Shown here: positions 1-64,000 of the stretch, piece after piece
Layout of the letters: each line of letters starts with the position of its first letter
Position numbering within the stretch: position 1 is the stretch's first letter
Source: Candidatus Dormiibacterota bacterium
GTDB taxonomy: Bacteria > Chloroflexota > Dormibacteria > CF-121
NCBI GenBank assembly: GCA_035279665.1
Contig: DATEHI010000152.1
Span: forward strand, 1,350 to 65,349
Reading direction: 5' to 3'
Length of the DNA: 64,000 nucleotides
The notes under the pieces: generated by a model
Databases searched by the model: none
What the model was told of the DNA's origin: nothing
The model's input: only the letters and a program-made list of their open reading frames with translations
Made by a program: the position numbers and the translations under genes

Positions 1-1171
1 GATTCATCGGATGTGACTCCCGAGATCGCGACCACGCTGGTCGACACGAACACCATTCCGAGTCCGACGGCAAGGACCACGAGCGGACCGAGGACGTGCG
101 ATCCGTAGCCGGAGGAGATGGTGACGCCCGAGAGCCAGAAGAGCCCGATGGCGACCAACAGCGCTCCCAGGGTCATCGGCGCACGGGGGCCGATCCGCCC
201 GATGAGGCGTGAGGTGATACCGGCGCCGAGGCCGACACCAAGGGCGGTGGGAAGGAACGCGACGCCGGCTTCTAACGGACTGAAGCGAAGCACGTTCTGC
301 AGGAACAGCGTCAGCAGGAACAACATCCCGGACAGCGTCGCGCCGATTGCCAGCGACAGCACGTAGGCAGCCGACCGATTCCGATTAGCGAAGATCCGAA
401 GCGGCATCAATGGCTGGCGGCTGAGTGCCTCGATCGCGACAAAGACCACGAGCAGCCCGAGCGCGATCGCGAGGGTCGCAACCGTCGCGGCGTCACGCCA
501 ACCGTGCGTTGCCGCCCGCGACAGGCTGTACACCAGCAGCGTGGCGCCCGCCGTCACCGAGATCGCGCCGGGCAGGTCGAGGCGCCCGCGCCGTCCCGGG
601 GTGGCCAGCAAGACACGGGGTGCCACAAGCGCCAGCGCAATGCCGACCGGCACGTTGACGAACAGGATCCATCGCCACGAGAAGTAGTTGGTGATGAAGC
701 CCCCCAGAAGGAGTCCGAGGGCGCCTCCGCCCGCGGAGACCGCGGAATAGACACCGAGCGCGCGGTTGCGGGCCTTTCCCTCCGTAAACGTGTCGGCGAG
801 CAAGGAGAGGGCGGTCGGGGCCACGATCGCGCCACCGACTCCCTGCGCGACCCGAGCGACGATGAGCAATGTCGAGGTGGCGGCAAGCCCTCCGGCCAGG
901 GATCCGACGGTAAAGAGGAGCGTGCCGGTAATGAACATGCGGCGCCGTCCAAACAGGTCGCCGGCGCGACCGCCGAGCAGGAGCAGCCCGCCGAAGGCGA
1001 TGGCATAGGCGTTGACCACCCACTCGAGGTTGGTGGCGGTAAAGTGCAGCGATCGTTGGATCGACGGCAATGCGACGTTGACGATCGCGACATCGAGCAC
1101 CACCATCAACTGCGCCACGGCGATGACGGCGAGGGCGAGGCCGAGATTACGGGGACGCGGAGCTGTCGTCA
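1..1171 (-). CDS. MFS transporter, DHA2 (EmrB/QacA-like) drug-efflux family. N-terminal 390 aa only; the gene continues past the window start
   Basis: The reverse-strand translation from the ATG at 1171 gives MTTAPRPRNLGLALAVIAVAQLMVVLDVAIVNVALPSIQRSL...GRRRMFITG..., a typical 12-14 TMS MFS signature. The frame stays open to position 1, so the ORF is absent from the supplied track because it is incomplete. Confidence 0.8.
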
Positions 1172-1184
1172 TTCTGTTTTTCTC

Positions 1185-1610
1185 CTATGCGACCCGAAGC
1201 CGCAGGTATTCGTTGATGCCGATGAGGCGGAACTGCAGCCGCTCATAGCGGGGAAACGCCGGCGCGGCCGTGGCGTAGTCGATGACGTCGGGCTCGACCA
1301 GGGTGTAATCCTTGCCGCGATAGGTGACCACGCATCCGCCGGCGGCCAGCACATTCCGGTACCATGCCGCGTCCTCACCGAAGGTCCGCGGCATGATGAA
1401 GTTGTTGCCCAGCGGGCGCATCCCGAGGGGCGTGGCATAGGATCGGCCGGTGCGCCGGCCACGGTGGTGCAGGATGCCCAGGATGGGGATCCATCGCCGT
1501 CCGGCGATCCGCAGGATGACGGGATTCACGAAGCGGGCAACGGACCGGACCACGCGCCGAGTACGCGGTCCGAGAGAGGTCGTGTGGATCGCCGTGTGTG
1601 CAATGGTCAT
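1185..1610 (-). CDS. Deazaflavin (F420)-dependent nitroreductase-family protein (Ddn-like, DUF385)
   Basis: The 141-aa product MTIAHTAIHTT...PVILRIAGRRWIPILG...VTYRGKDYTL is a split-barrel Ddn-like protein. A GGAGGT RBS sits 6 nt upstream of the ATG at 1610. The longer ORF in the track (to 1667) has no RBS. Confidence 0.65.
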   Translation of the reverse strand: MTIAHTAIHTTSLGPRTRRVVRSVARFVNPVILRIAGRRWIPILGILHHRGRRTGRSYATPLGMRPLGNNFIMPRTFGEDAAWYRNVLAAGGCVVTYRGKDYTLVEPDVIDYATAAPAFPRYERLQFRLIGINEYLRLRVA

Positions 1611-1763
1611 TTCTGAACCTCCAAAGGCGAATGAGTCATGACTCGTGCCACTAGGACGGCGAAGCACGCTAGAACGTGACGTCGGCGGCCGATGTCACAT
1701 TCCTGAGCCCTGTCCCGTCCTTATCTCGATGCATATCGCATGCTTAAGGCGAGGCGACGGCCG

Positions 1764-2663
1764 ATGATGGAAAACGATGCGTGGGTCACACAGGCGTGGT
1801 CGGATCACCACGGCTTCTTGCTGGACGTCGCCTACCGACTGCTGGGCAGTTACAGCGAAGCGGAGGACACCGTGCAGGAAGCCTTCACCAAGCTCCTCCG
1901 CACCGACCTCGACCCGATCGACGACATGCGGGCCTGGCTCGTCGTCGTCGTCAGCCGGCTCTGCCTCGACCAGCTGCGATCGGCCAGGGTCCGCCGCGAA
2001 GCCTACGTGGGGCCGTGGTTCCCCGAGCCGCTGATCCACTCGGACACGATGTCCGACCCGGCCGACATCGTGACCATGGACGAGAGCGTTCGGATGGCGC
2101 TGCTGATCGTCCTGGAACGAATGTCGCCTGCCGAGCGCGTCGTGTTTGTGCTCCACGACGTCTTCGACTTTCCATTTGAAAAAGTCGCGCCCATGGTGAA
2201 GAAGTCGCCGGCCGCATGCCGGCAACTCGCCAGTCGAGCGCGCCGGCGCATCAACGAAGAGGCGGCCTTACCTCGGTTCGCGATCGATCCCCAGGAGCAG
2301 CGCCGGGTCGTCGATGCGTTCATCGCGGCCTGCGCGGGTGGGGACCTCGAGGCGCTGCTTCCGCTACTGGATCCTTCAGTTGTCGGATGGGCCGATGTCG
2401 GCGGGACGCTGGCCGTCGTCAGCCAGCCGAATGTCGGCCGCGAGACGGTCGCCCAGCAAGTGATGAAATTCTTCGGCGACCCGGCCACGACCCTGACCGC
2501 CCGAGAAATCAATGGTGAGGCCGGCATCGTCGCCTTGCGCGAGGGGGCCGTCGCCGCCGTTCTGGCTCTCACCGTCAGGGACCACCTGATCGTGCGCATC
2601 TACGCCGTCGTGGATCCGCGCAAGCTGGTTCAGGTCAAGCGGGTGCTCGACACGTCGCACTGA
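1764..2663 (+). CDS. ECF sigma factor with C-terminal SnoaL-like domain (SigJ-like)
   Basis: Sigma-70 region 2 and 4 motifs (DTVQEAFTKL, LSPAERVVFVLHDVFDFPFEKVA) are followed by a SnoaL-like extension. ATG at 1764 is preceded by AGGCGAGG; 1740 is an alternative start. Confidence 0.75.
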   Translation: MMENDAWVTQAWSDHHGFLLDVAYRLLGSYSEAEDTVQEAFTKLLRTDLDPIDDMRAWLVVVVSRLCLDQLRSARVRREAYVGPWFPEPLIHSDTMSDPADIVTMDESVRMALLIVLERMSPAERVVFVLHDVFDFPFEKVAPMVKKSPAACRQLASRARRRINEEAALPRFAIDPQEQRRVVDAFIAACAGGDLEALLPLLDPSVVGWADVGGTLAVVSQPNVGRETVAQQVMKFFGDPATTLTAREINGEAGIVALREGAVAAVLALTVRDHLIVRIYAVVDPRKLVQVKRVLDTSH

Positions 2664-3915
2664 GCGGCCCGCTCGAGCAGCTGTTCGCGCTGGCGAGCAT
2701 TGAGAGTCAAACTCGCCGCACGCTCGAACTCCACGCGGGCTTCATCGAAGCGTGCGAGCTTGGCGAGGAGGTCACCCCGCACGCTCGGCAAATACTGATA
2801 GCTCGCCAGCGACGGCTCGGCGGTGAGCGCATCGACGAGCCCGAGCCCCGCCGCCGGGCCGAATGCCATGCCATGGGCGACCGCCCGATTCAACTCCACC
2901 ACAGGTGATGGCGCGAGGTGGGCGAGGGCGTCGTAGAGCGCCGCGATCCGCGCCCAGTCCGTTTCGGCCGCCGTCCGAGCCCGGGCGTGGCAGGCGGCAA
3001 TCGCGGCCTGTAGCGCGTAGGGTCCGAGCCCACCGCCGAGTTGCTCGGCACGCTCCAGCGAGACGACTCCACGGCGGATCAACAGTTGATCCCAGCGTCC
3101 ACGGTCCTGGTCGAGCAAGAGAACCGGGTCTCCGCTTCGACCGATTCGGGCGCGCGTGCGTGAAGCCTGGATCTCCATCAGCGCGACGAGACCGTGCACC
3201 TCCGGCTCCCTGGGGGTGAGCTCGGCGAGGATCCGGCCGAGACGAAGCGCGTCCTCGCAGAGCGCGGGGCGCAGCCAATCATCACCCGCCGTGGCCGCGT
3301 AGCCCTCATTGAAGATGAGGTAGATCACCTCGAGGACCGATGACAGTCTGGCCGCACGCGCGGCTCCCTGCGGCACCCCGAAAGGAACTCGTGCTTCGTG
3401 AAGCGCCCGCTTGGCCCGCACGATTCGTTGGGCGATGGCTGGTTCAGCAACGAGAAACGCTCGCGCGATCTCTTCGGTCGTCAGGCCGCCGAGGAGGCGA
3501 AGGGTCAGCGCGACCCTCGCCTCGGTCGAGAGCACCGGGTGACAGGCAGTGAAGATGAGACGAAGGAGGTCGTCCCCGAAGTCATCGTCAGTGACGGCCT
3601 CGAATTCCCGCTCGGATATCTCATGCTCGACCCCCAGCAATTCGTGTCCCATTTCCTCGTACTTCAGCTCGAGGCGTTTCCTTCGGCGAAGGAGATCGAT
3701 CGCGCGATGTTTTGCGGTGCCCATGAGCCAGGCGCCCGGTCTGTCGGGAATCCCCGATCGCGGCCATTGTTCGAGCGCCGCAACCAACGCGTCCTGCGCG
3801 AGCTCCTCCGCGAGGCCGACTTCGTGCACGATGCGCGCGAGGCCGGCAATCAGCCGGGCAGACTCGATCCTCCAGACAGCGTCAATCGCGCGACGCGTGT
3901 CGGTCGCCGTCGTCT
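2630..3915 (-). CDS. ECF-type sigma factor with C-terminal TPR-like domain (COG4941 family); start codon unresolved
   Basis: WRIESARLIAGLARIVHEVGLAEELAQDALVAALEQW...AKHRAIDLLRRR are sigma region 2 motifs, followed by a long helical C-terminal domain. No ATG/GTG/TTG exists between the upstream YciI stop (3916) and the conserved N-terminus. The first in-frame ATG (4099) lies deep inside the upstream gene. Confidence 0.6.
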
Positions 3916-4341
3916 CTACTGCCTGGCGGCCGCCTGCGAACGCAGGCGCTCCTCCCGCTTCCTGGCCTCTGGCGTCAGGTTGGCACCGAAGTCGTCGGCC
4001 TCGTAGACCTGACGAATCTCGACCTCGCCCTCCTCGCCGGTGGGGTTGGGGATGCGCCTGACCCATTCGAGCGCCTCGTCCAACGATTTCACCTGCCACA
4101 GCCAGAAGCCGGCGATCAACTCCTTCGTCTCGGCGAATGGCCCATCGACGACCGTCCGCTTGGTGCCGGCGAACTTGACGCGCGCGCCTTTCGAGCTCGG
4201 CTGGAGCCCCTCGCCGGCGAGCATCACGCCGGCCTTCATCAGCTCCTCATTGAACTGGCCCATCTCGGTCAGGAGCTGCTCACTGGGAAGCACGCCCGCC
4301 TCCGACTGCTGGCTGGCCTTGATCAGGATCATGAATCGCAT
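3916..4341 (-). CDS. YciI-family protein (DGPF motif), the usual partner of COG4941 sigma factors
   Basis: The 141-aa product contains DGPFAETKE. It lies immediately upstream and co-directional with the sigma gene, and its stop abuts or overlaps the sigma N-terminus. Confidence 0.75.
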   Translation of the reverse strand: MRFMILIKASQQSEAGVLPSEQLLTEMGQFNEELMKAGVMLAGEGLQPSSKGARVKFAGTKRTVVDGPFAETKELIAGFWLWQVKSLDEALEWVRRIPNPTGEEGEVEIRQVYEADDFGANLTPEARKREERLRSQAAARQ

Positions 4342-4492
4342 CGTTGTGTCCTCCTTGGTGATGGTCTCTACCTGGACGTCGAATGGCGACCAGCCAAATC
4401 GACAACGGCCTGTGGATGATGCCCATTGATGACGGTCGCCCCGCCTGCTAGTCTATGCGGGTTTCCGGCAGGCACCAGGGAGGGGACAGGCC

Positions 4493-7400
4493 GTGATTCG
4501 ACAGCGTGCATCGCGACTTCGCAGGTTGAGTCTCACGGTCGGCCTGGCGCTCGCACTCCTGCCGGTCGGGCTTTCGCCAATCAGTGGATGGGCATCCCAC
4601 GCGGCATCGGACGGGCCGGGAAATCTGTCGCACTTCGACCTGGCGCGGAAGGATTGCCTGGGCACCGCCCGGAACACCACGTCGAAAGTCTGGTTCACGG
4701 TCGCCAACGGTGTCCTGAGCGACGTCTATTTCCCGACCGCGGACAACACGAATGTCGAAACCCTCCAACTCGTCGTGACGGACGGGCGCACCTTCACGGA
4801 CCTGCAGACGCGCGACATGACCTACACGGTGAGGGCGCCGGATGCGCGGTCACTCGAATGCCAGGTGACCAGCACGGCAAAAAGCGGACGGTACCGGATC
4901 ACGACCGACTATCTCACCGATCCCGCGCGGAACACGCTGCTGATGCGCATCGCGTTCGAGCCGCAGGAGGGCGACAACGCGAACTATCACGTCTATCTTC
5001 GGTACGACCCGAGCATCAATGGCAATGGCGGGGGCGGTTCGGGCAACGGGGGTGGTGACTCCGGCCTCATCGATACCTCGACTGGGCACGCAGTTCCCGT
5101 CGCCTTCGACACCACGACCACGAGCCAGGCGGTCAACCGCACTTACGCGGTCCCGGTCTTCAGCGCGCTCGATGCCTCGCGGCCCTTCCGCCAGGTTAGC
5201 AACGGCTTCAAGGGCGCCGCCAGCGATGGTCTCACCCAGCTTGATGCGTCTCACGCGATGACCTCCACCAACGACACCGCCAGCAACGGCAACCTCGTCC
5301 AGACCGCGCAGCTCGACTTCGCCGAGGAGGGTGAGCTGACTCTGGCGCTCGGCTTCGGCACCACCCAGGCGCAGGCTGTCGCCGCCGCCGCCGGCTCGCT
5401 GCACGGCGAATTCGATGACGTGCGGGGCTCCTTCCAGGCCGGCTGGCACGCGTACGACGCCTCGCTGATCAAGCCGCCAGCCCACGTGGCCGGCGTGACG
5501 CGAAGCCAGTGGCGCCAGCTGGTGAACGGCTACTACTTGAGCGCCAACGTCGTCAAAGCCAGCGAGGACAAGACGTTTCCCGGCGCGATCGTAGCCAGCC
5601 TCGCGTCGCCCTGGGGCCAGGCGATCTCGGCCGGCGACCCCAACAATCTCTACTTCGGCTCGTACCGGGAGGTCTTTGCGCGCGATCTCTACGAGGCCTG
5701 GACCGCACTCATGGTGGATGGCGACGTGCAGACCGCGCGTGCTGCGGCGCGGTTCCTCCTGGAGCGGCAGCAGCTCCCGGATGGATCCATGCCGCGCAAC
5801 AGCCTGCTCAACGGCAAGGTGGCGCCCGACTCCTTCAACACCCAGCTGGACGAAGTGAGCTACCCGATCGTGATGGCCTACCAGCTCGGCATGACCGACT
5901 CCGTCCTGTATCAGAACCACATCCGATCGGCGATCGATTTCTTGATCGCGCACGGCCCGTCCTTCGGTCCTGAGCGCTGGGAAGAGCAGGGCGGCTTCTC
6001 ACCCTCCACGATCGCGGCCGAAGTCGCCGGGCTCGTGGCAGGCGCGACGATTGCCGAGGCCAACGGCGATACCGCAACGGCGAATGTGGCGCGCGCCGTC
6101 GCCGACGACTGGCAGCGGAGCCTTCCCGGCTGGGCCGTCACGACCAACGGGCCGCTCGCGAGCCATCCGTACTACATCCGTCTTTCGAAGTCGGGCGATC
6201 CCAACGCGGCCATCTCGTACAACGTCGGCAATGGCGGCCCGACGCTGGACCAGCGCGCGATCATCGACCAGGGGTTCCTGGAGATGGTGCGCCTCGGCCT
6301 GACGCCGGCCTCGGATCCGACCATCGCGCAGTCGCTCCCGGTCGTCGACGCCACCATCAAGGCCGACACGTCGACCGGCGCCGGCTTCCATCGCTACAAC
6401 GGTGACGGCTATGGCGACGGTGCCGGCGATGGGCACCCATGGGCGCCGTCGGGCAAAGGCACCGGCCATCTGTGGCCGGCGCTGGCGGGTGAGCGGGGCG
6501 AGTACGAGCTCGCGACCGGCAATGCCGCCGCCGGATGGCAACGTCTGATCGCGATGCTGGGCGGCGCCTCGGGTCCCGGGTTGATCCCGGAGCAGGTCTG
6601 GGAGCTGCCCGACCTCGCCGCCTCACCGTTCGGGACGGATCCGACCGTCGCCTCGATCGGGTTCCACAACGGCGGGCCGGCGGGGTCGGCATCGCCGCTG
6701 ACATGGTCGGACGCGCAGTACGTTCGCCTGATGCGCGATCTGAGTGCCGGCAAGGTGCTCGAGCAGCCGGCCATTGTGGCCAACCGGTATGTCGCGCATC
6801 AGCAGGGACAGACCAGCCTGACCGTCACCCAGCCGGCCGACAACAGCGCGGTCGCCGGGTCCCCGGTCACGGTAGCCGGCACGTCGCTGCCGGGCAACAC
6901 GATCTCCGTCGCGGCGACGAACACCGATAACAACAGCCAGACCACGACGGGGACGACCGCGGTTCAGCCCGACGGCAGCTTCAGCCTGTTGGTACCGGTC
7001 GGCGGAGGCACGACGGTGGTGAACATCGTGGCCGTGAGCCCCACCGGCGCGACCGCGCACGTGCAGCGGAGCATCGTGTTTGACTTCACGCCGGGAACGG
7101 TCCTCCTGGACGTCACCGACCCGAGTGGCGACGACAACGGGCCCGGGAACTATGCGTATCCGACGGCCGGGGACTTCCATGCGGGCGCGTTCGACATCCA
7201 GGAGTTCCGCGTCATCGAGAGTCCGGACGGCGCGACCACCACCTTCAAGTTGAAGGTGCGCGACCTGTCCCCAACGTTTGGCAGCCCGCTCGGCGCGCAG
7301 CTGGTCGACGTCTACGTGCACGACCCGGCCGCCGCGGCGCCGAACACGTCGACGGCGGCGTCGTTCCCTCAGCGCAATTACGCCATCGCGGCCCCCGGGG

Positions 7401-7810
7401 CCTGGAGCCGCCTGGTCGAGGTGCAGGGCTTCGGCCAGCGCTATATCGATGCGCAAGGCACGACCAGGGGAACCGTGACCATCAGTGCCAACGCGATCTC
7501 ACGCTTCATCACCTTCAGCGTGCCGACCGCCAGCCTGGGCGGAGCGCCCGCGTCGGGCTGGGGATTCACGGTCGTCCTCACCGGCCAGGACGGCTTCAGC
7601 CCGGACCAGGCGCGCAGCTTCGCCCCGACGCCGCAGGGCTACCAGTTCGGCGTGTGCGCCACGGCGAGCGCCGACCCGCCTTGCACCTTCGATCCCAACA
7701 AGGTGCCGAAAGCGATGGACGTGCTCACGCCGGTGGGCGTGCTGCAGTCAAACGAGCTCGACTACCTCCTCCACAACCCCGTCACGTTGCAGGACGTCAC
7801 GATTCCGTAG
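4493..7810 (+). CDS. Secreted GH15 glucoamylase/glucodextranase-family protein (1105 aa) with N-terminal beta-sandwich and C-terminal Ig-like domains
   Basis: A GTG start is followed by a signal peptide (LSLTVGLALALLPVGLSPISGWA). The (alpha/alpha)6 region (FPGAIVASLASPWGQA...YFGSYREVFARDLYEAWTAL...LLERQQLPDGSMPRN) is typical of bacterial GH15. Long C-terminal extra domains follow. Confidence 0.8.
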   Translation: MIRQRASRLRRLSLTVGLALALLPVGLSPISGWASHAASDGPGNLSHFDLARKDCLGTARNTTSKVWFTVANGVLSDVYFPTADNTNVETLQLVVTDGRTFTDLQTRDMTYTVRAPDARSLECQVTSTAKSGRYRITTDYLTDPARNTLLMRIAFEPQEGDNANYHVYLRYDPSINGNGGGGSGNGGGDSGLIDTSTGHAVPVAFDTTTTSQAVNRTYAVPVFSALDASRPFRQVSNGFKGAASDGLTQLDASHAMTSTNDTASNGNLVQTAQLDFAEEGELTLALGFGTTQAQAVAAAAGSLHGEFDDVRGSFQAGWHAYDASLIKPPAHVAGVTRSQWRQLVNGYYLSANVVKASEDKTFPGAIVASLASPWGQAISAGDPNNLYFGSYREVFARDLYEAWTALMVDGDVQTARAAARFLLERQQLPDGSMPRNSLLNGKVAPDSFNTQLDEVSYPIVMAYQLGMTDSVLYQNHIRSAIDFLIAHGPSFGPERWEEQGGFSPSTIAAEVAGLVAGATIAEANGDTATANVARAVADDWQRSLPGWAVTTNGPLASHPYYIRLSKSGDPNAAISYNVGNGGPTLDQRAIIDQGFLEMVRLGLTPASDPTIAQSLPVVDATIKADTSTGAGFHRYNGDGYGDGAGDGHPWAPSGKGTGHLWPALAGERGEYELATGNAAAGWQRLIAMLGGASGPGLIPEQVWELPDLAASPFGTDPTVASIGFHNGGPAGSASPLTWSDAQYVRLMRDLSAGKVLEQPAIVANRYVAHQQGQTSLTVTQPADNSAVAGSPVTVAGTSLPGNTISVAATNTDNNSQTTTGTTAVQPDGSFSLLVPVGGGTTVVNIVAVSPTGATAHVQRSIVFDFTPGTVLLDVTDPSGDDNGPGNYAYPTAGDFHAGAFDIQEFRVIESPDGATTTFKLKVRDLSPTFGSPLGAQLVDVYVHDPAAAAPNTSTAASFPQRNYAIAAPGAWSRLVEVQGFGQRYIDAQGTTRGTVTISANAISRFITFSVPTASLGGAPASGWGFTVVLTGQDGFSPDQARSFAPTPQGYQFGVCATASADPPCTFDPNKVPKAMDVLTPVGVLQSNELDYLLHNPVTLQDVTIP

Positions 7811-7939
7811 TCCGTCATTCGGTTGGCGGGGGCCACGTCGCCGCATCGCCGAGCAGGGTCTCGGCTGCCGCGGCCTGGATCGTCGCCGCATCATCATGCG
7901 CGCCTGGTGGCTGGAGGATGTAGTCTTAACCGCCTTGTC

Positions 7940-8491
7940 ATGACGGACGTAAATCCGAGACCGAGCCGCGTCGACCTGCGCAAGCAGATGGAAGAGATTA
8001 CCCGCTTGCGCCGAGAAATGAGCGCCAGGACCCCGGAGCAGCGGCGGATCACCACGCGGGCGGTCGCGCGACTCCTCGAGGACGTCCACCTGGAAGGACG
8101 GATGGGGAAGTTCGTGGTCGAGTCCGACGAGCCGCTGGCACGCGGCGGCACCGAGAAGGGTCCGTCGCCGCTGCAGTACGTGATGATGGGGACCGCCTTT
8201 TGACTGCTCACCCAGCTGGCGCGGTTCGCGCCGCTCTACGAGGTCCCGATCGAGGACGCCTCGGCTGACGTGCGAGCCACCTTCCACAACACCGAGAAAT
8301 ACGATGTCGACGACGCCCCCGCCTACTTCGAAGAGGTGACGGTCGAGCTCGCCGTAATCAGCAGCGCGCCGAGCGCCAGCGTTCGAAAACTGGTGACGCA
8401 TGCCGAGCGTGCCTGCCACGCGGCGCAGTCACTGGCGCATGCGGTGCCCGTGCACCTGCACGCCACGTTGAACCGTAAAGCGCTGCCGTAG
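7940..8491 (+). CDS. OsmC/Ohr-family peroxiredoxin-like protein with an in-frame TGA (8201-8203) at the peroxidatic Cys position. Candidate selenoprotein, or a pseudogene
   Basis: Track ORFs 7823..8203 and 8270..8491 are in the same frame and are separated only by TGA. The join ...GPSPLQYVMMGTAF-U-LLTQLARFA... aligns with the OsmC active-site motif (E. coli AAHAACFSMAL). The second catalytic Cys (HAERACHAAQS) is present downstream. ATG at 7940 (MTDVNPRP...). Confidence 0.6.
8214..8235 (+). other. Putative bacterial SECIS-like hairpin 10 nt downstream of the in-frame UGA
   Basis: AGC-U-GGCGCG-GUU-CGCGCC-GCU is a perfect 3+6 bp stem with a bulged U on the 5' side and a GU-containing apical loop 21-23 nt after UGA. 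This is the geometry of bacterial SECIS elements. Confidence 0.5.
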
Positions 8492-8498
8492 GCCGTCG

Positions 8499-9407
8499 AT
8501 GACTCGCGGATTCGTCGAACGGTTGAACGCGGGCGACGTCCTCTTCGCGGATGGCGCCACCGCGACCAACTACCAGGAGATGGGAATGGGGATCGGCGTT
8601 GCTCCCGAGGAATGGGTGTTCGATCAGCCCAACGCGGTTCGCGACCTTCACTGCGCATTCATCGACGCCGGTGCCGACATCATCCTCACGGATACCTTTG
8701 GCGGAACCTCGCTGCGCCTGCGGGAATCGCGATATGCCGGCCGTGCGACCGAGCTCAACCGCCGAGCCGCCGAGCTGGCCCGGTCGGCGGTTGGATCGCG
8801 CGAGGGCGTGCTGGTGGCCGGCTCGATGGGGCCGACCGGGATCCTGATGGAACCCCTGGGTGACCTCACGGCCGCGGCCGCCGCCGAGGCCTACGCCGAG
8901 CAGGCGGCAGCCCTGAGCGGCGCCGGTGTCGACCTTCTCCTCCTGGAAACCTTCTTTGCGCTCGAAGAGGCGCTGGCGGCCGTCCAGGGAATCCGACAGG
9001 CCAGCGCATTGCCGCTGGTCGTGTCTTTCAGCTTCGACCAGGGGACGCGGACGATGATGGGCCTCAGTCCGACGAGGATGGTCGAGGCCATCCGCCCACT
9101 CGGCGTGGCCGCGATCGGCGCCAACTGCGGCCGGTCGCTCGCCGACATGGAACGCGTCGTCGCGGAATTGGCCGGTCTCCATGCCGGGATTCCCCTGTGG
9201 ATCAAGCCGAACGCCGGCCTGCCGCGGATGGTTGGTGATGTCGCCCGCTACGACACCGGGCCGGACGAGATGGCCGACTATGCCCGGCGATTCGTCGAGG
9301 CCGGTGCGCGAGTCATCGGCGGCTGCTGCGGCAGCTCACCCGAGCACACTCGGCGTATGATCGCCGCGGCGTCTGGAGGGCGCCTCCGGGTCCGCGGGCA
9401 GGACTGA
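8499..9407 (+). CDS. Homocysteine S-methyltransferase family protein (Pfam S-methyl_trans; MmuM/BHMT-like)
   Basis: The 302-aa product has ...GADIILTDTFGGTS... and a C-terminal GGCCGSSPEHT zinc/Hcy-binding motif. Confidence 0.7.
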   Translation: MTRGFVERLNAGDVLFADGATATNYQEMGMGIGVAPEEWVFDQPNAVRDLHCAFIDAGADIILTDTFGGTSLRLRESRYAGRATELNRRAAELARSAVGSREGVLVAGSMGPTGILMEPLGDLTAAAAAEAYAEQAAALSGAGVDLLLLETFFALEEALAAVQGIRQASALPLVVSFSFDQGTRTMMGLSPTRMVEAIRPLGVAAIGANCGRSLADMERVVAELAGLHAGIPLWIKPNAGLPRMVGDVARYDTGPDEMADYARRFVEAGARVIGGCCGSSPEHTRRMIAAASGGRLRVRGQD

Positions 9408-9460
9408 ATCCACCTCCACGTGCAGGGAGCTCCAGAGCCGCTCCAAACCGTTGATCTGAG

Positions 9461-11305
9461 TTACTCGACGGCCTCCATCAGCAGGATCACACTGGGGGCG
9501 CCGCCGAGCACGCCCATGGCGGTGCACTGCACACGGCAGGTGAAGTTCTTCCCGCGCCGGTTGGTCGCCTGCACCGTCAACTCCTGGAACCCGTCGCCGC
9601 CGTTGAGGCATTTCTCGATCGGGTTCGCCAGCTCCGCTAGCGGCAGGCCGATATCGAGTCCGAGCAGTGGCTGGCCGATGGTTTCGTGGGCCTGGACGCC
9701 CCACAGGTCGACGGCTCGCTTGTTCCAGAGCTGGACCCGAAGGTCCTTGTCGAGCACGGCCACACCCAGCTGAAGGTTGGCCATGATCTGTTCCATGAAG
9801 GTGTTCACGCGGTCCAGCTGGATGCTGCGTTCCTGCAACTCGGTATTGATCGTCTGCAACTCGGTGTTCGTCGACTCGAGCTCCTCATTCATCGTCTCGA
9901 GCTCCTCGTTGCTCGATTGGAGCTCCTCGTTAGTGGTTTCCAACTCTTCGACGGTCGACTGCAGTTCCTCGTTGGTGGTCTCCAGCTCTTCGTTGGTCGA
10001 CTGCAATTCCTCGGACGTGGTTTCGAGATCATGCTTGGACCGCTCGAGGTCCCGGTAGATCCCGTTGTATCCGCTGACGTCGGTAAACGAGATGCCGGCG
10101 CCGAGCGGGGTCGCCCCTTTGTCGAGCAATGGCACGACCTCTATGTCGAAATACTGGGGGTCGCCGTTCGGCGCCCGACGCTCGACGTCGTGGGTGACTA
10201 CCGGCAGGCGGTTCCGGTAGGCCTCGTCGATCATCGAGCGCAGATCCAGCGGACGATAGGAAATCTCGAGATCTTGCAGTGGCCGACCCACGTCGGCAGG
10301 GGCAAGGCCAAGGCTCCCGCGCGCCCGCTCATTGATCGAGATGATGAACCCGGCCGTGTCGACAACCACGTGCGCGATCGGCAGCGCGTCGGCCGCCAAC
10401 TCGCGGACGCGCCCCTGGCGGGTCACCTGGTTGGCTGCCTCGGGATTGCCCGCCTGGGCGAGGATGACCAGGCGCTCGCGGAGCGTCTCTTTCGCGACTT
10501 TGCCGAAGACGTGCTGGGTGGCCTCGACTTGCGCAAAGAGGTCACTTCGCCGCAACAGCATTTCCGCCTTGCCCAGGAACAGGTAGCCCTTCTCGGTCAG
10601 TGCATAGTGCAGACGGGCAAGGATCCTCGCCTGCGCCTCCGATTCGAAGTACATCAGCGTATTCCGGCAAATCAGCAGATCGATGCGTGAGATCGGCGCA
10701 TCCTGTAAGAGATCGTGCCGCCCAAAGATGAGCGAGCGTCGGAGATCGCCACGAAGCAGGTAATGGTTCCCCTCGGCCTCGAAGTATTTCTCTCGAAGGC
10801 CGGGGGATACCTCTTCCAGTTCCTTCTCCTCGGCTCTTCCCTGGCGCGCCCGCGTCAGCGCGTCGTCGTCGACGTCGGTGGCGTAGATCTTGGCCCGTTG
10901 TCGATACTCCGTGGTGCCGAGTGCCTCGCAGAGGAGCATCGCGATGCTGTAGGCCTCTTCGCCCGATGCCACGCCGGCGCTCCATACGCGGATCGGCTCG
11001 TAGCGTTCCTTGGTCGCGATGATCTTGGGCAGGATCTCCTGCCGCAGATACTCCCATGCCGGAGCATCTCGAAAGTAGCTGGTCACATTGATGAGGATCG
11101 TGTTGAACAGGGCAGCGAACTCGCCCGGCTGCGCCTCCAGATACTCGAGATAGGCGGCATGGTCCTTGACACCGACGGCCGTCATCCGTTTGGCGACCCG
11201 GCGCACCAAGGTCGTCCGCTTGTAGTCGCCAAAGTCGAAGCCGCGGCTCTCCCGAATGTACTCCAGAAGCCGCTCGAAGTCGGGGCCTGTCGCCTCGCCC
11301 TTCAC
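9461..11305 (-). CDS. cheR: CheR-type protein-glutamate O-methyltransferase fused to PAS / coiled-coil / PAS sensor domains
   Basis: N-terminal CheR SAM-MTase motifs (RVWSAGVASGEEAYSIAMLL, LLICRNTLMYF) are followed by PAS, a heptad-repeat segment (TTSEELQSTNEELETTNEELQ...) and a second PAS. Confidence 0.8.
   Translation of the reverse strand: MKGEATGPDFERLLEYIRESRGFDFGDYKRTTLVRRVAKRMTAVGVKDHAAYLEYLEAQPGEFAALFNTILINVTSYFRDAPAWEYLRQEILPKIIATKERYEPIRVWSAGVASGEEAYSIAMLLCEALGTTEYRQRAKIYATDVDDDALTRARQGRAEEKELEEVSPGLREKYFEAEGNHYLLRGDLRRSLIFGRHDLLQDAPISRIDLLICRNTLMYFESEAQARILARLHYALTEKGYLFLGKAEMLLRRSDLFAQVEATQHVFGKVAKETLRERLVILAQAGNPEAANQVTRQGRVRELAADALPIAHVVVDTAGFIISINERARGSLGLAPADVGRPLQDLEISYRPLDLRSMIDEAYRNRLPVVTHDVERRAPNGDPQYFDIEVVPLLDKGATPLGAGISFTDVSGYNGIYRDLERSKHDLETTSEELQSTNEELETTNEELQSTVEELETTNEELQSSNEELETMNEELESTNTELQTINTELQERSIQLDRVNTFMEQIMANLQLGVAVLDKDLRVQLWNKRAVDLWGVQAHETIGQPLLGLDIGLPLAELANPIEKCLNGGDGFQELTVQATNRRGKNFTCRVQCTAMGVLGGAPSVILLMEAVE
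9805..10045 (-). repeat. Imperfect 21-nt (heptad-coding) tandem DNA repeats inside cheR encoding the EELQSTNEELETTNEEL coiled coil
   Basis: The plus strand shows reiterated gagctcctcgttg..t.g..t units between about 9880 and 10020. Confidence 0.6.
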
Positions 11306-11976
11306 CGAACCACCCCTTGTGCGACCAGGGTCGTAAGGGCCGGCGGGATCTCCTCGAGCCGAAGAATGAAATCGGCATGGCCCGACTTGATCGCCGCCCC
11401 GGGCATACCGAAAAACTCCGCCGACTCCTGAGCCTGGGCGATCACGGTACCACCCATCTTCTTGATCGCCCCGATGCCGAGCGATCCATCGCTTCCGGTT
11501 CCGGTGAGGACCACCGCAATCGCGCGGTCCTTGTAGCTTGCCGCTACCGATTCGAAGAGCAGGTCGGCGCTCGGCCGGACGAAATGGACCAGCTCGGATT
11601 GCGTCAGCGACAGGCTCCCGTCCCGATTGACCAGGAGATGACGGTCGGGCGGCGCGATGTGCACCGTTCCCGGCCGGATGTGATCACCCTCCGCGGCCTG
11701 GACGACCTCGAGCGGGGTCCGCCGGCGAAGGATCTCGGCCATCAGGCTGCGGTGGCGCGGATCCAGATGTTGGACCACGACAATCGCCGCCGGGAAGCCG
11801 GCCGGGAGGCTCTCCAGGATGTGCCCGATCGCCGCGATGCCACCCGCCGACGAGGCCAGGGCGACCACGTCGTAGGCCGTCAGCGGAAACCGCTGGGCGG
11901 GTTTGGGCGGATCGAGATCGTCAGGCTCGGCTGAGGGCGGTGTTTGCTGGACCAACGTGCCCCTCCTTGGGCCCAT
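11302..11976 (-). CDS. cheB: CheB-type protein-glutamate methylesterase, catalytic domain only (no receiver)
   Basis: VVALASSAGGIAAIGHILESLP...VVVQHLDP...AIAVVLTGTGSDG is the CheB_methylest signature. There is a 4-nt overlap with the downstream cheR start. Confidence 0.8.
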   Translation of the reverse strand: MGPRRGTLVQQTPPSAEPDDLDPPKPAQRFPLTAYDVVALASSAGGIAAIGHILESLPAGFPAAIVVVQHLDPRHRSLMAEILRRRTPLEVVQAAEGDHIRPGTVHIAPPDRHLLVNRDGSLSLTQSELVHFVRPSADLLFESVAASYKDRAIAVVLTGTGSDGSLGIGAIKKMGGTVIAQAQESAEFFGMPGAAIKSGHADFILRLEEIPPALTTLVAQGVVR

Positions 11977-12070
11977 GCTACCCCCGCATCGATGCCGCGT
12001 GTATTAGGTGCAGCCGTGTGGGGTAGCGTAGTATCGGGACGTGGCCCGCGTCAGTGCCCCCGGCCAGCCA

Positions 12071-12610
12071 ATGAGTGAGCTCTACCTGATCCAGGGCGAG
12101 GAGCCCGACACGAGAGACCTCGACGATGCACGCCAGTGGGTCACGATCTACCGCGAGCTCGTCACCTTCGCCGAGCGAACCCTGAGCCGGTTGCGACGAG
12201 GCGCCGGCAACAACACGGACAGAGACCACGCGGCGGCCAGTGATGCGGACGAGCGTGGGATGGAAGGGCACCTACGGCGCCTGCAGTCGCGGCTCGACTT
12301 CTGGGAGCGCCGCCTGTGGGACCTCGCCGGTCTCGACCTCGACATTCGGCGGCGCGTGCTCACCTATGCGGGGCGGCGGCTGACCCTGACCCGTCGCGAA
12401 GCGGAATTGCTGTCCTTCCTCGCCCGGCGGCCCGGCCAGTTCTTCTCGGCGGCGCAGTTGGTCAGCCTTGCCTGGGCCGCGCCCGAGCTTTCCGCCGAGC
12501 AACTTCGCACCTATGTCGTCCGGCTGCGACGCCATCTGGCGACCACAGGGGTCCCGGCCCGACTGGTGAGCGAGCCACGCCGCGGCTACGGGCTGGTCTT
12601 CACCGCGTGA
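12071..12610 (+). CDS. OmpR/PhoB-type winged-helix DNA-binding protein without receiver domain
   Basis: The C-terminus (LTLTRREAELLSFLARRPGQFFSAAQLVSLAW...LRTYVVRLRRHL...EPRRGYGL) is a trans_reg_C domain. The start is chosen at MSELYLIQ; 12041 is an alternative. Confidence 0.55.
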   Translation: MSELYLIQGEEPDTRDLDDARQWVTIYRELVTFAERTLSRLRRGAGNNTDRDHAAASDADERGMEGHLRRLQSRLDFWERRLWDLAGLDLDIRRRVLTYAGRRLTLTRREAELLSFLARRPGQFFSAAQLVSLAWAAPELSAEQLRTYVVRLRRHLATTGVPARLVSEPRRGYGLVFTA

Positions 12611-12618
12611 GCACCTCA

Positions 12619-13014
12619 ATGCCGCAGCGAAACAATGTCCTGCAACTTCGGCCCCAACGCCCGCCGGCCGCGGCGGCCCTAGCGGCTGACGAGTCGGCGT
12701 CGCGGATGGCCATCACGGTCCGCACCCAGCTGTCGCTGCTGCAGGGATATGCCGACATCATGGAGGGCTTGTCCCCCGAGCTGACGAAGCAGATCCTCCA
12801 GATCATGGCGCAGAAAACTCGGGATCTCGGTTCCTTGCTTCAGCCATTCACCGAGCAAACACCGGCAGCGCGGCCCGACATCGGCGACTACCGCCGCGTG
12901 CGGCAACGGACCCGCCACCTGATTGCGGAGTATCGCCTCTTGCTCGAGGGCCTCCACACGCGCGTGTCGGAGGCGCGCGAGCACGTCAGCGGACCCGGGG
13001 AAAAACACGGCTAA
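12619..13014 (+). CDS. Hypothetical protein (131 aa)
   Basis: ATG at 12619 lies 9 nt after the upstream stop. The ORF is in-frame and non-repetitive, with no recognisable domain. Confidence 0.35.
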   Translation: MPQRNNVLQLRPQRPPAAAALAADESASRMAITVRTQLSLLQGYADIMEGLSPELTKQILQIMAQKTRDLGSLLQPFTEQTPAARPDIGDYRRVRQRTRHLIAEYRLLLEGLHTRVSEAREHVSGPGEKHG

Positions 13015-13025
13015 CTGCTGAACCC

Positions 13026-14714
13026 GTGACCGTCGTCGAGTTGCGCGTGCTCGACGGGCCCAACCTCTACTTCACGCGGCCCGCCATCAAGCTGACGCTC
13101 GAGGTGGCTCCCTGGCTGGCCCTCCCAGACGAGCGGGCGCAACGCCTCGCCAGGCGGGCCGGCTTCACACCGGCGGCGACCGCGGGCGCGCCCAGGAGCG
13201 ACCAGCGCCGCCGCTATGTCGCCCGCTTCGCGGTGCACATCGCGCGTCTGCTGGCTGACGCAACCGCGACGCACCTCGCGATTCGCGGCCGGCCTGGTCC
13301 GGACGCCGAGCAGATCGTGGTGGCGTTCGTGTGGCGCCGGCAGCGGGCCGCGGAAGCGTTCGCGCGCGAGCTCGCCCCGCTGCTGGAGTTATGCCTCGAC
13401 GGGCGCCGATCGCTCGAACGGGCCATCGCGGAAGCGGCGGATCGCCTGGGCAGCATGGAGCCCGGGCCGGCGCCGACGGTGCTGCGCCCCACCATTCCCA
13501 TCATCGCGGTGACGGGGACCAACGGCAAGACCACCACCGTGCGGTTGATCGCGCAGCTGGCGCGTATGGCCGGGCACACCGTCGCCTTCACGACGACCGA
13601 CGGGGTCTATCGCGACGACGAGCTGGTCGAGGCGGGCGACTACTCCGGGTTCAGCGGGGCGGCCAAGGCGCTGGCGCAGCCCGGCATCGACCTCGCGGTG
13701 CTGGAGACGGCACGCGGCGGGATCCTGCTCCGAGGGATGGGCACCGACCATAACGACGTGGCGGTGGTGACCAATGTGACCGAGGACCACCTTGATCAAT
13801 ACGGGATCCGCACCCTCGACCAGCTGGCGGAAGTCAAAGCGGCGATCACCAAGATCACGAGGCCGGACGGCTGGGACGTGCTCAATGCCGACGATCCACG
13901 AGTGCTGGCGATGCGACGGTTGGCGGCGGGCCGCCCCTGGCTCTTCTCGCTGGACGCGGACCACCCGGCGATTCGCACGACGCTGGCCGAGGGTGGGCGC
14001 GCGATCTCGGTTCTCGATGGCGCCCTCGTCCTTATCACCTCCGGCCGTCAGGGTCACCGACTCGTCCCGATCGAGGATGTGCCGGTTACGCTGGCGGGCA
14101 TTTCCAGCCATAACGTGAGCAACGCGATGGCGGCGGCGGCGGCCGCCCTTGGTGCGGGGATCCCAGAGGAGGCCGTCATCGAGGGGCTTCGCTCCTTCGT
14201 GTTGGACCCGGAGCGCAATCCTGGCCGGGCCAATATTTTCGAAGTCGATCGCCGCGTGGTGGTCATCGATTACGCCCATAACGAAGACGGCATGCGCGGC
14301 TTGATCGAGATCTGCCAGGGGCTGCGAGCACCGGGCGCCGGCATCGTTCTGGCGTTTGGCTCGGCCGGCGACCGGACCAACGCCATCCTCCACCGGCTGG
14401 GATACACGGCGGCGCGTGGTCCGGACCGGGTCGCGATCGCCGAGCTGCATCGGTACCTGCGCGGCCGCGATCCCCAGGACCTGGTCCACCGGCTGCAGGC
14501 GGGGCTTACGGACGGCGGGAAGCCGAAGTCTCCTGTGTTTCCCAACGAGCTCGAGGCGCTCGAATGGATGTTGGCGGCGTCGGCACCCAACGATGTGATC
14601 GCAATCACTGCGCTGGGGCAGCGCCCCCAGATCTTCCAGTACCTGCGCGACCGGGGCGGAGCACCGGTCGCCCCGCTCCGCATCCGGGAACTGGTGCGGC
14701 GCGCGCGGACCTAA
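13026..14714 (+). CDS. Cyanophycin-synthetase-like protein lacking the ATP-grasp (G) domain (CphA N-domain plus Mur-ligase M-domain; CphA2-like)
   Basis: The N-terminus MTVVELRVLDGPNLYFTRPAIKLTLEV parallels the CphA N-domain and the downstream cphA (ILESQVLRGPNFWSYDPAIRLLVDL). It is followed directly by the Mur-ligase P-loop IIAVTGTNGKTTT at about residue 165. The ~300-aa ATP-grasp segment is therefore absent. Confidence 0.65.
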   Translation: MTVVELRVLDGPNLYFTRPAIKLTLEVAPWLALPDERAQRLARRAGFTPAATAGAPRSDQRRRYVARFAVHIARLLADATATHLAIRGRPGPDAEQIVVAFVWRRQRAAEAFARELAPLLELCLDGRRSLERAIAEAADRLGSMEPGPAPTVLRPTIPIIAVTGTNGKTTTVRLIAQLARMAGHTVAFTTTDGVYRDDELVEAGDYSGFSGAAKALAQPGIDLAVLETARGGILLRGMGTDHNDVAVVTNVTEDHLDQYGIRTLDQLAEVKAAITKITRPDGWDVLNADDPRVLAMRRLAAGRPWLFSLDADHPAIRTTLAEGGRAISVLDGALVLITSGRQGHRLVPIEDVPVTLAGISSHNVSNAMAAAAAALGAGIPEEAVIEGLRSFVLDPERNPGRANIFEVDRRVVVIDYAHNEDGMRGLIEICQGLRAPGAGIVLAFGSAGDRTNAILHRLGYTAARGPDRVAIAELHRYLRGRDPQDLVHRLQAGLTDGGKPKSPVFPNELEALEWMLAASAPNDVIAITALGQRPQIFQYLRDRGGAPVAPLRIRELVRRART

Positions 14715-17470
14715 GTCCCGGGCGAGACGGGCAACGCCCGGCGCGCCTCGAGGTTGCGCCAGGTGTCGGCGGGCTTGTCGACGCAGAGGAGGACCACATC
14801 GCCGGCGCTGGCGCGGCCGAGGGCGGCGTCGATGGCCGGTCCCTCGTCGATGATGATCTCGGCGCTCTGCACGCGGCTCTCGGCGGCGGCCTTGATGCCC
14901 TCCATCACGTGGCCGGCGATCTCGCCACGCTGCCGACCGCGAGGGTTCGCGTCTTCGCGCACGATCAGGATGTCGAAGACGCGCGCCGCCACCCGCCCGA
15001 GCTCGCGCATGTCCTCGTTCCGGCGATCACCAGGGGTTGCGATCACGGCGATGCGGCGCCCCGGCTCGGGTCCGTTGACCCCTGGCGCCGTGAGGCGCTC
15101 CACGAAGTCTCCGGCCAGCGCGAGGCCATGCGGGTTATGGGCGTAGTCGACGATCACCTTCACGCCGTGCAGCTCGAACATGTTGAGGCGTCCGGGCGCT
15201 TCGTGGAACGATGGATGGAAGCTGCGCAGCCCCTGCCGGATGTCGTGCAGGTGGGCGCCGGCGGCGTGGGCCGCCGCCGCTGCGGCCAGCGCATTCTGGA
15301 CGTTCGCCCGCGCCCGACCCTCGAAGGTGGCCGGGATCAGGTGGATCCAGGCGATCTGCGTGCTGCGCCGGCCCTCGCGCAGCACCATCATCTCGCGGCC
15401 GCCCGGCTGCGTCTCGATGACGAAGGCTTTGCGGCCGCGACGCACCCAGCGACCCACCAACTCGTTGTCGTCGCGCATCGAGAAAAGGATGACCGACCCG
15501 CTGCAGTGGGTCCGCATCTCGGCGACCAGCTCGTCATCGGCGTTGAGGACGGCGGTGCCGCTGCGGGGAACGGCCTCGACAATGACCCGCTTGATGGCGG
15601 CCAGCTGGCGCAACGAGTTCACCTCTTTGAGGCCGATGTGGTCGCCGGTGACGTTCAGCACGACCGCGACGTCGTTCGCGCTGTAACCAAGGCCCTCCCG
15701 AAGGATCCCACCGCGAGCGACCTCGAAGACGGCAAAGTCGACGCGAGGATTCTGGAGCACCATGCGGGCGGAGCGCGGGCCGCTCGCGTCGGCCGGCTTG
15801 ACCAGCCGGCCGTCGATATAGATGCCGTCGGTGGTCGTCATCCCGACCTTGTGGCCGAGGCCTCTGACGATGTGGGCGATCATGCGCGCCGTGGTCGTCT
15901 TGCCGTTCGAGCCGGTGACGGCGACGATCGGGATGCGCGAGGGCGTACCTTGCGGGAACAGCAGATCGATGACGGCCTTCGCCACATACTGCGGCTCGCC
16001 CTCGGTAGGGTGGGTGTGCATCCGAAAGCCGGGGGCGGCGTTCACCTCGACGATCGCCCCTCCAGTTTCGCGCACCGGCTGGCAGATGTCAGGCGTCAGG
16101 AAGTCGATGCCTGCCACGTCGAGACCGACCACGCGCGCCGCCTCTTCGGCGATCTCGACGTTGTCGTGATCCGCCTCCATGGTGCGGTCGATCGAGATGC
16201 CTCCGGTCGACATGTTGGCGGTCGCCGCCAGCTTGACGACCGCATCCTTTGGCGCAATCTCGTCGAGGCCGAATCCCTGCCGTTTGACCAGCGCGTCGGC
16301 GGCGTCATCGATCTTGATCCGGGTCAGCACCTTTTCGTGGCCGATGCCGCGCCTGGGATCGCGGTTAGTGATGTCGACCAGCTCGCGCACCGTGTGTTCC
16401 CCGTCGCCGATGACGTGCGCGGGAACCCGCTCGGCGACCGCAACCATGTGGCCGTCGATGACGAGCACCCGATAGTCGTTGCCCTTGATAAAACTCTCCA
16501 CCACGACCACACCGCTGCGCGTCTGGCGGATGGCTCGCTCAAAGGCCCGACGGACGTCTTCCTCGGTGCGCAGGTCGAGACTCACGCCGCGTCCATGGTT
16601 GCCGTCGAGCGGCTTCAACACCACCGGATAACCGATGCGCGCGGCGATTGCCGCGGCCTCGTCCGCGGATCGGACGGTATCGCTGCGGGGCACCGGCAGC
16701 CCCGCTGAGGCGAGCAAGGACGTGGTCAGCTTCTTGTCACCCGCGATGTCCACACCCAGCGCCGAGGTGCGGGACGTCATGGTGGCGCGGATGCGCTGCT
16801 GGTATTTGCCCTGTCCGAGCTGGACAAAGGACTGCTCGTTCAGCCGGATGTAGGGGATGTCGCGGCGTGCGGCTTCGTCGAGAATCGCCTGGGTCGAGGG
16901 GCCGAACGCGGCCTGGTCGGCCAGCAGCACCAGGCTCTCCAGCTCGGCGACGAAGTCGAAGGTCGGGTTGGGTTCCACCAGGTGATTGAGCAGCCGGACG
17001 GCAAGCTTCCCGGCCGCCAGTCCGACCTGTTCCTCGTTGTAGCCGTAGACCACGTTGTAATAGCCGGGCGTACCCGCCCGCCGCGTCTTGCCTCGCGTCG
17101 TGCTCGCGCCGGTTTCGCGCTGGAGCTCGAGCGCAACGTGCTCGGCGACGTGGCCCATCCACGTCCCGTCGCGGAGACGCTCGATGAAGCCGCCCGGGCG
17201 GTGGAGCGAGCAGCCGTGATCCTGCAGGCCGGGCAGCAGGTCGATCAGCGCCTCGTTGAAGGCGGGGATCGTGTTCGAGGGCCAGTGCTCGAGCGAGCCG
17301 AGGTCGACGAGCAGGCGAATCGCCGGGTCGTAGGACCAGAAGTTGGGTCCACGCAGCACCTGGCTTTCCAGGATCTTGAGGTTCGGCTTTAGCGGCGGTT
17401 TGTTCTCGACGGGCTCGTGCTTGGCATCCTCGTCGCGCTCGACTCGCGTCTCCATGCGCGACTCGCTCAC
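14711..17470 (-). CDS. cphA: Cyanophycin synthetase CphA (N-domain, ATP-grasp, Mur-ligase domains; 919 aa)
   Basis: ATP-grasp motifs (YPVVLKPLDGNHGRGV, DYRVLVIDGHMVAV) and the Mur-ligase motif IVAVTGSNGKTTT are present. The start ATG overlaps the cphB stop (ATGA). Confidence 0.85.
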   Translation of the reverse strand: MSESRMETRVERDEDAKHEPVENKPPLKPNLKILESQVLRGPNFWSYDPAIRLLVDLGSLEHWPSNTIPAFNEALIDLLPGLQDHGCSLHRPGGFIERLRDGTWMGHVAEHVALELQRETGASTTRGKTRRAGTPGYYNVVYGYNEEQVGLAAGKLAVRLLNHLVEPNPTFDFVAELESLVLLADQAAFGPSTQAILDEAARRDIPYIRLNEQSFVQLGQGKYQQRIRATMTSRTSALGVDIAGDKKLTTSLLASAGLPVPRSDTVRSADEAAAIAARIGYPVVLKPLDGNHGRGVSLDLRTEEDVRRAFERAIRQTRSGVVVVESFIKGNDYRVLVIDGHMVAVAERVPAHVIGDGEHTVRELVDITNRDPRRGIGHEKVLTRIKIDDAADALVKRQGFGLDEIAPKDAVVKLAATANMSTGGISIDRTMEADHDNVEIAEEAARVVGLDVAGIDFLTPDICQPVRETGGAIVEVNAAPGFRMHTHPTEGEPQYVAKAVIDLLFPQGTPSRIPIVAVTGSNGKTTTARMIAHIVRGLGHKVGMTTTDGIYIDGRLVKPADASGPRSARMVLQNPRVDFAVFEVARGGILREGLGYSANDVAVVLNVTGDHIGLKEVNSLRQLAAIKRVIVEAVPRSGTAVLNADDELVAEMRTHCSGSVILFSMRDDNELVGRWVRRGRKAFVIETQPGGREMMVLREGRRSTQIAWIHLIPATFEGRARANVQNALAAAAAAHAAGAHLHDIRQGLRSFHPSFHEAPGRLNMFELHGVKVIVDYAHNPHGLALAGDFVERLTAPGVNGPEPGRRIAVIATPGDRRNEDMRELGRVAARVFDILIVREDANPRGRQRGEIAGHVMEGIKAAAESRVQSAEIIIDEGPAIDAALGRASAGDVVLLCVDKPADTWRNLEARRALPVSPGT

Positions 17471-18399
17471 TCCGAGGCCTTTCGATCCTCGAGACGGCGC
17501 ACCATCTTTCGAACGCGGCCCTGCGCCATCTGGGCGAGATGCTCGTCCTTGGCGAGGACCCGCGGCAGCACGCGGCGCGCGCGCAAGTCGAATCGGTAAC
17601 CGGATGGGAGGGAGTGGAGGCGCGCGTTCGACACCATCATCGGCTTGTGACCGGTCGTCTGGAAAGCGTCGGTGATCACATCGGTGCCGTCGACGATCGT
17701 CACCGAGCCCCGGCCGATCACTTCGAGGACATCATTGGCATCGATGATGGCGGCGGTATCCTCATCGAGGCCCAGCCCGATCAGCGAGGGCGACTGCGCG
17801 ACCACCGCGAGCAGTCGGCCGAGCCGGGTGCGCTGCTCGAAGTGCTGATCGACCACGACGTCGACGAGCAGCCCCAGACCGACCGAGACGTTCGCCATCC
17901 GGTGCTTCGGCGTGGCACCCGAGCTGCCGAACGCCATCATGTGGGTCGCAACCGCGCTCGCGCCCGCGGATGTCCCCGCCACGACGACCCCGCGGCCGTG
18001 GGCGTCGAGCATGGCGGCGCCGAGCTTGGTTCCGCCGATCACGGAGGATAATCGCAGCTGATTACCGCCGGTCATGAAGATGCCGGTGATGTCCTTGAGC
18101 GCCTCGACCATAAGCGGATCGTTGGCCTCTTCGCGAGTTTCCGGACGGAGTCCGGTGACCTTGCTCACGCCGACCCGAGCGAAGATCTGACCGTACAGGT
18201 CCGTCGCCGCATCGCCGAGGGAAGAGGCGGTGCTGATCACGGCGATGCGGGCATGATCGCCACCGGCAAGCTGGGCGAAGCGCGACAGGATGACCCGCTC
18301 GCCCAGTTTGTCCTCGGCGCCGCCGATGACCATGACCGGCCCGACCGGGCCGCCGTCAGTGGTGGGAGCAAGCCGCTGCGGAGCGGACGCGTCGGTCAT
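17467..18399 (-). CDS. cphB: Cyanophycinase CphB (peptidase S51)
   Basis: VMVIGGAEDK...GTSAGASAV... matches the S51 catalytic Ser context. The gene is translationally coupled to cphA. Confidence 0.85.
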   Translation of the reverse strand: MTDASAPQRLAPTTDGGPVGPVMVIGGAEDKLGERVILSRFAQLAGGDHARIAVISTASSLGDAATDLYGQIFARVGVSKVTGLRPETREEANDPLMVEALKDITGIFMTGGNQLRLSSVIGGTKLGAAMLDAHGRGVVVAGTSAGASAVATHMMAFGSSGATPKHRMANVSVGLGLLVDVVVDQHFEQRTRLGRLLAVVAQSPSLIGLGLDEDTAAIIDANDVLEVIGRGSVTIVDGTDVITDAFQTTGHKPMMVSNARLHSLPSGYRFDLRARRVLPRVLAKDEHLAQMAQGRVRKMVRRLEDRKASE

Positions 18400-18536
18400 T
18401 CACGACAGTGTACCGGCGCTCGTATTCCGGCGCTTCGGCTATTTTTTGCGGAATCTTATATGATTGATGTCACATCGTCTGCCAGGCTGGGTTAGCGATC
18501 GGCCTTCCTCGTGCGACGACATGAGTACGGGACTAT

Positions 18537-19760
18537 ATGAGAATATGGGATTGCGGATATCAGGTATTGAATACGGTGATTGACCAGGACGCGGGGACAG
18601 CGGAGCGGACGCCCGCCAGCCGTGCGAAACGCCAGGCGGCCGAGTTGCTACCCCGTCTGCTCGAAGCGTTGCCCCTCGCGGTGGCGCTGTTCGAGCTCGA
18701 CGTCGACGGGTTCCGGTTCCGCTACGGCAACCAGGTGTTCGCTCGGATCCTTTCCCTCGACCGATTGCCCGATGACGGGCAGCTCGTCGGTGAAGTCTTC
18801 CGCCGGGAGGAGCACGACGCAGTCATCGACCTCTTCCAGCTCGTCCGTGTCAGCCGCGAACCACAGAGCTGCTTTGCAGCCGAGGGCGGACAGGGCGCAG
18901 AGACGAACCGCATCTTGAATATCGATGCCTACCCAATGCTCAAGCTCGGCCGCGTGAGCCATGTGCTGGTCCTGGTCGAACAGACGCAGGAGAAGCTGGA
19001 AGCGCGCCAGCGCCAGCAACTCGAGGCCAACCGCTTGCGCAAGAAGGCGGACCAGCTAGCGGGTTTGGAAAAGGCGAAGTCGGAATTCTTACGACTGGCG
19101 TCACACGAGCTCCGAGGACCCGCGGCCATGCTCGGCGGTTACCTCTCGATGATCGAAGACGAATCGTTGGGGCCGGTCCCGCAGGGGTTGCGTCCCGTGT
19201 TGCCGATGTTGAAAGCAAAAGCCGCGCAGATCAACCTCCTCGCCAACGAGATGGTGGAGGCGGCGCGGCTCGAAGATGGGCGCGTGCAGCTGAAGCGCAA
19301 GCGGGTCGATCTGCGGCAGGTGGTCCGTCGCAGTGTCGGGGCAGCGGAAACGACGGCCACACCGCAGCACCGGATCCGTTTTGAGGATCGCGCCAGCCGC
19401 GAGCTCTGGGTACTGGGTGACGTCTTGCGGCTGGAAATCATCGTCGCTAACCTGCTCGACAATGCCATCAAGTACTCGCCGAAGGGCGGCGATGTCACAG
19501 CCGAACTCTCGACCTCGGGCGACATCGCCGTGCTCAGCGTCCGAGACCAGGGCATCGGGATCGCCGCTCAGGACATGGAGCGGCTGTTCGTGCGCTTCAG
19601 CCGGCTGGCGACCCTCAACGACGTGCCCGGCACCGGGCTGGGCCTCTACCTGGCGAGAGAGCTGGCCCGTCTGCACAAGGGTGAAATCGTGTGCGTCTCG
19701 AAACTCGGTGAGGGGAGCGAGTTCGTGCTGAGTCTCCCGGTTGAGCCCGCCAGCAAGTAA
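18537..19760 (+). CDS. PAS-containing sensor histidine kinase (HisKA plus HATPase_c)
   Basis: The H-box is LASHELRGP. The N, G1 and G2 boxes are LLDNAIKYSP, DQGIGI and GTGLGL. The exact start is uncertain (the ATG at 18537 sits in an AT-rich promoter region). Confidence 0.75.
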   Translation: MRIWDCGYQVLNTVIDQDAGTAERTPASRAKRQAAELLPRLLEALPLAVALFELDVDGFRFRYGNQVFARILSLDRLPDDGQLVGEVFRREEHDAVIDLFQLVRVSREPQSCFAAEGGQGAETNRILNIDAYPMLKLGRVSHVLVLVEQTQEKLEARQRQQLEANRLRKKADQLAGLEKAKSEFLRLASHELRGPAAMLGGYLSMIEDESLGPVPQGLRPVLPMLKAKAAQINLLANEMVEAARLEDGRVQLKRKRVDLRQVVRRSVGAAETTATPQHRIRFEDRASRELWVLGDVLRLEIIVANLLDNAIKYSPKGGDVTAELSTSGDIAVLSVRDQGIGIAAQDMERLFVRFSRLATLNDVPGTGLGLYLARELARLHKGEIVCVSKLGEGSEFVLSLPVEPASK

Positions 19761-20349
19761 GCCCCTGACCCTAACGGCGCTGCGCGAGGCGGCAGCCGGC
19801 TGTCGTGCCTGTGACCTCTACAAGACCGGCACCCAGACCGTGTTCGGCGAGGGCCCGGAACACGCCCAGGTCATGTTCGTTGGGGAGCAGCCCGGCGACT
19901 GTGAGGACATGGAGGGCAAGCCGTTTGTCGGCCCGGCCGGACGTGTGCTCGACGAGGCGCTCAAGGAGGCGGGTATCGATCGCCGCCGTGTCTACGTCAC
20001 CAACGCCGTCAAGCACTTCAAGTGGAAGCCGCAGGGGAAGCGTCGCCTGCACCAGAAGCCGAACGCGGCCGAGATCACCGCCTGTCGTCGGTGGTTGGAT
20101 GCTGAGATGGCGGCCGTGATGCCGCACCTCCTGGTGCTCCTCGGGGCGACCGCCGCCCAGGCGCTATTGGGTCGCGATTTCCGGGTGAGCCTGCAACGCG
20201 GTCGGCTCATCGAGCGGCTGGGTCTGCCGCCGGTCATGGCGACCGTGCACCCCTCGTCGATTCTGCGCGCGCCCGACGACGAGACCCGTGAACTCGAGAT
20301 GCGCGCCTTCATTCACGACTTGAGGCGGCTAACCGAGTTTCTTCGCTAA
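19741..20349 (+). CDS. udgX: UdgX-like family-4 uracil-DNA glycosylase carrying the KRRxH loop
   Basis: The GEGP motif, FVGEQPG, the GKRRLHQKP loop (compare M. smegmatis UdgX GKRRIHKTP) and the VHPSS motif are present. The TTG start at 19741 overlaps the kinase stop by 20 nt. Confidence 0.7.
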   Translation: MSPPASKPLTLTALREAAAGCRACDLYKTGTQTVFGEGPEHAQVMFVGEQPGDCEDMEGKPFVGPAGRVLDEALKEAGIDRRRVYVTNAVKHFKWKPQGKRRLHQKPNAAEITACRRWLDAEMAAVMPHLLVLLGATAAQALLGRDFRVSLQRGRLIERLGLPPVMATVHPSSILRAPDDETRELEMRAFIHDLRRLTEFLR

Positions 20350-20509
20350 CGCCAGAGCAATCGCCAGAGGCCGGCGCGGCCGAGCGCCCGCCCCACGATC
20401 TTGTTCTTAGCCCGTCGCGTGATCCGCTGCGGATTGCCCGAGGCCAGCGTCGAGACATCGTTCGCCAGCCGAGCGGCGGCGTACAGCTGCGACACGAGGC
20501 CTCGACGCC

Positions 20510-20773
20510 TCATTCGAAGACCTGGTCGATGAGACTTTTCGCATCTCGTGCCAGCTCGCCGCGCTCCGCCTCGTAGGCTTCGATCACCTGGAGGAGCTGT
20601 TGCGCCTGGTCGGGCTCCCGCAGTCCGAGCACGAGGCCGACTGAGAGCCAGTAGTCGGCGGTTTCGAGCAGGTTGGCATGGATATCATCTGGCGTTTCGC
20701 CCAGCACCTCGCTCATCGAACCGATCAGGGCGCGCCCGTAACGGGCCCATTGCTCATCGACGGAAGGTTTCAT
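20510..20773 (-). CDS. Hypothetical small acidic protein (87 aa)
   Basis: Clean ORF with an ATG start and no detectable domain. Confidence 0.35.
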   Translation of the reverse strand: MKPSVDEQWARYGRALIGSMSEVLGETPDDIHANLLETADYWLSVGLVLGLREPDQAQQLLQVIEAYEAERGELARDAKSLIDQVFE

Positions 20774-20794
20774 AGAAACAGGGTAAACTGGCTA

Positions 20795-20886
20795 CCGCCT
20801 CCGCGGGGAGGTGGCAGAGTGGTCGAATGCGAGCGCCTGCTAAGCGCTTGAGCGGGTGTTTCCGCTCCCCGGGTTCGAATCCCGGC
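20795..20886 (+). tRNA. tRNA-Ser (anticodon GCU), class II with long variable arm and encoded CCA
   Basis: Acceptor GGGGAGG/CCTTCCC with one G-U pair. D-stem GCA/TGC. Anticodon stem AGCGC/GCGCT with loop CTGCTAA. T-arm CCGGG-TTCGAAT-CCCGG. Discriminator G then CCA. Confidence 0.85.
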
Positions 20887-20965
20887 CTTCCCGCCATTAC
20901 ACGTCACCCTCTGCATTGCTTGGGAACGCGAGAGGGCGGCCACGTGGCCGCCCCCAGCATCGTCT

Positions 20966-21709
20966 CTAGAAGCCTGGAGGATTGCAGGCGCCGCTCGGAA
21001 TCCCGTTTGAGGTATTCACCTGGGTGTTGTGCCCAATCTGGGAATATGGATCCGAGGTGCCGGTCAGGTCGTCGACCGTGCCTGTCGCCGGCGCGTATTC
21101 GTAGTCGAAGGTTCCTTTGAACGTCGCGTGGTACGACTCACAGCGGCTGCTCCCCGAGTTGCTGTTCTGCCACAGGGCGCCATTGCCGGTCCAGGTCACA
21201 CTGACGCTGACGGTGGTCAGCTGAGTGCCGGGGCCCGGGCCAGGACCGCCCATCGCGATCACGCTCTGGAGGCCTGGCCGTGCGCCCGCCGCTTTGCCGA
21301 CGGGAATGCCGCCGCACACTTCATCGGCGGTCGCCGAGTACGTGATCGAGGCGCTCGACAGGTCTGAAGCTACGACAAACTTGGAGGAGTCCTTGAGCAT
21401 CCAACAACCAAAGGCAAACGTGCCATCGGCTTTAGATTCGTTGACCTGCAGGATCGTGCCTTCCTGCGTGAAGGGCGTTCCGGTCCCTTTCTTTGGCCGG
21501 AACGTCTGCTTGCCGCGATCCACGTACACGCTCACGTTGCTGTATTCGCCACCGGCGGCGGGCGTGAAGTTCGCAGTGGCCGTCCAATCGGAGAAGGTGC
21601 ACTTACCCGGGCCACAGCCACCACCCCCGCCGCCAGCGATCGCTGTAGCGGCCAGCGCGATCGAGATCAGCCCGAAAACACCGCCGACGGTGAGAACTCG
21701 CTTGATCAA
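20966..21709 (-). CDS. Secreted hypothetical protein (signal peptide, Gly-rich, Cys-containing; lower GC than its surroundings)
   Basis: MIKRVLTVGGVFGLISIALAATAIAGGGGGG... is followed by a 247-aa product with no homology. Local GC drops noticeably between about 21370 and 21560. Confidence 0.5.
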   Translation of the reverse strand: MIKRVLTVGGVFGLISIALAATAIAGGGGGGCGPGKCTFSDWTATANFTPAAGGEYSNVSVYVDRGKQTFRPKKGTGTPFTQEGTILQVNESKADGTFAFGCWMLKDSSKFVVASDLSSASITYSATADEVCGGIPVGKAAGARPGLQSVIAMGGPGPGPGTQLTTVSVSVTWTGNGALWQNSNSGSSRCESYHATFKGTFDYEYAPATGTVDDLTGTSDPYSQIGHNTQVNTSNGIPSGACNPPGF

Positions 21710-21968
21710 TGTCTCTTTCCTTCTCGCGGCGTCCTTCTACGCCGCGACCGTAATGTGTCGACGCCTAGTTACGAGGCAATCCTTGCCACCCCACCCCCTG
21801 TTTTGCATGATCCTGAGCCACAAACGCTGGCTTCGATCGTCTGGTTACGATGGCATCTGCCTCAGCGGTGGGTCAAGGCTAGCGCGCACTCAGCCACGTG
21901 CCTAGACGGCTCTGCACCATTTCTGCTGGTCCGCTTGGCCGTTGTGCGTTGACCGGCGGTGATGCCGG

Positions 21969-22481
21969 TCAGGTCGGCCAGATGTCCAGCTCGTCGAGTC
22001 GATTCATTCCGAGCGTCGCGGAGATCTCGCCACTGTGGTAAGCGTCGTGCGTGATAAGGCGCATGAGCACGGCCTGGCGAGTGTGGATCTGGATCGCGCC
22101 GCGGCTCTCTCGAGGGAATTTCTCCTGAAGCATCTCGGGCGTCCATCGATCGAGACAATCCTGAATGACGCTCCAGGATGATTCGAGTGCCGAGACGAGC
22201 TCGCTCGCCCGCCGGGGATGGGTCGGGTCGTCTTCCCAGCCCTCTCCGGTGGGACTGACAAAACGATTGCGTTCGGCTCCGGGTTCCTTGAAGATATGGC
22301 ACAGCCAGTACACGCGGGCCCCGGCGGTGTGCGCGGTGATGGCCCAGATCGGCCAGAGGTCAGGCGACGGCCGCAGCTGGAGTTGCTCGAGAGAAAGGGC
22401 GGCGATCCTCTGGACCAGGCGTTCCTGAACGAATTGCCATCCGCCATAGAACGGCGCGATGTTCGGTGCGTTCCTACTCAC
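21969..22481 (-). CDS. DinB/YfiT-like (DinB_2) metal-dependent four-helix-bundle protein
   Basis: The His-containing motifs WAITAHTAG and THDAYHSGEI are typical of the DinB_2 family. Confidence 0.6.
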   Translation of the reverse strand: MSRNAPNIAPFYGGWQFVQERLVQRIAALSLEQLQLRPSPDLWPIWAITAHTAGARVYWLCHIFKEPGAERNRFVSPTGEGWEDDPTHPRRASELVSALESSWSVIQDCLDRWTPEMLQEKFPRESRGAIQIHTRQAVLMRLITHDAYHSGEISATLGMNRLDELDIWPT

Positions 22482-22489
22482 CAGGTAGG

Positions 22490-23215
22490 TTATTTAACAC
22501 CGACCAGCGAGACCAGCGCCTGCGCATCGCTGACCGCATGTCCTTCCATGTCGTTATTGAAATACACGAAGACATCGAGCCCACCGCGGCGCCAGTCGCC
22601 GACGCGATTGGCCCACGGCTCCAGCGCGCTGCGGCCATAAGCGAGGCCTCGAGGGGGCAGATGCATCCTTATATATGTGAAGTCGCTGGTGATCTCCAGC
22701 GACTTGGGCATCTTCGGGTGGTCTGGGATGCAGAGAGCGATCCGGTGAGCGCGTAGCAGGTCGAAGACCGCCGGCACGAGCCATGAGTCGTGGCGGAACT
22801 CGAGCGTGAAGCGCACGCCCGCCGGCAGCATGGCAACGAAGTGCCCTAAACGCTGCAGGTCGAGGTGGAAGTTAGCCTGCAGCTGGAAGAGGATGGGTCC
22901 CAGCTTGTCGCCCAGCCCGACCGCCGCATCGACGACCAGGTCGATCGACGTCTTTTCGACCGCGAGTCGCTTGATGTGAGTGACGTAGCGGCTGCCTTTG
23001 ACCGCAAACAGGAAGCCTGGTGGCGCCTGCTCTCTCCAGGCCTCGAATTGCTCCCGCGGCGGCTGTCGATAGAAGGAGTTGTTGAGCTCGACCGTGTTGA
23101 AGTGCTGCGCATAGAAGGCGAAGTGCTCTCGCGCCGGCATCTTGTCCGGATAGAAGAGCTTGCGCCAGTGTGGATAGGACCAGCCCGAACAGCCGATTCG
23201 GATATCGCCCGCCAT
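22490..23215 (-). CDS. DUF72 (YecE-like) family protein
   Basis: The N-terminus IRIGCSGWSYPHWRKLFYP is the DUF72 hallmark. Confidence 0.75.
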   Translation of the reverse strand: MAGDIRIGCSGWSYPHWRKLFYPDKMPAREHFAFYAQHFNTVELNNSFYRQPPREQFEAWREQAPPGFLFAVKGSRYVTHIKRLAVEKTSIDLVVDAAVGLGDKLGPILFQLQANFHLDLQRLGHFVAMLPAGVRFTLEFRHDSWLVPAVFDLLRAHRIALCIPDHPKMPKSLEITSDFTYIRMHLPPRGLAYGRSALEPWANRVGDWRRGGLDVFVYFNNDMEGHAVSDAQALVSLVGVK

Positions 23216-23245
23216 CGATGACCATTCTGCAAAAGCGCGCTGAGG

Positions 23246-24532
23246 TCAGGCTGCGGGGGCAGTATCGGGCGCGCGCGCCGAGTAGTAATCGTAGACAGGT
23301 GGGATCGCCAGCAGCCGTCCGTCATCCGCGCGAGCCAATTTCCATCCGCCTTCGTGCACCATCCAATGATGGCGGTGGCACAGCAGGATTAAATTGGATA
23401 GGTCGGTGACGCCGCCCTGAACCCAGTGAACGAGGTGGTGCGCGGCACTCCGTGACGCCGTGCGTTCGCACCCGGGCCACTGGCAGTGCTGGTCGCGAGC
23501 ATTCAGCGCGCGGCGGGTCGCGCCGGAGACGACTCGCGCCGCTCGGCCGACGTCGACCACGACCGAGTCCGGGCCGAACACGACGCGCGCAATGTTGCCA
23601 TCGCATGCCAGTCGCTGCACGGTTGTTGACGAGATCGGCGTCGAGAACTCCATATCCGCCGCCGGCGATCCGGGCAATCCTTGCAGCGTTTCGAGTGTGG
23701 TCGTGACCTGGAGATGCGGGCGCTGGCTCGCGTGCTGAGGCACCAGCCCGGCATCGAGCGAATGAAGCGACAGCTCGACGAGCGCATCGCCCTGGCGCCG
23801 CTCGAGGCAGCGTTCGTCACCCTGGCCCATCGGTTGCGCCAGCGGCTCGAGAGCAGTGCGGAAGGCAGCGCCGCCAACGGGGTCCAGCTGTCCACTGATG
23901 TGGAGCGACCCGTCTTCCCACACGCTCAGCTTCAGGCCTCGCTCCTCGACAGCAACGCGATGATCTCGCTCCACACCTTCCGGGTCGAGCGCATGGCGCA
24001 GGCGTTCGCAGTAATGCCAGAGCCGTCCCGCTGACGATTCCCGGGCGCGTTCGAGGACGTCATCTTCGTGGAACACGGACTCCGGGGCGGTATTCGAAAG
24101 CGCGGTCGCCGTGCGGGCAATAACCGATAGGTGGGCGAAACCGATCTCACCACCGACCATCGCCTGCGCGCATTTCACAATCCGGGGTAGCTGCTCGCCG
24201 ACATTGATGCAGTCATAGGCCGCGCCGCTCTTCATCTTGCAGTTATGCCGGATCCACTCGCCGGCGGTTGGGGCATCGAGCCGGTCCGCTGTTTCCTCCT
24301 CACGAAACTGTGCCGACAGGCGCGCCGCTTCCTTCGAGAAGGCGAGACTGAGACGATCGCGCACGTAGCTGAGCCGCTTCAGCCTGCCGGAGATATCGCC
24401 CTGGGGCAGGTCGCAAACAATCAAGTCCAAGAACTCATCGACGTCGCGACGGAGCGGCACGTCAAGCGAGTCGCGGCTCGGAGTAGCGACGATGCTCATC
24501 AGGTCTTGCAAAAGAGCGGCGACGTCTTCCAC
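23246..24532 (-). CDS. DUF222 plus HNH endonuclease-domain protein (actinobacterial 13E12-repeat-type)
   Basis: The C-terminal HNH motif is CQWPGCERTASRSAAHHLVHWVQGG...LILLCHRHHWMVHEGGW, and the N-terminal region is DUF222. Confidence 0.75.
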   Translation of the reverse strand: MEDVAALLQDLMSIVATPSRDSLDVPLRRDVDEFLDLIVCDLPQGDISGRLKRLSYVRDRLSLAFSKEAARLSAQFREEETADRLDAPTAGEWIRHNCKMKSGAAYDCINVGEQLPRIVKCAQAMVGGEIGFAHLSVIARTATALSNTAPESVFHEDDVLERARESSAGRLWHYCERLRHALDPEGVERDHRVAVEERGLKLSVWEDGSLHISGQLDPVGGAAFRTALEPLAQPMGQGDERCLERRQGDALVELSLHSLDAGLVPQHASQRPHLQVTTTLETLQGLPGSPAADMEFSTPISSTTVQRLACDGNIARVVFGPDSVVVDVGRAARVVSGATRRALNARDQHCQWPGCERTASRSAAHHLVHWVQGGVTDLSNLILLCHRHHWMVHEGGWKLARADDGRLLAIPPVYDYYSARAPDTAPAA

Positions 24533-24708
24533 ATCCGAAGCTCCAGCTGGCGCCGCGCACGACGGAGCCGGCCGACCCTGGCAAGCTCGTCGTCAATCCG
24601 CTGGTTGGTACGGCGGATGTGCTCGTCAAGGGCTACGGCCAAATCCTCGAACCGGTAGCTGGGCCTCGCCGACACTCCCCCCACCCCCATCTTCACGAGC
24701 ACATTATA

Positions 24709-24722
24709 CGAACATATGTTCG
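24709..24722. promoter_or_regulatory. LexA (Cheo-type SOS) box CGAACATATGTTCG, perfect palindrome
   Basis: The sequence lies within the 18-bp perfect palindrome TACGAACATATGTTCGTA. It overlaps a TATGTT -10-like hexamer and sits 52 nt upstream of the small RAM-domain gene. Confidence 0.7.
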
Positions 24723-24773
24723 TAGTGTCAAGAGGCTTTGAGGTCTGCCAAACGAGGTGAGAGAATCCCCTTC

Positions 24774-25061
24774 GTGGTCACTGCCGTCGTCCTCATCGAG
24801 GCGGAAAGGTCTGCGATCGCCAAGCTCGGGCCTGCGCTCGCCGACGTGCCAGGTGTCGCCGAGGCGTACTCCGTCACCGGAGAATTCGATTTCGTGGTGA
24901 TCGTCAGGGTCAAGAATCACGAAGAGATCGCCGACGTCGTGACCTCACGGCTGTCGCAGGTGCCGGGGATCGTCAAGACCCACACGCACGTCGCCTTCAA
25001 GGTCTACTCGAAGCACGACCTCGAGGCGATGTTCAGCGTCGGACTGCAGGAAGCGCGCTAG
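24774..25061 (+). CDS. Stand-alone Lrp/AsnC C-terminal (RAM) domain protein (95 aa)
   Basis: ...AYSVTGEFDFVVIVRVKNHEEIADVV...GIVKTHTHVAFKVY is an AsnC_trans_reg fold. GTG at 24774 has a GAGGTGAGAG RBS 10 nt upstream; TTG at 24738 is the alternative. Confidence 0.6.
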   Translation: MVTAVVLIEAERSAIAKLGPALADVPGVAEAYSVTGEFDFVVIVRVKNHEEIADVVTSRLSQVPGIVKTHTHVAFKVYSKHDLEAMFSVGLQEAR

Positions 25062-25084
25062 CCGGACGCGTGGCCGTCGCCGGC

Positions 25085-25113
25085 TTGACGAGCGAACATT
25101 TGTTCGATAAGAT
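25085..25113 (+). promoter_or_regulatory. Sigma-A-type promoter (TTGACG -17- TAAGAT) with an embedded LexA box CGAACATTTGTTCG (25093..25106) upstream of imuA'
   Basis: The GAAC-N4-GTTC core (GAACATTTGTTC) is a perfect Gram-positive/actinobacterial SOS box. It lies 96 nt upstream of the imuA' start. Confidence 0.7.
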
Positions 25114-25201
25114 CTAGCCAGCCTCAGCGTCTGGTCTTGCGTCCCCGGGGAGGCCTGATGTCACCGCGGTTCTCGCCATCTCTCCTTAGGGACGTGCTCA
25201 A

Positions 25202-25879
25202 ATGCCAGATCGGCTGCAACAAGCCATTACGGTGCTCCAGACCCGCTTCGGGAGCGCCGCGCCGCGCCCGTCGGCACCTCCGTGTCCGGCACGATCCTCC
25301 GGGATCCCCGAGCTCGATGCGTTGACTGGGATCGGCGGGTGGCCGGTGGGCCGGCTGAGCTTGCTGGCGGGACCGAGGGGTTCGGGCAAACGAACACTGG
25401 CGCAGCGCAGCGTCGCCGCCGCCAGCCGGGAGGGACCGGTTGCCTACGTCGACATTCCTGGCCGTCTCGATCCAGAATTTCTGAGCCACTTCGATGCGCG
25501 GCTCGACCACCTGCTGGTCGTGCGACCGAAATCCATCAAAGAAGCGATGGCCAGTGTACGGGTGCTGGCGCGTGCCGGCGTCGACTACATCGCCATCGAT
25601 CTGCCGCGCACGCGATCCTCGGGGCTCGATGCCGAGCTGCCGCACTTGTTGCACCGCGCCGCTGAAGCCGAGTGCACGCTCTTGCTGATCCATGACGCTG
25701 ACGCCGAGGACGCGATCCGCTATTACGCCAGCCTGATCCTGAGCTTCCAGCGCAGCGCCTGGGTCTTTCGCCGCGACGGCGATCTGGAAGGCTTGCAGGT
25801 CGATGCCGCCGTCGTCAAGAACCGGCTGGCGCCACCGGGCCGCACCGCCCGATGGATCGTTCCATACCCGATCCCATGA
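25202..25879 (+). CDS. imuA: ImuA' (RecA-fold SulA-like protein of the imuA'-imuB-dnaE2 mutasome)
   Basis: The Walker A-like motif LLAGPRGSGKRTLA and its position as first gene of the cassette behind a LexA box support the call. Confidence 0.7.
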   Translation: MPDRLQQAITVLQTRFGSAAPRPSAPPCPARSSGIPELDALTGIGGWPVGRLSLLAGPRGSGKRTLAQRSVAAASREGPVAYVDIPGRLDPEFLSHFDARLDHLLVVRPKSIKEAMASVRVLARAGVDYIAIDLPRTRSSGLDAELPHLLHRAAEAECTLLLIHDADAEDAIRYYASLILSFQRSAWVFRRDGDLEGLQVDAAVVKNRLAPPGRTARWIVPYPIP

Positions 25880-27066
25880 TCTGCTGCGTTCGCACGCCCC
25901 ACCCATCGCTGATCGCCGCCTGGCTGACGGCGCCGGCGTTGCGCGGCCGTCTACTGATCCTCGGCGGGTTCGCGCACGAGCGCGCTTCGGTGACGACGGC
26001 ATCGGCCGAAGCGCGGGCGCAGGGCGTGGTCGAGGGGATGAGCCTCAACCAGGCTCAACAATTTGCGCCCGACGCCATCTTTCAACCGGTCGACGAGGAG
26101 GCCACAGCCAGGGTCCGCCAGTCCCTGCTCCTGATCCTGCACCACTTCACCCCCGACGTGGCTGCCGGCGAGGATCCTGGCTGTGCCTTCCTCCGTCTCG
26201 ACCGGCTGGCCTTGCGCTGGCCCGACCGTTCGCAATTGCTGGCCGCCATCGGCCGTGCGATCGAGGCCGCCATCCGCGTCAGGCCGGCGATTGGCGTGGC
26301 GTCGTCGATGTTCGTCAGTGCGGTTGCGGCTGCCCATGCCACGGCTGCGGCCCCGGTGATCGTCGAGCAAGAGAACACGCGAGCCTTTCTCGCTCGCTAC
26401 CCGATCGATGTCCTGCCGCTCGATGACGACCTGCGTGAATACCTCGAGCTCCTCGGGATCAAGACGATCGGCCGTCTGCAGGCGATCTCTCGACCCGCGT
26501 TTCGCCGCCAGTTCGGCCAGAAAGCCCTCGTCGTCTATGACCTGGCGTTCGGCGATGACCGGCGTCGCTTACGGCCCTGGCGGCCGGCCGTCCGGATCGA
26601 GGAAAGCGAGCCACTCGAGCCGCCGGTCGACAACACCCAGGCGCTACAATTCATCGCCCGCGCGCTGGCCGAGCGGGTGAGCGCCTCACTGCTTTCGCAA
26701 GGGCTTGGGACACGCGCGGTCCGTATCACCCTCAACCAGGAGTCGGCACCGGCGCTGGTGATCGAGGCGCGCTTTGCCTACCCGATGACGACCGCGGGCG
26801 AGCTGTTCGATGGGATTCGCCCGCGATTGCTGCGCGCGTCGATCATCGCGCCGCTGGAACGGATCACGCTGCGCGCCGGCCGGCTGGAAGCGGCCTATGT
26901 TCGCCAACCCGGGCTGCTGATCCGACGCGATCCCTTCACGGAAGGGATCGCCGATGCGGTCGCGCGCCTACAGGAGGAGTACGGGCCGTCCCTGGTCCAG
27001 CGTGCCGAGGTCCGCAGCGATGCTGCGCCACTCCCGGACCACCGGATCCTGTGGAAACCCGCGTGA
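25852..27066 (+). CDS. imuB: ImuB (catalytically inactive Y-family polymerase-like protein), N-terminal 404 aa
   Basis: Y-family palm/fingers-like region. It overlaps the imuA' end by 28 nt. Its C-terminal domain appears to continue in a different frame (next feature). Confidence 0.7.
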   Translation: MDRSIPDPMICCVRTPHPSLIAAWLTAPALRGRLLILGGFAHERASVTTASAEARAQGVVEGMSLNQAQQFAPDAIFQPVDEEATARVRQSLLLILHHFTPDVAAGEDPGCAFLRLDRLALRWPDRSQLLAAIGRAIEAAIRVRPAIGVASSMFVSAVAAAHATAAAPVIVEQENTRAFLARYPIDVLPLDDDLREYLELLGIKTIGRLQAISRPAFRRQFGQKALVVYDLAFGDDRRRLRPWRPAVRIEESEPLEPPVDNTQALQFIARALAERVSASLLSQGLGTRAVRITLNQESAPALVIEARFAYPMTTAGELFDGIRPRLLRASIIAPLERITLRAGRLEAAYVRQPGLLIRRDPFTEGIADAVARLQEEYGPSLVQRAEVRSDAAPLPDHRILWKPA

Positions 27067-27317
27067 CGGAACTGCTGGCGCCGGCACGGCCGGTCCGGGT
27101 GCGTGTCGATGCGGATGGCGTGCCGACGCACCTCGAGTCGGCGGCCGGGTGGCAGCCGGTGACCCGTGTGCTCAACCGCTGGCGAATCGACTGCGACTGG
27201 TGGCGCAGCCCGGTCTCGCGCGAGTACTGGCGGCTGCTGATCGACGATGACCTCGCGCTCGAGTGCTATTGCAACCGGGCCAGTGCGGAATGGTTTGTCG
27301 AGCGCGTCTATGACTAG
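27051..27317 (+). CDS. imuB: ImuB C-terminal domain segment (88 aa) in the -1 frame relative to imuB. This is a frameshift or a split gene
   Basis: VTELLAPARPVRVRVDADGVPTHLE...RWRIDCDWWRSPVSREYWRLLIDDDLALECY...FVERVYD carries the WW / WR motifs of the ImuB C-terminal domain. Its GTG at 27051 overlaps the imuB stop region. Confidence 0.55.
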   Translation: METRVTELLAPARPVRVRVDADGVPTHLESAAGWQPVTRVLNRWRIDCDWWRSPVSREYWRLLIDDDLALECYCNRASAEWFVERVYD

Positions 27318-30300
27318 CGCCTACGCCGAGTTGCACTGCCACTCCAACTATTCCTTCCTTGAGGGCGCATCGCATCCTGACGAGCTGCTGGCGCGCGCCC
27401 GCGACCTCGAGATGCCGGCGCTCGCCATCACCGACCGCAACGGCTTCTACGGCGCGGTCAAGTTCTTCGGCGCGGCGCAGCGAGCAGGCATCCAGCCGAT
27501 CATCGGCACCGAGCTGACGATCGACGACGGGACCACGCCGCCGAAAGACCGGGTGGATTACGACCGCTGGGGGGATCGGTTGCTGCTGCTCGTTGAAGAC
27601 AAGCTCGGTTACACGAGCCTCTGCCGCTTGATCAGCATGGCGCAGATGCCCAACGCGAAAGGCATGGCACGCTTAGCTCCAGACAAACTTGCAGGGTTGA
27701 GCAACCATCTGATCGCGCTGGTCGCCGATCCCAAAGAGCGGCTGCCCTTCTACCAGGAGATCTTCGGCCGCGAACGGGTCTTCATCGAGCTGCACGACCA
27801 CCTGGCTCCGGACGACCGCTCGCGCAACCAGCGGCTGCTCGACCTGGCCGGGCAGTATGCGGCGCCGCTGGTCATCACCAACGAGGTCTTTTATGCGACG
27901 CCCGACCGGCACAGGCTCCACGACGTCCTCACTGCGATCCGTCATCGCACCACGCTCGACGAGGCGCAGCGCTATCTGCATCCGAACGCCGAGCACTACC
28001 TCAAGTCGGGGGTCGAGCTTCGCCAGGTCTTCGGCCGGTACCCGCGGAAGGTCGTCGACGACGGCCTGGCGCACGCCGCGGAAATTGCGGGGCGCTGCCT
28101 CTTCAGCTTCGACCTGGTGAGCGCGCGCTTTCCCGGCTTTCCGGTCCCGGCGGGGGAGACGCCGTACTCCTTCCTGTACCGGCTCTGCCAGGATGCCGTC
28201 CGCGAGAAATATCGTCCGGTCACTTCCGAGGTGGCGGCCCGTCTGCAGAAAGAGCTCGACGTCATCAACAAGACGGGCTTCAGCGAGTTCTTCTTGATCA
28301 ACTGGGACCTGATGCGGTTCGCGCGCTTACGCGGGATCCCGGGCCAGGGCCGCGGTTCGGCGGCCGACAGCATCGTCGCCTACCTGCTCGGGATCACGCG
28401 GGTCGATCCGATCGAGCACAACCTGCTCTTCGAGCGCTTCCTGCACGAAGAGATGACGACGACACCCGACATCGACATCGACTTCTCCACCGCGCACCGC
28501 GAGCAGGTGATCCAGTACGTCTACGAAAAGTACGGCCCGGAGCGCACCGGGATGGTCTGCAACGTCGTGACCTACCGCCAGCGGTCCGCGATCCGCGAAG
28601 TCGGCAAGGCGCTGGGATTCAAGGAGGAGACGATTGATCACCTGGCGAAGTCGGCATCAGCCTGGCACCCGGAAAGCCCGGAGACGATCGCGCAGGCGGC
28701 CGGCTATCCGACGGCAAACGCCGCGAAGCCCTGGCAGCAATTGTTCGACCTTGCCACCCAGATCCTCGATTTCCCGCGTCATCTCTCGATCCATGTCGGC
28801 GGGATGCTGGTCACCGGCGAGCCGCTGATCGACATCGTGCCGGTCGAGCGCGCCACCATGCCGGGCCGCATGGTGGTGCAGTTCAACAAGGACGACGTCG
28901 AGGAGCTGGGCTTGATCAAGATGGACATGCTCGGCCTGCGCATGCTCTCGGTGGTCGCCGAAGCGCTCGACCTGATCGAGGCCGACACCGGCGTACGCCC
29001 CGACCTCGACGCGCTCGACCTGAAAGACCCGGCCGTCTACGAACTCTGCACGCAGGCCGACACGATCGGGGTGTTCCAGATCGAGAGCCGGGCGCAGATG
29101 CAAACGCTGCCGCGCTCGCGACCCGAGACCTTCAACGATCTCGTCGTGGAGGTCGCGATCATCCGCCCTGGCCCGATCCAGGGCGATGCGGTGCATCCGT
29201 ACCTCAGGCGCAAGCAGGGCAGAGAGCCGGTGATGTACATCCACCCACGCTTGAAACCGATCCTCGAGGAGACGCTCGGCGTCGTCCTCTACCAGGAGCA
29301 GATCCTGAAGATCTCGATGGAATGCGCCAGCTTCTCGAGCGCCGAAGCCGACCGGTTCCGGCGGGCGATGAGCAGCCATCGGTCGCACGACTTGATGGCG
29401 GCGATCCGCGAGCGCTTCCTCAGCGGTTGCGCTCACAACGAGATCCCGCAACCGATTGCCGAGGAGATCTTCACCAAGCTGTCCGCCTTCGCCGAGTTCG
29501 GCTTCACAAAGTCACACGCGGCCGCCTTCGCCCGAACCTGTTACGAGACCGCCTGGCTCAAGCTGCATCACGCGCCCGCACTCTACGCTGGGCTGCTCAA
29601 CCACCAGCCGATGGGCTTCTATCACCCGCACGTGCTCGTCGAGGACGCCAAGCACCACGACGTCAAGATCCTGGCGGTCGACATCAACAAGAGCTATGTG
29701 CGCTGCACCGTCGAAGGTGGCGCATTGCGACTCGGCTTCAACTACGTGCATGGCGTCGGCGACAAGGCCCTCGAGGTCCTCGAGGAGGCGCAGCTCAAAG
29801 GTCCGGTCACCTCGCTCGAAGAGTTCTGCCGCCGCATTCGCCTGACGACGCAATCTCGGAACGGCCTGACCCGGGCGCAGGTGCAGAACCTGGTGCTGGC
29901 CGGCGCCTTCGACGCGCTGGAACCGAACCGGCGAGAGGCGGTCTGGCGCTTCAACGAGCACGCCGACGATTGGCAGCACACGCCGATGCTGGCCGAGCCG
30001 TCAGAGTCAGTGAGCCTGGCACCGATGACCCACCGCGAGCGGGTCGCGACCGACTACCGGCTGCTCTCGCTAACGACGACCGACCACCTGATTCATTTCT
30101 ACCGGCCGCAGTTCGATGCCTTGCACGTGATCGACTCGAAGACGATCCGATCGAGTGTTCGAGACGGAGCGAAGGTCCGGGTTGGCGGCCTGGTGATCAC
30201 GCGGCAATCGCCATCGACCGGCAAGGAGTTCAAGTTCTTCACGCTGGCTGATGAGTTCGGCCACGTCGACGTCATCCTGCGGCCGCCGATCTATCAACGG

Positions 30301-30453
30301 TACCGGCAGGTGGCGAACCTGGAGCCGATCCTGATCATGGACGGGCGGCTGCAGAAACAGGACGGCGTGCTGAGCGTGCTCGTCGACCACGTCGAGGCCG
30401 CGCCCTCGCTGCCCGAGGAGGACGTGTTCCCTACGTCACGGAACTACCGATAG
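27310..30453 (+). CDS. dnaE2: Error-prone DNA polymerase DnaE2 (ImuC)
   Basis: The PHP domain start is MTSAYAELHCHSNYSFLEGAS, with polIII-alpha core motifs and a C-terminal OB fold. An ATG at 27310 is chosen over the 27247 track start. Confidence 0.85.
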   Translation: MTSAYAELHCHSNYSFLEGASHPDELLARARDLEMPALAITDRNGFYGAVKFFGAAQRAGIQPIIGTELTIDDGTTPPKDRVDYDRWGDRLLLLVEDKLGYTSLCRLISMAQMPNAKGMARLAPDKLAGLSNHLIALVADPKERLPFYQEIFGRERVFIELHDHLAPDDRSRNQRLLDLAGQYAAPLVITNEVFYATPDRHRLHDVLTAIRHRTTLDEAQRYLHPNAEHYLKSGVELRQVFGRYPRKVVDDGLAHAAEIAGRCLFSFDLVSARFPGFPVPAGETPYSFLYRLCQDAVREKYRPVTSEVAARLQKELDVINKTGFSEFFLINWDLMRFARLRGIPGQGRGSAADSIVAYLLGITRVDPIEHNLLFERFLHEEMTTTPDIDIDFSTAHREQVIQYVYEKYGPERTGMVCNVVTYRQRSAIREVGKALGFKEETIDHLAKSASAWHPESPETIAQAAGYPTANAAKPWQQLFDLATQILDFPRHLSIHVGGMLVTGEPLIDIVPVERATMPGRMVVQFNKDDVEELGLIKMDMLGLRMLSVVAEALDLIEADTGVRPDLDALDLKDPAVYELCTQADTIGVFQIESRAQMQTLPRSRPETFNDLVVEVAIIRPGPIQGDAVHPYLRRKQGREPVMYIHPRLKPILEETLGVVLYQEQILKISMECASFSSAEADRFRRAMSSHRSHDLMAAIRERFLSGCAHNEIPQPIAEEIFTKLSAFAEFGFTKSHAAAFARTCYETAWLKLHHAPALYAGLLNHQPMGFYHPHVLVEDAKHHDVKILAVDINKSYVRCTVEGGALRLGFNYVHGVGDKALEVLEEAQLKGPVTSLEEFCRRIRLTTQSRNGLTRAQVQNLVLAGAFDALEPNRREAVWRFNEHADDWQHTPMLAEPSESVSLAPMTHRERVATDYRLLSLTTTDHLIHFYRPQFDALHVIDSKTIRSSVRDGAKVRVGGLVITRQSPSTGKEFKFFTLADEFGHVDVILRPPIYQRYRQVANLEPILIMDGRLQKQDGVLSVLVDHVEAAPSLPEEDVFPTSRNYR

Positions 30454-30487
30454 CTTGGGACCACTAGAAAACGCGCGTCGGCGGCAC

Positions 30488-30512
30488 ATCGCCTTTCTTT
30501 CTCAGGCGATGC
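30488..30512. terminator. Hairpin (CATCGCCT-9nt-AGGCGATG) between the convergent dnaE2 and ABC permease genes; weak candidate terminator
   Basis: An 8-bp perfect stem overlaps the permease stop codon. There is no strong U-tract on either side. Confidence 0.25.
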
Positions 30513-31599
30513 GCCGGCGGAGCGTCGCCGCGCCGGCGAGGATGACCAGCACACAGAAGCCCAGCACCACACCGACGTCGAGCTGCAGCGATGACCAGGT
30601 CAGATCGGCGCCCTTGATCATGATGTTCCGCAATCCCTCGACGGCGTAGGTCAGCGGTAGGACGTGCGATAGAGCCTGCAGCGGCCCCGGTTCAGTGCTG
30701 ACAGGGAAGATGATGCCGGCCAGCAGCATCTGCGGGACGATGACGAGGGGGATGAACTGCACCGCCTGGAACTCCGTGCGGGCAAACATGCTGAGGAAGA
30801 TGCCGAGATTGACGGCGGCGATCGCCATCAACGCCTCGAGCAGGAAGATCAGGGCGATATTGCCCGCGTTGTGGACATGGAGCACGAGCAGACTGAAGGC
30901 CAGCACCTCGGCTGACTGCACCAGCGCCAGCACGGTGAAGCCCAGCATGTACCCGAGCACGATCTCGGCCCGCCGCAGCGGGCTTGCCATCAATCGTTCC
31001 AGCGTTCCCTGGCCGCGCTCGCGCAGGAACGCCACCGCAGTGATCACGAAGACCAGGAAGAAGACCACCAGGCCGATGAAGGCGGCGCCGAAATAGTCGA
31101 GCGTGTCGAAGTTGGGCCCACCGTAGAGGAAGGTGATCCGCGGTGCGAACTGAATGCCGCCGGCCTGGCCGGCGAGGGCGACAAACGACTGACTGACGGC
31201 TTGTACGACGCTCTGCGAGAGTCCCGGCTGGCTTCCCTCGAGGTGCACCTGTGGAGCGATGAGCCGATGCTGCTGCGCTTGCACCGAGAAGTCGGACGGC
31301 AACGCAACGTACCCGGCAATGTCACCCGACCGCAGTTTGGCTTCGGCGTCCGCCGGCGACATACTCGAGGCCGAGACGGTCTTCGTGTTCTCGAGCGTGG
31401 ATGCGACGATGCTGCCCAGCGCACCACCATCGAGGTTGACGACGCCCATCTTTGGAACCTCGCCGCCGCCGCGAAGCAGGTAACCAAGGAGTGCGAGGAT
31501 GACGAGCGGGGCTCCAAAGAGCAGGGCCAGCGTACGATGGTCACGCCGGAACTGCTGCAGCAGCCGTCGCGTGATGGCTCGGACGCGGGCGCCGCTCAT
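30502..31599 (-). CDS. ABC-2 family transporter permease
   Basis: The 365-aa product has 6 predicted TM segments and ABC-2 type membrane topology. It shows a 4-nt overlap with the upstream ATPase gene. Confidence 0.7.
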   Translation of the reverse strand: MSGARVRAITRRLLQQFRRDHRTLALLFGAPLVILALLGYLLRGGGEVPKMGVVNLDGGALGSIVASTLENTKTVSASSMSPADAEAKLRSGDIAGYVALPSDFSVQAQQHRLIAPQVHLEGSQPGLSQSVVQAVSQSFVALAGQAGGIQFAPRITFLYGGPNFDTLDYFGAAFIGLVVFFLVFVITAVAFLRERGQGTLERLMASPLRRAEIVLGYMLGFTVLALVQSAEVLAFSLLVLHVHNAGNIALIFLLEALMAIAAVNLGIFLSMFARTEFQAVQFIPLVIVPQMLLAGIIFPVSTEPGPLQALSHVLPLTYAVEGLRNIMIKGADLTWSSLQLDVGVVLGFCVLVILAGAATLRRRIA

Positions 31600-32312
31600 C
31601 TCTGTGCCTCGGACAGCTTGAGGAAGGCATCCTCCAGGCGATCGACCCCAGCCTTCATCTTGATTTCGGGGACGGTCCCCTCAGCCAGCAGCTTGCCGAA
31701 GCGGATCAAGCCCAGACGGTCGCATCGCTCCGCCTCGTCCATTACGTGACTGGAGACGACGATGGAGGTGCCACCGGCCGCCATCTTGCGAAAGCCATCC
31801 CAGAGCTGAACTCGCAACTGCGGATCAACGCCGACCGTTGGCTCGTCGAGGAGCAGCAGATCCGGTTTGTGGACGAGCGCGCAGGCGAGCGAGCATCGCG
31901 TCCGCATCCCGCCGCTGAGCGTGCTCACAACCGATTGCCGACGATCCCAGAGGTCGACGAACTCGAGCGCCTCGCGTACGCCGTCGATACGCCCGTTGAT
32001 CGCGCCGAAGAAGTGGACGTTCTCCTCGGCCGAGAGATCGGGGTAGAGCGCGGCTTGCTGCGTCATGTAGCCGACGTGCGCCAGCACCGCGAGTTGGGGC
32101 ATGCGGCGGCCGAGCACCATGACGGTGCCCTTCTCTGGGGCGACCAGCCCAACGAGGCTGCGAATCAGCGTCGTCTTGCCGGCCCCGTTCGGGCCGAGGA
32201 GGCCATAGACCTCGCCGCGCCGGACCCGCAAGGTGATGCCATCGAGGGCCGTCTCTTTGCCGAACCGCTTGACGACACCGTCAACGTCGACGGCATAGGC
32301 CTCAGTTGCCAT
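31596..32312 (-). CDS. ABC transporter ATP-binding protein
   Basis: Walker A is GLLGPNGAGKTT, the signature is LSGGMR, and Walker B is LLLLDEPT. The start is taken at MATEAYAVDVDG. Confidence 0.8.
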   Translation of the reverse strand: MATEAYAVDVDGVVKRFGKETALDGITLRVRRGEVYGLLGPNGAGKTTLIRSLVGLVAPEKGTVMVLGRRMPQLAVLAHVGYMTQQAALYPDLSAEENVHFFGAINGRIDGVREALEFVDLWDRRQSVVSTLSGGMRTRCSLACALVHKPDLLLLDEPTVGVDPQLRVQLWDGFRKMAAGGTSIVVSSHVMDEAERCDRLGLIRFGKLLAEGTVPEIKMKAGVDRLEDAFLKLSEAQR

Positions 32313-33081
32313 GATTGCTCGCCTCCGGTCGCATGCCGCGCAGCCACACATCGGCGAACGCGAGCACGACGTCTTCACCGGCGGGAACGTCGACCGTCGC
32401 CTGGCTCATCACCGGCGCCGCCAGCATGTGAAACATGACGCCGCCAACGAGGCTCTGCACCGCAATCATTGGATGCATGCGCCGGAGGCGCCCAGCCGCC
32501 ATCTGGCCGGTTAGATATTGAGCGAACGTCCCGAAGGCGCGCAAACCGGTTTCAGCAAAGGCCTGCGCGGACTCCGGCGTCATCGACGTGACTTCGAGCA
32601 GCAGGGTCCGCACGATGCCAGTGTGTCCCGCGACGGTTCGATACGCGGTCACAACGACCTCGGGGATGACCTTTTCGGGCGGGCGGTCACCGGCGCGGGC
32701 GAAGACCGCCATGACCGGCTCGAACGGAGAGTACGCAAGCAGGATGGCCTTGAACAGCGCCGACTTCCCCGGGAAGAGGCGATAGAGATTCGCGCGCGAG
32801 ACGCCGGCTTCGGATGCGAGCGCATCCATAGAGAGGTCGTTGAGAGTTTGGGTGTGGAGCATGCGGATCGATGCATCGAGGACGCGCTGTCGCGTATCCG
32901 GACCCGGTTGCACTTCGAGCGCGTGCAGCAGTTGGGCGCGTGATGGAAAGGCCCGGTAGAACGTGGTTCGCGACACGCCCGCCGCCGCCGCGATCTCGTC
33001 CACCGACGCCTGCCGGTCTTTGGACAGCAGCCGCGTCGCCTCGCTCATGATCCGCTCCCTGGGTGGCCCGGACGTAGGCAT
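32302..33081 (-). CDS. TetR/AcrR-family regulator with two tandem TetR_N HTH domains
   Basis: Two HTH signatures are present: IAAAAGVSRTTFYRAF and LASEAGVSRANLYRLF. Confidence 0.7.
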   Translation of the reverse strand: MPTSGPPRERIMSEATRLLSKDRQASVDEIAAAAGVSRTTFYRAFPSRAQLLHALEVQPGPDTRQRVLDASIRMLHTQTLNDLSMDALASEAGVSRANLYRLFPGKSALFKAILLAYSPFEPVMAVFARAGDRPPEKVIPEVVVTAYRTVAGHTGIVRTLLLEVTSMTPESAQAFAETGLRAFGTFAQYLTGQMAAGRLRRMHPMIAVQSLVGGVMFHMLAAPVMSQATVDVPAGEDVVLAFADVWLRGMRPEASNHGN

Positions 33082-33100
33082 ATTCGCTTGTCACGAGACT

Positions 33101-33118
33101 AGACTGGACGTCCAGTCT
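33101..33118. promoter_or_regulatory. Palindromic operator AGACTGGACGTCCAGTCT in the TetR / fpg divergent intergenic region
   Basis: This is an 18-bp perfect inverted repeat (about 26 bp as a near-palindrome) located 20 bp upstream of the tetR start. Confidence 0.55.
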
Positions 33119-33166
33119 TGTCAAGTAACAGATTTCCACGCTATTGATGCGGTAGCCTGACCGCCA

Positions 33167-33970
33167 GTGCCTGAACTCCCGGAACTCGAAGTTCTGCGCG
33201 AATACCTCGGCCCACGACTCGAGGGGAGGAAGATTGCCCAGGTCTGGACCTCGCCCAAGCTGAGCTTCCTGCTTCGGACGCCGCCGGACGAGTACGCCCG
33301 GCAGCTGGTGGGCGGGACCTTCGAGCGGGTCTGGCGCCGCGGCAAGTTTCTGATCTTCGATATCAGCGGGCAGCACCTTGTCATCAACCCGATGTTGGGC
33401 GGCCGGCTCCAGTGGACGAAGGCTTCCGAGAAAGTCGCAGCCTCGACCGTCTTTCGCATCACGCTCGAAGGTGGCGACGAGCTGCGTTTTCTGGACACCG
33501 TGAAGATGGGGCGCGTTTACTGGGTGGTGCCCGGCGCCCTGCCGACGATCCCGGGATGGGCGGAGCTCGGCCCCGACGCCTTGACCGCGACCTTCTCCGA
33601 ATTCTCCCAGCGCATCCGCCGTCACCCCGGCGAACTAAAGAATTTACTGCGCAACCAGGCGTTCATCTCCGGAGTTGGCAACGCCTACTCCGATGAGATC
33701 CTTCATGAAGCCCAACTCCTGCCTCTCCGTAAGCGGACGACGCTCAAGCCCGACGAGCTGTCGCGGCTCTACGCGGCGACCCACACGGTGCTGAGCTCGG
33801 CCATCGAATCGATCAAGGCGCAACCGGGCTACGAGCCACACAAGCAGGATCGGAGGTTTATGGCGGTGCACGGCAAGGCGAAGGGAAAGTGCCCGCGCTG
33901 CGGACATCGGATCTCGGAGCTGACGGCTCGCGGTGAGGCGACCGATTTCTGTCGGGGCTGCCAGCATTAG
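33167..33970 (+). CDS. Formamidopyrimidine-DNA glycosylase family (Fpg/Nei)
   Basis: The N-terminus is MPELPELEV and the C-terminal zinc finger is CPRCGHRI...CRGCQ. Confidence 0.8.
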   Translation: MPELPELEVLREYLGPRLEGRKIAQVWTSPKLSFLLRTPPDEYARQLVGGTFERVWRRGKFLIFDISGQHLVINPMLGGRLQWTKASEKVAASTVFRITLEGGDELRFLDTVKMGRVYWVVPGALPTIPGWAELGPDALTATFSEFSQRIRRHPGELKNLLRNQAFISGVGNAYSDEILHEAQLLPLRKRTTLKPDELSRLYAATHTVLSSAIESIKAQPGYEPHKQDRRFMAVHGKAKGKCPRCGHRISELTARGEATDFCRGCQH

Positions 33971-33973
33971 CGT

Positions 33974-34768
33974 GTGCGGCTGAAGAACGCGCGCGTCATC
34001 GTCACCGGCGCGTCGAGTGGGATCGGCCGCGCCATCGCGCTCGAATTCGCGCGGCGCGGCGCACGGGTCGCGCTCGCGTCGCGCAATCGTCCTGCGCTGG
34101 ATGAGGTGGCCGCGATGATCGCAGCGGCGGGCGGCTCGGCGGTCGTGATTCCGACGGATGTGACGGCGGAAGGCGCTCTCGAGCACATGACGGATGAGGC
34201 GATCCGCGAGCTTGGCGGCATCGACATCCTGGTGAACAACGCGGGCCAGGGAATGAGCGCCAGCATCGGCGATGCGTCAGGCGCCGACGTGGAGACGCTG
34301 TTCAAGCTGAACGTTCTGGCCGCCGCGGCCGCCATCCGCGCCGTGATCCCGATCATGCGAGCGCAAAGCTCGGGCATGATCATCAACATCTCGTCGATGG
34401 CCGGCCGCGTCGTCATTCCGCGCATCGGCTACTACTCAGCGAGCAAGTTCGCGCTGGGCGCGATTGGGGATGCGCTGCGGATGGAGGAGTCGCATCGCGG
34501 CATCAGGGTGATGAATGTCTTCCCGGGGACGACGCATTCCAGCTTCGGCGAGAACCGCCTGGGCACACGGGGTCGCCAGGCCCACCAGGTGCTGCCACCC
34601 GTGTCAGCCGAGAAAGTCGCGCGGCGGATCGCCCTGGCGGTTGCCCGCAATCAACGCTCGGTCTACATCTCCTGGTTCCCGGACCGCGTCGGTCTGGCAG
34701 TCAACTGGCTCGCCGGCTGGGCGGTTAGCGGTGTCCTGGCATGGTGGGCACGGCGTGCCGAAACCTGA
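33974..34768 (+). CDS. Short-chain dehydrogenase/reductase (SDR)
   Basis: TGASSGIGRAIA is the Rossmann motif and YYSASK is the catalytic motif. Confidence 0.8.
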   Translation: MRLKNARVIVTGASSGIGRAIALEFARRGARVALASRNRPALDEVAAMIAAAGGSAVVIPTDVTAEGALEHMTDEAIRELGGIDILVNNAGQGMSASIGDASGADVETLFKLNVLAAAAAIRAVIPIMRAQSSGMIINISSMAGRVVIPRIGYYSASKFALGAIGDALRMEESHRGIRVMNVFPGTTHSSFGENRLGTRGRQAHQVLPPVSAEKVARRIALAVARNQRSVYISWFPDRVGLAVNWLAGWAVSGVLAWWARRAET

Positions 34769-34806
34769 TCACGAAAGCACCCTCGACGCCGGTGAACCCG
34801 TCTACC

Positions 34807-35208
34807 TCATCGATGACTGGCGGCGCCTTCGCCGGCGGCCGCGCGCGCCTTGTCGATGTCTTTCGCCCCGATCACGACCCGCGTCTTGGTCGCCAGGTAG
34901 ACCGCGGTCAGGCTGACGCCCGCATCGGCGATCTTCCGCGTCAGCTTTCCCAGCGCGCCGGGCTTGTCCTCGATATCCAGCACCAGCGCGTCCTGCTCGC
35001 CGGTGACTCGAGTGCCCGCAGTCTGGAGCGCTTGACGCGCCTTCGCGGGATCGCTGACGAGCACGTGGCCAACGCCCTTGCCGGCCACGACGAACCCACA
35101 GATCCCCTCGATGTTGACGCCGGCCTTGCCCAGCGCCTCAGCCGCGGCCGCCACGCTACCGACCTTCTCGTCCAGTTCGATCGTCAGATCTTTCAGATGG
35201 TGAGCCAT
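34807..35208 (-). CDS. ACT-domain pair protein
   Basis: The 133-aa product carries two ACT-like beta-alpha-beta-beta-alpha-beta repeats. Confidence 0.5.
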   Translation of the reverse strand: MAHHLKDLTIELDEKVGSVAAAAEALGKAGVNIEGICGFVVAGKGVGHVLVSDPAKARQALQTAGTRVTGEQDALVLDIEDKPGALGKLTRKIADAGVSLTAVYLATKTRVVIGAKDIDKARAAAGEGAASHR

Positions 35209-35557
35209 AGCCGACCTCCTTCTCTAACGCTGGCGGAATCAGGCGCCCATTCTAGGCTAGACAAATCGGTGTGGATCGTATAGCCAGTTCAAGCCGATCC
35301 CCAGCAGGGCGACGGCAAAGGCCATCACCACCAGGAGGAGCGAGACGCGACCGGCCCACCGGATGGCAGGCGCTTGCCGTTCGAACGGACGGGACCGATC
35401 GAACCACAGGGTCCAGATCGCGACCGGGAGCACCGGTACGCTGCGAAGCACAATGCGGAGCAACGGGCTGGTGGCGATAAACGCCTCGATGACATAGAAG
35501 CCTGCCAGGACGACGAGGACGGCGACGAGCGCGATCAGCAGGGGGCCGTGAAGCCAG

Positions 35558-36871
35558 CTAGTAAGCCTCGAGGTAAGCGTCGAGCTCCCACGGGGTGACC
35601 TGCTTCTCATAGCTCTGCCACTCCATCTCCTTCGCCTCGATGAAACGTTCGAGGAGGTGGACACCCAGCGCATCGCGCATCACCTCGTCCTGGCGGAGGT
35701 CCTTGAGGGCCTCGGCGAGTGAGGCGGGGAGGTGGCCCAGCTGGTGACGGGCGAGGCGCTCGGGATCGAAGGCATAGAGGTTCTCTTCCACCGGTGGCGG
35801 CAAGGGCAGCTTTTGACGGATCCCGGAGAGGCCGGCGTGCAGCATGGCCGCGAATGCGAGGTAGGGATTGCACGACGGGTCCGGCGCCCGGAACTCGATC
35901 CGGACGGACGCGCGATCGCCGCTGCCGGCACGCGGCACGCGGATCAAGGCCGAACGGTTCATCTGGGCCCAGCTGACGGCGACCGGTGCTTCGAAGCCGG
36001 CGACGAAGCGCTTGTAGGAGTTCACCAGTGGGGCAACCAGTGCACACAGTGCGCGGGCGTGGGCCAGCTGACCGGCGATAAAGTGCTTGGCGACGGGAGA
36101 CAGCTGGTACTGGTCGGCGCGGTCGTAAAACGCATTGGTGTCCTTGCCGGCCTCGGTCAGGACCTGGTGGGTGTGCATCCCGGATCCCGCCGCACCGAAG
36201 ATCGGCTTGGGCATGAACGTCGCCAGCAAGCCCCGCCGCTGCGCAACCGCCTTGACGGCATGCTTGAGCGTGACGAGCTGGTCCGCGCTCTTGAGGGCGT
36301 TGCTCAGGGCCAGGTCGAGTTCGTATTGACCGGCGGCGACCTCGTGATGGCTGGCCTCGACGGTGATCCCCAGGCGATCGAGCGCCCCCACGATTTCCTG
36401 GCGAACGTCGCTGCCGACGTCGACCGGATGGTCGAAGTAGCTGGCGCGATCATGCTGCCCCGGTCGCACGCCGCCGGTGGCGGTGTCCGTGTTGAGGAGG
36501 AAGAACTCCAGTTCCATCGCGACCGAGTAGTCGAAGCCAAGCGAGGCGGCCTCGGCCAGCGCCCGTGCCAGCACGCCGCGAGGATCGCCGGCGAACCGCT
36601 CGCCCTCCGGGGTCATCAGATCGCAGATCACCTGGGCGCCCGGCACGCCGTCTGCCTCGCCGATCGTCAGGGTGTCGAGGTCCGGGCGAAGGAACATGTC
36701 GCTTTCGAAGACCCGCGCAAAGCCCTCTACCGACGAACCGTCGAACCATTCGCCGTTGCGCACCGCGTGCGGCAGTCGCTGAGCCGGGATCGTGATGCTC
36801 TTCACCGTGCCGAGCACGTCGACGAATCGCAGGTCCAGGAAGCGGATGGAGCGTTCGGAGAGCCGCTCCAT
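35558..36871 (-). CDS. Glutamine synthetase family protein (GlnA2-like, about 437 aa)
   Basis: MERLSERSIRFLDLRFVDVLG...GSGMHTHQ...NSYKRF...RVP are GS catalytic motifs. An ATG at 36871 is chosen; the longer track ORF extends into non-conserved sequence. Confidence 0.75.
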   Translation of the reverse strand: MERLSERSIRFLDLRFVDVLGTVKSITIPAQRLPHAVRNGEWFDGSSVEGFARVFESDMFLRPDLDTLTIGEADGVPGAQVICDLMTPEGERFAGDPRGVLARALAEAASLGFDYSVAMELEFFLLNTDTATGGVRPGQHDRASYFDHPVDVGSDVRQEIVGALDRLGITVEASHHEVAAGQYELDLALSNALKSADQLVTLKHAVKAVAQRRGLLATFMPKPIFGAAGSGMHTHQVLTEAGKDTNAFYDRADQYQLSPVAKHFIAGQLAHARALCALVAPLVNSYKRFVAGFEAPVAVSWAQMNRSALIRVPRAGSGDRASVRIEFRAPDPSCNPYLAFAAMLHAGLSGIRQKLPLPPPVEENLYAFDPERLARHQLGHLPASLAEALKDLRQDEVMRDALGVHLLERFIEAKEMEWQSYEKQVTPWELDAYLEAY

Positions 36872-37140
36872 TGTCCGCTCGACGGTCTGCGCGGTCGCGC
36901 GGCCTGCCGCCGCCTCAGTCTTCGCCGTCGGGCACACCTTTAGGCCGCGAGTCCTCTCCGGTTTCCAGCTCGTCCCACGACGGGCCGAGTCGCGGGTAGT
37001 CGCCGGGTCGCCAGGGTTTGTCGCGCTGTACGGAATTATCCTCCATGACGTTTGCTCCTCTTCCGAGATCCAAAGGCGGCTGTCAGGGCGAGTGACAGCC
37101 GCCTCAACGGCGAACGCGCGAACCAACCGACTAGGGCGAA

Positions 37141-38604
37141 CTAGATGTCGTGATAGAGGTAGAACTCCCAGGGATGCGGCCGGAGCGCCACCTGGTCGAC
37201 CTCGCGGGCGCGCTTGTAGTCGATCCAGGTCTCGATCAGGTCCGTGGTGAAGACGCCGCCGCGGGTCAGGTAGTCGTTGTCGATCTCGAGCGCGTCCAGG
37301 ACTTCCGTCAGGGAGCCCGGCGTGCTCTTCACCTGGCGCTTCATCTCGGGGTCGAGCTCGTAGAGGTCCTCATCGATCGGCTTGGGCGGCTCGATCTTGT
37401 TGATGACGCCGTCCAGACCGGCCATCAGGCAGGCCGCGAAGGAGAGGTACGGGTTGCAGGACGGGTCAGGCGTGCGGAACTCGAGCCGCTTTGCCTTGGG
37501 ATCGTCGAAGTACATCGGGATTCGCACGCAGGCACTGCGGTTGCGCTTCGAATAGATCAAGTTGATGGGCGCCTCGTATCCTGGCACCAGCCGGCGATAC
37601 GAGTTGGTGGTCGGCGCGGCGAAGGCGAGCAGTGACGGCGCGTGCTTCAGCAGCCCGCCGATGTACCAGCGGCACATCTCGCTAATGCCCGCGTAGCCGG
37701 CCTTGTCGTAGAAGAGCGGGACGCCGTTCTTCCACAAGCTCTGGTGGGTGTGCATCCCGGACCCGTTGTCCATGAAGAGCGGCTTGGGCATGAACGTCGC
37801 GACGAAGCCATTCTGGGCACAGACGTTCTTGACGACGTACTTGTACATCATCACTTTGTCGGCCATGTTCACCAGCGTGTCGAACCGCATGTCGATCTCG
37901 GTCTGGCCGGCGGTGCCGACCTCGTGATGATGGACCTCGATATCGACGCCCGCCTCGATCAGCTTGAGGACGATCTGCGAGCGAAGGTCCTGCAGCTTGT
38001 CGGTCGGCGGCACCGGGAAATATCCTTCCTTGTAACGCGGACGGTAGGCGGTGTTCGGCTCCGAGTTCTTGCCGGAGTTCCATACGCCTTCGATCGAGTC
38101 GATCTCGTACATGCCTGAGAACTGGTTCTGATCGAACCGCATGCTGTTGAAGATGTAGAACTCGCACTCCGGGCCGAAGAAACTGGTGTCCGCGAGGCCG
38201 GTTGTCAGCAGATAGGCCTCCGCCTTCTTGCCCACGTACCGCGGATCGCGAGAGTACGGCTCCCGCGTGATCGGGTCGATGACGTCGCAGTTGATACTCA
38301 GGGTCGGCACGCGCAGCACCGGGTCGACGATCGCCGTCGACGCGTCCGGAATCAGCAGCATGTCGCTCTCATGGATGTGCTGGAATCCGCGGATGCTCGA
38401 GCCATCGAAGCCGATGCCCTCGCTGAAGAGGCCCCTGGTCAACTCCTGGACCGGGATGGAAAAGTGCTGCCAGGTCCCGATCAAGTCGATGAACTTCAGA
38501 TCGACGATCTTGAGGCCCTGCTTGTGGGCGAGGTCGATGACGGACTGGGCATCCGTCTTTGTTTCCTTCTTCGAACGCACACCCTGATCGATCGCCATAG
38601 ACAA
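37141..38604 (-). CDS. glnA: Glutamine synthetase type I (GlnA)
   Basis: VDLKFIDLIGTWQH...GSGMHTHQSLW...NSYRRLVPGYEAP...RIPMYFDDPKAKRLEFRTPDPSCNPYL is a full GSI signature, including the adenylylation-loop region. Confidence 0.85.
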   Translation of the reverse strand: MSMAIDQGVRSKKETKTDAQSVIDLAHKQGLKIVDLKFIDLIGTWQHFSIPVQELTRGLFSEGIGFDGSSIRGFQHIHESDMLLIPDASTAIVDPVLRVPTLSINCDVIDPITREPYSRDPRYVGKKAEAYLLTTGLADTSFFGPECEFYIFNSMRFDQNQFSGMYEIDSIEGVWNSGKNSEPNTAYRPRYKEGYFPVPPTDKLQDLRSQIVLKLIEAGVDIEVHHHEVGTAGQTEIDMRFDTLVNMADKVMMYKYVVKNVCAQNGFVATFMPKPLFMDNGSGMHTHQSLWKNGVPLFYDKAGYAGISEMCRWYIGGLLKHAPSLLAFAAPTTNSYRRLVPGYEAPINLIYSKRNRSACVRIPMYFDDPKAKRLEFRTPDPSCNPYLSFAACLMAGLDGVINKIEPPKPIDEDLYELDPEMKRQVKSTPGSLTEVLDALEIDNDYLTRGGVFTTDLIETWIDYKRAREVDQVALRPHPWEFYLYHDI

Positions 38605-38755
38605 ATTCCCTCCGATTGAACGTGGTGATCCTGACTGAGTCGATCCTAGGGGCGCCGGTCGCCTGCGTCATCGGGCCGAAGAGACGAGTTGCGGGGGCCC
38701 TTTTTGTGCAGAGCGCCCAATAGACCCGCGGGCGCTTCGGGCGGTTACGCCAACC

Positions 38756-39472
38756 TCAGGTCGGACTGGGAGAGGGCGATTGCAGCAGGTTCGGGTTGAC
38801 GTGGTCAACCGTCACCGTGTACGCCGATGGCGGGTTGAGCTCGAGGGCCAGGATGTATTCGCCTTTCCCAAAGCGGACGATAGACCCCGTGGCCGGCGTT
38901 TTGTCCTCGGCCCAGCCGCCTTTGGTGAGCTGAGCCTCGTAAAAGGGCACGATGCTGCTCAGGTTCGTGGCCGTGAAGTCCTGGTAGATGGTTTCGGTGT
39001 CCGCCAGTCCCGGCCGCTCGTCGACCAGCTTGGCGCTGGGAGGGCGTGGAAGGCCATCGATGACCGGGCGGGTGAGATGGGTGTCCGCCCCGCTGAGCAG
39101 GGAGGCATTTTGGGCGCTCTCGACCAGGCTGAAAATGGCCAGCGTGGCCAGCACCGCTGGGACTAGCGCGCCGCCGGCCCACAGCAGCGCGCGGCGCTCC
39201 AAGCCTTCTCGATGCCGGCGGAGGCCGGCGCGAAGCAGCACGACGATCGTGATGGCGCAGGCAAGCAGCACGGCGGCCCCGAGAACCTCCAACCATGCGC
39301 CCGGCAGGTATTCCGCCAGCTGGTCGCTCGCGAGTAGTGCGGCGCCGATGATGATGGCGTACGTCACCGACACCACCGGCACGAGGTAGGGGTGGTCCTG
39401 GCTCGCCACCGGGCCGAGCCGGGGGGCCGACCGGCTCGGATGCCGGCTTATTCGCCGGCGGCCTGCTCCCAC
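38756..39472 (-). CDS. Hypothetical membrane protein
   Basis: The N-terminal half has three predicted TM helices. The ORF overlaps the upstream ABC-F end, so the true start is probably internal. Confidence 0.35.
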   Translation of the reverse strand: MGAGRRRISRHPSRSAPRLGPVASQDHPYLVPVVSVTYAIIIGAALLASDQLAEYLPGAWLEVLGAAVLLACAITIVVLLRAGLRRHREGLERRALLWAGGALVPAVLATLAIFSLVESAQNASLLSGADTHLTRPVIDGLPRPPSAKLVDERPGLADTETIYQDFTATNLSSIVPFYEAQLTKGGWAEDKTPATGSIVRFGKGEYILALELNPPSAYTVTVDHVNPNLLQSPSPSPT

Positions 39473-41316
39473 TCCTGGTAGAGCGCTCGCAGGCGGCGGG
39501 ACGCGTCCTCATGTGCCGCTGCCAGCTCCGCAACCCGCGCCGAGTCGTCATACGTCGAATGGTCAGCCAGCTGCTCCTCGATGCGGCGAACCTCAGTTTC
39601 GAGCTCGTCGATGCGGTCCTCGACCGGGTCGACGGCAGCGCCGGAGTTCGCTGTCGCGCGGGCCGTGCCGGGTGTGATCGCACGACCGGATTTGCGCGGC
39701 TCGGGCGCGACGACCGGGCGCGACGCCCGCTGCCGGCGGCGGTCGAGGTCGCCGTAGTTGCCGAGGTGCATGGTCACCGCGCCGTCCTCGACCGTCCAGA
39801 GCCGCGTCGCGATCGCATCGATGAAGTAGCGGTCGTGCGAGACGAAGACGATGGTCCCTTCGAAGTTCTGTAGGGCCTCCTCGAGCATCTCCTGGGCCGG
39901 GATGTCGAGGTGGTTGGTGGGTTCATCGAGGAGCAACAAGCCGGCGTCGTCGAGCATCAATTTCGCCAGCGCCACGCGGCTCTTCTCCCCGCCGCTCAGC
40001 GACCGAATCGTCTTGAAGGCGTCATCGCCGTGGAAGAGCAAGCGGCCGAGAAACGTACGCAATGTTTCCTCCGGCAGACCGAAGGCATCCTGCAGCTCGG
40101 TCAGCACCGTTTTGTTGGGATCGAGATCGGCGAGGTGCTGGTCGTAGTAGCGCATGGCAACGCGCGGGCCCATCTTGACGCGGCCTGAAAGCGGGCGAAG
40201 CTCGCCCAGGAGCGCCTTCAGCAGGCTCGTCTTTCCGGAGCCGTTCGGGCCGACGATCGCAACCCGTTCGCCGGCGTTGATGGTAAAAGCCGGCATGGTC
40301 AGCAACTCGCGCTTGCCGTATCCGAGCCGGAGCCCGTCGCTTTGAAAGATGAGGTCGCTTGTCACCGAGGCCTTCAGCCGGATCCGGATCTGCTGATCGT
40401 CGGCGGGAGGCGCGACCCTGGCCAGGCGGTCGAGCCTGGTCTGCCGGCCGCGCGCCTCGCGCGCGCGCTGCCCGGCTTTGTAACGGCGGATGAACTCCTC
40501 GGTGCGGGCGATGTATTCCTGCTGGGCCTCGAATTCTTTCTGTCGCAGGGCGCGGCGCTCGCGGCGCAACCGGACGTACTGGCGGTAATTCCCGGGGTAC
40601 CACTCGCCCGAGCCGGCCTGGAGCTCCAGGATGTCGTCGGCGGTGTGTTCGAGGAACCGCCGGTCATGGGAGACGATCAGCATGCCGGCCCGGGAGAGCC
40701 GAAGAAAACCCTCCAACCACTCGATCGCTTCCAGGTCGAGGTGATTGGTGGGCTCGTCGAGCAGCAGCAGGTCGGCGTCCTGCAGAAGGAGCTTGGCGAG
40801 CGCCAGTCGGCGGCGCTGTCCGCCGCTGAGCGCGCTGGGGGCGAGTTCCTGGTCGGCTTCGGTCAGCCCGACACCGTGGAGGACTTCGGCGACCCGGTTG
40901 TCGTAGGCATAGCCGTCGAGCCGCTCGTACTCGTGTTGGACCTCGCCGTAGTCCTCGACGAGGACCGCCTGCTCCGCTCCGCTCGCTCCTGCCATGGCGG
41001 CTTCCAGCCCCTCCAGCCGTGCGCGCAGGTTGAGGATGTCGGGCCGGCTGTGTAGCGCGTCGGCGTACACACTCTCATGCGGACCGGCTTCCAGCTCCTG
41101 CGCCAGATAGGCCGTCCGGGCTCGGGGTGTCAGGGTCAACGATCCGGCCGAGAAAAGGAGGTCGCCGGAGATCGCTTTCAGCAAGCTGGACTTCCCGCTG
41201 CCGTTGGCGCCCACGATCCCAAGGCGCTGCCGTGGCTCGACCTGAAAGGTCAGATCGCTCAGCACCTCGGTGGCCCCATACATCAGTTTGAGCCGGTCGA
41301 CGCGCAGCAGTGGCAT
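39448..41316 (-). CDS. ABC-F family ATPase (two tandem ABC domains, no TMD)
   Basis: Two Walker A motifs (GIVGANGSGKSS and AIVGPNGSGKTS) and two LSGG signatures are separated by a linker. Confidence 0.8.
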   Translation of the reverse strand: MPLLRVDRLKLMYGATEVLSDLTFQVEPRQRLGIVGANGSGKSSLLKAISGDLLFSAGSLTLTPRARTAYLAQELEAGPHESVYADALHSRPDILNLRARLEGLEAAMAGASGAEQAVLVEDYGEVQHEYERLDGYAYDNRVAEVLHGVGLTEADQELAPSALSGGQRRRLALAKLLLQDADLLLLDEPTNHLDLEAIEWLEGFLRLSRAGMLIVSHDRRFLEHTADDILELQAGSGEWYPGNYRQYVRLRRERRALRQKEFEAQQEYIARTEEFIRRYKAGQRAREARGRQTRLDRLARVAPPADDQQIRIRLKASVTSDLIFQSDGLRLGYGKRELLTMPAFTINAGERVAIVGPNGSGKTSLLKALLGELRPLSGRVKMGPRVAMRYYDQHLADLDPNKTVLTELQDAFGLPEETLRTFLGRLLFHGDDAFKTIRSLSGGEKSRVALAKLMLDDAGLLLLDEPTNHLDIPAQEMLEEALQNFEGTIVFVSHDRYFIDAIATRLWTVEDGAVTMHLGNYGDLDRRRQRASRPVVAPEPRKSGRAITPGTARATANSGAAVDPVEDRIDELETEVRRIEEQLADHSTYDDSARVAELAAAHEDASRRLRALYQEWEQAAGE

Positions 41317-41487
41317 GTCACGGAAAGTCTACGGCTGAGTTGGCAGACATCGGCAAGGGATATCTCGCCGCCCTTTCCACACCGGGGGCGGCTATAAAAC
41401 TGGTCCAATTTGTGGGAATAAACCCGGGACCGATTCGGTTTGCGAGCGTGTACGGCATTTCCACCGCAATGAAATGAGGGTTCGTTG

Positions 41488-41868
41488 ATGCCAGGATTGC
41501 TCGCTCAGACCAACGCCTATATCCGTGACGCCGAGCAGCAGTACCGTGATCTCAAGGCGCGCCAGGATCAGGTTCGCCGTCCCATCCTGCTGATCGACCG
41601 GCTGCTCCAGGAGCTCGAAGAGATGAACCTCAAGGGGATGAAGCGCGTCCCCACGTCCTACGAGCTGCGGCTAGAGGAGATCCTGACCCTGGTCAGCCCG
41701 ATCGCTTCGATGCCGGACCAGGTGGCCAACATCAAGGTCAAAGTGGGGATCACCAAGCTGATGGACGCCCTGTTCGCGGTGGAAGAGGTGCTCTTCAGCG
41801 AGCGCAACGGGACTCCCGTCGAGCCGGAGGCCGAGACCTTCGACGGCGGGCTCTTTACCGCCGCGTAA
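41488..41868 (+). CDS. Hypothetical protein
   Basis: ATG at 41488; no recognisable domain. Confidence 0.35.
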   Translation: MPGLLAQTNAYIRDAEQQYRDLKARQDQVRRPILLIDRLLQELEEMNLKGMKRVPTSYELRLEEILTLVSPIASMPDQVANIKVKVGITKLMDALFAVEEVLFSERNGTPVEPEAETFDGGLFTAA

Positions 41869-41913
41869 CCACTTTTCGTCACGGCGACCCCGGCGCGGCG
41901 GTACCATAGCGCC

Positions 41914-42594
41914 GTGCCAAATGAGTTCGATCTCATGCTGCGCCTGCTGGTGGCGCTGGTTCTGGGCGCCATCGTCGGGCTGGAACGCGAGCGGCAGGAG
42001 CGGGCGGCCGGGCTCCGGACGGTGACCATGGTGTCGCTGGGATCGGCTCTCTTTACAATCGTGGGCGCCTATGGGTTCAGCCAGACGGACCCATCACGGG
42101 TGGCCGCCCAGATCGTGACCGGTATCGGCTTCCTCGGGGCCGGCACGATCTTCCTTCGCAAGGACCTGGTCCGCGGGCTGACGACCGCAGCCACGATTTG
42201 GGCGGTAGCCGCGATCGGCATGGCGGCCGGGACGGCGCAGTACCTGACCGCCTTTTTCACCACGCTCCTGATTCTTGCCGTCCTGATGGTGTTGAAGCCG
42301 ATCGAGAGACGCTTCTTCAAGCGGCCCAACGAGGCCCTGGTCAGCCTGATGATTCAGCGCGGCGAGGGTGAGATCGAGAAGGTGCGGGCGGCGCTGGCGG
42401 TGATCGGGGCGTTCCCGATGTCGATCCGGATTCACGAGCTCAACGAAAGCGAGGACCGGGTCGAGCTCGACATCGGGCTGCCCTCCAACAGGACGACCGC
42501 CGAGTTGTTGCGCCAGCTCCGCACCATCGAGGGGGCGAAGCAGATCCTCATCTCCCGGGAGCTGATCGAGGACCGCGTGCGCGCCGGGAATTGA
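41914..42594 (+). CDS. mgtC: MgtC/SapB family membrane protein
   Basis: LLVALVLGAIVGLERE...TVTMVSLGSALF is the MgtC N-terminal signature, and an ACT-like C-terminal domain follows. Confidence 0.75.
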   Translation: MPNEFDLMLRLLVALVLGAIVGLERERQERAAGLRTVTMVSLGSALFTIVGAYGFSQTDPSRVAAQIVTGIGFLGAGTIFLRKDLVRGLTTAATIWAVAAIGMAAGTAQYLTAFFTTLLILAVLMVLKPIERRFFKRPNEALVSLMIQRGEGEIEKVRAALAVIGAFPMSIRIHELNESEDRVELDIGLPSNRTTAELLRQLRTIEGAKQILISRELIEDRVRAGN

Positions 42595-42650
42595 TACAAT
42601 GGCCGCCTAAGTAATGGGAGGTGGTGCCCATGGCATTAGTTGATTTAAGT

Positions 42651-42688
42651 GAGAGCGGCGGGTAACACCGCCGCTCTTTCTTTTTTGG
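42651..42688. terminator. Bidirectional rho-independent terminator (GAGAGCGGCGG-loop-CCGCCGCTCT followed by TTCTTTTTTGG)
   Basis: A 10-bp GC stem is followed by a T-tract. It sits between the convergent mgtC gene (ends 42594) and the crotonase gene (ends 42690). Confidence 0.7.
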
Positions 42689-42689
42689 A

Positions 42690-43475
42690 CTATCGGCCGA
42701 AGACCGGTTTCCGCTTCTCGAGGAAGGCGCGGATCGCCTCGCTCGCGTCTGGTGTCTTTGCGGCCAGGGCCTGTAGCTGCGACTCGAGCTCCAGCGTCTG
42801 TTCCAGGTCGAGCTGGATCGCCCGTTCCATGCCTCGCTTTATCAACGCGTACGTCTGGCGCGGGCCCGCCGCGAGTTTGTGGGCTCGTTCCATCGCGGCG
42901 GCCATCAGCTGGTCGGGTGGCACAACGGCCGCCACGAGTCCCAGACGGTGGGCTTCGTCGGCGCTCATGGGATCACCCGTGATCGCCAGCTCGGTGGCCT
43001 TGCTCAAGCCGAGCATCCGCGTCAGGAAGAAGAGGCTGCCGGCGTCAGGCACGAGGCCGACCCGGACGAACACCACGATCAACTGCGTGCCGCTGGCGGC
43101 CAGCCGTAGGTCGCAGGCCAGCGCCAGGCTCAAGCCCGCGCCGGCGGCGGTGCCGTTCAGGGCGGCAATCACCGGTTTCGGACAGGCGCGGATAGCGCGG
43201 ATCATCGGCGCGTAATTCGTTCGGAGGTCGGCGCCCAGATCGCTGTCGCCGGCCTCGTATCGCGCGCTCACCTCCTTGAGGTCGGCGCCCGCGCAAAAGG
43301 CCCGCCCGGCTCCCGTGAGAACGATGGCCCCCACCTCAGCGTCACGCCCGGCGGCATCGATGGCGGTGCGCAGCGCCTGGGTCGTCTCACGGTTGAGCGC
43401 GTTGAGCGCCTCCGGCCGGTTGATGGTCAGACTCAGCACGGCGTCGTCACGGGAGCTGAGAAGAACGTCGCTCAT
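42690..43475 (-). CDS. Enoyl-CoA hydratase/isomerase (crotonase) family protein
   Basis: LTGAGRAFCAGADL and the oxyanion-hole motifs are present. The start is MSDVLLSS (ATG 43475). Confidence 0.8.
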   Translation of the reverse strand: MSDVLLSSRDDAVLSLTINRPEALNALNRETTQALRTAIDAAGRDAEVGAIVLTGAGRAFCAGADLKEVSARYEAGDSDLGADLRTNYAPMIRAIRACPKPVIAALNGTAAGAGLSLALACDLRLAASGTQLIVVFVRVGLVPDAGSLFFLTRMLGLSKATELAITGDPMSADEAHRLGLVAAVVPPDQLMAAAMERAHKLAAGPRQTYALIKRGMERAIQLDLEQTLELESQLQALAAKTPDASEAIRAFLEKRKPVFGR

Positions 43476-44245
43476 CGCCCGGTGAACTGGCCCGGGCGCT
43501 TTTCGAGAAACGCCTTCATCCCCTCGCGTTTGTCCTCCGACGCAAACAAGAGGTAGAAGAGCTTGCGCTCGAACTCGAGCCCCGGTGTAAGTCCGACCTC
43601 CATCGCGTGATTGACGGCCTCCTTCCCGAGGCGAACCGCCAGCGGCGGGCGGGTAGCGATCAGCTGTGCCAGGCGCTTGGCTTCTTCGAGCTGTGCGCCG
43701 GCCGGCACGACGCGATTTACCAGGCCCATCCGCTCGGCGTCGACCGCGCGGACCGGGTCGCCGGTGAGCACCGCCTCCATGGCGCGGACCTTGCCCGCGG
43801 TTCGGGCCCACCGTTGCGTACCCCCGGCTCCGGGAATGATCCCGATCTTCACCTCGGGCTGGCCGAACTGGGCCATCTCTGAGGCCACCACCAGGTCGCA
43901 CATCAGCGCCAGCTCGCAGCCACCGCCGAGTGCGTAGCCACCGACTGCGGCGATCACCGGTTTATGGATCGCCCGAAAGCGTGCCCAGCGCGCGAAATTG
44001 TCATCTCGCAGGGCGTCGATCGCGCTTGCCCCGGCCATCTGTCCGATGTCGGCACCAGCCGCGAAGGCGCGCTCATCGCCGGTGAGCACCATGCAGCGGA
44101 TCGCGTCGTCGCGGTCGAAGCTCTCCAGCGCGTCCACCAGCTCGGCAATGGTCTGATGGTTGAGCGCGTTGCGGACCTGGGGCCGGTGGATGGTGACGAC
44201 GCCGACCGCGCCATCCACCTCGGTGAGGACGAATTCGTACGGCAT
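43472..44245 (-). CDS. Enoyl-CoA hydratase/isomerase (crotonase) family protein
   Basis: LTGDERAFAAGADI...GGGCELAL is the crotonase signature. The stop overlaps the downstream start (ATGA). Confidence 0.8.
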   Translation of the reverse strand: MPYEFVLTEVDGAVGVVTIHRPQVRNALNHQTIAELVDALESFDRDDAIRCMVLTGDERAFAAGADIGQMAGASAIDALRDDNFARWARFRAIHKPVIAAVGGYALGGGCELALMCDLVVASEMAQFGQPEVKIGIIPGAGGTQRWARTAGKVRAMEAVLTGDPVRAVDAERMGLVNRVVPAGAQLEEAKRLAQLIATRPPLAVRLGKEAVNHAMEVGLTPGLEFERKLFYLLFASEDKREGMKAFLEKRPGQFTGR

Positions 44246-44324
44246 CACTCCCTCCCTGCCGGCCAAGTCTAGCCAGCCGCCCGGGCACCGCGCCAGCCGA
44301 CGGCCGGATTGACGTTATAACCTC

Positions 44325-44900
44325 GTGAAACGGCTCGCCCTGGTGCTCGCGCCAGTAGTCGCCACGCTGATCCTTCCCCTGACGGCGGTGGCGGATGACC
44401 AGCCGTTCAAGACCGTCGTCGACGGCATCGTGCCAAAGACGGCGGGCCTCACGATCCAGGGAACGACCGGTGGGTGCGACCTCCTGCTGCAAAACCAGAC
44501 CGGCCAGGACGTGATCCTGCTGGACATGAGCAAGCCGCCCAAGCCATTCCGCTTCGCCGCCCAGCCCAAGGCCGCCACCCCCCGGCCCCCGATCCCGGTT
44601 CATCTGCCGGCCGCGGGGGTATGGCCCTGTGCGAGCCTTCCCCCGGTCAATGAAGACCAGCAATGGAACCACGCCGAGGCCACGGTTGGCACCTGGAGCA
44701 TCACCGGCACCGTCGGGGCGCTCAGCTTCAAGCTGACGGCGCGGACGGTCTACGATCCGGCCCTCGACCCGCCATCCGACTGGACGCTGTACCTGCGCTA
44801 TGGCGTGGGGGCCGCGGTCGCCGGCAGTATTCTCATCGGCGTTCCATACCTGTTCCAACGGCGGCGCGAGATCCTCGGCAACAGCAAGAAAGCCTCCTGA
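44325..44900 (+). CDS. Hypothetical secreted / membrane-anchored protein
   Basis: GTG start, a signal peptide (LALVLAPVVATLILPLTAVA) and a C-terminal TM helix. Confidence 0.45.
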   Translation: MKRLALVLAPVVATLILPLTAVADDQPFKTVVDGIVPKTAGLTIQGTTGGCDLLLQNQTGQDVILLDMSKPPKPFRFAAQPKAATPRPPIPVHLPAAGVWPCASLPPVNEDQQWNHAEATVGTWSITGTVGALSFKLTARTVYDPALDPPSDWTLYLRYGVGAAVAGSILIGVPYLFQRRREILGNSKKAS

Positions 44901-45044
44901 CGAAAGTCGCGAAACTTGGCTCTGGACGGAGCCGCACCCTACCCATATAATCCGGGCAGTCTTTCATAGGAGGGAAGCCGCCGAACTCAGAAAGCGTCAA
45001 CGTGGACGTTGCTTTTCTGATAGCGGCTGTGTAGAGTCGGTCCA

Positions 45045-45407
45045 ATGATTGCGGAAGCGGGAGCATCCGTCGTACGCCGGGTCAGGGCCATCGGGAACAG
45101 GGACGTCTCTACCGGGAAGAAGGCCTTCATCCTCATCGGGTTTTGCACCGCCCAGCTCCTCGACGTCACGACCACCCACATCGGCCTCTCGCAGGGTCGG
45201 CAGGAGCTGAACGGTGTCGCCGCCTGGATCATCCAGAACAATGGGGAGCTGGCGGTCTATGCCCTCAAATTGTCGCTGGTCGCGGGGCTCGTCGCCTTCC
45301 TGCTGATGTTCGGGCGCCGCCGGGCCGGGATCTGGAATGCCTACCTGGTCGCCGCCTGGATCACCACGTTTGCCGTGGTCAACAACCTCTACAGAATCTT
45401 GACGTAA
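45045..45407 (+). CDS. Hypothetical small membrane protein
   Basis: About three predicted TM helices. Confidence 0.35.
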   Translation: MIAEAGASVVRRVRAIGNRDVSTGKKAFILIGFCTAQLLDVTTTHIGLSQGRQELNGVAAWIIQNNGELAVYALKLSLVAGLVAFLLMFGRRRAGIWNAYLVAAWITTFAVVNNLYRILT

Positions 45408-45451
45408 CAGCGCACGTGCGGCGGCGGCGGGAAGGCCGCTAAGACTAAATT

Positions 45452-45910
45452 GTGCACGTGGCCCTGGCGGCAACAACGTTTGGCCAGTTCTTGACGCCCG
45501 TCTTTTTCTATGTCGTGATCGCGGCCTATATGGCCTTCGTGCTCGCCTCGGCCTGGCAGTTCTCGCGCCGGCTGGAACCGGGCCGCATCATGCGTGCCAT
45601 CAACCTGACGCTGGTCCCGCTTGGTGTGCTGGTCGCGCTGGTTGGGGTGCTGGCCGCCAGTTTCAACGCCTTCGCGCAGCAAGAGGGGACGCCGAGCACG
45701 AACTGGGCGATCGTGATGGTGGCGCTCGGCCTGGGTGGGGCGTCATTGCTACTGGCGGTTGAAGGCTTCGTCCTGCGGGGCCGAGTCCGCTCGTCGAACG
45801 AGGACCGGCGCGCCATCGGGCTGCGCAGCCTCAGCCTGATCGCCACCACGGTCCCACTGGTGGTCCTGGGCACGCTCTTCCTCGCGATCGCGCTGCGCCT
45901 TCCTGTTTGA
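45452..45910 (+). CDS. Hypothetical membrane protein
   Basis: GTG start and four predicted TM helices. Confidence 0.35.
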   Translation: MHVALAATTFGQFLTPVFFYVVIAAYMAFVLASAWQFSRRLEPGRIMRAINLTLVPLGVLVALVGVLAASFNAFAQQEGTPSTNWAIVMVALGLGGASLLLAVEGFVLRGRVRSSNEDRRAIGLRSLSLIATTVPLVVLGTLFLAIALRLPV

Positions 45911-46024
45911 CCGCGCCGCCGGCATGGTGCGATATACTTGACCGGGCAGATCAACTTTTAAGGGGCCCCGCTCCGGTGTGAAAACGCGGGGAGAAGGTCA
46001 AGTGCCGTGCGAATGCGCTTTTCG

Positions 46025-46471
46025 ATGAAAACCGAGTACGGCGTGCGCGCCGTCCTGGAGCTGGCCAGCCATGCCGGCCGGGGTGCGCTCCAGAGTAGCG
46101 AGATCGCTCGGCTGCAGGGAATCCCCGGTCCGTTTCTCGACCAGGTGCTGATGATCCTCCGGCGTGGCGGCTTCATCACGTCAATGCGCGGGCCGCGTGG
46201 CGGGCACGAACTGGCCAGACCGCCAGAGGAGATTCGTCTCGATCAGGTGATCGACTGCCTGGAGGGGAATGGCTTAAAGAGCCGCCAGCCCGACGGCGAG
46301 CAGAGCGGCGACAGCCGGGTGCTGGGCGTCGTGACGCAACAAGCCGAGCAGGCGGCGCGCGAGGTGTTCGCCTCGCACACGCTGGCCGACTGCCTTCGCC
46401 TGCGCCGGGTCGAGCCGCGCGTCTTCCATGGCATCTTCCACGCGGTGACGGCCAAGCCGAAGGGCGCCTGA
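46025..46471 (+). CDS. Rrf2-family transcriptional regulator
   Basis: MKTEYGVRAVLELA...SSEIARLQGIPGPFLDQVLMILRRGGFITSMRGPRGGHEL is an Rrf2 wHTH. The stop overlaps the next start (TGATG). Confidence 0.75.
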   Translation: MKTEYGVRAVLELASHAGRGALQSSEIARLQGIPGPFLDQVLMILRRGGFITSMRGPRGGHELARPPEEIRLDQVIDCLEGNGLKSRQPDGEQSGDSRVLGVVTQQAEQAAREVFASHTLADCLRLRRVEPRVFHGIFHAVTAKPKGA

Positions 46472-47286
46472 TGGCTCAGCGGTCCCTCACGCCCGAGCAG
46501 CGCGAGCGCTACGCGCGCCACCTCGCCCTCGCGGAGGTCGGTAAAGAAGGCCAGCAGCGTTTGCTGCGCGCGCGTGTGCTGATCGTCGGCGTCGGCGCGC
46601 TGGGCTCCCCAGTCGCGCTCTACCTGGCGGCGTCCGGCGTCGGCACGATCGGGCTGGCGGACCATGACCACGTCCGGCTCTCGAACCTTCAGCGACAGAT
46701 CATCCATTCGATGGAGGGATTGAACCGCTCGAAGGTCGCCGGCGCGGCGCGGATGGTGAGCGCGCTGAACCCGGATATCCAGGTGGAGACGGTCGAGGAG
46801 ACCGTCGATGAACGCAACGCGATGGAACTGCTCGCACGCTTCGACGTCATCGTCGACGGGACGGACTCCTTTCGCGCGCGCTACCTGCTGAGCGACGCGG
46901 CCTACTTGCTTCGCAAACCGCTGGTCCACGGCAGCATCTTTCGCATCGAAGGCCAGGTCACGGTGTTCGTCCCGGGTCGCGGCTGCTATCGCTGCCTCTA
47001 CCCGGAGCCACCACCGGCGGGAGCCATCGAAGAATCCGAGGATGTTGGCGTCTTCGCTGTGCTCCCGGGGATCATCGGCACCATCCAGGCAGCCGAGACG
47101 ATCAAGCTGATCACCGGCGTCGGTGACGGGCTGATCAACCGCGTGCTGCTGCACGACACCATGGCCATGACCTTCCGCGAAGTTCGCTACCGACGCAACC
47201 GCGCCTGCCCGGTTTGCGGCGATCGGCCCACGGTGCGGCGTCTCGTCGATTACGCCGCGTTCATCGGCGTGGAGGCCCACTCGTGA
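46471..47286 (+). CDS. ThiF/MoeB/HesA-family E1-like adenylyltransferase (copy 1)
   Basis: The nucleotide-binding motif is VLIVGVGALGSPVALYLAASGVG, followed by RQI and a C-terminal CPVCG. Confidence 0.75.
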   Translation: MAQRSLTPEQRERYARHLALAEVGKEGQQRLLRARVLIVGVGALGSPVALYLAASGVGTIGLADHDHVRLSNLQRQIIHSMEGLNRSKVAGAARMVSALNPDIQVETVEETVDERNAMELLARFDVIVDGTDSFRARYLLSDAAYLLRKPLVHGSIFRIEGQVTVFVPGRGCYRCLYPEPPPAGAIEESEDVGVFAVLPGIIGTIQAAETIKLITGVGDGLINRVLLHDTMAMTFREVRYRRNRACPVCGDRPTVRRLVDYAAFIGVEAHS

Positions 47287-48080
47287 CCGACGCCCGCCAT
47301 CACCGTCAACGAATCCTCACCGAGGTGGGCGAAGCCGGGCAGCGCCGGCTCGAGGGCGCCGCCGTGGCGATCGTCGGTGTCGGCGGCCTCGGCGCACCGG
47401 TCGCGCTCTACCTCGCCGCAGCCGGCGTCGGCCGTCTCGGGCTGGTCGACGACCAGGACGTCGAACTGTCCAATCTGAACCGTCAGATCATCTTCGACGA
47501 GTGTGACGTCGGCCGGCCGAAGGTCGAGGCGGCCGCCGGCCGGTTGCTCCAGCTCGATGCAGCACTCCAGGTCGATCCCCGCCGCGAGAACATCCGCGCC
47601 TCCAACGTGGCCGAGCTGTTTGCGGAGTACGACCTGGTGGTCGACGCCACCGACGTGTTCGAGACGAAGTTCCTTCTCAACGACGCGTCCGTCCTGCTGC
47701 GCAAACCGCTGGTGCACGGGGCGGTGCTCCGCTGGGGCGGCCAGGTGACGACGATCCTGCCAGACGCACCATGCCTGCGCTGCCTCTTTCGCGAGCCTCC
47801 CGAGCCAGGCGACGTACAGACCTGCGAAGAGGCCGGCATCATCGGGGCAGCGACGGGCGTCGTCGGCAGCGTGCAGGCCGAGGAAACTCTGAAGGTCGTG
47901 CTCGGCGTGGGAAATTCGCTGAGCGGGCGGATCTTCCAGCACGACGGCCTTCTCGGCGAGACGCGAACGACCAGGTTTCCACGCGACCCCGATTGTCCGG
48001 TCTGCTCATCGCGGGCGCGCATCACCGACCTCGCCCGCTACGAGGAGCAGGTCTCACCCCGCGGTCACGTCCTCGTTTGA
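47283..48080 (+). CDS. ThiF/MoeB/HesA-family E1-like adenylyltransferase (copy 2)
   Basis: VAIVGVGGLGAPVALYLAAAGVG is the nucleotide-binding motif, with a C-terminal CPVCS. The GTG start overlaps the upstream stop (GTGA). Confidence 0.7.
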   Translation: MTDARHHRQRILTEVGEAGQRRLEGAAVAIVGVGGLGAPVALYLAAAGVGRLGLVDDQDVELSNLNRQIIFDECDVGRPKVEAAAGRLLQLDAALQVDPRRENIRASNVAELFAEYDLVVDATDVFETKFLLNDASVLLRKPLVHGAVLRWGGQVTTILPDAPCLRCLFREPPEPGDVQTCEEAGIIGAATGVVGSVQAEETLKVVLGVGNSLSGRIFQHDGLLGETRTTRFPRDPDCPVCSSRARITDLARYEEQVSPRGHVLV

Positions 48081-48880
48081 TGTCCGCGCCGGCCGAGATC
48101 GGTGTCATAGGCGGCTCCGGTTTCTATGAATGGTTTGCCGGTGCTGATCAGGTCACGCTCGACACGCCCTACGGCCCGCCCAGCGCGCCGATCGCAGTTG
48201 CGGAGGTCGGCGGTCGTCGCGTCGCCTTCCTTCCGCGCCATGGCCAAAAGCACACCATCCCCGCACCCTTCGTCAACTACCGCGCCAACATGTGGGCGAT
48301 GCGTGAGCTGGGCGTGCGCCGCATCATCGGGCCGTCAGCGGTCGGCAGCTTGCAAGCGGAGCTTCATCCGGGCGACCTGGTGATCTGCGACCAGTTCATC
48401 GACCGCACGACCGGCCGGTCGGACACCTACTATCCCGGACCTGAGGTCGTGCACATCAGCGCCGCCGATCCCTACTGCCCGGAGCTGCGTGCGCTTGCGG
48501 CGCGCGTCGCGGGCGAGCAGTCGCTTCGCTTTCGTCCAGCCGGAACCATCGTCGTGGTGCAGGGCCCGCGCTTCTCCACGCGCGCCGAGAGCCGCTGGTA
48601 CTCGCGCATGGGTTGGGACATCGTCGGTATGACCCAATACCCGGAGGTCATCCTCGCGCGCGAGCTGGAGATGTGTTACCTCAATCTCTCGCTCGTCACG
48701 GACTACGACGCCGGCGTCGAGGGAGCGCCCCACGTCGCGGCGGTGCAGGCCCAGGAGGTGTTGCGGGTGCTCGCCGCGAACATCTCGCGGGTCCGCGACC
48801 TGCTGGCCGCCCTGATCCCGATGGTCCCGGCTAGCCCGAGTTGCGACTGTCAACAGTCGCTGCAGGGCGCACGGATGTGA
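48080..48880 (+). CDS. mtnP: S-methyl-5'-thioadenosine phosphorylase (MTAP/MtnP; PNP family 2)
   Basis: IGVIGGSGFYEW...FLPRHG...MTQYPEVILARELEMCY matches MTAP. The ATG overlaps the thiF2 stop (TGATG). Confidence 0.8.
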   Translation: MSAPAEIGVIGGSGFYEWFAGADQVTLDTPYGPPSAPIAVAEVGGRRVAFLPRHGQKHTIPAPFVNYRANMWAMRELGVRRIIGPSAVGSLQAELHPGDLVICDQFIDRTTGRSDTYYPGPEVVHISAADPYCPELRALAARVAGEQSLRFRPAGTIVVVQGPRFSTRAESRWYSRMGWDIVGMTQYPEVILARELEMCYLNLSLVTDYDAGVEGAPHVAAVQAQEVLRVLAANISRVRDLLAALIPMVPASPSCDCQQSLQGARM

Positions 48881-49044
48881 ACCGGAAAAAGAAGAAAGGC
48901 CGAGATTGGGGTCTCGGCCTTCAAGGAAGGGGAAGCGGGGATCACGATAAATGTGGGGGTGTTAAGGAGCAGTGAAGAGGCAGTAACGGCGCTGTCACAG
49001 GACAGGATCGGACCTCGATCGAGCGTCAGCTATAGTCCCCAGCA

Positions 49045-50142
49045 ATGAAGGTGCTGATCACCGGCGGGGCCGGCTTCATTGGTCAGCGCACCGGGGAGCT
49101 TCTGCTAAAGCACGGGCACCAGCCCACCGTCCTCGACAATCTCTCGCCGCCGGCGCACGATGGCCCACCGGCGCTCCCGGCGGGGATGGAGCTGGTCGAG
49201 GGCGACGTCCGTAAGCGCGAGGATTGGGTCAAGGCGCTCAAGGAGAACGAGGTCGTGTTGCACCTCGCGGATCACCACGATTACCTGCCGTCCTTCAGCA
49301 AACTCTTCCACGTCAATGCGGTCGGCACGGCGATTCTCTTCGAGCTACTGCTCGAGGGAAAGACGTCGGTGCGGCGGGTGGTGCTTGGCTCCTCGATGGC
49401 CGTCTACGGTGAGGGGAAATATCGTTGTGGCAAGGACGGCGATGTCTATCCGCAACCGCGCAGCCTCGACGCACTCGAGCGCGGCATCTGGGATCCAGCA
49501 TGCCCGATTTGTGGCGGTGCGATCACGCCCATGGTCACCGACGAGTCGGTCGCACGACCGACGAGCGCCTACGGATTGAGCAAGCTGGCGCAAGAGGAGA
49601 TGGTCCGGCTCCTCGGCGAGCGGCACGGGATCGAGTGGATCATCCTTCGATACGGCGCCGTCCAGGGGCGGGCGCAGCCATTTCAAAACGCCTACTACGG
49701 CGCCTTGCGCATCTTTGCGCTGCGGCTCGCCCATGACCAGACCCCGCAGCTGCTCGAAGACGGGCATCAGCTGCGCGACTTCATCGACGTCGACGACGTG
49801 GCGCGCGCCAACGTCGCCGCGCTCACCGGTCTGGCCCCGGGCGCCTACAACGTCGCGAGCGGTCGGGCGCATACGGTGATGGACCTGGCGCGGATCCTCC
49901 TGCGCGTCGCCGAGCGGGACGTGATGCCGGAAACGCCAGGTCGCTATCGGGTCGGTGATGCGCGGCACTCGGTGCCCGACGTTAGCCGGATGAAGGCAGC
50001 CGGATGGGAGGCGCAGAGCGGGCTCGAGGCGATGGCCCGCGAGTACTGGCTGTGGCTCCTGGCGCAGCCCAATCTCGATACCCACTATGAGGGTGCCGAC
50101 CATCTGATGGAGCGTACCGGCACCGTCCGCGTGGCTCGATGA
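49045..50142 (+). CDS. NAD-dependent epimerase/dehydratase (extended SDR)
   Basis: The N-terminal Rossmann motif is MKVLITGGAGFIG and the YxxxK catalytic motif is present. Confidence 0.75.
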   Translation: MKVLITGGAGFIGQRTGELLLKHGHQPTVLDNLSPPAHDGPPALPAGMELVEGDVRKREDWVKALKENEVVLHLADHHDYLPSFSKLFHVNAVGTAILFELLLEGKTSVRRVVLGSSMAVYGEGKYRCGKDGDVYPQPRSLDALERGIWDPACPICGGAITPMVTDESVARPTSAYGLSKLAQEEMVRLLGERHGIEWIILRYGAVQGRAQPFQNAYYGALRIFALRLAHDQTPQLLEDGHQLRDFIDVDDVARANVAALTGLAPGAYNVASGRAHTVMDLARILLRVAERDVMPETPGRYRVGDARHSVPDVSRMKAAGWEAQSGLEAMAREYWLWLLAQPNLDTHYEGADHLMERTGTVRVAR

Positions 50143-50684
50143 GCGCGAACGGAAGCCGTCGCTACCCGATCCGCTACGCGACCCAGCGGTGGAGCGACGG
50201 CAAATGGTTTTACGGGGCGCTGTTCATCATTGGGCTGGCGCTCATCGGCTACAACCTGTACCGCAAGCTGTCGATCATTTCCCTCATCCCGGTGACCGTC
50301 CTCTGCGGCGCGATCCTCCTGGCGTTCTGGGCGATGCAAAAGATCTCCTACGTTGAGATCACCGGTGACGGGCTTCGGGTTCGTTACCTGCTTCGTAAGC
50401 TGGAGCTTCCTTATAGCGCGCTGGCTCGCGTGCGACGCCAGCCGCTCGAGGTGGCGTTTCAGCCGGCCGAGCGTCGCCGCTTCGTGAACCGCTTCGTAAG
50501 GCGGCTGGGCCGTGAACCCGCCGTCTATATACGGCTCGATCGGCGCCAGCCGGACCTGGTCGAGTCCGCCGAACGGCAACTCGGCCCGCGGCTGGTCGCC
50601 GGGGCCGACATCGTCGTTCCGATCGCACGCGTGGACGAGTTCGTCGCGCAAATGAAGAGCCGGGTGCGCGGTCAATCGAGTTGA
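50139..50684 (+). CDS. Hypothetical membrane protein (two N-terminal TM helices plus a soluble domain)
   Basis: ATGA overlap with the epimerase stop; TTGA overlap with the pmt start. Confidence 0.45.
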   Translation: MSANGSRRYPIRYATQRWSDGKWFYGALFIIGLALIGYNLYRKLSIISLIPVTVLCGAILLAFWAMQKISYVEITGDGLRVRYLLRKLELPYSALARVRRQPLEVAFQPAERRRFVNRFVRRLGREPAVYIRLDRRQPDLVESAERQLGPRLVAGADIVVPIARVDEFVAQMKSRVRGQSS

Positions 50685-52282
50685 GACAAACGCGCGCCGC
50701 CTGGTGGCGCCTCGACCGGCGCGACCTGTACTGGCTGATCGCGCTCACGTTGACGGCGGGGATCCTTCGCTTCGGCAGTCCAATCTTCCTCGATGTGTTC
50801 GCCCACCCCGGATCGTCGGCACCAATCAGCGCCTGGGGCATCGGGCACAACTACCAGGACCCCTCCCTTCCTGGCCTGGGCAAACCGAACGACATCGCGC
50901 CCAACTCGCCCTTCATCTTCGACGAGCTCTACTTCGCCAACGACGCTCACAATGACATCCTCGGTCGCGACTATTTCGACCCGGAGCCACCGCTCGCCAA
51001 GCTGATCATCGCCCTGGGCATCAAGCTCTTCGGCTTCAACTCGTTCGGCTGGCGCTTCATGCCGGCGCTCTTCGGCACGGCGCTCATCCCACTGATGTAC
51101 CTGCTGGCCCGCCAGCTGCTGACGGTGCGATTCTTTGCCGTCGCTGCCGGCATACTGACGGCCTTCGACGGGATGACCTTCGTCGAGTCCCGCACCGCGG
51201 TGATCGACATCATCCCCATCACGCTGGTGGTGCTGGCCTACCTTCTCTTCCACCTCCACCTCAATGCCGACAGCGTCGTGCGGCGACGATGGATGATCGT
51301 CCTCACCGGCATTACGCTGGGGCTGGCGCTCGGCGCGAAGTGGACCACGCTGGCGGCCTACGGCACCATCATCGTGATCCTGGCGCTCCGGCTCATCCTT
51401 CGCTGGACGCGCTACGACAGCGCCACCGGTGGCATTGCGTTGCTCAGCATCGCGCTGTTGCCGGCCATCTTCTACGGCCTGAGCTTCGTCCGCTACCTGA
51501 CGATCACCCACGGCATCACGAATCTTCCGCAGCCCGCGCTGTCCTTCGCGCCCTTTCATTTCAACCCGGGCTCGGCCTGGACCGAGCTCCGTGAATGGCA
51601 CTGGCAGACCTGGCACTACCACTTGACGCTGACCGCGCCCCACATCTTCTACAGTCCCTGGTGGTCCTGGCCGCTCGACTTCCGCCCGGTCGTCTATTAC
51701 TACACGGGCCAGGGGCTGGGTGTCGACCAGACGAGCGGCTCGACGCTGGTGGCGGAGATCTTCAACCTCGGCAACCCGTTGATCTGGTGGGCCGCCACCT
51801 TTTCCTTGATCGGGATCGCGGTCGGGCTGCCGGCCCTGATCCGGGACTACCGTTCGCGGCATGCGCTGGAGTCGACCGAGATGACGTTGCGCGATGGAGC
51901 CGGGCCGGCGGACCAGCGGCTCTACCTCTCGCTCTTCATCCTCCTCGCCTTCCTGGCCGCCTGGCTCCCATTCTCCCGGGTGCCGCGCGGCCTCTTCCTC
52001 TACCACATGCTCGGCGGATTGCCGGCGATGTTCCTCGTGCTCGCGCTGGCGCTAACCTACCTCCGCTCGCTGCGCGGCCTGCTTCCGGGCCTGGCGGTCC
52101 GCATCAACGGCGTGGTGCCGGCCTACGCCTACCTGCTGATGGTGATCGGCTTCTTCCTCTACTTCTATCCGCTCTGGACGGGATTACCCCTCACCGGGGA
52201 CGCTTTGAACAGCCACGTCTGGTTCGCCCTCGTCAAACCGCTCCCCAACTGGTGTCTCTGCTACTGGACCTCCCCGGGCTAG
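50681..52282 (+). CDS. pmt: Dolichyl/polyprenyl-phosphate-mannose protein mannosyltransferase (GT39, Pmt)
   Basis: The 533-aa multi-TM protein has a PMT-family loop (FIFDELYFANDAHNDIL / DPEPPLAKLIIALGIKLFG). Confidence 0.75.
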   Translation: MRQTRAAWWRLDRRDLYWLIALTLTAGILRFGSPIFLDVFAHPGSSAPISAWGIGHNYQDPSLPGLGKPNDIAPNSPFIFDELYFANDAHNDILGRDYFDPEPPLAKLIIALGIKLFGFNSFGWRFMPALFGTALIPLMYLLARQLLTVRFFAVAAGILTAFDGMTFVESRTAVIDIIPITLVVLAYLLFHLHLNADSVVRRRWMIVLTGITLGLALGAKWTTLAAYGTIIVILALRLILRWTRYDSATGGIALLSIALLPAIFYGLSFVRYLTITHGITNLPQPALSFAPFHFNPGSAWTELREWHWQTWHYHLTLTAPHIFYSPWWSWPLDFRPVVYYYTGQGLGVDQTSGSTLVAEIFNLGNPLIWWAATFSLIGIAVGLPALIRDYRSRHALESTEMTLRDGAGPADQRLYLSLFILLAFLAAWLPFSRVPRGLFLYHMLGGLPAMFLVLALALTYLRSLRGLLPGLAVRINGVVPAYAYLLMVIGFFLYFYPLWTGLPLTGDALNSHVWFALVKPLPNWCLCYWTSPG

Positions 52283-52341
52283 CGCTGGTTGCGGGCTGCC
52301 TGGTCCTCGGTCTGGGCCTGGCTGCGGGCGGGCCGCCATGG

Positions 52342-54345
52342 TTGACGGCGGCCGAGCGGGCCGTCATCGGCCTCGTCCTGGCAGTGGTCGCGCTCACGAT
52401 GCTGGGCTATGTCGCGGCGCTGGCCGTCGGCGTCACGGCCGGCCTCGATCTGCTCCTGGCTGTGGCCGGACTTCTGGCGGGTGGCTGGCTGCTCTGGCGT
52501 CACCGCGCCCGGTATCGTCTCCCCGCTTTTCCACGCTGGAGCGGGGCCCCAAATCGTCTCCCCGCTTTTCCACGCTGGAGCGAGGCCCCAAATCGTCTCC
52601 CCGCTTTTCCACGCTGGAGCGGGGCCCCAAATCGTCTCCCCGCTTTTCCACGCTGGAGCGGGGCCCCATTCGGACTACCGGCCGCCATCGTCGCAGTAGC
52701 GCTGGTCATGGGCTTCCTCTTCGCGCGCGTGGTGGAGATCACGCCCGACGCCTGGCTGGCGCACTACAACGCGACCTGGTCGGACTGGGCCTTCCACGCC
52801 AGCTACGCCACCGCATTCGTCTACGGCCACAACCTGCCGCCCCAGAATCCGATCTTCGCCGGGACACCGTTCCGCTATCCGTTCGCGCCCGACTTTGCCA
52901 GCGCGCTGCTACTCGGCGGCGGCTGGAGCATCCCGGCGGCGCTCATCTGGCCGAGTTGGGCGATGACGGTCCTCGCGCTCAGCGGGCTGATCCTCTGGGC
53001 GCGGCGGGTCACCGGTGGGATCGGCGCGGGCGTCGTCGCGGTCACGCTCACGCTGGTGGGCGGCGGTGTTGGGTTCCTGTTCTTCTTCGGTGACGCGGCG
53101 CGGCTCGGGCTGATCAACGCCCTGATACACATCGCGCGCGATTACGACCGCTCCTGCCCGGACCCGAGATGCCTCGACCCGACGCTCAACATCCAGTGGT
53201 ACAACCCGATCCTTTCCTACTATCTCCCGCAGCGATCCTTCGTCTTCGGTGCCGCGATGGTCATCGCGGTCCTGCTGCTGTTGACCCCCCCGCTGATGTC
53301 CACGCCGCTCCTCCGTTGGCGTGAAACCCTGACCACGATCCGTTCGTCCTGGCGGCGATGGACGTTGAAGAGCGAGGCGGTGGCCTTCCTCGTCGCCGGC
53401 GGATTGACCGGCGTCCTGCCCCTCTTTCACGTGCACAGTCTGCTGGTGCTCGGCATCGTGACCGCCTGCTGGGCCCTCCTCTTCCCACGGCCGGCGTGGC
53501 TCGGATTCTTCGCGGTAACACTGCTGCTCGCCGTGCCGCGCCTGCTGATGGCGGTGCCGGGCGACCCAGGTGCTCCCCCGGAGCACCAGTACCCTCGATG
53601 GTTGATCGGTTGGATGTCGGGCACGGACTTCCCGCCCTGGTTCTGGATCAAGAACACGGGCCTCTTCTTGCCGCTGCTCCTGCTGGCTCTGCTGAGCCCG
53701 CTGGCGCTGCGCGGACGCGCCCGGCTGCTGATCGCGCCCTTCAGCGCGGTGTTCCTGGCCGCCAACCTCGTGAAGTTCCAGCCCTGGGATTGGGACAACA
53801 GTAAGCTCCTGGTGTTCTGGTACATGGCCAGCGCGGTGGCGGTAGGCGCGTTGTTCGTCCGCCTCGCTCGGGCGCACCTGCTGGGCGGCGTTCTTGCGGG
53901 CGCGATCTGGCTGAGCCTGGTCGCCTCTGGCGTCTTCTCGCTGGTGCAATTCCTGCCCGGGCAGGGACCGGCGTACGTCTGGTTCACGAGCGAAGAGGTG
54001 CAACTTGCCGCAGATGTGCGCCGGCAGACCGCCCCGCATGCGGTGTTCGTAACCGCCGAGGAACCAACCAATGCGATCGCCGACCTGGCCGGGCGTCCGG
54101 TGCTGATGAGCTACCCTGGCTGGCTCTGGAGCTACGGGATCAACTATTCCCAGCGGGAGGCGGACATCGCCCGTATCTACCAGGGGGGCCCCCAAACGCT
54201 CGGCTTGCTCAGCCGTTACCACGCCGACTACATCGTGATCGGGCCGCATGAACGCGGCGCCTACCAACCCAACGTCGATTATTTCAACGCGCAGTTCCGG
54301 CTGCTGCTGCACACGCCGAACTACGACATCTATGCGGTGCACTGA
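52342..54345 (+). CDS. Large polytopic membrane protein with C-terminal extracytoplasmic domain (GT-C-like?) carrying a 4x13-aa repeat; start uncertain
   Basis: The product has more than 10 predicted TM helices. The track ORF 51595..54345 overlaps pmt in a different frame, and only the part after 52282 is plausible. Candidate starts are TTG 52342, GTG 52384 and ATG 52399. Confidence 0.5.
   Translation: MTAAERAVIGLVLAVVALTMLGYVAALAVGVTAGLDLLLAVAGLLAGGWLLWRHRARYRLPAFPRWSGAPNRLPAFPRWSEAPNRLPAFPRWSGAPNRLPAFPRWSGAPFGLPAAIVAVALVMGFLFARVVEITPDAWLAHYNATWSDWAFHASYATAFVYGHNLPPQNPIFAGTPFRYPFAPDFASALLLGGGWSIPAALIWPSWAMTVLALSGLILWARRVTGGIGAGVVAVTLTLVGGGVGFLFFFGDAARLGLINALIHIARDYDRSCPDPRCLDPTLNIQWYNPILSYYLPQRSFVFGAAMVIAVLLLLTPPLMSTPLLRWRETLTTIRSSWRRWTLKSEAVAFLVAGGLTGVLPLFHVHSLLVLGIVTACWALLFPRPAWLGFFAVTLLLAVPRLLMAVPGDPGAPPEHQYPRWLIGWMSGTDFPPWFWIKNTGLFLPLLLLALLSPLALRGRARLLIAPFSAVFLAANLVKFQPWDWDNSKLLVFWYMASAVAVGALFVRLARAHLLGGVLAGAIWLSLVASGVFSLVQFLPGQGPAYVWFTSEEVQLAADVRRQTAPHAVFVTAEEPTNAIADLAGRPVLMSYPGWLWSYGINYSQREADIARIYQGGPQTLGLLSRYHADYIVIGPHERGAYQPNVDYFNAQFRLLLHTPNYDIYAVH
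52516..52671 (+). repeat. 39-bp tandem repeat x4 (cgtctccccgcttttccacgctggagcggggccccaaat) encoding (RLPAFPRWSGAPN)x4
   Basis: Three full units are near-identical (one G to A difference). The fourth diverges at its 3' end. Confidence 0.85.
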
Positions 54346-54385
54346 AATCTACGCGGTGCACTGAAGGGGCCGTTAGAATGCAGGC

Positions 54386-54724
54386 GTGTTGACGCGCTTC
54401 CTGATCCACATCGTCGCTCTGCTCTTCGTCTTCTATATCGTTTGGGGCATTCGGGGGTCAAACCTGTGGGCGGCAGTCGTCCTGGCCCTGATCCTGGCGC
54501 TGGTCAACGCGATCATCCGGCCGGTTCTCCTGATCCTCACCCTGCCGATCACGCTCCTGACCCTGGGGCTGTTTGTCATCGTCCTCAATGCGCTGCTGTT
54601 CGCCCTGTCCTTCGCCGTCCTGAACGGCATCATGAACCTGCACATCGCGCTGAGCTTCGGCCAGATCCTGATCGGCTACCTGATCTACGCGGTGGCCAGC
54701 TTCGTGCTCACGCGCCTTCTCTAG
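54386..54724 (+). CDS. Phage-holin-family-4-like small membrane protein (DUF360)
   Basis: The 112-aa product has four TM segments with LIHIVALLF...IRPVLLILTLPITLLTLGLF. Confidence 0.55.
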   Translation: MLTRFLIHIVALLFVFYIVWGIRGSNLWAAVVLALILALVNAIIRPVLLILTLPITLLTLGLFVIVLNALLFALSFAVLNGIMNLHIALSFGQILIGYLIYAVASFVLTRLL

Positions 54725-55887
54725 AACGCCCAGTAGCCGCGACCGAAAGCCAGCCCGAAGACCACCAGCGCGACGAAGGACAATCCCACCAGCGGGAGGT
54801 AGAGCCAGCGGCGGGTGATGCGGCCGGCCAGCAGGAAGAGGGGATACATGCCCAGGAGATATCGGGGGATGCTCAGCCAGAAGGGCAGAAAGGTGACCAT
54901 CACCGTGACGACCGTCGCGTAGGCGGCGTCGGCGGGCCGCAACCGCAACCAGCTCAGCGCCGTCGCTAGGTAGGCGGCGATCCCGCCGGCGATCTCTCCA
55001 CCGCCCACCGTGAGCTTTTCCCAGGGGACGCGCCAGGTGATGCCATTCACCGCGCCGGCCAGCCCGCGCCAGGGGGCCGCGAGCGAATGCGCCCAGTGGT
55101 CGCGCTGCACCGCGACGAAGGCGAGCGGATCGCCGAGGACGAGCAGATTTGTCAGGAGGTAGGTGCCGAAGCCGAATACGACGAGCAGCGGTGGGACGAT
55201 CAGCTGCCAGAGGCTGCGCAGGACGCGCCGCGCCGCAAACAGCTCGATTACCAGCAAGGGAAGGAGCGCCAGCCCGGTGAGCCGCGATGCCGCGGCGAGG
55301 CCGCCCAGCAGGCCGGCCCACAGCCAGCGCTGGCGGCGGGCCGCCAGGACGGAGCCGAAGGTGAGCGCGCAGAAGAGCGCCTCGGTGTATCCGACCAGCA
55401 AGAAGTAGGCGGTGGGGAAGACGGTGAAGAACGCCGCCGCGCGCCAGGCCGCCTTCTCGTGGCCATCCACGCGGGCCACCTCGTAAAGGAGAATGGCGGC
55501 GACCACGCCCGCGATGTTGCTGATCAGCAACGCGGAGGTTCGAGCCGGGAGCCCGAGGGCCGACACCGCGCTGATCAGGGCCGGATAGAGCGGGAAGAAG
55601 GCGATCAGGTTACGGGCATCGCCCACCTCTGCGTAACCGTGAGTGGCGAGGTAGACGTAATGCCGGGCATCCCACCGGTCCCACGCCTGGCCGAGCGCGG
55701 TCAGCGGGTCGGGGGAGGCGCCAAACTCGATCAGGGTGAGGGTGACGAGCACCGCCTTGACCAGCAGCGCGAGCGCGAGCAGGCTCAACCAGGGGCGCAG
55801 CCGGTCCGCCGGAAGCCCAGCGATCGTTGGCGTTGGCGTACCATAGCGACTCGACGGCCTGCCGGCCACCTCACTGAGTGACCTCAC
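54721..55887 (-). CDS. Integral-membrane GT-C-fold glycosyl(mannosyl)transferase-like protein (DUF2029/PIG-V-like)
   Basis: Multi-TM protein with RHYVYLATHGYAE...FFPLYPAL motifs. The start is set at GTG 55887, because the upstream Arg-rich track extension is implausible. Confidence 0.5.
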   Translation of the reverse strand: MRSLSEVAGRPSSRYGTPTPTIAGLPADRLRPWLSLLALALLVKAVLVTLTLIEFGASPDPLTALGQAWDRWDARHYVYLATHGYAEVGDARNLIAFFPLYPALISAVSALGLPARTSALLISNIAGVVAAILLYEVARVDGHEKAAWRAAAFFTVFPTAYFLLVGYTEALFCALTFGSVLAARRQRWLWAGLLGGLAAASRLTGLALLPLLVIELFAARRVLRSLWQLIVPPLLVVFGFGTYLLTNLLVLGDPLAFVAVQRDHWAHSLAAPWRGLAGAVNGITWRVPWEKLTVGGGEIAGGIAAYLATALSWLRLRPADAAYATVVTVMVTFLPFWLSIPRYLLGMYPLFLLAGRITRRWLYLPLVGLSFVALVVFGLAFGRGYWAF

Positions 55888-56705
55888 CAGCCTGGCTTCC
55901 CATCTTCCGCGCCATCGCCGCGGAGATCCGCGCCACGATCCCGCCGCTCGCCGGCACGCCCCGGGGACGCGAGGAGGTCGGCCTCGGCGCCGGCGGCGAC
56001 CGGACCATTTATCTCGACCAGCTTGCCGAAGAGATCGTGGTCCGCCACCTGGAGCAAGCCTATCGCAGCGGCCTGCGCTTCCGGCTGATCTCGGAGGAAC
56101 TCGGCGAGCGCGACTTTGGCGGCGAGCTGCTGGTGCTGGCCGACCCGCTGGACGGAAGCTACAACGCCAAGATGGGGCTGCCATACTATGCGGTCGTGCT
56201 GGCCGTCACTGAGGGTGACCGGTTTTCGGACGTGCGGCTCGGTTATGTCCAGAACCTGGTGACCGGTGACGAGTACCACGCGATTTCCGGAGCCGGAGCG
56301 TTTCACCGGGGTGAGCCGCTTCGGCCGACACCCCCAGCATTTGACGGCCGCTCGATTGCGCTGGTCCAGTTCGACGCGCCGTCCGGGGTGGAACCGCGCG
56401 AGCGAGCCGCGCCGATCTTCGCCCTGGCGGAGAAGGTGCGCCAGCTCGGCTCGGCGGCGCTCAACCTCTGCCACACCGCCTCTGGTGGGGTCGCGCTCCA
56501 GGTGACGCCCGCGCCGGTGCGGTCCTTCGACCTGGCGGGCCCCGTCCTCATCCTCCGGGAGGCCGGCGGGATCGCGACCGACTATCAAGGCGGGTCGATC
56601 GAGTCGGTCTCCGTCCGATTGGACACGCGCACCACGCTGCTGGCGTCGCTGTCCCCGCAGATTCACGCGTACGCGCTCGAGGTGTTGGGGGCCCGGGTTC
56701 GCTGA
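55878..56705 (+). CDS. Inositol-monophosphatase / FBPase-family (IMPase-like) phosphatase
   Basis: The metal-binding motifs are EE...DPLDGS and WDLAGP-like. GTG start. Confidence 0.65.
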   Translation: MTSPAWLPIFRAIAAEIRATIPPLAGTPRGREEVGLGAGGDRTIYLDQLAEEIVVRHLEQAYRSGLRFRLISEELGERDFGGELLVLADPLDGSYNAKMGLPYYAVVLAVTEGDRFSDVRLGYVQNLVTGDEYHAISGAGAFHRGEPLRPTPPAFDGRSIALVQFDAPSGVEPRERAAPIFALAEKVRQLGSAALNLCHTASGGVALQVTPAPVRSFDLAGPVLILREAGGIATDYQGGSIESVSVRLDTRTTLLASLSPQIHAYALEVLGARVR

Positions 56706-58012
56706 TGCTGGAGCCGGAGCAGACCACCTTCATCCTGCTCTCCTTCGAGGGTCCCGACGAGTACTCGCAGGCCGGTGGCCTGGGCGTGCGGGTTAAGGAG
56801 CTGTCGCGGGCGCTGGCCGAGCGAGGCTTCGAGACGCACCTGTTTTTCGTCGGCGATCCCAATCTGCCATCGGATGAGAGCGCGCTCGACGGGCGGCTGT
56901 GGCTGCATCGCTGGAGCCAGTGGATCAGCCGCTTCCACCCGGTGGGCGTCTACGACGGCGAGGATGACAAGGTCGCCGATCTCAACCGCAGCCTCCCGGA
57001 CGCGCTTGTGAAGGATTACATCAAGCCGGCGATTGGGCGAGGAAAGACGGTGGTGGTGGTTGGTGAGGAATGGCACATCGCGCATGCGATGAGCCTGATC
57101 TCGGATGGGCTCTACTTCGCCGGGCTGCGAGACCGCTGCCTCCTCCTCTGGAATGCGAACAACCACTTCTCCTTCCATCGCATCAACTGGGGCCAGCTCT
57201 CCTTCGTCTGCACGCTGATGACGGTGAGCCGCTACATGAAGCACGTCATGTGGCGCTGGGGCGTCAACCCGATCGTGGTGCCGAACGGCATCCCCGGGTC
57301 GATGATCGCCCGGGTGAGCCAGGCGCAGGTGCGGGCGGTGCGCGCCGCCGTGAATGCGCAAGCGTTCCTCTTCAAAATCGGCCGGTTCAGCCCGGATAAA
57401 CGGTGGCACCAGGCGATCGCCGCCGTCGCCCAACTGAAGGAACGGGGGGTCACGACCCGCCTGCTGATGCGCGGCGGCCTCGAACCCTTCGGCGGTGAGG
57501 TGCTCGATTTTGCGGAACAGCGGGGACTGCGGGTGGCGCCGTTGTCCACCCGCATCGACGATGTCGCCGGCCTGGCAAAGACGCTCAAGGACCACCAGGA
57601 CGCCGACGTCTGGAACGTGACCGCGTTCCTGCCGGACGACCTGTTGCCGGTGCTCTACGCCTCGGCGACCGCGACCCTGGCGAACAGCGGGCACGAGCCG
57701 TTCGGCCTGGTGGGCCTGGAGGCGATGGCCTCCGGCGGCGTCGCCTTCGTCGGCGCCACCGGTGAGGAATACGCCGAACCGTTCAAGAACGCGATCGTCA
57801 TCGAGACGGAGGACGCGGCCGAGATCGTCGCCTATGTCAACCACCTGGCGGCGCGTCCGGAGACGGCGCGCAACCTGCGGATCGCTGCCCAGCGGACGGC
57901 GCGAGACTACACCTGGCAGCGCGTCATCGACATCTTCTTGCAACGCCTCGAATTCGTCGCCCTGAAGCAGGGGCTGAACATCCCGTCTGAGAGGATAGAA
58001 GGCGATGCCTAA
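56705..58012 (+). CDS. GT4 glycosyltransferase, alpha-(1->4)-glucosyltransferase-like (M. tuberculosis Rv3032-like)
   Basis: GT-B fold with the N-terminal acceptor domain FILLSFEGPDEYSQAGGLGVRVKELSRALAERG and a C-terminal E-x7-E type donor motif region. TGATG overlap with the upstream gene. Confidence 0.6.
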   Translation: MLEPEQTTFILLSFEGPDEYSQAGGLGVRVKELSRALAERGFETHLFFVGDPNLPSDESALDGRLWLHRWSQWISRFHPVGVYDGEDDKVADLNRSLPDALVKDYIKPAIGRGKTVVVVGEEWHIAHAMSLISDGLYFAGLRDRCLLLWNANNHFSFHRINWGQLSFVCTLMTVSRYMKHVMWRWGVNPIVVPNGIPGSMIARVSQAQVRAVRAAVNAQAFLFKIGRFSPDKRWHQAIAAVAQLKERGVTTRLLMRGGLEPFGGEVLDFAEQRGLRVAPLSTRIDDVAGLAKTLKDHQDADVWNVTAFLPDDLLPVLYASATATLANSGHEPFGLVGLEAMASGGVAFVGATGEEYAEPFKNAIVIETEDAAEIVAYVNHLAARPETARNLRIAAQRTARDYTWQRVIDIFLQRLEFVALKQGLNIPSERIEGDA

Positions 58013-59210
58013 CTCGCTGGTCATCTACATGGTCGCGCACCAGCCACGCCGGATCCGGCTGCCCGCGCAGCTGATCCCGCGGGGCACCGCGCCCGAGAAG
58101 ATGGACGCGCTGATCTTCGACGATCAGATGGACCGGCGCTACTTCGACAAGGTGGCGAAATACTGCTACCGGCCCGCCACCGAACTCTTCCAGTCGCTGG
58201 TGGACAAGGGGATGAAGATCTCCCTGGGCTTCTCCGTGTCGTTTCTGCTGCAAATGCGCCGCTATGGCCCGGACGTGCTGGCCGGCTTCCAGAAGCTCGT
58301 CAGCCACGAGAACGTCGAGCTGGTCGCGGTCGAGCCCTATCACTCCTTCATCTTTTATCTCGATATCGGCGCCTTTGCCGAGCGGATGGCATGGGGCAAA
58401 CACCAGCTCGAGGACACCTTCCAGAAAACGATCACCGTCACCGACACCACCGAGATGTTCATGTCGAACGATGTCTACTTCCAGTTGCAGCTCAGCGGTT
58501 TCAAGGGCGCCCTGATGGACGGCCGGCCCTGGGTAATGGGCTGGCGCGAGCCGACGCACCTTTACCGCTATCCCAACGAGGAGATGCGGCTCTTCACCCG
58601 CCATTACGAGCTGAGCGACGATGTTGGCTACCGCTTCAGCAACCGCGAGTGGAATGGCTGGCCGCTGATGGCCGATACCTACGCGACCTGGATCCGGCAG
58701 GCGATGGGCGAGTTCGTCTTTCTCGCCTGGGACTTTGAGACCTTCGGCGAGCACCATCGGGCCGACTCGGGCATCTTCCCCTTCATGCACGCGCTCCATG
58801 CCGACTTCGCCAAGAACAAGATGCGCTACCTGTCGCCGTCGGAGGCGATTGCCACCTTCAAGGACGCCCACGAGATGCCACTGCCGGAGTACGGATGCAC
58901 CTGGGCCGGAGATGGCGGCATGGACTTCTTCCTGGGTAACGAGGCGCAACAGGGCATCTTCCGGCTGATGCACCACATCTACAACAAGGCGAAGCTGACC
59001 AAGCACCCGCACCTGATCGACATCGCCATGTGGTTGCTGCAGTCCGACAACCTTCACCTGATCCAATGGTTTTCCAAGGCCGGCGCGCAGGCGGAGGTCT
59101 CCGCCTACTTCACCCCGGACGAATGGTGGGAGCTCGGCGGTCTGGGCATCCTTCGCGAACAGCAGCGGGTCTACGTCAACTTCCTGCGGGCGATGGACGA
59201 GTATGTGTGA
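58005..59210 (+). CDS. Glycoside hydrolase family 57 protein (branching-enzyme/alpha-amylase-like; Rv3031-like)
   Basis: The N-terminal GH57 motif is VIYMVAHQP, followed by conserved WDFETFGEHH. 8-nt overlap with the GT4 gene. Confidence 0.7.
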   Translation: MPNSLVIYMVAHQPRRIRLPAQLIPRGTAPEKMDALIFDDQMDRRYFDKVAKYCYRPATELFQSLVDKGMKISLGFSVSFLLQMRRYGPDVLAGFQKLVSHENVELVAVEPYHSFIFYLDIGAFAERMAWGKHQLEDTFQKTITVTDTTEMFMSNDVYFQLQLSGFKGALMDGRPWVMGWREPTHLYRYPNEEMRLFTRHYELSDDVGYRFSNREWNGWPLMADTYATWIRQAMGEFVFLAWDFETFGEHHRADSGIFPFMHALHADFAKNKMRYLSPSEAIATFKDAHEMPLPEYGCTWAGDGGMDFFLGNEAQQGIFRLMHHIYNKAKLTKHPHLIDIAMWLLQSDNLHLIQWFSKAGAQAEVSAYFTPDEWWELGGLGILREQQRVYVNFLRAMDEYV

Positions 59211-59341
59211 GGCGAAACAGCCGCCCGTGGTTACCGGCTAGCGCACATCGGGACCCACGCAAAACCCGGATACGGCGAGTCCTTTACGGCTGATACTCAG
59301 CCACTCTAGAATTCGAAAGGAATGGAAGTGAGGGGACTGCT

Positions 59342-59758
59342 GTGAGTGGCGTCCCGGCTTCAATTCCGGCAAACGACGAACCACCCGTCCTTGTCGCCGA
59401 TGACGACAAGGACGTTCGCACGATGCTCCGGACGTTGCTCGAGCTCGATGGCCACGACGTCATGGAAGCCAAGGACGGCGATGAGGCCTGGCGGCTGTGC
59501 GTCGAGAGCCAGCCGGCGGTCGTCGTGGCCGACATCCAGATGCCGGGGATCGACGGGCTACAACTCTGCCGGCGGATCCGTGAGAGCCGCTACTCCCTCG
59601 ACATCAAGGTCATCGTCTACACCGCCGGGATGGCGACGCCCGAGGAGGCCAAAAAGGCCGGCTGTGACGAGTACTTCCTGAAGACCGATCCCTTGCCAAA
59701 GCTGCGGGCCAAGGTCCGTCAATACACGAGCGCCCGTTCAGGACCTCCCACGCTCTAG
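59342..59758 (+). CDS. Stand-alone response-regulator receiver domain (CheY-like)
   Basis: VLVADDDKDVRTML...VVVADIQMPGIDGLQL...KVIVYTA includes the phospho-acceptor Asp context. Confidence 0.7.
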   Translation: MSGVPASIPANDEPPVLVADDDKDVRTMLRTLLELDGHDVMEAKDGDEAWRLCVESQPAVVVADIQMPGIDGLQLCRRIRESRYSLDIKVIVYTAGMATPEEAKKAGCDEYFLKTDPLPKLRAKVRQYTSARSGPPTL

Positions 59759-59844
59759 CCTTACCCTCCCCTCACCAGGGTGCGAATACGATCCGTATTC
59801 AGCGGCTGCAAGGTCGACCGGCGCGCCCGGGTTATACCGCAGGG

Positions 59845-60492
59845 GTGCCTTCCTTGCCCGTGCCGCCGTTTCCGGCCGTGGTCGCCGTGGCCATTGGCGT
59901 GCTGCTCCTGCTGCGGCTCGTCGGCGGGTCCATGCCCTGGGGCCAATTGATGATCGCCGTCGGCCCGGACGGCCGCCCGATGCGGCCGCGTGTCAAATGG
60001 CACCTGTGGAGCATCTGTCGTGGCGAGCCGCCCTTGATGACGGCGGCGCTCGGTTTTGTCTCCATCGTGCTCGGGTTGCTGGCGCTTTATTTTGTCGGGC
60101 CGGAGCTGGCGGAGGCGATCATCCACCCGGGGGCCCGCTGGCTCGTGTACCTGATGCTATTCACCCTGGGGGCATCCGGCACGGTCGTGCCGATCGGCGT
60201 CATCGTGCTCGTCCGCAGCGGCCTCGACCTGGCCGCCCGGCGATCCTCCATGGTCGGGGTGGTGGTGGGCATGCGCCGCGACGTCGGCCTCTTCGGTCGG
60301 ACCTACCGCATCGCCCTTCAAGGCGGCGACCGTGTGCTGACCAAAAGACTCTGGGCCGAAGCGTTCCGCGTCAACCGGTCGGCCTTCGATGAGCTGCGGC
60401 CGGGTGACCGCCTCACCATCGAATACTCCCCCCACCTGCGCTATGTCTACCACATGGTCATGCCGGAGCCGCTGAAAAAAGCGGTCGGTTAG
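59845..60492 (+). CDS. Hypothetical membrane protein
   Basis: Three to four TM helices plus a C-terminal soluble domain. Start ambiguous (TTG 59845 / ATG 59932). Confidence 0.4.
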   Translation: MPSLPVPPFPAVVAVAIGVLLLLRLVGGSMPWGQLMIAVGPDGRPMRPRVKWHLWSICRGEPPLMTAALGFVSIVLGLLALYFVGPELAEAIIHPGARWLVYLMLFTLGASGTVVPIGVIVLVRSGLDLAARRSSMVGVVVGMRRDVGLFGRTYRIALQGGDRVLTKRLWAEAFRVNRSAFDELRPGDRLTIEYSPHLRYVYHMVMPEPLKKAVG

Positions 60493-60507
60493 CTAGACTC
60501 TTTCCCC

Positions 60508-63500
60508 GTGACGCGCCCCCTGCATGTGGCCTTCGTCTGGCACATGCACCAGCCCTATTACAAGGATGACCTGACCAAAAGTTTCCTGCTGCCATGGGTT
60601 CGGTTGCGCGCCGCCAAGGACTACTACAAGATGCCGGCCCTGCTCGACGATTACCCGGCCATCAAGCAGACCTTCAACCTGGTGCCTGCACTGGTGACGC
60701 AGATCCAGGACTACGTCGACGGCGGTTTCCAGGACGTCTACCTGGACCTCGCCCGCCGTCCGGTCTCGACGCTCAGCGGTGACGAGCGTGCCTTTATCGC
60801 GCGCTGGATGAGCGAGTCGAGCCAGATCCGGCGCGTCCGCCAGTATCCGCGCTACCTGGAACTCGTGCGAAAGCGGGAGCAGGCCTGGTCGCGCGCGTCC
60901 AACGACGGCATGGCGACGCTCTTCTCCGACGAGGAGCTGCGCGATCTGCTCGTGTGGTTCAACCTCTCATGGATCGGCCCCGAGGTGATGGAGCGCGACC
61001 CCGAGATTGCCGAACTGGTCCGCAAGGGCCGGCTCTTTTCTGACGCCGACATCGAGCCGGTGCTGCGGGTCCAGTTGGCGTTGCTCCGCAATGTGCTGCC
61101 CAAATACCGTGAGCTGCAGGAGCGCGGGCAGGCGGAGCTGATCACCAGCCCCTCCTACCATCCCATCCTGCCGCTGATCGCGGACCTTGGCATTGCGCGC
61201 GTAGCACGACCCGACCTGGCGATGCCGCGGCGGCCGTTCAAGCATCTCGACGACGCGGCCGAGCAGCTACGCCTCGGCATCGAGACGCATACACGGTACT
61301 TCGGCCGCCGCCCGCGCGGGCTCTGGCCACCCGAGGCCGCCATCTCCGATGACGCCGTGCGGTTGGCGGCCGATCATGCACTCGAATGGATGCTCAGTGA
61401 CGAGGGCGTCCTCTCTCGATCACTCCCGAGTCCGATCACGCGGGATGCGCAGGGGCAGGTGATGCAGGCCGGCTTGCTCTACCAGCCCTACCGCGTGCAG
61501 GGCAACGGCCCGCCGATTCATCTCCTCTTCCGCGACGCCCGGCTCTCGAACGCGATTGGCTTCGAGTGCCAGAACTTGCCGGCCGATCAGGCAGCCACGG
61601 ACCTCGTCGACCGGCTTCGCGCCATTCAGCAGCAGCAGGAGGACACGCCCTTCCTGGCCGTGATCGCCCTGGACGGCGAAAACTGCTGGGATTCGTATGA
61701 GGCCAACGGCAACCCCTTCCTCCAGTCGCTTTACCGCCGGCTGATGCATGAGCCGCAGCTGAAAGCGGTGACGGTTTCGGAATTTCTCGGGACCTTTCCC
61801 GCCGATGGCTCGCTGTCCCGCATTCATCCCGGCTCCTGGATCAACGCGAACTTCGATACCTGGGTCGGCGACGAGGCGCACAACGTGGCCTGGGACCTGC
61901 TGGCCGAGGCGCGGGATTTTCTCAGCGCGCGTGAGCGAGAGGCGGATGAGCCCGAGTCGCTCGCGTCGGCGCGCCGCGAAGCGCTCATCGCCGAGGGAAG
62001 CGACTGGTTCTGGTGGTTTGGCCGATCGCACGACTCGGGGATGGACCAGATCTGGGATAGCCTCTTCAGGCTCCATCTTCGCAACATCTATATGTCGCTG
62101 CGGCGGCCGCCCCCGGCCAGCCTCTATAAGCCGATCGCCAGGGAAGCCGCGGGATCGGCCTCGAAGCGGCCCGATCGCAAGATCACGCCCAAGCTCAACG
62201 GCCAGGCGGATGAGGCAGAGTGGGAGGCGGGCGGATACGTGGATGTCAGCGCGCTCTTCGGCGCGATGCATCCCCCCAGGGGGGCCGTGCGGCGGATCTG
62301 GTTCGGTCACGACGATCACAACCTCTACTTGCGATTCGATTTGCTCCCCGCCGATCGGCCGCGAGCGGTCGAGCTCGAGATCTTCTTTTCCGGCAGCCCG
62401 ACGAAGCGGAGCGACGGCAACTTCGGTTTTGATCCTGCGTTGCGCTTGACGGCGCGGCCCAGCGGTTCAGACCTCGAGTTGGAGTTGCGCGGGGTGGCGG
62501 CTGATGCGCTCCTCGGACAGCCGCGCTGGGCCGGCCGAGCCATGGGCGGTGAGGCGGTCGCCTTTGCCGTGCCCTTCGACGCGCTCGGGCACGACCCGGG
62601 CGAGACGGTCGAAATGGTGGCGGTCGCCCACGAGGGGGGCAAAGCCGTCGAACAGCTCCCTCCCACCGGCTCGATCCCGGTGCGGGTGCCGGGCGACGTC
62701 TTTTCTGGACGCCACCAGCAACCGCTGAAGATCTTGCTGGTCGCGGCCGAGGTCGCGCCCTTCGCCAAGGTGGGCGGCCTGGCCGATGTGGCCGGCGCGC
62801 TGCCCAAGGCGCTCAAGGCGATGGGTCACGACGTCCGCGTCGTCATGCCTCGCTACGGCAGCATCGAGGTCGAGAAGTACGGATTGCGACGCATCGTCAG
62901 CAATCTCGGGGTCCCGCTGGCGCACCAACCGGTCAATGCGGACGTCATGGAGGGACGGATCGCCGGCGAGGTGCCGATCTACTTCATCGAGAACCATCAA
63001 TTCTTTGGTCGCGACGGCATGTACGGCTTCTGGGACGACGACGCGCGTTTCATTTATTTCAGCCGGGCCGCGCTCGAGATGCTGCGGCCGCTGGACTTTC
63101 GCCCCGACGTGATCCATGTCAATGACTGGCACACAGCGGTGCTTCCCAACATGCTGGCTCGGCTCTACAGCGCTGATCCCTTCTACGCCGACATCGCCAC
63201 GGTGCTCACCATTCACAACCTCGCCTTCCAGGGCGTCTTCGGTTACGGCGCACTGCACCTGGCGGACCTGGAGCAATGGGGCCTGATCAAGCCCGGGATG
63301 CCCGGACTCGACGACATCGTCAACCTCCTCGGCCGTGGGCTCTATTTCGCCGACGTCGTCAACACCGTCAGCCATCGTTATGCGCAAGAGATCCTGACGC
63401 CCGAGTACGGCGAGAAGATGGACCCGCTGCTGAGCGTCTTTCGCAACAAGCTGCACGGGATCATCAATGGCATCGACTACGACGTCTTCAACCCCTCGAC

Positions 63501-64000
63501 CGACGCCTCGCTGGCCACCCTATACGACATCGGCAGCATCGAAAAGAAGGTGGAGAACAAACTTGCGCTGCAGGAGGAAGTCGGACTCCCGCAGGACCCG
63601 GGGATCCCGGTGATCGGCCTGATCTCTCGGCTGTACGACCAGAAAGGCCTCGACCTGATCGCCAACATCATGTGGGGGCTGATGCGGCTCAACCTGCAGC
63701 TCGTGGTGCTTGGTGCCGGCGATGCCCGATACGAGGAAATGTTCCGGGCCAACGCGCGCGACAACCCGCGGAAGGTCTCCGCCACCATCGGGTTCAAACC
63801 GGTGCTGGCACAGCATATCTACGCCGGCTCGGATATGTTCCTGATGCCGTCGCGGTTCGAGCCGTGCGGCCTCGGCCAGCTGATCAGCCTTCGCTACGGA
63901 ACCATCCCCATCGTGCGGGCCACCGGCGGCCTGGCCGACACCATCGACGACTGGGACCCGGTGGGGCAGACGGGCAATGGCTTCGTCTTCACCGCCTACG
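60508..64000 (+). CDS. GH57 glycoside-hydrolase domain fused to a GT5 glycogen/starch synthase (GlgA) domain; more than 1160 aa and partial (3' end beyond window)
   Basis: GTG at 60508 (first start after an in-frame TAG) opens with the GH57 motif VAFVWHMHQPYY and ...LDGENCWDSYEANGNP. The same frame stays open to the window end and contains the GlgA signature KILLVAAEVAPFAKVGGLADVAGALPKAL (from 62728)...GGLADTIDDWD. The ORF is absent from the supplied track only because it is incomplete. Confidence 0.7.
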   Translation, partial: MTRPLHVAFVWHMHQPYYKDDLTKSFLLPWVRLRAAKDYYKMPALLDDYPAIKQTFNLVPALVTQIQDYVDGGFQDVYLDLARRPVSTLSGDERAFIARWMSESSQIRRVRQYPRYLELVRKREQAWSRASNDGMATLFSDEELRDLLVWFNLSWIGPEVMERDPEIAELVRKGRLFSDADIEPVLRVQLALLRNVLPKYRELQERGQAELITSPSYHPILPLIADLGIARVARPDLAMPRRPFKHLDDAAEQLRLGIETHTRYFGRRPRGLWPPEAAISDDAVRLAADHALEWMLSDEGVLSRSLPSPITRDAQGQVMQAGLLYQPYRVQGNGPPIHLLFRDARLSNAIGFECQNLPADQAATDLVDRLRAIQQQQEDTPFLAVIALDGENCWDSYEANGNPFLQSLYRRLMHEPQLKAVTVSEFLGTFPADGSLSRIHPGSWINANFDTWVGDEAHNVAWDLLAEARDFLSAREREADEPESLASARREALIAEGSDWFWWFGRSHDSGMDQIWDSLFRLHLRNIYMSLRRPPPASLYKPIAREAAGSASKRPDRKITPKLNGQADEAEWEAGGYVDVSALFGAMHPPRGAVRRIWFGHDDHNLYLRFDLLPADRPRAVELEIFFSGSPTKRSDGNFGFDPALRLTARPSGSDLELELRGVAADALLGQPRWAGRAMGGEAVAFAVPFDALGHDPGETVEMVAVAHEGGKAVEQLPPTGSIPVRVPGDVFSGRHQQPLKILLVAAEVAPFAKVGGLADVAGALPKALKAMGHDVRVVMPRYGSIEVEKYGLRRIVSNLGVPLAHQPVNADVMEGRIAGEVPIYFIENHQFFGRDGMYGFWDDDARFIYFSRAALEMLRPLDFRPDVIHVNDWHTAVLPNMLARLYSADPFYADIATVLTIHNLAFQGVFGYGALHLADLEQWGLIKPGMPGLDDIVNLLGRGLYFADVVNTVSHRYAQEILTPEYGEKMDPLLSVFRNKLHGIINGIDYDVFNPSTDASLATLYDIGSIEKKVENKLALQEEVGLPQDPGIPVIGLISRLYDQKGLDLIANIMWGLMRLNLQLVVLGAGDARYEEMFRANARDNPRKVSATIGFKPVLAQHIYAGSDMFLMPSRFEPCGLGQLISLRYGTIPIVRATGGLADTIDDWDPVGQTGNGFVFTAY

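Follow-up and report, generated by a model that had tools for sequence, protein, structure and literature searches.

An in-frame UGA at the catalytic cysteine position of an OsmC-related gene from Candidatus Dormiibacterota: a probable selenoprotein

An OsmC-related gene from Candidatus Dormiibacterota is interrupted by a TGA codon, precisely where homologous proteins carry their first catalytic cysteine. Does this TGA end a protein, does it mark a damaged gene, or is it read as selenocysteine (Sec)? The question was addressed by computational analysis of the whole 64,000-nucleotide stretch of DNA that holds the gene (in the following: the window) and of related loci from genomes and metagenomes. 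Positions 7940-8491 very probably constitute one gene, coding for an OsmC-related selenoprotein of 183 residues with Sec inserted at the UGA. There is equally little doubt that the residue replaced by selenocysteine, encoded by the in-frame UGA, is the catalytic Cys of an OsmC-type antioxidant enzyme.

Reading frame, family and fold

On the forward strand, 7940-8491 translates in one frame of 183 codons, from ATG 7940 to TAG 8489-8491, with TGA 8201-8203 as the sole internal stop. Around this stop the translation reads ...PLQYVMMGTAF, then the stop, then LLTQLARFAPLYEVPI... (in short form: ...GTAF, stop, LLTQLARFAPLY...). The list of open reading frames contains the gene as two entries in a common frame, 7823..8203 (TTG start, 126 aa) and 8270..8491 (GTG start, 73 aa). 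The start at ATG 7940 agrees with the starts of full-length homologues in the alignment. The features of the gene are the following:

7940..8491, + strand: coding sequence of the probable OsmC-related selenoprotein, with Sec at codon 88; identified by NF041052, Pfam OsmC, the start of the homologues and a dN/dS of about 0.18 on either side of the TGA
8201..8203, + strand: UGA codon, probably read as Sec (U88), in a U-L-L-T (UxxT) motif; column of the first catalytic Cys of OsmC/Ohr proteins
8414..8416, + strand: TGC codon of Cys159 in the HAERACHAAQ motif; presumed resolving Cys, with the motif unchanged throughout two family alignments

The initial annotation had described two ORFs in one frame, parted by nothing but the TGA, and an intact RACHAAQS motif further downstream. 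The first claim is borne out by the translation and the ORF list, and the second by the Cys159 codon. It had also placed the UGA at the conserved catalytic Cys and had proposed an alignment of the joined protein as a check. This alignment was carried out: full-length homologues read AFCLLTQ or AFCLITQ at this point, so that the UGA column is indeed a Cys column.

The family of the joined protein was determined with a Cys put in for the stop. This query matches the NF041052 model, 'OsmC-related (seleno)protein', with 149.5 bits against a cutoff of 95 (E = 5.9e-44), whereby positions 2-143 of the 144 in the model are covered by protein residues 37-178. It also matches the Pfam OsmC domain (PF02566) with 52 bits against a gathering threshold of 27.5 (E = 1e-13; residues 70-173, model positions 1-99 of 100). 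The window protein is thus a full-length member of NF041052 (OsmC_like_Se), and no difference from the family was detected; the family name covers proteins with either Sec or Cys. TGA 8201-8203 falls on the first redox position of the family and aligns with the Cys of its full-length homologues.

The closest solved structure by sequence is the OsmC-like protein 3CJE (E = 2e-6), of which both Cys align to U88 and C159. The profile comparison (hhalign) with E. coli OsmC places U88 on Cys59 and C159 on Cys125, although the match is weak (E = 0.13). For the Cys homologue P0001, which is 58% identical to the window protein, AlphaFold gave a model with a pLDDT of 82. The best Foldseek matches of this model are 1LQL, 6MJN, 2OPL, 2ONF and the Ohr and OsmC structures (1QWI), with E-values of 1e-8 to 1e-5. 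Judged from the model of this homologue, the predicted fold of the window protein matches that of OsmC/Ohr proteins. The fold and the two redox positions are thus in common with the OsmC/Ohr peroxidases (E. coli OsmC, 1QWI/1NYE; the Ohr proteins of Xylella, Pseudomonas and Chromobacterium). In comparison to E. coli OsmC and Ohr, however, the window protein would carry Sec instead of the peroxidatic Cys, its second motif reads ERACHAAQ, and it shares with its family a conserved N-terminal extension of about 55 residues beyond OsmC/Ohr proteins. With a sequence similarity to E. coli OsmC as low as this hhalign score indicates, the activity of the window protein is a prediction.

Selenoproteins of this type have been described before. 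A 2005 study of the Sargasso Sea metagenome described OsmC-like selenoproteins that carry a UxxT motif, assigned to COG1765 (Zhang, Fomenko & Gladyshev 2005, PMC1088965, Tables 1 and 3); the family also figures in the GOS selenoproteome survey, and a 2026 review of the prokaryotic selenoproteome lists the OsmC-like family as PF02566 with UxxT (PMC13188914). The annotation's remark that such proteins occur in metagenomic surveys is therefore correct. The redox motif in the OsmC domain of the window protein is U88-L-L-T91. When likened by described motif and features, and not by direct sequence comparison, the marine proteins and the window's soil clade have in common the OsmC domain, the UxxT motif, the existence of Cys homologues and, right behind the UGA, a SECIS-like hairpin with a G in its small apical loop. 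Since the NF041052 cutoff is passed and the UxxT family is published, the window protein is a member of a known selenoprotein family; family, motif and mechanism have all been described, and the finding leaves the knowledge of selenoproteins unchanged. Mildly new are the host, Candidatus Dormiibacterota, and the sampling; a literature search for selenocysteine in Dormibacterota found no paper.

Conservation of the UGA across relatives

Protein searches returned relatives of two classes. The first class comprises full-length relatives of about 184 residues and about 55% identity, with Cys at the UGA column. The second class holds the closest relatives (77-89% identity), all of which are fragments: N-terminal pieces that end in ...GTAF, or C-terminal pieces that start just after it. 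Such a break at one and the same point in all close relatives is the signature of gene callers halting at a conserved UGA.

Reading of the underlying DNA revealed TGA at codon 88 in 114 of 114 Sec-form loci (31 genome loci that cover the codon, 80 metagenome loci and 3 contigs from an exact look-up), at protein identities to the window of 49-93%. The genome loci belong mainly to Candidatus Dormiibacterota and to soil MAGs named 'Chloroflexi bacterium CF_xx'; four Actinomycetes MAGs, one Anaerolinea MAG and others complete the set. For the window itself the match is a soil metagenome contig of 134 kb, and among its relatives Candidatus Dormiibacterota MAGs predominate by far. In the Cys-form homologues, the codon is TGC in all four distinct genes whose DNA was read.

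The region behind the TGA evolves like the region in front of it. Over 449 sequence pairs, the median dN/dS amounts to 0.185 upstream of the TGA and to 0.181 downstream. As both halves are under the same purifying selection, the second half must be translated and selected for as well.

These results bear on the first rival explanation, which the initial annotation had itself put forward: a pseudogene, derived from an ordinary Cys-type OsmC gene by a TGC-to-TGA nonsense mutation. A single base change would suffice for this, and public gene callers do present the gene as two fragments, of 87 aa and 73 aa. However, an identical TGA codon in 114 loci of 49-93% identity and from several phyla is not the mark of a chance mutation, and neither is the equal selection on the two halves. 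Moreover, the invariant HAERACHAAQ is kept behind the TGA, and the hairpin described below is under synonymous-site constraint. The second rival, a sequencing or assembly error at 8201-8203, is contradicted by the presence of the TGA in over 100 contigs, which were assembled independently and stem from different samples and projects, as well as by two independent assemblies of the window sequence with identical gene arrangement. The 114 TGA-bearing relatives and the equal dN/dS thus exclude both: the pseudogene is left with a vanishingly small probability, and the sequencing error with a still smaller one. The selenoprotein reading of the initial annotation, on the other hand, is supported by the 114 TGA loci, the dN/dS, the constrained core hairpin and the curated family.

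A reassignment of the codon throughout the genome does not explain the TGA either. Among the ordinary stops of 48 genes in the window, TGA is the commonest (23 TGA, 16 TAG, 9 TAA), and it follows that the codon has not been reassigned genome-wide. When the window was inspected for other in-frame TGA junctions, only one qualified, at 23246 on the minus strand. It was rejected as a second recoding site, as it divides two unrelated genes, DUF72 and DUF222.

The consequence for annotation is a practical one. In the window gene and in its orthologues at four other loci (L001, L003, L124 and L125), the public gene calls are split at the UGA, the N-terminal pieces often carry a spurious upstream extension and the C-terminal pieces start at an internal GTG. 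Because the gene is cut into fragments in this way, the catalytic residue and the full enzyme are missing from the protein catalogues of Dormiibacterota and related soil bacteria.

The hairpin behind the UGA

Ten nucleotides past the UGA, the initial annotation had noted a SECIS-like hairpin with a bulged U. Two forms of this hairpin have to be distinguished:

8218..8232, + strand: core hairpin, candidate SECIS element; 6-bp stem 8218-8223/8227-8232 (GGCGCG/CGCGCC) and loop GUU 8224-8226, within L93-A94-R95-F96-A97-P98
8214..8235, + strand: extended hairpin, with a 3-bp lower stem AGC/GCU and the bulged U8217; forms in the window, not conserved in the family

The extended sequence AGC-U-GGCGCG-GUU-CGCGCC-GCU folds as described, at -13.1 kcal/mol, and its 15-nt core at -9.5 kcal/mol. 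The hairpin starts 10 nt past the UGA and its apical loop 20 nt past it. The published model of bacterial SECIS elements (PMC13188914, Fig. 2A) asks for an apical loop of 3-9 nt in which one of the first two bases is G (as a rule with G or U next to it), an upper stem of 4-16 bp, a minimum free energy of -7.5 kcal/mol or lower and a distance of 16-37 nt between UGA and loop. The core agrees with the model on all four counts: a GUU loop, a stem of 6-7 bp (the seventh pair being a U-G or U-A closing pair), a spacing of 20 nt and a free energy of -9.5 to -10.4 kcal/mol.

In a window with 66% G+C such a fold is easily found. Of 4000 random window positions, 11% precede a hairpin that agrees with the SECIS model and 4% one that is at least as stable; the z-score of the 66-nt fold is only -0.13. 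A permissive Rfam scan of 8150-8320 (E up to 10) matched no family. On its own, the hairpin is weak evidence in a G+C-rich window, and it is the comparative data that carry the significance.

These data were obtained from a codon alignment of 33 distinct Sec-form genes with 75 conserved four- or sixfold degenerate columns (median codon entropy 1.43 bits). Of all 75 columns, Ala94 (GCG in 32/32), Arg95 (CGG in 31/31) and Ala97 (GCG in 30/31) have the three lowest entropies, and these codons are the stem and the loop G. The codon string GCG-CGG-TTC-GCG is found in 30-32 of 31-33 genes. For Ala and Arg columns elsewhere, the entropy is 0.6-2.0 bits. At the nucleotide level, 110 of the 113 Sec-form loci share an unchanged TGGCGCGGTTCGCGCC, with free variation in the codons on either side. 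Stem pairing is preserved in 99.3% of cells, compared to 22-67% with slid partners, and two pairs change on both sides. This covariation comes from two sequences only, the most divergent members of the set: L032 reads GGCGAA-GUU-UUCGCC, where two G-C/C-G pairs have become A-U (along with R to K and A to S in the protein), and in L033 the closing pair is A-U.

The Cys forms, with four distinct genes, serve as a control: they specify ARFAP (VQFAP in L037) by means of other codons, for example CGC/CGT and GCT/GCC. Their loop G is gone (CUU or UUU), and so, for the most part, is the stem. The hairpin is thus conserved beyond the demands of the protein, as follows from the synonymous-site constraint, the compensatory changes and the lack of this constraint in the four Cys forms.

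The lower stem behaves differently. At position 8233, with which the Pro98 codon ends, all four bases (G, A, C and U) occur in the relatives, and the lower stem is lost or turned into U-A. A conserved lower stem was consequently rejected, and so was a pairing that takes in the UGA, as neither is conserved among the relatives. Of the hairpin in the initial annotation, the core 8218-8232 therefore stands, in agreement with the model and conserved, whereas the lower stem and the bulged U are peculiar to the window.

The SECIS elements of the E. coli fdhF/fdnG type and the bSECISearch consensus likewise lie in the coding sequence just after the UGA and have a small G-U loop and a G+C-rich upper stem. 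In comparison to these, the window element is very compact (6 bp and a 3-nt loop), its bulged U is not conserved in the family, and its binding of SelB is a prediction. It is a well-sampled example of a very compact SECIS that is written into a conserved peptide, L-A-R-F-A-P.

The identical 15-nt element is also found in Actinomycetes MAGs at a protein identity of only about 60%. It is conceivable, though rather doubtful, that the uncultured, aerobic soil phylum Candidatus Dormiibacterota has here a conserved and possibly its principal selenoprotein, and either that gene and SECIS have passed together from one phylum to another or that the SelB of these lineages is unusually strict in recognising the minimal 6-bp/GUU element.

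Predicted decoding and catalysis, and gene surroundings

If the hairpin acts as a SECIS element, Sec machinery would be expected in the host. In the 64 kb window, selA, selB and selD were not found, either by Pfam analysis of about 57 ORFs or by tblastn with E. coli SelA, SelB and SelD. ARAGORN and Rfam detected no tRNA-Sec in the 64 kb, only a tRNA-Ser(GCT) at 20805-20896. The same holds for the related loci: no selA, selB or selD was found by tblastn in about 0.9 Mb flanking some 120 of them, and no tRNA-Sec by ARAGORN on 33 loci. A single SelB-like tblastn match near the related loci was rejected, as it is a translational GTPase of 637 aa that was read as TypA/BipA from its sequence and length. 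ARAGORN also called a 94-nt 'tRNA-Asp' in each of two related loci, at 18437-18530 in L003 (inside the coding sequence of a cyanophycin synthetase) and at 16251-16344 in L008; both calls are probably false positives.

The immediate surroundings of the UGA show features of their own. The preceding codon is TTT in 27 of the 33 distinct Sec-form genes and TTC in the other 6; the other Phe columns favour TTC (GC3 about 0.84), and TTC-TGC is what the Cys forms show, in four of four distinct genes. In the Sec forms a C invariably follows the UGA: Leu89 uses only CTN and never TTR. As a termination signal, UGA followed by C is weak. From this codon usage, UUU-UGA-C may be a selected decoding context.

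Both the machinery that was not found in the 64 kb window and the conserved UUU-UGA-C context would fit a third rival explanation, in which the UGA is recoded in another way: a near-cognate Trp or Cys tRNA would read through it with the help of the hairpin, or translation would stop and restart, giving two polypeptides that assemble. However, the residue that homologues carry at this very catalytic column is Cys, the chemical analogue of Sec, and the hairpin fits every constraint on a SelB-type SECIS, also that on the loop G, the very base that is missing from the Cys forms. In addition, NF041052 is curated as a family of selenoproteins. Stop and restart is further contradicted by the 22 codons that separate the TGA from GTG 8270, where translation could next begin: they are highly conserved as protein, and the restart product would lack them. 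Recoding without Sec is therefore improbable, if less so than a pseudogene or a sequencing error.

With insertion of Sec as the preferred reading, decoding would follow the general bacterial mechanism. UGA 8201-8203 would not be read as a stop, with the core hairpin 8218-8232 (loop GUU, 20 nt further on) acting as SECIS. As the ribosome reaches UGA88, the hairpin would recruit SelB with Sec-tRNA(Sec), and Sec would be placed at residue 88. Both the SelB-dependent decoding and the incorporation of selenium at the UGA are predicted by analogy to established bacterial Sec decoding. If this holds true, abundant soil bacteria of the Dormiibacterota type use selenium and keep a Sec-decoding machinery.

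In the predicted structure, Sec88 would be part of the UxxT motif (U-L-L-T) in the long helix at the centre of the OsmC fold, where OsmC/Ohr enzymes have their peroxidatic Cys, and Cys159 would occupy the resolving position. By analogy to OsmC/Ohr enzymes, Sec88 would attack the hydroperoxide and thereby be converted to a selenenic acid. Subsequently, Cys159 and the oxidised Sec88 would form a selenenyl-sulfide, and a thiol donor would regenerate the enzyme. A specific function as hydroperoxide reductase (peroxidase) is thus plausible for the window protein, and slightly favoured from the comparison with these enzymes.

The gene neighbourhood is variable. A homocysteine S-methyltransferase gene (8499-9407, + strand; PF02574, 228 bits) starts 8 nt past the OsmC stop, and this adjacency recurs in the close relatives L001 and L003 and, overall, in 39 of the 93 Sec loci with enough downstream sequence. 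A family-wide linkage to this gene was rejected with this count, as the adjacency is local to a lineage. In divergent Sec loci the neighbours have no relation to one another (TPP enzyme, M24 peptidase, amine oxidase, GGDEF-EAL, TPR regulator). The OsmC selenoprotein gene appears to stand alone functionally.

Around one Cys form, L038 (GCA_009772515.1), the surroundings are of a redox and organomercurial kind that was not seen around the Sec forms: in the region 4944-11914 the homologue adjoins a glutaredoxin gene, with MerR, MerB, a peroxiredoxin and a 'CC_Se_fam' protein (PF28096) close by. Of the hairpin, the DNA of this homologue preserves a remnant of 5 bp (GCGCG-CUU-CGCGC), but not the loop G.

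Several other gene groups were observed in the window. Just upstream of the OsmC gene lies a 1105-aa GH15 glucodextranase-like gene (4493-7810). A cyanophycin-related cluster at 13026-18399, which is syntenic in L001 and L003, is composed of:

13026-14714, + strand: Mur-ligase-like gene
14711-17470, - strand: cyanophycin synthetase
17467-18399, - strand: S51 peptidase, probably cyanophycinase

At 25190-30453 (+ strand), a RecA-fragment protein, an IMS (Y-family-like) protein and a second DNA polymerase III alpha subunit are encoded, which looks like an imuA-imuB-dnaE2 mutagenesis cassette. A tandem pair of glutamine synthetase genes is located at 35558-38604 on the minus strand (Gln-synt_C, 408 and 434 bits). 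Finally, 57999-63999 (+ strand) holds a GH57 gene, followed by a long ORF in which GH57 is fused to a starch/glycogen synthase domain (Glyco_transf_5, Glycos_transf_1) and which continues beyond the end of the window.

Follow-up and report, generated by a model that had tools for sequence, protein, structure and literature searches.

Cyanophycin is a nitrogen-storage polymer of industrial interest, and its synthesis has so far been explained by two classes of synthetase: CphA1, which relies on G and M domains, and CphA2, which relies only on G. In CphA1, a cyanophycin analogue at the M site is flanked by the N domain and by the M-domain core (PMC9427784). CphA2 combines an N and a G domain with an M domain that is truncated (residues 487-636 in StCphA2) and inactive; G, its sole catalytic domain, polymerizes β-Asp-Arg (PMC10273328). 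Only about 6% of complete genomes carry cphA1 (PMC10206079). Betaproteobacterial cphA/cphA' tandems (Nitrosomonas europaea; locus L068 in our set) place a reduced CphA paralog beside a full cphA, as does the locus described here; however, cphA' keeps N and G, its M domain is reduced (a match of about 240 aa), and it thus amounts to an extra G, whereas the 562-aa protein of the present locus amounts to an extra M.

The locus lies in a window of 64,000 nucleotides (the whole stretch of DNA that was analyzed) from a soil member of Candidatus Dormibacteraeota with a GC content of 66-70%. The three open reading frames (ORFs) delimited in a first-pass annotation of the window were recovered in the ORF list (Table 1). 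The complete three-domain cphA proposed there was borne out by a TIGR02068 score of 1160.4 bits (cut-off, 850) and by matches to PF18921, ATP-grasp families, Mur_ligase_M and Mur_ligase_C. Its 919-aa product, of which the protein collection held no exact copy, comprises an N domain (aa 31-190) with the Cx19HxxEH motif at aa 87-111, a G (ATP-grasp) domain (about aa 191-510) and an M domain (aa 511-919). The assignment of cphB as a cyanophycinase gene likewise held, with a TIGR02069 score of 242.7 bits (cut-off, 126.6) and a match to PF03575 (Peptidase_S51). The database entry identical to the 562-aa protein (100%), HKV32457.1, is annotated as "Mur ligase family protein".

Table 1. Features of the cyanophycin locus (positions within the window)
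Feature	Position	Strand	Basis
N+M protein gene, 562 aa	13026..14714	+	ORF list, GTG start; NCBI HKV32457.1
N domain of the 562-aa protein (aa 1-147)	13026..13466	+	HHalign
M-domain core of the 562-aa protein (aa 155-395)	13488..14210	+	PF08245; alignment to SuCphA1 486-814
M-domain lid of the 562-aa protein (aa 396-562)	14211..14711	+	PF02875; conservation tables; alignment to E. coli MurE
cphA, 919 aa, complete cyanophycin synthetase 1	14711..17470	-	TIGR02068 and Pfam domains
cphB, cyanophycinase, 310 aa	17467..18399	-	TIGR02069, PF03575; NCBI HKV32459.1

The gene arrangement required two corrections. The 562-aa gene and cphA had been described as adjacent and divergent; they are adjacent, but they converge tail to tail, with their stop codons (TAA and TAG) overlapping. 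The overlap between cphB and cphA, previously given as ATGA, reads GTGA in the sequence and depends on cphA starting at GTG 17470; an alternative start, ATG at 17455, would yield a protein of 914 aa and an 11-nt spacer to cphB, and the cphA ortholog at locus L001 is also 914 aa long. A promoter and terminator scan of positions 11900-18700 returned one promoter-like site and no terminators. A functional operon with the upstream genes was not supported, as these genes vary between the two Dormibacteraeota loci. The moaA gene and two short-chain dehydrogenase/reductase genes (FabG/InhA-like by family) found upstream in the Actinomycetota loci reflect lineage synteny only.

The 562-aa protein is composed of N and M domains only, as the first-pass annotation had read it. 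A Pfam search identified Mur_ligase_M (162-374) and Mur_ligase_C (400-529) and matched no ATP-grasp family at E ≤ 0.1, and the P-loop GTNGKTT (residues 164-170) agrees with the Mur-ligase domain expected at about residue 165; the M domain, lid included, covers about 400 aa. In the AlphaFold model (pLDDT, 96.8; pTM, 0.94) the N-to-M linker has only about 10 residues, and a cryptic ATP-grasp domain was excluded by the Pfam search, the model and Foldseek together. An upstream extension of the ORF was also rejected; because no start codon occurs between the stop at about 12690 and position 13026, no hidden domain lies upstream. The suggested resemblance of the N terminus to CphA was visible in BLAST (E = 0.003 over 34 residues) and in HHalign (probability, 98.1%; E = 1.3e-13; 147 columns), with the GPNLY loop conserved, whereas PF18921 was not matched at E ≤ 0.1. 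No HxxEH occurs anywhere in the protein; the corresponding positions read RxxVH, and the Cx19HxxEH metallopeptidase motif is missing. TIGR02068 gave 370.9 bits against its cut-off of 850, matching model positions 478-847 only. Foldseek ranked the CphA1 structures 7lgj, 7lg5 and 7wae as the best PDB matches, with a query-normalized TM-score of 0.80-0.81 over about 880 columns, which indicates that N and M superpose jointly and that the G domain appears as a gap; the best MurE match reached a TM-score of only about 0.53. Compared with CphA1 (7LG5/7LGJ from Synechocystis sp. UTEX2470; 7WAC/7WAE from Trichodesmium erythraeum), the 562-aa protein has the same N-M arrangement (TM-score, 0.81) and keeps the ATP/Mg-binding and catalytic residues of the M domain, but it lacks the ATP-grasp G domain of about 320 aa and the Cx19HxxEH site, a primer-generating peptidase, and substitutions peculiar to its family affect the GD[YWF]SGP loop and the motifs of the lid.

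Functional residue roles for the M domain were taken from PMC9427784 and PMC9262961 and mapped by alignment to SuCphA1 486-814. The M-core residues K168, T169/T191/E227, D254-H255 and K271 are all present in the 562-aa protein and invariant across 57 family members. K168 is the equivalent of TeCphA1 K499, whose replacement by Ala impaired activity, and D254/H255 correspond to SuCphA1 D585/H586, whose double mutation is a published route to inactivation of the M domain (PMC9427784, PMC9262961). T169, T191 and E227 match the Mg ligands T500/T522/E558 of CphA1. In the lid, which also contains GDR (448-450) and the family-specific YLRGR (477-481), R401 and H418 are the equivalents of CphA1 R731/H748 and are invariant or nearly so in the family. 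With all residues named in these papers as ATP/Mg-binding or activity-critical retained, the M domain of the 562-aa protein is apparently catalytically intact, as judged from its sequence. The same positions are conserved in 88 sampled CphA1 M domains, partners included: the P-loop Lys, the Glu Mg ligand, the Asp-His dyad and the equivalents of Lys271 and Arg401 occur in 100%, and the lid His in 99%. A role in making up for an inactive M domain of the partner synthetase was thus rejected, because all partner CphA1 M domains are intact.

Systematic changes relative to CphA1 were seen in the lid and in one loop of the M domain. The MurE segments GGDRDKGKR and DNPR bind the incoming amino acid, and the lid motifs of the N+M family align with them. 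The lid motif that reads GDRRDeD in CphA1 is GDRxDxx in the N+M family, with the loss of a conserved Arg and Asp, and the Asp preceding the RGR motif, 82% conserved in CphA1, is also lost. Tyr477, invariant in the N+M family, occupies the position of Asn in the MurE DNPR motif; a Ser found in 90% of CphA1 is replaced by Gly in 97% of the family; and an aromatic residue has been gained in the GD[YWF]SGP loop, which aligns with the acceptor loop of MurE. Since these changes fall at substrate-contact positions predicted from the MurE alignment, the N+M family and CphA1 may differ in the amino acid that is added or in the acceptor. R479-G-R481, G448-D-R450 and E508 are retained in the N+M family and common to CphA1.

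The N+M proteins form a large, old, widespread and uncharacterized family. Its members are about 540-585 aa long; the 562-aa protein aligned over its full length to 23 family representatives (33-63% identity), and full-length conservation extends to more than 100 clusters at 90% identity. The 562-aa gene is under purifying selection, with a dN/dS of about 0.12 against its L001 ortholog. No Pfam or NCBIfam model covers the branch of the 562-aa protein, and our full-text literature search found no description of an N+M-only CphA-like enzyme. The 562-aa protein carries the family signature (GPNL motif, Gly211, Asn398 and Tyr477), and its branch formed a clade of its own in a neighbor-joining tree, apart from 88 CphA1 M domains. 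The N domains of the two N+M branches are related (HHalign probability, 99.5%), and both branches share Gly211, Asn398, Tyr477 and an aromatic residue at 206 as a derived signature, although the joint grouping was recovered in only 7/40 neighbor-joining bootstraps.

Genomic linkage to cyanophycin genes was found in both branches. In the branch of the 562-aa protein, a full cphA1 lies within 10 kb of the N+M gene in 13 of the 14 informative loci, always in convergent orientation, and cphB is also present wherever the flank reaches; these 13 loci span Dormibacteraeota, Actinomycetota (Kribbella, Terrabacter) and Chloroflexota, and the member L016 lacks a cphA in this range. In the sister branch, represented by Luteimonas, other Gammaproteobacteria and Plesiocystis (Myxococcota), the gene directly follows cphA, in the same orientation, at all five informative loci, in cphB-cphA operons. 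PF16292 (DUF4938), a domain with no assigned function, spans the N-terminal region and part of M in some sister-branch members (P0173, 102 bits); it was matched by 3 of 57 family sequences, all outside the branch of the 562-aa protein as far as this was checked, and the 562-aa protein itself gave no match. A DUF4938 protein is mentioned in a Pseudomonas strain in a published paper, and the linkage to cyanophycin may thus not be universal in the family.

These data are consistent with the 562-aa protein being a functional CphA1 paralog without G, acting in trans to CphA1 as a stand-alone ATP-dependent side-chain ligase, a reading that we regard as evenly poised. The stand-alone Arg-adding module, which the first-pass annotation had offered as its second option, is our best current hypothesis, and the substrate that comes in may be something other than arginine. 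N and M core, the pair that forms the acceptor site in CphA1, are exactly the domains kept. A cyanophycin chain with an undecorated Asp would bind in the cleft that the N domain forms with the M-domain core, where ATP-Mg, held by the P-loop K168, T169/T191/E227, D254/H255 and K271, would phosphorylate the Asp β-carboxylate. The lid (GDR 448-450 and YLRGR 477-481) would hold the amino acid to be added (by default arginine), whose α-amino group would attack to form an isopeptide bond, and the N domain, packed against M as in CphA1, would tether the polymer. Without the backbone-building G domain, the protein cannot extend the poly-Asp backbone. We infer the enzymatic activity, the acceptor and the incoming amino acid from these comparisons, and the role might be extra Arg-loading capacity or the completion of chains released with bare Asp. 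Against an extra side-chain ligase, CphA1 is itself equipped with an active M domain, and the systematic differences between the family and CphA1 at predicted substrate-contact positions sit less easily with an Arg ligase acting on cyanophycin.

Those same differences favor a tentative alternative, in which fold and chemistry are shared with CphA1 and the substrate is different: a non-arginine amine or amino acid would be added, or another acceptor (internal Asp, short fragments or another polyanion) would be used, giving modified cyanophycin or a distinct product. Family-specific residues replacing CphA1-conserved ones in the lid motifs, a comparable change in the loop that lines up with the acceptor loop of MurE, the residues shared by both branches (Gly211, Asn398, Tyr477 and aromatic 206) and the filing of a subset of the family under DUF4938 all point in this direction, whereas the retention of R479-G-R481, G448-D-R450 and E508 as in CphA1 does not, and the tight linkage to cphA1-cphB argues for a cyanophycin-related substrate. 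The conserved genomic pairing also fits an obligate partner subunit, which would form a hetero-oligomer with CphA1 and alter its G:M stoichiometry or processivity. CphA1 and CphA2 are known to oligomerize through their G and M domains (PMC10273328), and the mirror-image cphA/cphA' pairs of Betaproteobacteria, with M truncated in cphA', suggest that paired synthetases are a recurring theme. We nevertheless consider this unlikely: the gene lies on the opposite strand to cphA and up to 5-8 kb away (Kribbella, L007/L013), so that co-translation with cphA is not conserved, and the 562-aa protein lacks G, a part of the known dimer interface.

The database name and the Mur-ligase Pfam domains would suit a peptidoglycan or folate Mur ligase (MurE/MurF/FolC) with no link to cyanophycin; this reading, and with it that of a decaying cphA duplicate, is very improbable. 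The ATPase and C-terminal domains of the 562-aa protein do have the MurE fold, and it shares with MurE the P-loop, the Mg-binding Glu, the Asp-His dyad, the GDR and xxPR/RGR motifs of the lid and a lysine at the alignment position of the carbamylated MurE Lys. However, outside its own family it is most closely related to the M domains of CphA1 rather than to MurE/MurF/FolC: its TIGR02068 score was 371 bits, whereas the best MurE model reached 118 bits, the murE model TIGR01085 gave 112.6 bits (cut-off, 257.3), the other Mur-family models among the matches listed also remained below their cut-offs, and PDB searches returned solved CphA1 at E = 4e-65 compared with 1.5e-19 for MurE 7d27 and 2e-22 for the MurE-MurF fusion 8f5d. 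Mur ligases have a UDP-binding N-terminal domain unrelated to the CphA-type N domain found here, the C-terminal GKGHEDYQ stretch of MurE has no counterpart, and the 562-aa gene, unlike those of peptidoglycan Mur ligases, lies outside any cell-wall gene cluster. M-domain identity is 36-43% to CphA1 and only 36% to the neighboring CphA, which, together with the separate clade, argues against a recent duplicate of that gene, and a decaying gene would not show the purifying selection, intact active site and cross-phylum conservation seen here. Least credible of all is the re-polymerization of β-Asp-Arg dipeptides in the manner of CphA2, for which general family resemblance and a neighboring cyanophycinase as a dipeptide source are the only arguments. 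Both proteins are reduced CphA derivatives with a non-catalytic N domain in hosts that also encode CphA1, but their losses are opposite, since CphA2 keeps G with an M domain truncated to about 150 aa and the 562-aa protein lacks G and has a full-length M. As polymerization by CphA2 takes place in G, its only catalytic domain (PMC10273328), the 562-aa protein cannot work like CphA2, and the earlier comparison with CphA2-type enzymes was abandoned. No molecule named cyanophycin synthetase 2 was among the 51 PDB matches of the 562-aa protein at E ≤ 0.001, and CphA2 is cyanobacterial, whereas the N+M family occurs in Dormibacteraeota, Actinomycetota, Chloroflexota, Gammaproteobacteria and Myxococcota.

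In at least five phyla, a conserved and apparently active M-only paralog accompanies cphA1-cphB, which suggests that a part of the pathway awaits discovery, possibly extra side-chain loading, chain finishing or repair, or the use of a different side chain. It is conceivable, although we hold it doubtful, that N+M proteins represent a third functional class, namely free side-chain ligases that add non-arginine residues or decorate positions that CphA1 cannot reach. If true, soil Terrabacteria and Xanthomonadales-like Gammaproteobacteria would make an undescribed, chemically modified cyanophycin-type polymer. A free-standing side-chain ligase, if real, would be a practical tool for tailored cyanophycins. 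Cultured carriers of the N+M gene include Terrabacter aerolatus NBRC 106305, Kribbella strains, Luteimonas lutimaris and Plesiocystis pacifica.

The 562-aa protein encoded beside cphA and cphB is a new architectural variant inside the cyanophycin synthetase family, with a CphA-type N domain and an M (Mur-ligase) domain but no ATP-grasp (G) domain (N+M protein). ORF calling reproduced the coordinates of all three genes in the first-pass annotation, and the identities it had assigned to the two neighbors held: cphA encodes a complete cyanophycin synthetase 1 of 919 aa (1160 bits on TIGR02068; cut-off, 850), matching PF18921, several ATP-grasp families, Mur_ligase_M, and Mur_ligase_C and carrying the Cx19HxxEH N-domain motif at residues 87-111, and cphB encodes a cyanophycinase of 310 aa (TIGR02069, 242.7 bits; cut-off, 126.6). 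The contig derives from Candidatus Dormibacteraeota. Two details of the annotation required correction. The N+M gene, described as divergent from cphA, is convergent with it, their stop codons (TAA/TAG) overlapping, and the cphB/cphA overlap, given as ATGA, reads GTGA. This overlap is real only with a cphA start at GTG 17470; the alternative ATG at 17455 would yield 914 aa and an 11-nt spacer, and the orthologue in L001, a related contig, is also 914 aa. The adjacent histidine kinase, which adjoins cphB in L001 too, the Trans_reg_C protein, and the small ORF upstream of the N+M gene may act as local regulators of the cyanophycin genes.

Features of the cyanophycin locus and the remainder of the window
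Feature	Coordinates	Strand	Description
N+M gene	13026-14714	+	ORF, 562 aa, GTG start; identical to HKV32457.1 ('Mur ligase family protein')
cphA	14711-17470	-	ORF, 919 aa
cphB	17467-18399	-	ORF, 310 aa; identical to HKV32459.1
Histidine kinase gene	18537-19760	+	Divergent from cphB
Trans_reg_C gene	12041-12610	+	DNA-binding domain as sole domain; upstream of N+M gene
Small ORF	12706-13014	+	No Pfam match; stops 11 nt ahead of N+M start codon
Glucodextranase gene	4493-7810	+	Large; GH15 and SLH-like C-terminal module
CheR and CheB genes	9461-11976	-	CheR methyltransferase fused to PAS domains, then CheB methylesterase
Repeat in CheR gene	9866-10013		21/42-bp tandem repeat
ImuB-like gene	25852-27066	+	Y-family polymerase
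DnaE2-type gene	27247-30453	+	Error-prone polymerase III alpha
916-aa ORF	51595-54345	+	Multi-pass membrane protein, no Pfam match
Repeat in 916-aa ORF	52514-52668		Four 39-bp tandem repeats, 98% identical

The Pfam search of the 562-aa protein returned Mur_ligase_M (162-374) and Mur_ligase_C (400-529) and nothing else; ATP-grasp families gave no match at E ≤ 0.1, in agreement with the earlier claim that this domain is missing. No in-frame start codon lies upstream of 13026 back to the stop at about 12690, so no domain is hidden upstream of the ORF. The proposed likeness of the N-terminus to CphA was confirmed by comparing an alignment of 24 family members with 16 CphA1 N domains, which identified residues 1-147 as a diverged N domain of the CphA type (HHalign probability, 98.1%; E = 1.3e-13; 147 columns). 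In the same alignment, the HxxEH positions of CphA1 read RxxVH, and HxxEH is absent from the whole protein; the N-domain peptidase site is therefore missing. Cx19HxxEH is the source of the primer-generating peptidase activity of CphA1 enzymes (PMC9262961), and the site is likewise reported missing in CphA2 and the primer-dependent TmCphA1. The most conserved N-terminal motif of the N+M family, GPN[LF][YW], appears to share its segment with the hydrophobic loop (Y14/I17) through which SuCphA1 touches its M domain (PMC9262961).

TIGR02068 aligned to the protein at model positions 478-847 only (371 bits), and the best NCBIfam MurE model scored 118 bits. Among solved structures, the best sequence matches were CphA1 M domains (E = 4e-65), followed at a distance by the MurE-MurF fusion 8f5d (2e-22) and MurE 7d27 (1.5e-19). 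An AlphaFold2 model built from 57 sequences (pLDDT, 96.8; pTM, 0.94) found its best Foldseek matches in the PDB among the CphA1 structures 7lgj, 7lg5, 7wae, and 7lgq, with query-normalised TM-scores of 0.80-0.81 over approximately 880 alignment columns vs about 0.53 for MurE. Such scores across this span mean that the N and M domains superpose jointly in the CphA1 arrangement, the G domain being a gap; as modeled, the protein is CphA1 minus G.

The lack of a G domain and a score under the family cut-off exclude the protein from CphA1, and the wrong N domain and scores under the Mur cut-offs exclude it from the peptidoglycan Mur ligases. The first-pass annotation was right about the architecture and half right in its interpretation, which offered either a CphA2-type enzyme or a stand-alone arginine-adding module. 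The former fails, as the domain loss is the opposite one: in CphA2, N and G accompany an M domain that is truncated and inactive, G being the sole catalytic domain (PMC10273328), whereas the 562-aa protein keeps N and M without G. The betaproteobacterial cphA/cphA' pairs among the loci examined are a mirror image, their reduced copy keeping G with a shortened M domain. In nine such tandem loci (L030, L044, L045, L058, L063, L064, L068 [Nitrosomonas europaea], L074, and L076), the first cphA combines N+G with a shortened M domain (about 240 residues matched) and the second is full length, thus supplying an extra G domain vs the extra M domain of the window. A full-text literature search of incomplete coverage found no description of N+M-only CphA-like enzymes, and an earlier one is possible.

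Every M-domain residue that two studies of CphA1 (PMC9427784, PMC9262961) name as binding ATP or Mg or as critical for activity is kept, as mapped by sequence alignment to a solved CphA1 M domain. K168 corresponds to TeCphA1 K499, where an Ala substitution impairs activity; T169, T191, and E227 to the Mg ligands T500, T522, and E558; N166 to N497, which stacks on adenine; R401 and H418 to the lid contacts to ATP, R731 and H748; and D254/H255 to SuCphA1 D585/H586, the double mutant of which is the published M-domain inactivation. K271 occupies the alignment position of the carbamylated MurE lysine. All these residues are invariant or nearly so in 57 family members, and dN/dS against a 78%-identical orthologue (~0.12) indicates purifying selection.

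During synthesis by CphA1, Asp is attached to the chain end by the G domain, and the M domain next phosphorylates the beta-carboxylate of the new Asp and joins arginine to it. A cyanophycin analogue at the M site has the N domain on one side and the M-domain core on the other (PMC9427784). Because the 562-aa protein keeps both of these, arranged as in CphA1 and with the whole ATP site, it is best read as a free-standing ATP-dependent side-chain ligase, which would act in trans to CphA1 on cyanophycin chains bearing undecorated Asp and could not extend the backbone. One rival, that it replaces a dead CphA1 M domain, was rejected, since in 88 sampled CphA1 M domains, partners included, the P-loop Lys, the Glu Mg ligand, the Asp-His dyad, and the Lys271 and Arg401 equivalents are kept in 100% and the lid His in 99%. 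What fits less neatly is that another M activity next to a working CphA1 answers no obvious need. A recent copy of the neighboring cphA was also rejected, given 36% identity to its M domain and the separate clade formed, in most neighbor-joining bootstraps, by branch A, the branch that includes the window protein.

At positions that probably contact the substrates, the N+M family departs consistently from CphA1. After the GDR motif, CphA1 reads GDR-R(85%)-D-E-D(86%) and branch A GDR-x-D-x-x; the Asp before the RGR motif (82% of CphA1) is lost in the family; two residues before R479, where CphA1 has a variable D/N/C, stands Tyr477 (97% of branch A, 82% of branch B); window-protein position 211, Ser in 90% of CphA1, is Gly in 97% of branch A; and the Cys/Ala/Thr of CphA1 in the GD-x-[ST]-GP loop is replaced by an aromatic residue in the family. 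In an alignment to E. coli MurE, the GDR segment, Tyr477, and the aromatic loop fall on the GGDRDKGKR segment, the Asn of DNPR, and the TENTTG loop, elements with which MurE binds its acceptor and the diamino acid being added. The substrate may therefore differ from that of CphA1, a lead rather than a demonstration.

From 1.84 billion cluster representatives, a search recovered many full-length relatives (540-585 aa; 35-63% identity); among the best 150, 68 were built as N+M proteins (500-640 aa, with the P-loop at residues 130-210) and 19 were CphA1-like. The family comprises two branches. For branch A, no descriptive Pfam or NCBIfam model was found; branch B, some members of which match Pfam DUF4938, has a more divergent N domain that is still homologous to those of branch A (HHalign probability, 99.5%) and CphA1 (96.4%). 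The two grouped together in 7/40 neighbor-joining bootstraps and have in common derived residues absent from CphA1. One representative of N+M size, P0258 (566 aa), with a RimK-like ATP-grasp remnant spanning residues 74-157, falls within the Bacteroidota CphA1 M domains of the tree and appears to have lost G independently and more recently.

Linkage was surveyed in one genome per GTDB species, with loci domain-mapped, plus one related metagenome contig. A full cphA1 lay within 10 kb at 13 of the 14 informative branch A loci, always downstream of the N+M gene on the opposite strand, and cphB was found wherever the flank extended far enough. These loci span Dormibacteraeota, Actinomycetota (Kribbella, Terrabacter, and MAGs), and Chloroflexota (a Chloroflexota MAG, Thermomicrobiales, and a Chloroflexia MAG). 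The sole exception, in a Sphaerobacteraceae MAG (L016, 3461-5113), lacks cphA and cphB over the 10 kb of sequence available downstream and the 3.4 kb available upstream. At all five informative branch B loci (Luteimonas, three other Gammaproteobacteria, and Plesiocystis pacifica), the N+M gene is co-directional with cphA and immediately follows it (cphB-cphA-N+M). As cphA1 occurs in only about 6% of complete genomes (PMC10206079), this linkage is far beyond chance; no other neighboring gene was seen to be conserved across lineages. Collectively, this uncharacterised variant is both widespread and conserved, and it is linked to cphA1-cphB. The analysis establishes its architecture, its intact active site, purifying selection on it, and its gene linkage, whereas its reaction, substrates, and physiological role are inferred. 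It stays inside a known enzyme family; the finding is moderately surprising for a cyanophycin specialist and opens a direct experiment.

In an Actinomycetota MAG (L015, 9407-16648), none of the three genes (N+M, cphA, or cphB) keeps a single reading frame, each being spread over several, most likely through assembly frameshifts rather than pseudogenization. The glucodextranase gene lies 5 kb upstream of the N+M gene, and a GH15/trehalase-like gene also lies near it in Kribbella (L007, 3633-5492, minus strand), probably by coincidence. Elsewhere in the window, the repeat in the CheR gene encodes a heptad coiled coil (ELETTNEELQSTNEELE...), that in the 916-aa ORF encodes RLPAFPRWSGAPN within a region of strong negative AT skew, and the ImuB-like and DnaE2-type genes form a mutasome cassette.

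Follow-up and report, generated by a model that had tools for sequence, protein, structure and literature searches.

Overlapping kinase and udgX genes at a Dormiibacterota locus

The window, which is the whole 64,000-nucleotide stretch of Candidatus Dormiibacterota DNA that was analysed, carries on its forward strand a sensor histidine kinase gene whose 3′ end overlaps the start of a udgX-family gene. The features of this locus are listed below, with residues numbered on the window protein and equivalents in Mycobacterium smegmatis UdgX marked Msm.

18567..19760, + strand: cytoplasmic sensor histidine kinase with a PAS-like N-terminus, HisKA and HATPase_c (Pfam, gene caller)
19741..19760, + strand: 20-nt overlap of the udgX start (TTG 19741-19743) with the kinase 3′ end (stop TAA 19758-19760)
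19741..20349, + strand: udgX-family gene of stand-alone architecture, 202 aa (ORF, TIGR03914 and PDB match)
19801..19812, + strand: Cys21-x-x-Cys24, predicted first two [4Fe-4S] ligands (Msm C24, C27; alignment)
19882..19908, + strand: motif A, G48-E49-Q50-P51-G52, then D53, C54, E55 and D56 (Msm 51-GEQPG-55, D56, D59)
20002..20022, + strand: N88-A-V-K91-H92-F-K94 (Msm N91, K94, H95, K97)
20035..20061, + strand: R-loop, G99-K-R-R102-L-H104-Q-K-P107, GKRRLHQKP (Msm 104-GKRRIHKTP-112)
20050-20052, + strand: His104 codon CAC, predicted covalent nucleophile (aligned with Msm H109)
20083..20085, + strand: Cys115, predicted fourth Fe-S ligand (Msm C120), in 150/150 rows of the representative alignment
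20248..20268, + strand: motif B, H170-P-S-S-I-L-R176 (Msm 178-HPSSLLR-184)

The start chosen by the gene caller gives a kinase of 397 aa, and its orthologues measure 393-399 aa. The longest kinase ORF begins at 18537, with an ATG that is not conserved in relatives. Pfam recognised HATPase_c (94.5 bits) and HisKA (27.1 bits), and the H-box His codon lies at 19104-19106. The first-pass annotation had called this gene a PAS histidine kinase. The kinase assignment stood, whereas the PAS label was weak in the window protein itself, where PAS_8 scored 20.0 against a cutoff of 21.8, and drew its support from precomputed PAS_4 matches in orthologues with 71-77% identity.

The udgX reading frame runs from TTG 19741-19743 to a TAA stop at 20347-20349. 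This TTG is the sole usable start, since an in-frame TGA stands upstream (19729-19731) and the next in-frame start, GTG 19840, falls past the CxxC iron-sulfur motif. Since the kinase ORF ends at 19760, the two genes share exactly 20 nt, which agrees with the position given for the TTG in the first-pass annotation. Relative to the kinase, udgX is read in the +1 frame. The TTG is not preceded by a Shine-Dalgarno motif, but since the same is true of about half of the genes in the window, this absence is uninformative either way. Scanning 18300-20900 for a sigma-70 promoter and an intrinsic terminator revealed neither, and a tRNA was the sole match of the Rfam scan.

At its N-terminus the protein is without a segment of 15-21 residues, including an 'ELIP/FVP'-like motif, which most stand-alone relatives have, as do the clade relatives L010 and L090-L093, and positions 1-40 of the TIGR03914 profile are unmatched. 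Two substitutions, R54C and P117R, are private to the window protein at sites where the consensus among 120 close homologues is ≥90%. C54 sits between two anchoring Asp residues.

The window protein is a member of the UdgX family

The window protein matched the NCBIfam model of the UdgX family, TIGR03914, with 286.8 bits (cutoff 189.95) over profile positions 41-230 of 231. In phmmer searches of the PDB, all top matches were entries of M. smegmatis UdgX (MsmUdgX) at E ~1e-60, the MsmUdgX match reaching E = 4.7e-61 over query residues 11-196, whereas family-4 UDGs followed at ~1e-30 (best conventional family-4 UDG, E = 5.7e-30). BLASTP against MsmUdgX gave 56% identity over 180 residues (E = 5e-69). 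A UDG domain was all that Pfam found in the 202 residues. The AlphaFold2 model (pLDDT 94.6; ~91 over the R-loop) displays the UdgX fold including the extended loop, and Foldseek superposed it on 30 MsmUdgX chains with TM 0.90-0.92 and rmsd 1.0-1.7 Å, as against TM 0.77-0.83 and rmsd 2.6-3.1 Å for family-4 UDGs. Alignment with characterised UdgX and family-4 UDGs, the check proposed with the first-pass annotation, thus favoured UdgX, and both the UdgX-type identity and the close match to the M. smegmatis protein were upheld. The window protein is an intact, ordinary member of an already known family; GenBank holds the identical protein as HKV32461.1, which NCBI labels "UdgX family uracil-DNA binding protein".

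The residues that define UdgX are in place. HMMER, MAFFT and BLASTP each placed K100-R101-R102-L103-H104 in the same columns as Msm 105-KRRIH-109, confirming the proposed equivalence of the loop His with the crosslinking Msm H109. R102 is kept in 147 and H104 in 148 of the 150 rows of the representative alignment. The distance from N88 to the KRRxH motif is 12 residues, as in the family majority (84 of 97 representatives), the Msm spacing of 14 being in the minority. Q50 is the UdgX-specific Gln, found where family-4 enzymes have Ala or Gly, and D53 and D56 match Msm D56 and D59, two Asp residues whose salt bridges hold the loop Arg in place (PMC10359453, PMC10776899). Motif B follows the pattern HPS(S/A)(L/V)(L/V)R with Ile as a conservative change at the fifth position, and its H170 and R176 are kept in 120/120 close homologues. 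Every functionally tested Msm residue considered here is identical in the window protein (E49, Q50, D53, D56, F62, N88, K91, R102, H104, H170 and R176). The roles of the tested residues are described in PMC10359453, PMC10776899 and PMC4787834, those of Msm D56, D59, F65, N91 and K94 (window D53, D56, F62, N88 and K91) in PMC10776899.

For the putative [4Fe-4S] ligands C21, C24, H92 and C115, the aligned Msm counterparts are C24, C27, H95 and C120. Cys21 and Cys24 are invariant in alignment A1 and kept in 143 of the 150 representative rows; mutation of C27 inactivates MsmUdgX (PMC4787834). N88, K91 and H92 are invariant in A1 and in all 120 close homologues, H92 being the His found where family-4 UDGs have their third Fe-S Cys, a ligand replacement described previously (PMC4787834).

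By homology with MsmUdgX, the enzyme would flip uracil out of DNA, with F62 stacking on the base while N88 and H170 pull, and would then cleave the N-glycosidic bond. C1′ is predicted to be bonded by His104 of the K100-R-R-L-H104 loop instead of being attacked by water, which would leave an SDS-stable protein-DNA crosslink. E49 would activate His104, and the loop would be held by salt bridges of R102 with D53 and D56 and by Q50. Since His104 would bond C1′ and leave a crosslink, each UdgX molecule should act only once. The gene very probably encodes a functional stand-alone [4Fe-4S] crosslinker of the UdgX family, as the second gene of a Dormiibacterota kinase-udgX unit.

We consider it very unlikely that the protein is instead a conventional, turning-over family-4 (UdgA-type) UDG that only resembles UdgX. 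It passes the broad family-4 model TIGR00758 (146.1 bits; cutoff 125.3), falls short of the archaeal type-4 equivalog model (128.1 vs 250), and has its fold and Fe-S motif in common with the Thermus and Thermotoga UDGs; moreover, the two activities are neighbours in sequence space, since a single substitution of the loop His is enough to give MsmUdgX turnover (PMC10359453). However, the conventional family-4 signature (GE(A/G)PG, Pro/Asn at Msm R107/H109, no R-loop) is missing from the window protein, which has Q50, R102 and H104 where family-4 enzymes have A/G and P/N. In a published survey of >1000 sequences, R107 together with H109 always meant UdgX (PMC10359453), and the scores favour UdgX widely (E 1e-61 vs 1e-30; TM 0.92 vs 0.83). 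Less credible still, the ORF could be a remnant, unexpressed or in decay, that has a truncated N-terminus and a rare TTG start. The loss of the N-terminal segment, the TTG and the missing Shine-Dalgarno motif would suit such a remnant, but udgX is under purifying selection, with dN/dS of 0.16-0.17 against relatives with 84-88% nucleotide identity, and the catalytic residues are all invariant across the 120 close homologues. Its codon-position GC (0.71/0.48/0.83) is that of a typical coding sequence and similar to that of adjacent genes, and the short N-terminus is common to >100 sequence clusters (20 residues before CxxC in 56, 23 in 62).

Conservation of the overlapping start within one clade

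In all seven (7/7) distinct, divergent loci of the Dormiibacterota clade that were compared, the kinase stop is preceded by TTG or GTG at a distance of exactly 20 nt, and in several of them this is the only possible udgX start. The kinase codon overlapping it varies between V, R and L, and the overlap persists despite indels of 45-63 nt just downstream. A start kept while the kinase codon varies, in an overlap that survives indels, suggests selection on the exact arrangement. Adjacency of the two genes persists down to ~71% kinase identity. As udgX starts within the kinase ORF, co-transcription of the two genes is likely, and the conserved overlapping start makes translational coupling plausible. 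RNA folding around the udgX start gave a stability no greater than that of shuffled sequence (z = 0.21); therefore no structure-based coupling signal was seen, and the idea of an RNA structure hiding the start was rejected.

The chances are about even that the overlap reflects passive genome compaction, with kinase and UdgX sharing a transcript and being coupled neither functionally nor translationally. Among the 80 best genome loci, only one, on L010, a Dormiibacterota contig, has a kinase directly upstream of udgX, and none of the 78 from other phyla does. Of 81 loci, at most 6 have the same gene family beside stand-alone udgX, and no response regulator adjoins the kinase-udgX pair. Within the clade a block of ~12 kb is syntenic (cphA-cphE / HK-udgX / small ORFs / DinB_2-DUF72-DUF222), and the adjacency may therefore be simply inherited. 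What compaction explains less well is the -20 start, which remains TTG or GTG over a changing kinase codon, and the survival of the overlap next to the downstream indels.

A kinase-UdgX fusion or programmed frameshift was also considered, and rejected. The kinase shared a 90% cluster with UdgX proteins. None of its 120 best homologues (all 331-399 aa) has a UDG domain, and none of 60 long UdgX representatives has kinase domains, DUF4130 being present in 51; the shared cluster was therefore taken as a clustering artefact. In a search for a cross-phylum neighbourhood of stand-alone udgX, all-against-all ORF clustering of the 81 loci gave 8 loci as the maximum for any partner family. The cluster that reached this number overlaps udgX itself, and true neighbours reach at most 6.

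SOS control of the unit was rejected, the cphE-kinase intergenic region having no GAAC-N4-GTTC box with one mismatch allowed. Two perfect boxes were found, upstream of AsnC-like and imuA′ genes. A LexA-box-bearing imuA′-imuB-dnaE2 mutasome lies 5 kb downstream. A role in anti-phage defence was likewise dismissed: PADLOC returned no match for UdgX and six neighbouring proteins, and one weak match for the kinase (PDC-M43B, E = 6.8e-06).

It is conceivable, if improbable, that UdgX is made in a fixed ratio with the PAS kinase or under its control via the coupled start, so that covalent uracil tagging would be tied to a signal and would perhaps supply imuA′-imuB-dnaE2 with lesions. Such use of UdgX linked to an environmental or redox signal would be a behaviour not described for any organism.

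Distribution and significance

UdgX-like enzymes had been described in the first-pass annotation as restricted to a subset of actinobacteria and hence as a lineage marker. Our survey contradicts both statements. The host is an uncultured soil bacterium represented by a Candidatus Dormiibacterota (Dormibacteraeota) metagenome-assembled genome, and not an actinobacterium. The genome scan detected relatives in at least 596 GTDB species genomes, and at E ≤ 1e-30 the family also comprises 1152 clusters at 50% identity. The relatives from the genome scan span Acidobacteriota, Verrucomicrobiota, Alphaproteobacteria, Myxococcota, Gemmatimonadota, Chloroflexota, Eremiobacterota, Planctomycetota, Dormiibacterota and Actinomycetota, the last accounting for only 13 of the best 80 genome loci. 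Bradyrhizobium had already been reported to have UdgX activity, and the family to be spread sporadically over bacteria (PMC10359453, PMC10776899). With so broad a family, UdgX is unusable as an actinobacterial marker.

Biochemically, UdgX is an oddity, a glycosylase that works once and becomes crosslinked to DNA; it serves as a uracil-detection reagent. Cloning of MsmUdgX in ung- E. coli did not succeed (PMC4787834). The locus adds no new chemistry to the family; it shows an intact family member in Dormiibacterota, and the udgX-kinase overlap strictly conserved in one clade offers a hint about when cells deploy the enzyme. In practical terms the gain is modest: comparative enzymology can draw on a shorter, divergent variant of UdgX, and the picture of where the family occurs is corrected.

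Comparison with known systems

The family-4 UDGs of Thermus thermophilus (UDGA, 1UI0) and Thermotoga maritima (TM0511, 1VK2) are 35-37% identical to the window protein, with TM 0.80-0.83. They have in common with it the alpha/beta fold, the [4Fe-4S] site, the Glu of motif A and the HP of motif B, but differ in having no KRRxH loop, A/G for Q and four Cys ligands, and they are true glycosylases with turnover (PMC10359453, PMC4787834).

DUF4130-UdgX fusions combine TIGR03915 with TIGR03914 and usually stand beside a 'DNA modification/repair radical SAM' gene (for DUF4130, see PMC3765255 and bioRxiv 10.64898/2026.08.19.745780). Of the 60 long representatives, 51 combine DUF4130 with UDG, and the C-terminal domain of the fusions keeps the UdgX signature, with E, R and H invariant and Q nearly so (alignment A2). 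No DUF4130 or radical-SAM match occurred among the window ORFs scanned, which sets the window protein apart from the fusion subgroup.

Activity has been reported for the orthologues of Bradyrhizobium diazoefficiens, M. avium and Rhodococcus imtechensis (PMC10359453, PMC4787834). They belong to the same family as the window protein, and crosslinking is accordingly not confined to one phylum. Bradyrhizobium-type loci (L081) encode a protein with ~61% identity to the window UdgX and have no upstream kinase.

M. smegmatis UdgX (MSMEG_0265; PDB 6AJO, 6AIL, 6IO9, 8IIE) differs from the window protein in several respects. The latter has a Dormiibacterota host, a gene in a probable kinase operon, a shorter N-terminus, a 3-residue deletion before motif B and a pre-loop segment 2 residues shorter (FKWK--PQGKRRLH vs Msm FKFTRAAGGKRRIH). 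Both are stand-alone proteins of ~200 aa, identical in GEQPG, in the KRRxH loop with its (in the window protein, predicted) nucleophilic His, in HPSSxLR and in the C/C/H/C set of Fe-S ligand positions.

The window encodes a UdgX-family protein

The udgX ORF (19741..20349, + strand) encodes 202 aa between a TTG start and a TAA stop. Its product scored 286.8 bits against TIGR03914 ('UdgX family uracil-DNA binding protein', NCBIfam; curated cutoff 189.95) and 146.1 bits against the broader family-4 NCBIfam model, and Pfam saw only a UDG superfamily domain. The best matches in a PDB sequence search were all entries for Mycobacterium smegmatis UdgX (MsmUdgX), the characterised reference (E ~5e-61, query residues 11-196; 56% identity by BLASTP), with family-4 UDGs ranking next (E ~1e-30). 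An AlphaFold2 model built from an input alignment of 29 sequences (mean pLDDT 94.6, pTM 0.91; ~91 in the loop region) superposed in Foldseek on 30 MsmUdgX chains with TM 0.89-0.92 and rmsd 1.0-1.7 A, compared with TM 0.77-0.83 and rmsd 2.6-3.1 A for Thermus, Thermotoga and Sulfolobus family-4 UDGs. Family score, PDB matches and fold bear out the first-pass annotation, which had correctly identified the gene product as UdgX at the protein level. The identical protein in NCBI, HKV32461.1, is already annotated 'UdgX family uracil-DNA binding protein', and an ENA soil-metagenome contig carries exactly the same UdgX.

The predicted covalent nucleophile is positionally conserved

UdgX motif A is 51-GEQPG-55, with E52 and Q53; the defining residues include D56, D59, F65, N91 and K94; the R-loop, 105-KRRIH-109, contains R107 and the covalent nucleophile H109; motif B is 178-HPS(S/A)(L/V)(L/V)R-184; and the 4Fe-4S cluster has a His in place of one Cys (PMC10359453, PMC10776899, PMC4787834). 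We aligned the window protein (query) with MsmUdgX and 148 family representatives, one per 50%-identity cluster; the equivalence of H92 was read from a separate alignment, A1. All listed query residues sit at Msm-equivalent columns.

Residues of MsmUdgX and their equivalents in the query
E52, Q53: E49, Q50
D56, D59: D53, D56
F65: F62
N91, K94, H95, K97: N88, K91, H92, K94
K105-R-R107-I-H109: K100-R101-R102-L103-H104
C24, C27, C120: C21, C24, C115
H178, R184: H170, R176

The loop GKRRLHQKP, noted at first pass, was confirmed at residues 99-107 (nt 20035-20061), with the His104 codon at 20050-20052 (+). In three independent alignments this His was positionally equivalent to the crosslinking His of MsmUdgX. 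The query is two residues shorter than MsmUdgX directly ahead of the loop. Of 97 representatives, 84 have an N-to-KRRxH spacing of 12 and only 6 share the Msm spacing of 14; judged from these sequences, the shorter segment is the normal family state.

By homology with the described mechanism (PMC10359453, PMC10776899), H170 and N88 would stabilise the departing uracilate and E49 would activate His104, which salt bridges of R102 with D53/D56, together with Q50, would position. His104 would then attack C1', giving a covalent protein-DNA adduct, so that each UdgX molecule would act just once. In model hosts, UdgX adducts were resolved in a RecA-dependent way, and less well when recombination functions and SOS polymerases were missing (PMC4787834).

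The catalytic positions were all invariant among 120 close homologues. The dN/dS of udgX was 0.17 against a relative 88% identical in nucleotides and 0.16 against one 84% identical, and its codon-position GC profile resembles that of neighbouring genes. Where at least 90% of the 120 homologues agree, the query has a few private substitutions. These include R54C (Cys54 codon 19900-19902; consensus residue in 119/120), located between the two Asp residues anchoring the catalytic loop, and P117R (Arg117 codon 20089-20091; consensus residue in 112/120).

UdgX is widely distributed among bacterial phyla

UdgX had been taken at first pass to be restricted to a subset of actinobacteria. This proved wrong. 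Candidatus Dormiibacterota, to which the window belongs, is a separate phylum within Bacillati, outside Actinomycetota, and one scan of GTDB species representatives returned at least 596 confirmed relatives in many phyla. Earlier papers had already recorded an active UdgX from Bradyrhizobium and described a 'sporadic distribution in bacteria' (PMC10359453, PMC10776899). Since the family is not confined to actinobacteria, UdgX is unfit as an actinobacterial lineage marker.

Phyla of the best 80 of at least 596 genome matches (assigned from record titles)
Acidobacteriota: ~29
Actinomycetota: 13
Alphaproteobacteria/Pseudomonadota: 11
Verrucomicrobiota: 7
Chloroflexota, Myxococcota, Gemmatimonadota, Eremiobacterota: 4 each
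Planctomycetota, Dormiibacterota: 2 each

An exhaustive representative search gave 1152 50%-identity clusters at E <= 1e-30, and a word-index search at least 8000 matches. The family has two architectures: stand-alone proteins of ~200-250 aa, such as the window protein, and fusions of ~450-500 aa, with an N-terminal DUF4130 in 51/60 long representatives.

udgX overlaps a sensor kinase gene in one clade

The gene upstream encodes a soluble sensor kinase (HATPase_c 94.5 bits, HisKA 27.1 bits; H-box at 'SHELRGP'). It had been described as a PAS histidine kinase; the kinase assignment held, whereas PAS fell below threshold in the window protein, PAS_4 being detected in orthologues. TTG 18567 is probably its conserved start and would give 397 aa; ATG 18537 is not conserved in relatives. 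The kinase ORF ends at 19760 and overlaps udgX, which is in frame +1 relative to it, by exactly 20 nt, in agreement with the TTG start initially proposed. A TGA in the udgX frame at 19729-19731, and the position of the next in-frame start, GTG 19840, beyond the CxxC motif, leave TTG 19741 as the sole start yielding a complete domain.

We examined 12 loci of relatives in this Dormiibacterota clade from metagenome/MAG assemblies (L002-L009, L090-L093) and one GTDB contig (L010); all carry the pair. UdgX identity ranged down to ~79% and kinase identity down to ~71%. All seven distinct junctions compared had a start codon at exactly -20 nt, counted from the final base of the kinase stop (TTG in six, GTG in one), and an in-frame TGA three codons upstream was likewise conserved. 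The overlapping kinase codon varied (Val, Arg, Leu), and in the window, L002 and L090 the -20 codon is the sole available udgX start. The conserved start and TGA and the varying kinase codon are good comparative evidence, at the sequence level, for the TTG as the true start and for a maintained overlap.

The query and its nearest relatives lack a 15-21-residue N-terminal segment bearing an 'ELIP/FVP'-like ('ELIP/ELVP') motif, which accounts for the lack of a match to TIGR03914 positions 1-40. The segment is kept by the majority of stand-alone proteins in the family and by more distant members of the clade. The loss removed 45-63 nt directly past the conserved 'LSPP' start (window 19741-19800 compared with L010, L090, L092 and L093); the overlapping start itself was kept despite it.

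Among the best 80 of at least 596 genome loci, the kinase lay immediately upstream of udgX in one, L010 from Dormiibacterota, and in 0/78 from other phyla. No neighbour family recurred beside stand-alone udgX in more than 6/81 loci. The kinase linkage is thus lineage-specific and not general to UdgX genes.

Kinase and udgX are very likely co-transcribed, since there is no space for a terminator or promoter between them. Translational coupling by termination-reinitiation is plausible from the overlap. The udgX TTG is preceded by no Shine-Dalgarno motif, and the local RNA fold around it is unremarkable (z = 0.21). About half of the predicted window genes likewise have no Shine-Dalgarno-like motif, and TAnnnT-type -10-like hexamers lie up to ~15 nt upstream of several start codons (e.g., 12041, 39448 (-), 45452, 49045 and 54386), which suggests that leaderless or short-leader mRNAs are frequent in the source organism.

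A kinase-UdgX fusion was suggested by a 90%-identity cluster table grouping the 397-aa kinase with ~200-aa UdgX proteins. No such fusion occurred among kinase or UdgX homologues, and we rejected it; the shared cluster appears to be an artefact of the clustering, connected with the overlap of the two genes (kinase 18567-19757).

One 9.4-kb contig with matching synteny and 84% UdgX identity (L007, GCA_035602075.1) is labelled 'Candidatus Binatus sp.', a phylum different from the Dormiibacterota labels of the remaining relatives, and is probably mis-binned.

Genomic surroundings

Features of the window
9461-11976 (-), CheB methylesterase, then CheR-PAS-PAS protein
13026-18399, Mur-ligase-like gene and cyanophycin block
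14711-17470 (-), cyanophycin synthetase
17467-18399 (-), cyanophycinase
20346-20513 (-), 55-aa small ORF; stop overlaps udgX stop
20510-20773 (-), 87-aa small ORF; overlaps the 55-aa ORF by 4 nt
20805-20896 (+), tRNA-Ser(GCT), sole RNA family match in 64 kb
22490-23215 (-), DUF72 (YecE-like) gene
24710-24721 and 25094-25105, perfect SOS-box-like palindromes (GAAC-N4-GTTC), GAACATATGTTC and GAACATTTGTTC
24738-25061, AsnC-like gene
25202-25879, imuA'-like gene
25876-27066, imuB-like gene
27247-30453, dnaE2 (error-prone polymerase, NF004225)
33167-33970 (+), Fpg/Nei-type glycosylase
35558-38604 (-), two tandem glutamine synthetases
51595-54345 (+), 916-aa ORF, no Pfam match

In every clade relative examined, the cyanophycin genes cphA-cphE diverge from the kinase-udgX pair, which is followed by two small convergent ORFs. 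The whole 13026-18399 block, with the Mur-ligase-like gene, lies divergent from the pair in the window and is syntenic in relatives whose contigs reach that far. The 55-aa and 87-aa ORFs, conserved in clade loci extending past udgX, had no match in Pfam, NCBIfam or PADLOC.

The tRNA separates the udgX unit from a stretch of poorly characterised genes, namely a 247-aa ORF without family, DinB_2, DUF72 and DUF222-HNH; DinB_2-DUF72-DUF222 come next downstream on longer clade contigs. DUF72 genes also lie near udgX in a Limnocylindrales MAG (L011, 4718-5440 (-), 65% identical to that of the window) and an Actinomycetota MAG (L067, 7075-7782 (+)); such proximity at 2/80 loci (best 80 of at least 596) could be chance.

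An imuA'-imuB-dnaE2 cassette lies ~5 kb downstream of udgX (dnaE2 1091 bits against NF004225, cutoff 939). Several clade contigs also carry the AsnC-like gene, imuA', imuB and dnaE2, the cassette being syntenic with udgX on those reaching far enough downstream. The two palindromes lie just upstream of the AsnC-like gene and of the cassette; the 64-kb window holds three exact box matches (0.74 expected), none ahead of the kinase-udgX unit. We regard the nearby mutasome cassette as suggestive context only.

Comparison with known UdgX systems

Our literature search found no relevant paper combining UdgX with a histidine kinase. The window protein adds one more case to a well-characterised, widely distributed family, and its public annotation is already right. 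As far as literature searches show, the clade-conserved overlapping kinase-udgX operon is the only feature of this locus not described elsewhere.

Follow-up and report, generated by a model that had tools for sequence, protein, structure and literature searches.

We identified two LexA-type SOS boxes in the window (the whole stretch of 64,000 nucleotides analysed here, from a Dormibacterota-like lineage represented by metagenome-assembled genomes, MAGs). Sequence comparisons indicate that the first of these, box 1, is a real and conserved LexA-type operator, and its target is very likely the divergent operon formed by a small ORF and a DUF222-HNH endonuclease gene. The gene on the other side of box 1, which encodes a stand-alone RAM (Lrp/AsnC ligand-binding) protein, is most likely only a neighbour and would not be an SOS gene. 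An earlier note on this DNA had put forward RAM as an SOS function co-induced with imuA'-imuB-dnaE2, with regulation of the divergent DUF222-HNH gene as its fallback. The promoter that holds box 1 points away from RAM, contrary to the headline claim, and promoter direction together with the co-occurrence of box and DUF222 across loci favours the fallback.

Table 1. Features around the two SOS boxes, with positions numbered from the first letter of the window.
Feature	Position	Strand	Details
DinB_2-family gene	21969-22481	-	Pfam; downstream of DUF222-HNH, same strand
DUF72 gene	22490-23215	-	Pfam; downstream of DUF222-HNH, same strand
DUF222-HNH endonuclease gene, 13E12-type	23246-24499	-	417 aa; listed ORF 23246-24532, ATG 24499 the likelier start
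Small ORF, probably leaderless	24499-24696	-	65 aa; start GTG 24696, stop TGA 24501-24499
Sigma-70-type promoter TTGACA-17-TATAAT	24703-24731	-	TTGACA 24731-24726, TATAAT 24708-24703; box 1 in spacer; promoter scan 12/12
LexA-type SOS box 1	24709-24722	.	CGAACATATGTTCG; core centred in 18-bp palindrome TACGAACATATGTTCGTA, 24707-24724
Putative extended -10 of RAM, TG-a-GAGAAT	24758-24766	+	7 nt before GTG 24774; possible -35 TTGAGG 24738-24743
Stand-alone RAM gene	24774-25061	+	95 aa; start GTG 24774; PF01037 9.7e-18; no HTH
imuA' promoter-like element TTGACG-17-TAAGAT	25085-25113	+	promoter scan; box 2 in spacer; begins 24 bp past RAM stop codon
SOS box 2	25093-25106		CGAACATTTGTTCG
imuA'-like gene	25202-25879	+	Pfam RecA
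imuB-like gene	25852-27066	+	Pfam IMS
dnaE2	27247-30453	+	Pfam DNA_pol3_alpha; NF004225 error-prone DNA polymerase, 1091 bits (cut-off 939)

The exact motif CGAAC-N4-GTTCG occurs only at box 1 and box 2 when both strands of the 64-kb window are searched (2 observed versus 0.15 expected; 1 of 100 shuffles reached 2). The 18-bp perfect palindrome described in the earlier note, with its core, reads at the positions given there, and the two boxes, placed about 380 bp apart, are separated by a measured 384 bp. Box 1 is identical to the imuA' box at 13 of 14 positions. Compared with the mycobacterial consensus, a 16-mer, box 1 differs at two positions, both of them outermost bases, and box 2 at one. 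The 18-mer TATACGAACATATGTTCG also lies just upstream of lexA (L147, L105 and L183) and of recA (L199) in metagenome contigs of unassigned taxon, as recognized with B. subtilis LexA and RecA queries, and its placement before these genes calibrates the box as a LexA-type operator. A tblastn search of the 64-kb window with a B. subtilis LexA sequence gave no match for lexA, so that the regulator is identified here by the likeness of the motif to the imuA' box and by the lexA- and recA-proximal sites elsewhere. From these we infer LexA binding and damage induction at box 1.

A promoter scan of positions 24400-25300 returned two sites, one per strand, each carrying an SOS box in its spacer. Box 1 and box 2 occupy the same spacer position in these two oppositely directed promoters. 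The minus-strand promoter, which reads away from RAM and towards the small ORF and DUF222-HNH, is the single match to TTGACA-N17-TATAAT with at most one mismatch in the 64 kb, and none of 100 shuffles produced such a match. Both of its hexamers are kept across the aligned loci. Box 1 fills the spacer of this 12/12 promoter, whereas it is clear of the putative core promoter of RAM. Eight aligned loci share the block of about 60 bp that contains the box and the two hexamers, with little or no change; the run ATT-TACGAACATATGTTCG is the same in all of them, and the flanks diverge. The box is invariant even though the DUF222 proteins of the compared loci are only 52-86% identical. A plus-strand element noted earlier, TTCACG (24692-24697)-17-TATGTT (24715-24720), is present in the sequence, but it agrees with the consensus at only 8 of 12 positions and is not among the sites that the promoter scan returned. 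Read on the minus strand, TTCACG is CGTGAA, which contains the start codon of the small ORF; this hexamer becomes TTCATG in L002, L003 and L051, where that start codon is ATG. The TATGTT of the element is part of box 1 itself.

The first gene downstream of the minus-strand promoter is predicted to be the small ORF. Its GTG begins at the seventh base after TATAAT, a geometry that suggests a leaderless mRNA. The stop codon of the small ORF overlaps ATG 24499 (TGATG), an in-frame codon of the DUF222-HNH ORF, and the two genes are probably translationally coupled. The start codon of the small ORF alternates between GTG and ATG at the same position (window, L001-L003 and L051; ATG in L002, L003 and L051), and an N-terminal MKMGVGG and a C-terminal W-x-T-x-P-x-F motif are kept around a variable middle. 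In L204 (GCA_035544955.1), which encodes an identical RAM protein, the annotation has a 66-aa gene and a 417-aa DUF222 gene that share 4 nt. A Pfam search with three variants of the small ORF gave no family. The small ORF of L003 and L051 is a truncated duplicate of a DUF222 N-terminus; unlike that of L051, the window's small ORF has no significant similarity to the N-terminus of its own DUF222 protein (E 0.34).

The DUF222-HNH gene, present as the one DUF222 copy in the 64-kb window, matches PF02720 (3.6e-35, 122 bits) and PF01844 HNH (3.3e-05, 24.4 bits), both above cut-offs. The 177 nt previously given between the box and this gene refer to GTG 24532; the likelier start is ATG 24499, and the small ORF fills the gap. 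A read-through check found no terminator-like or promoter-like site between DUF222 and the DUF72 and DinB_2 genes. A -10-like CAGAAT stands 8 nt before the DUF72 ATG. The region 23000-25400 gave no Rfam match at E<=1.

On the other side of box 1, the 95-aa protein consists of a RAM domain without HTH, as the earlier note had it, given the PF01037 match and a start that is kept in homologues. A database search returned 2811 RAM homologues, the closest named ones belonging to Candidatus Dormibacteraeota and Solirubrobacterales MAGs. In an alignment of 23 homologues the start, M/V-VTA(I/V)VLIEAER, is kept, which sets the length at 95 aa. The best solved relative is 2djw of Thermus thermophilus, itself a stand-alone protein of 92 aa (E 9.5e-19 over residues 1-90). 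Longer RAM gene calls of 107-167 aa were considered as possible carriers of a hidden HTH and rejected, as they are intergenic read-throughs in which the box is translated as LYEHMFVV or IIRTYVRSVK.

RAM appears to have transcription signals of its own. The sequence GGTGAGAGAAT (TG-n-GAGAAT) is found upstream of RAM in the window, L001, L003, L005, L006 and L007, its end 7 nt from the start codon, and L004 has the variant TG-a-GACAAT at this site. The presence of TGnGAGAAT in L005 and L007 as well shows that the RAM signal is kept with or without the box. TATACT precedes the RAM start codon by 6 nt in L009 and L010 and by 10 nt in L008, none of these with a Shine-Dalgarno sequence, and an analogous arrangement of GAGAAT, 6 nt and ATG is found at DUF72 in L010. 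The -10-like signal of RAM lies 39 nt downstream of box 1, and the putative -35 begins 15 bp beyond the box. We infer that RAM has a separate promoter with an extended -10, probably leaderless and back-to-back with the DUF222 promoter.

To compare gene neighbourhoods we used the RAM alignment to scan a set of genomes in which each GTDB species has a single representative; this gave 80 loci chosen regardless of the box. Eleven of the 80 belong to the window's clade, with RAM proteins 80-93% identical; the compared loci are closely related, some probably from one species, and the counts are not independent events. DUF222 lies upstream of RAM in L001, L002, L003, L006 and L051, with the box 61-63 nt before RAM. 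L007 has DUF222 about 1 kb upstream of RAM and the box beside DUF222, 607 bp from RAM. All six loci with DUF222 upstream of RAM therefore carry the box, whereas none of the three in which DUF72 abuts RAM does so. These three (L008, L009 and L010) have no DUF222, leave about 55-66 bp between DUF72 and RAM, and keep RAM-imuA'-imuB-dnaE2. L004 has the box on a contig that ends on the DUF222 side, and L005 has no box within the 222 bp of sequence present upstream of RAM. The other 69 RAM loci are more distant (60-71% identical), most of them from Solirubrobacterales and some from Limnocylindria; we detected no box with at most one mismatch in the 400 bp upstream of any of these genes, and none adjoins imuA'. 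The absence of a box at RAM in L005, L008, L009, L010 and the 69 distant homologues argues against RAM as the target of box 1. The RAM neighbourhood in Solirubrobacterales includes rhomboid, MBL-fold (metallo-beta-lactamase) and RNR-small-like genes, and it offers no SOS link and no functional clue.

The genes for ImuA'-like, ImuB-like and DnaE2 proteins do come after RAM in the window, as previously noted. The recurrence of RAM genes before imuA', which had been proposed as a synteny check, is confined to one narrow clade, and the mutasome cassette is absent from L007 and from all Solirubrobacterales RAM loci. The imuA' box is found in nine of nine related genome loci having imuA'. A convergent minus-strand gene of 390 aa separates RAM from imuA' in L001, and a gap of similar size occurs in L003, L004, L006 and several metagenome loci, so that RAM would not be co-transcribed with the cassette there. 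On this evidence we place RAM outside the mutasome operon, and we predict that box 2 controls imuA'-imuB-dnaE2 independently of box 1.

It is conceivable, although we consider it improbable, that control is bidirectional, so that the LexA operator also represses RAM, through TTCACG-17-TATGTT or through interference between back-to-back promoters, and RAM is damage-induced too. Only 51 nt lie between the end of box 1 and the RAM start codon, the box overlaps the 8/12 element, and a RAM mRNA with a leader would need a promoter overlapping the operator. RAM also adjoins imuA'-imuB-dnaE2 across the clade, and M. tuberculosis LexA sites between divergent genes exist (PMC3381160). The box-to-RAM distance of 61-63 nt in most loci with both is explained equally well by shared ancestry. 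However, the plus-strand element falls under the scan threshold and its -35, being the antisense of the small-ORF start, is degraded in L002, L003 and L051; the -10-like element kept 7 nt ahead of the RAM start codon points to a separate promoter; RAM orthologues are boxless where DUF222 is absent (L008-L010), as they are in L005 and the 69 distant homologues; and RAM is parted from imuA' by the convergent gene in L001 and by the similar gap in L003, L004 and L006. If LexA regulated RAM at all, this would have come about as a side effect of the insertion of DUF222.

The assignment of box 1 to the small ORF and DUF222-HNH was also approached from the box, by scanning metagenome contigs with the 18-mer TATACGAACATATGTTCG as the sole criterion, which gave 120 loci. 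The window-type block (ATTATACGAACATATGTTCG...GTCAA) is present in 23 of these, 12 of which have DUF222 on one side of the block and RAM on the other. A DUF222 profile match was found in 28 of the 120 loci, and in nearly all of these the box is positioned at the DUF222 reading frame or shortly before it; the exceptions are L091 and L149, which are IS-disrupted, and L101, where the box is deep inside an open frame. Four divergent DUF222 copies (L138, L152, L190 and L196) were confirmed by Pfam; by tblastn, L138, L190 and L196 are 28-33% identical and L152 went undetected. DUF222 comes with the block in every Dormibacterota-type locus seen, as it does in these four distant copies.

The block occurs without an adjacent RAM gene in L007, L102, L140, L173 and L175. 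In L102, L140 and L175, DUF222 is kept and the RAM side is occupied by what reads as IS or integrase fragments, RAM being 1143 nt away in L175. L173 has the block directly before a 71%-identical DUF222 gene, with no RAM within 11.6 kb, and the block is located behind the 3' end of a minus-strand ORF that by eye is glycosyltransferase-like. A minus-strand DUF5946 gene (5413-5958) stands between box and RAM in L007, with the box behind its 3' end. The geometry of L007 and L173 leaves no plus-strand gene to regulate, and only the DUF222 side can be served. In three further loci (L091, L149 and L136) the DUF222 gene or small ORF is broken and is parted from the block by an insertion of about 1.8-3 kb. 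The ORF of this insertion reads by eye as an IS1595-type transposase.

In a different reading, the palindrome resembles an SOS box by coincidence and belongs to a mobile DUF222-HNH element, either as its terminal or recombination sequence or as the operator of a regulator that the element encodes, for example the product of the small ORF. The block does move with the DUF222 cassette and occurs at different genomic sites, and the small ORF, with no Pfam family, has no assigned function. We nevertheless judge this reading very unlikely, given the 13/14 identity to the box before imuA', a canonical LexA target (PMC3381160), the identical 18-mer before lexA and recA in unrelated contigs, and the arrangement of one copy per cassette, located in a promoter spacer and lacking an inverted counterpart at the opposite end. 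A functionless chance palindrome can practically be dismissed: by chance the window should contain 0.15 exact matches, and the box stays unchanged among loci with DUF222 proteins 52-86% identical and is embedded in the sole perfect consensus promoter of the 64 kb.

Taking the small ORF and DUF222-HNH as the operon served by box 1, we propose that in undamaged cells LexA would occupy the spacer of the minus-strand promoter and keep RNA polymerase from using it. Upon DNA damage, RecA-stimulated self-cleavage of LexA would free this very strong promoter, which would then transcribe the leaderless small ORF followed by the coupled DUF222-HNH gene. The unit of promoter, operator, small ORF and DUF222-HNH may be regarded as a cassette set between two older neighbours, DUF72 and RAM. 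DUF222 is polymorphic, present or absent, at the site between DUF72 and RAM, and copies are found in other contexts (L007 and L173). As DUF72 abuts RAM without DUF222 or box in L008-L010, DUF72 appears to be the ancestral neighbour of RAM. The RAM gene thus probably predates the cassette, and its nearness to the box would be a product of where the cassette sits.

We further speculate, with rather low confidence, that the cassette is a self-contained, SOS-triggered mobile or recombinogenic unit that carries its own LexA promoter, nests into the 5' ends of resident copies, and may pull RAM (by promoter coupling) and DUF72 and DinB_2 (by read-through) partly into the SOS regulon. If true, this would provide a mechanistic handle on 13E12-type repeats outside mycobacteria.

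The RAM protein itself resembles the SRAM proteins of T. thermophilus (2djw), P. horikoshii (DM1, 2e1a/2z4p) and S. tokodaii (STS042), which likewise contain nothing but a RAM domain and are about 75-95 aa long. Their physiological role is unclear; amino acids or metabolites are the presumed ligands, and hetero-oligomers with full-length Lrp proteins are considered possible (PMC2995911). Nothing ties the SRAM proteins to DNA damage, and our literature searches found no paper linking AsnC/RAM proteins with the LexA regulon and imuA. The analysis most likely removes a false lead, the idea that the SOS response includes a stand-alone RAM protein as a function not known before. With respect to the known LexA-regulated imuA'-imuB-dnaE2 cassette, box 2 and the three genes are conserved in all related loci having the cassette, whereas RAM is not a component: the promoter of imuA' intervenes, and RAM is absent nearby outside the clade.

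Box 1 has the exact core arms of the Gram-positive/actinobacterial (Cheo-type) box, TCGAAC-N4-GTTCGA or CGAAC-N4-GTTCG, and like it overlaps a promoter, as expected of a repressor operator; it differs from the Cheo-type box in being flanked by A...T (ACGAAC...GTTCGT) rather than T...A. The literature searches returned no paper linking LexA with Dormibacterota, and the window offers a first glimpse of SOS operators and putative leaderless consensus promoters in a Dormibacterota-like lineage.

The closest known counterpart of the proposed operon is found in M. tuberculosis, where DUF222-HNH genes of this kind are known to respond to DNA damage and where LexA control of 13E12 (DUF222) genes is established and includes the REP13E12 genes Rv0515, Rv0336, Rv1702c, Rv2100, Rv1588c and Rv0095c (PMC3381160). 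The 13E12 family corresponds to Pfam DUF222 (PMC13157036), and its M. tuberculosis genes are reported to resemble insertion elements and to vary in location (PMC3381160; PMC13157036). Both systems combine DUF222 (with HNH), a box of the CGAAC-N4-GTTCG class in the promoter, and a boxed imuA'/imuB/dnaE2. Unlike M. tuberculosis, the window belongs to a Dormibacterota-like MAG lineage and not to the Actinomycetota, contains a single copy, and has a perfect consensus and putatively leaderless promoter with a coupled small ORF whose middle is hypervariable. The comparisons made here would extend LexA control of DUF222-HNH from M. tuberculosis to an uncultured soil Dormibacterota-like lineage and to distant metagenomic copies, which suggests that damage-inducibility may be an ancient and intrinsic property of the DUF222-HNH nuclease family.

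Among 120 metagenome loci (L081-L200) selected solely for the 18-mer TATACGAACATATGTTCG, the palindrome holding SOS box 1, 28 have a DUF222 match adjoining it; others hold lexA, recA, imuB or dnaE2. The Pfam-confirmed DUF222 copies of L138, L190 and L196 are merely 28-33% identical to the window copy. Given this recurrence, divergent copies included, DUF222-HNH looks like a recurrent SOS target far outside the mycobacteria.

Comparison across loci indicates that the small ORF preceding DUF222-HNH keeps both of its ends, an N-terminal MKMGVGG and a C-terminal W-x-T-x-P-x-F motif, around a hypervariable middle of at least five types. In two RAM-centred genome loci, L051 and L003, this middle duplicates the N-terminus of DUF222 (55% identity, E 3e-14 in L051), and in metagenome contig L173 DUF222 directly follows the promoter/operator block, with no small ORF. 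Together, these arrangements suggest that resident DUF222 genes have undergone nested insertion or recombination at their 5' ends. The metagenome contigs L091, L149 and L136 carry insertions that contain passenger ORFs and one ORF that, judged by eye, looks like an IS1595-type transposase. In L091 and L149 the DUF222 gene is split across two reading frames. An orphaned promoter, predicted to be LexA-controlled, remains adjoining RAM.

Features identified in the window and compared loci
Feature	Locus	Position	Strand	Remarks
Insertions, ~1.8-3 kb, between promoter/operator block and DUF222	L091; L149; L136	L091 ~2960-5650		
Small ORF upstream of DUF222-HNH	Window	24499-24696	-	Compared with L001, L002, L003, L051, L007, L102, L173
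DUF72 and DinB_2-family genes after DUF222-HNH, same strand	Window	21969-23245	-	
-10-like hexamers ahead of start codons	Window; also L009, L010	24761-24766; 23224-23229 (DUF72)		
390-aa ORF between RAM and imuA'	L001	6285-7457	-	No match in Pfam search; reads as membrane-anchored
84-aa ORF	Window	~26996-27250	+	Overlaps imuB end and dnaE2 start

Downstream, the gaps along the DUF222-HNH, DUF72 and DinB_2 run are 30 and 8 bp, and no terminator-like site was found between these genes. It is possible that DUF72 and DinB_2 are reached by read-through from the promoter predicted to be LexA-controlled, but a -10-like CAGAAT is present 8 nt upstream of the DUF72 ATG. Such hexamers (GAGAAT, CAGAAT, TATACT or TATAAT) repeatedly lie 6-8 nt upstream of the start codon, at RAM, DUF72 and the small ORF, and no Shine-Dalgarno sequence is found at these starts. 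This combination is a hint that the lineage commonly uses leaderless mRNAs.

Two further ORFs accompany the mutasome cassette. The 390-aa ORF of genome locus L001 may be a divergent SOS-controlled gene, as its ATG falls within the imuA' LexA box; RAM-imuA' gaps of similar size occur in L003, L004, L006, L116, L125, L188 and L198. Each of the six related contigs has a gene call for the 84-aa ORF at the imuB/dnaE2 junction, and the ORF had no match in a Pfam search. It could be an uncharacterised fourth component of the imuA'-imuB-dnaE2 cassette.
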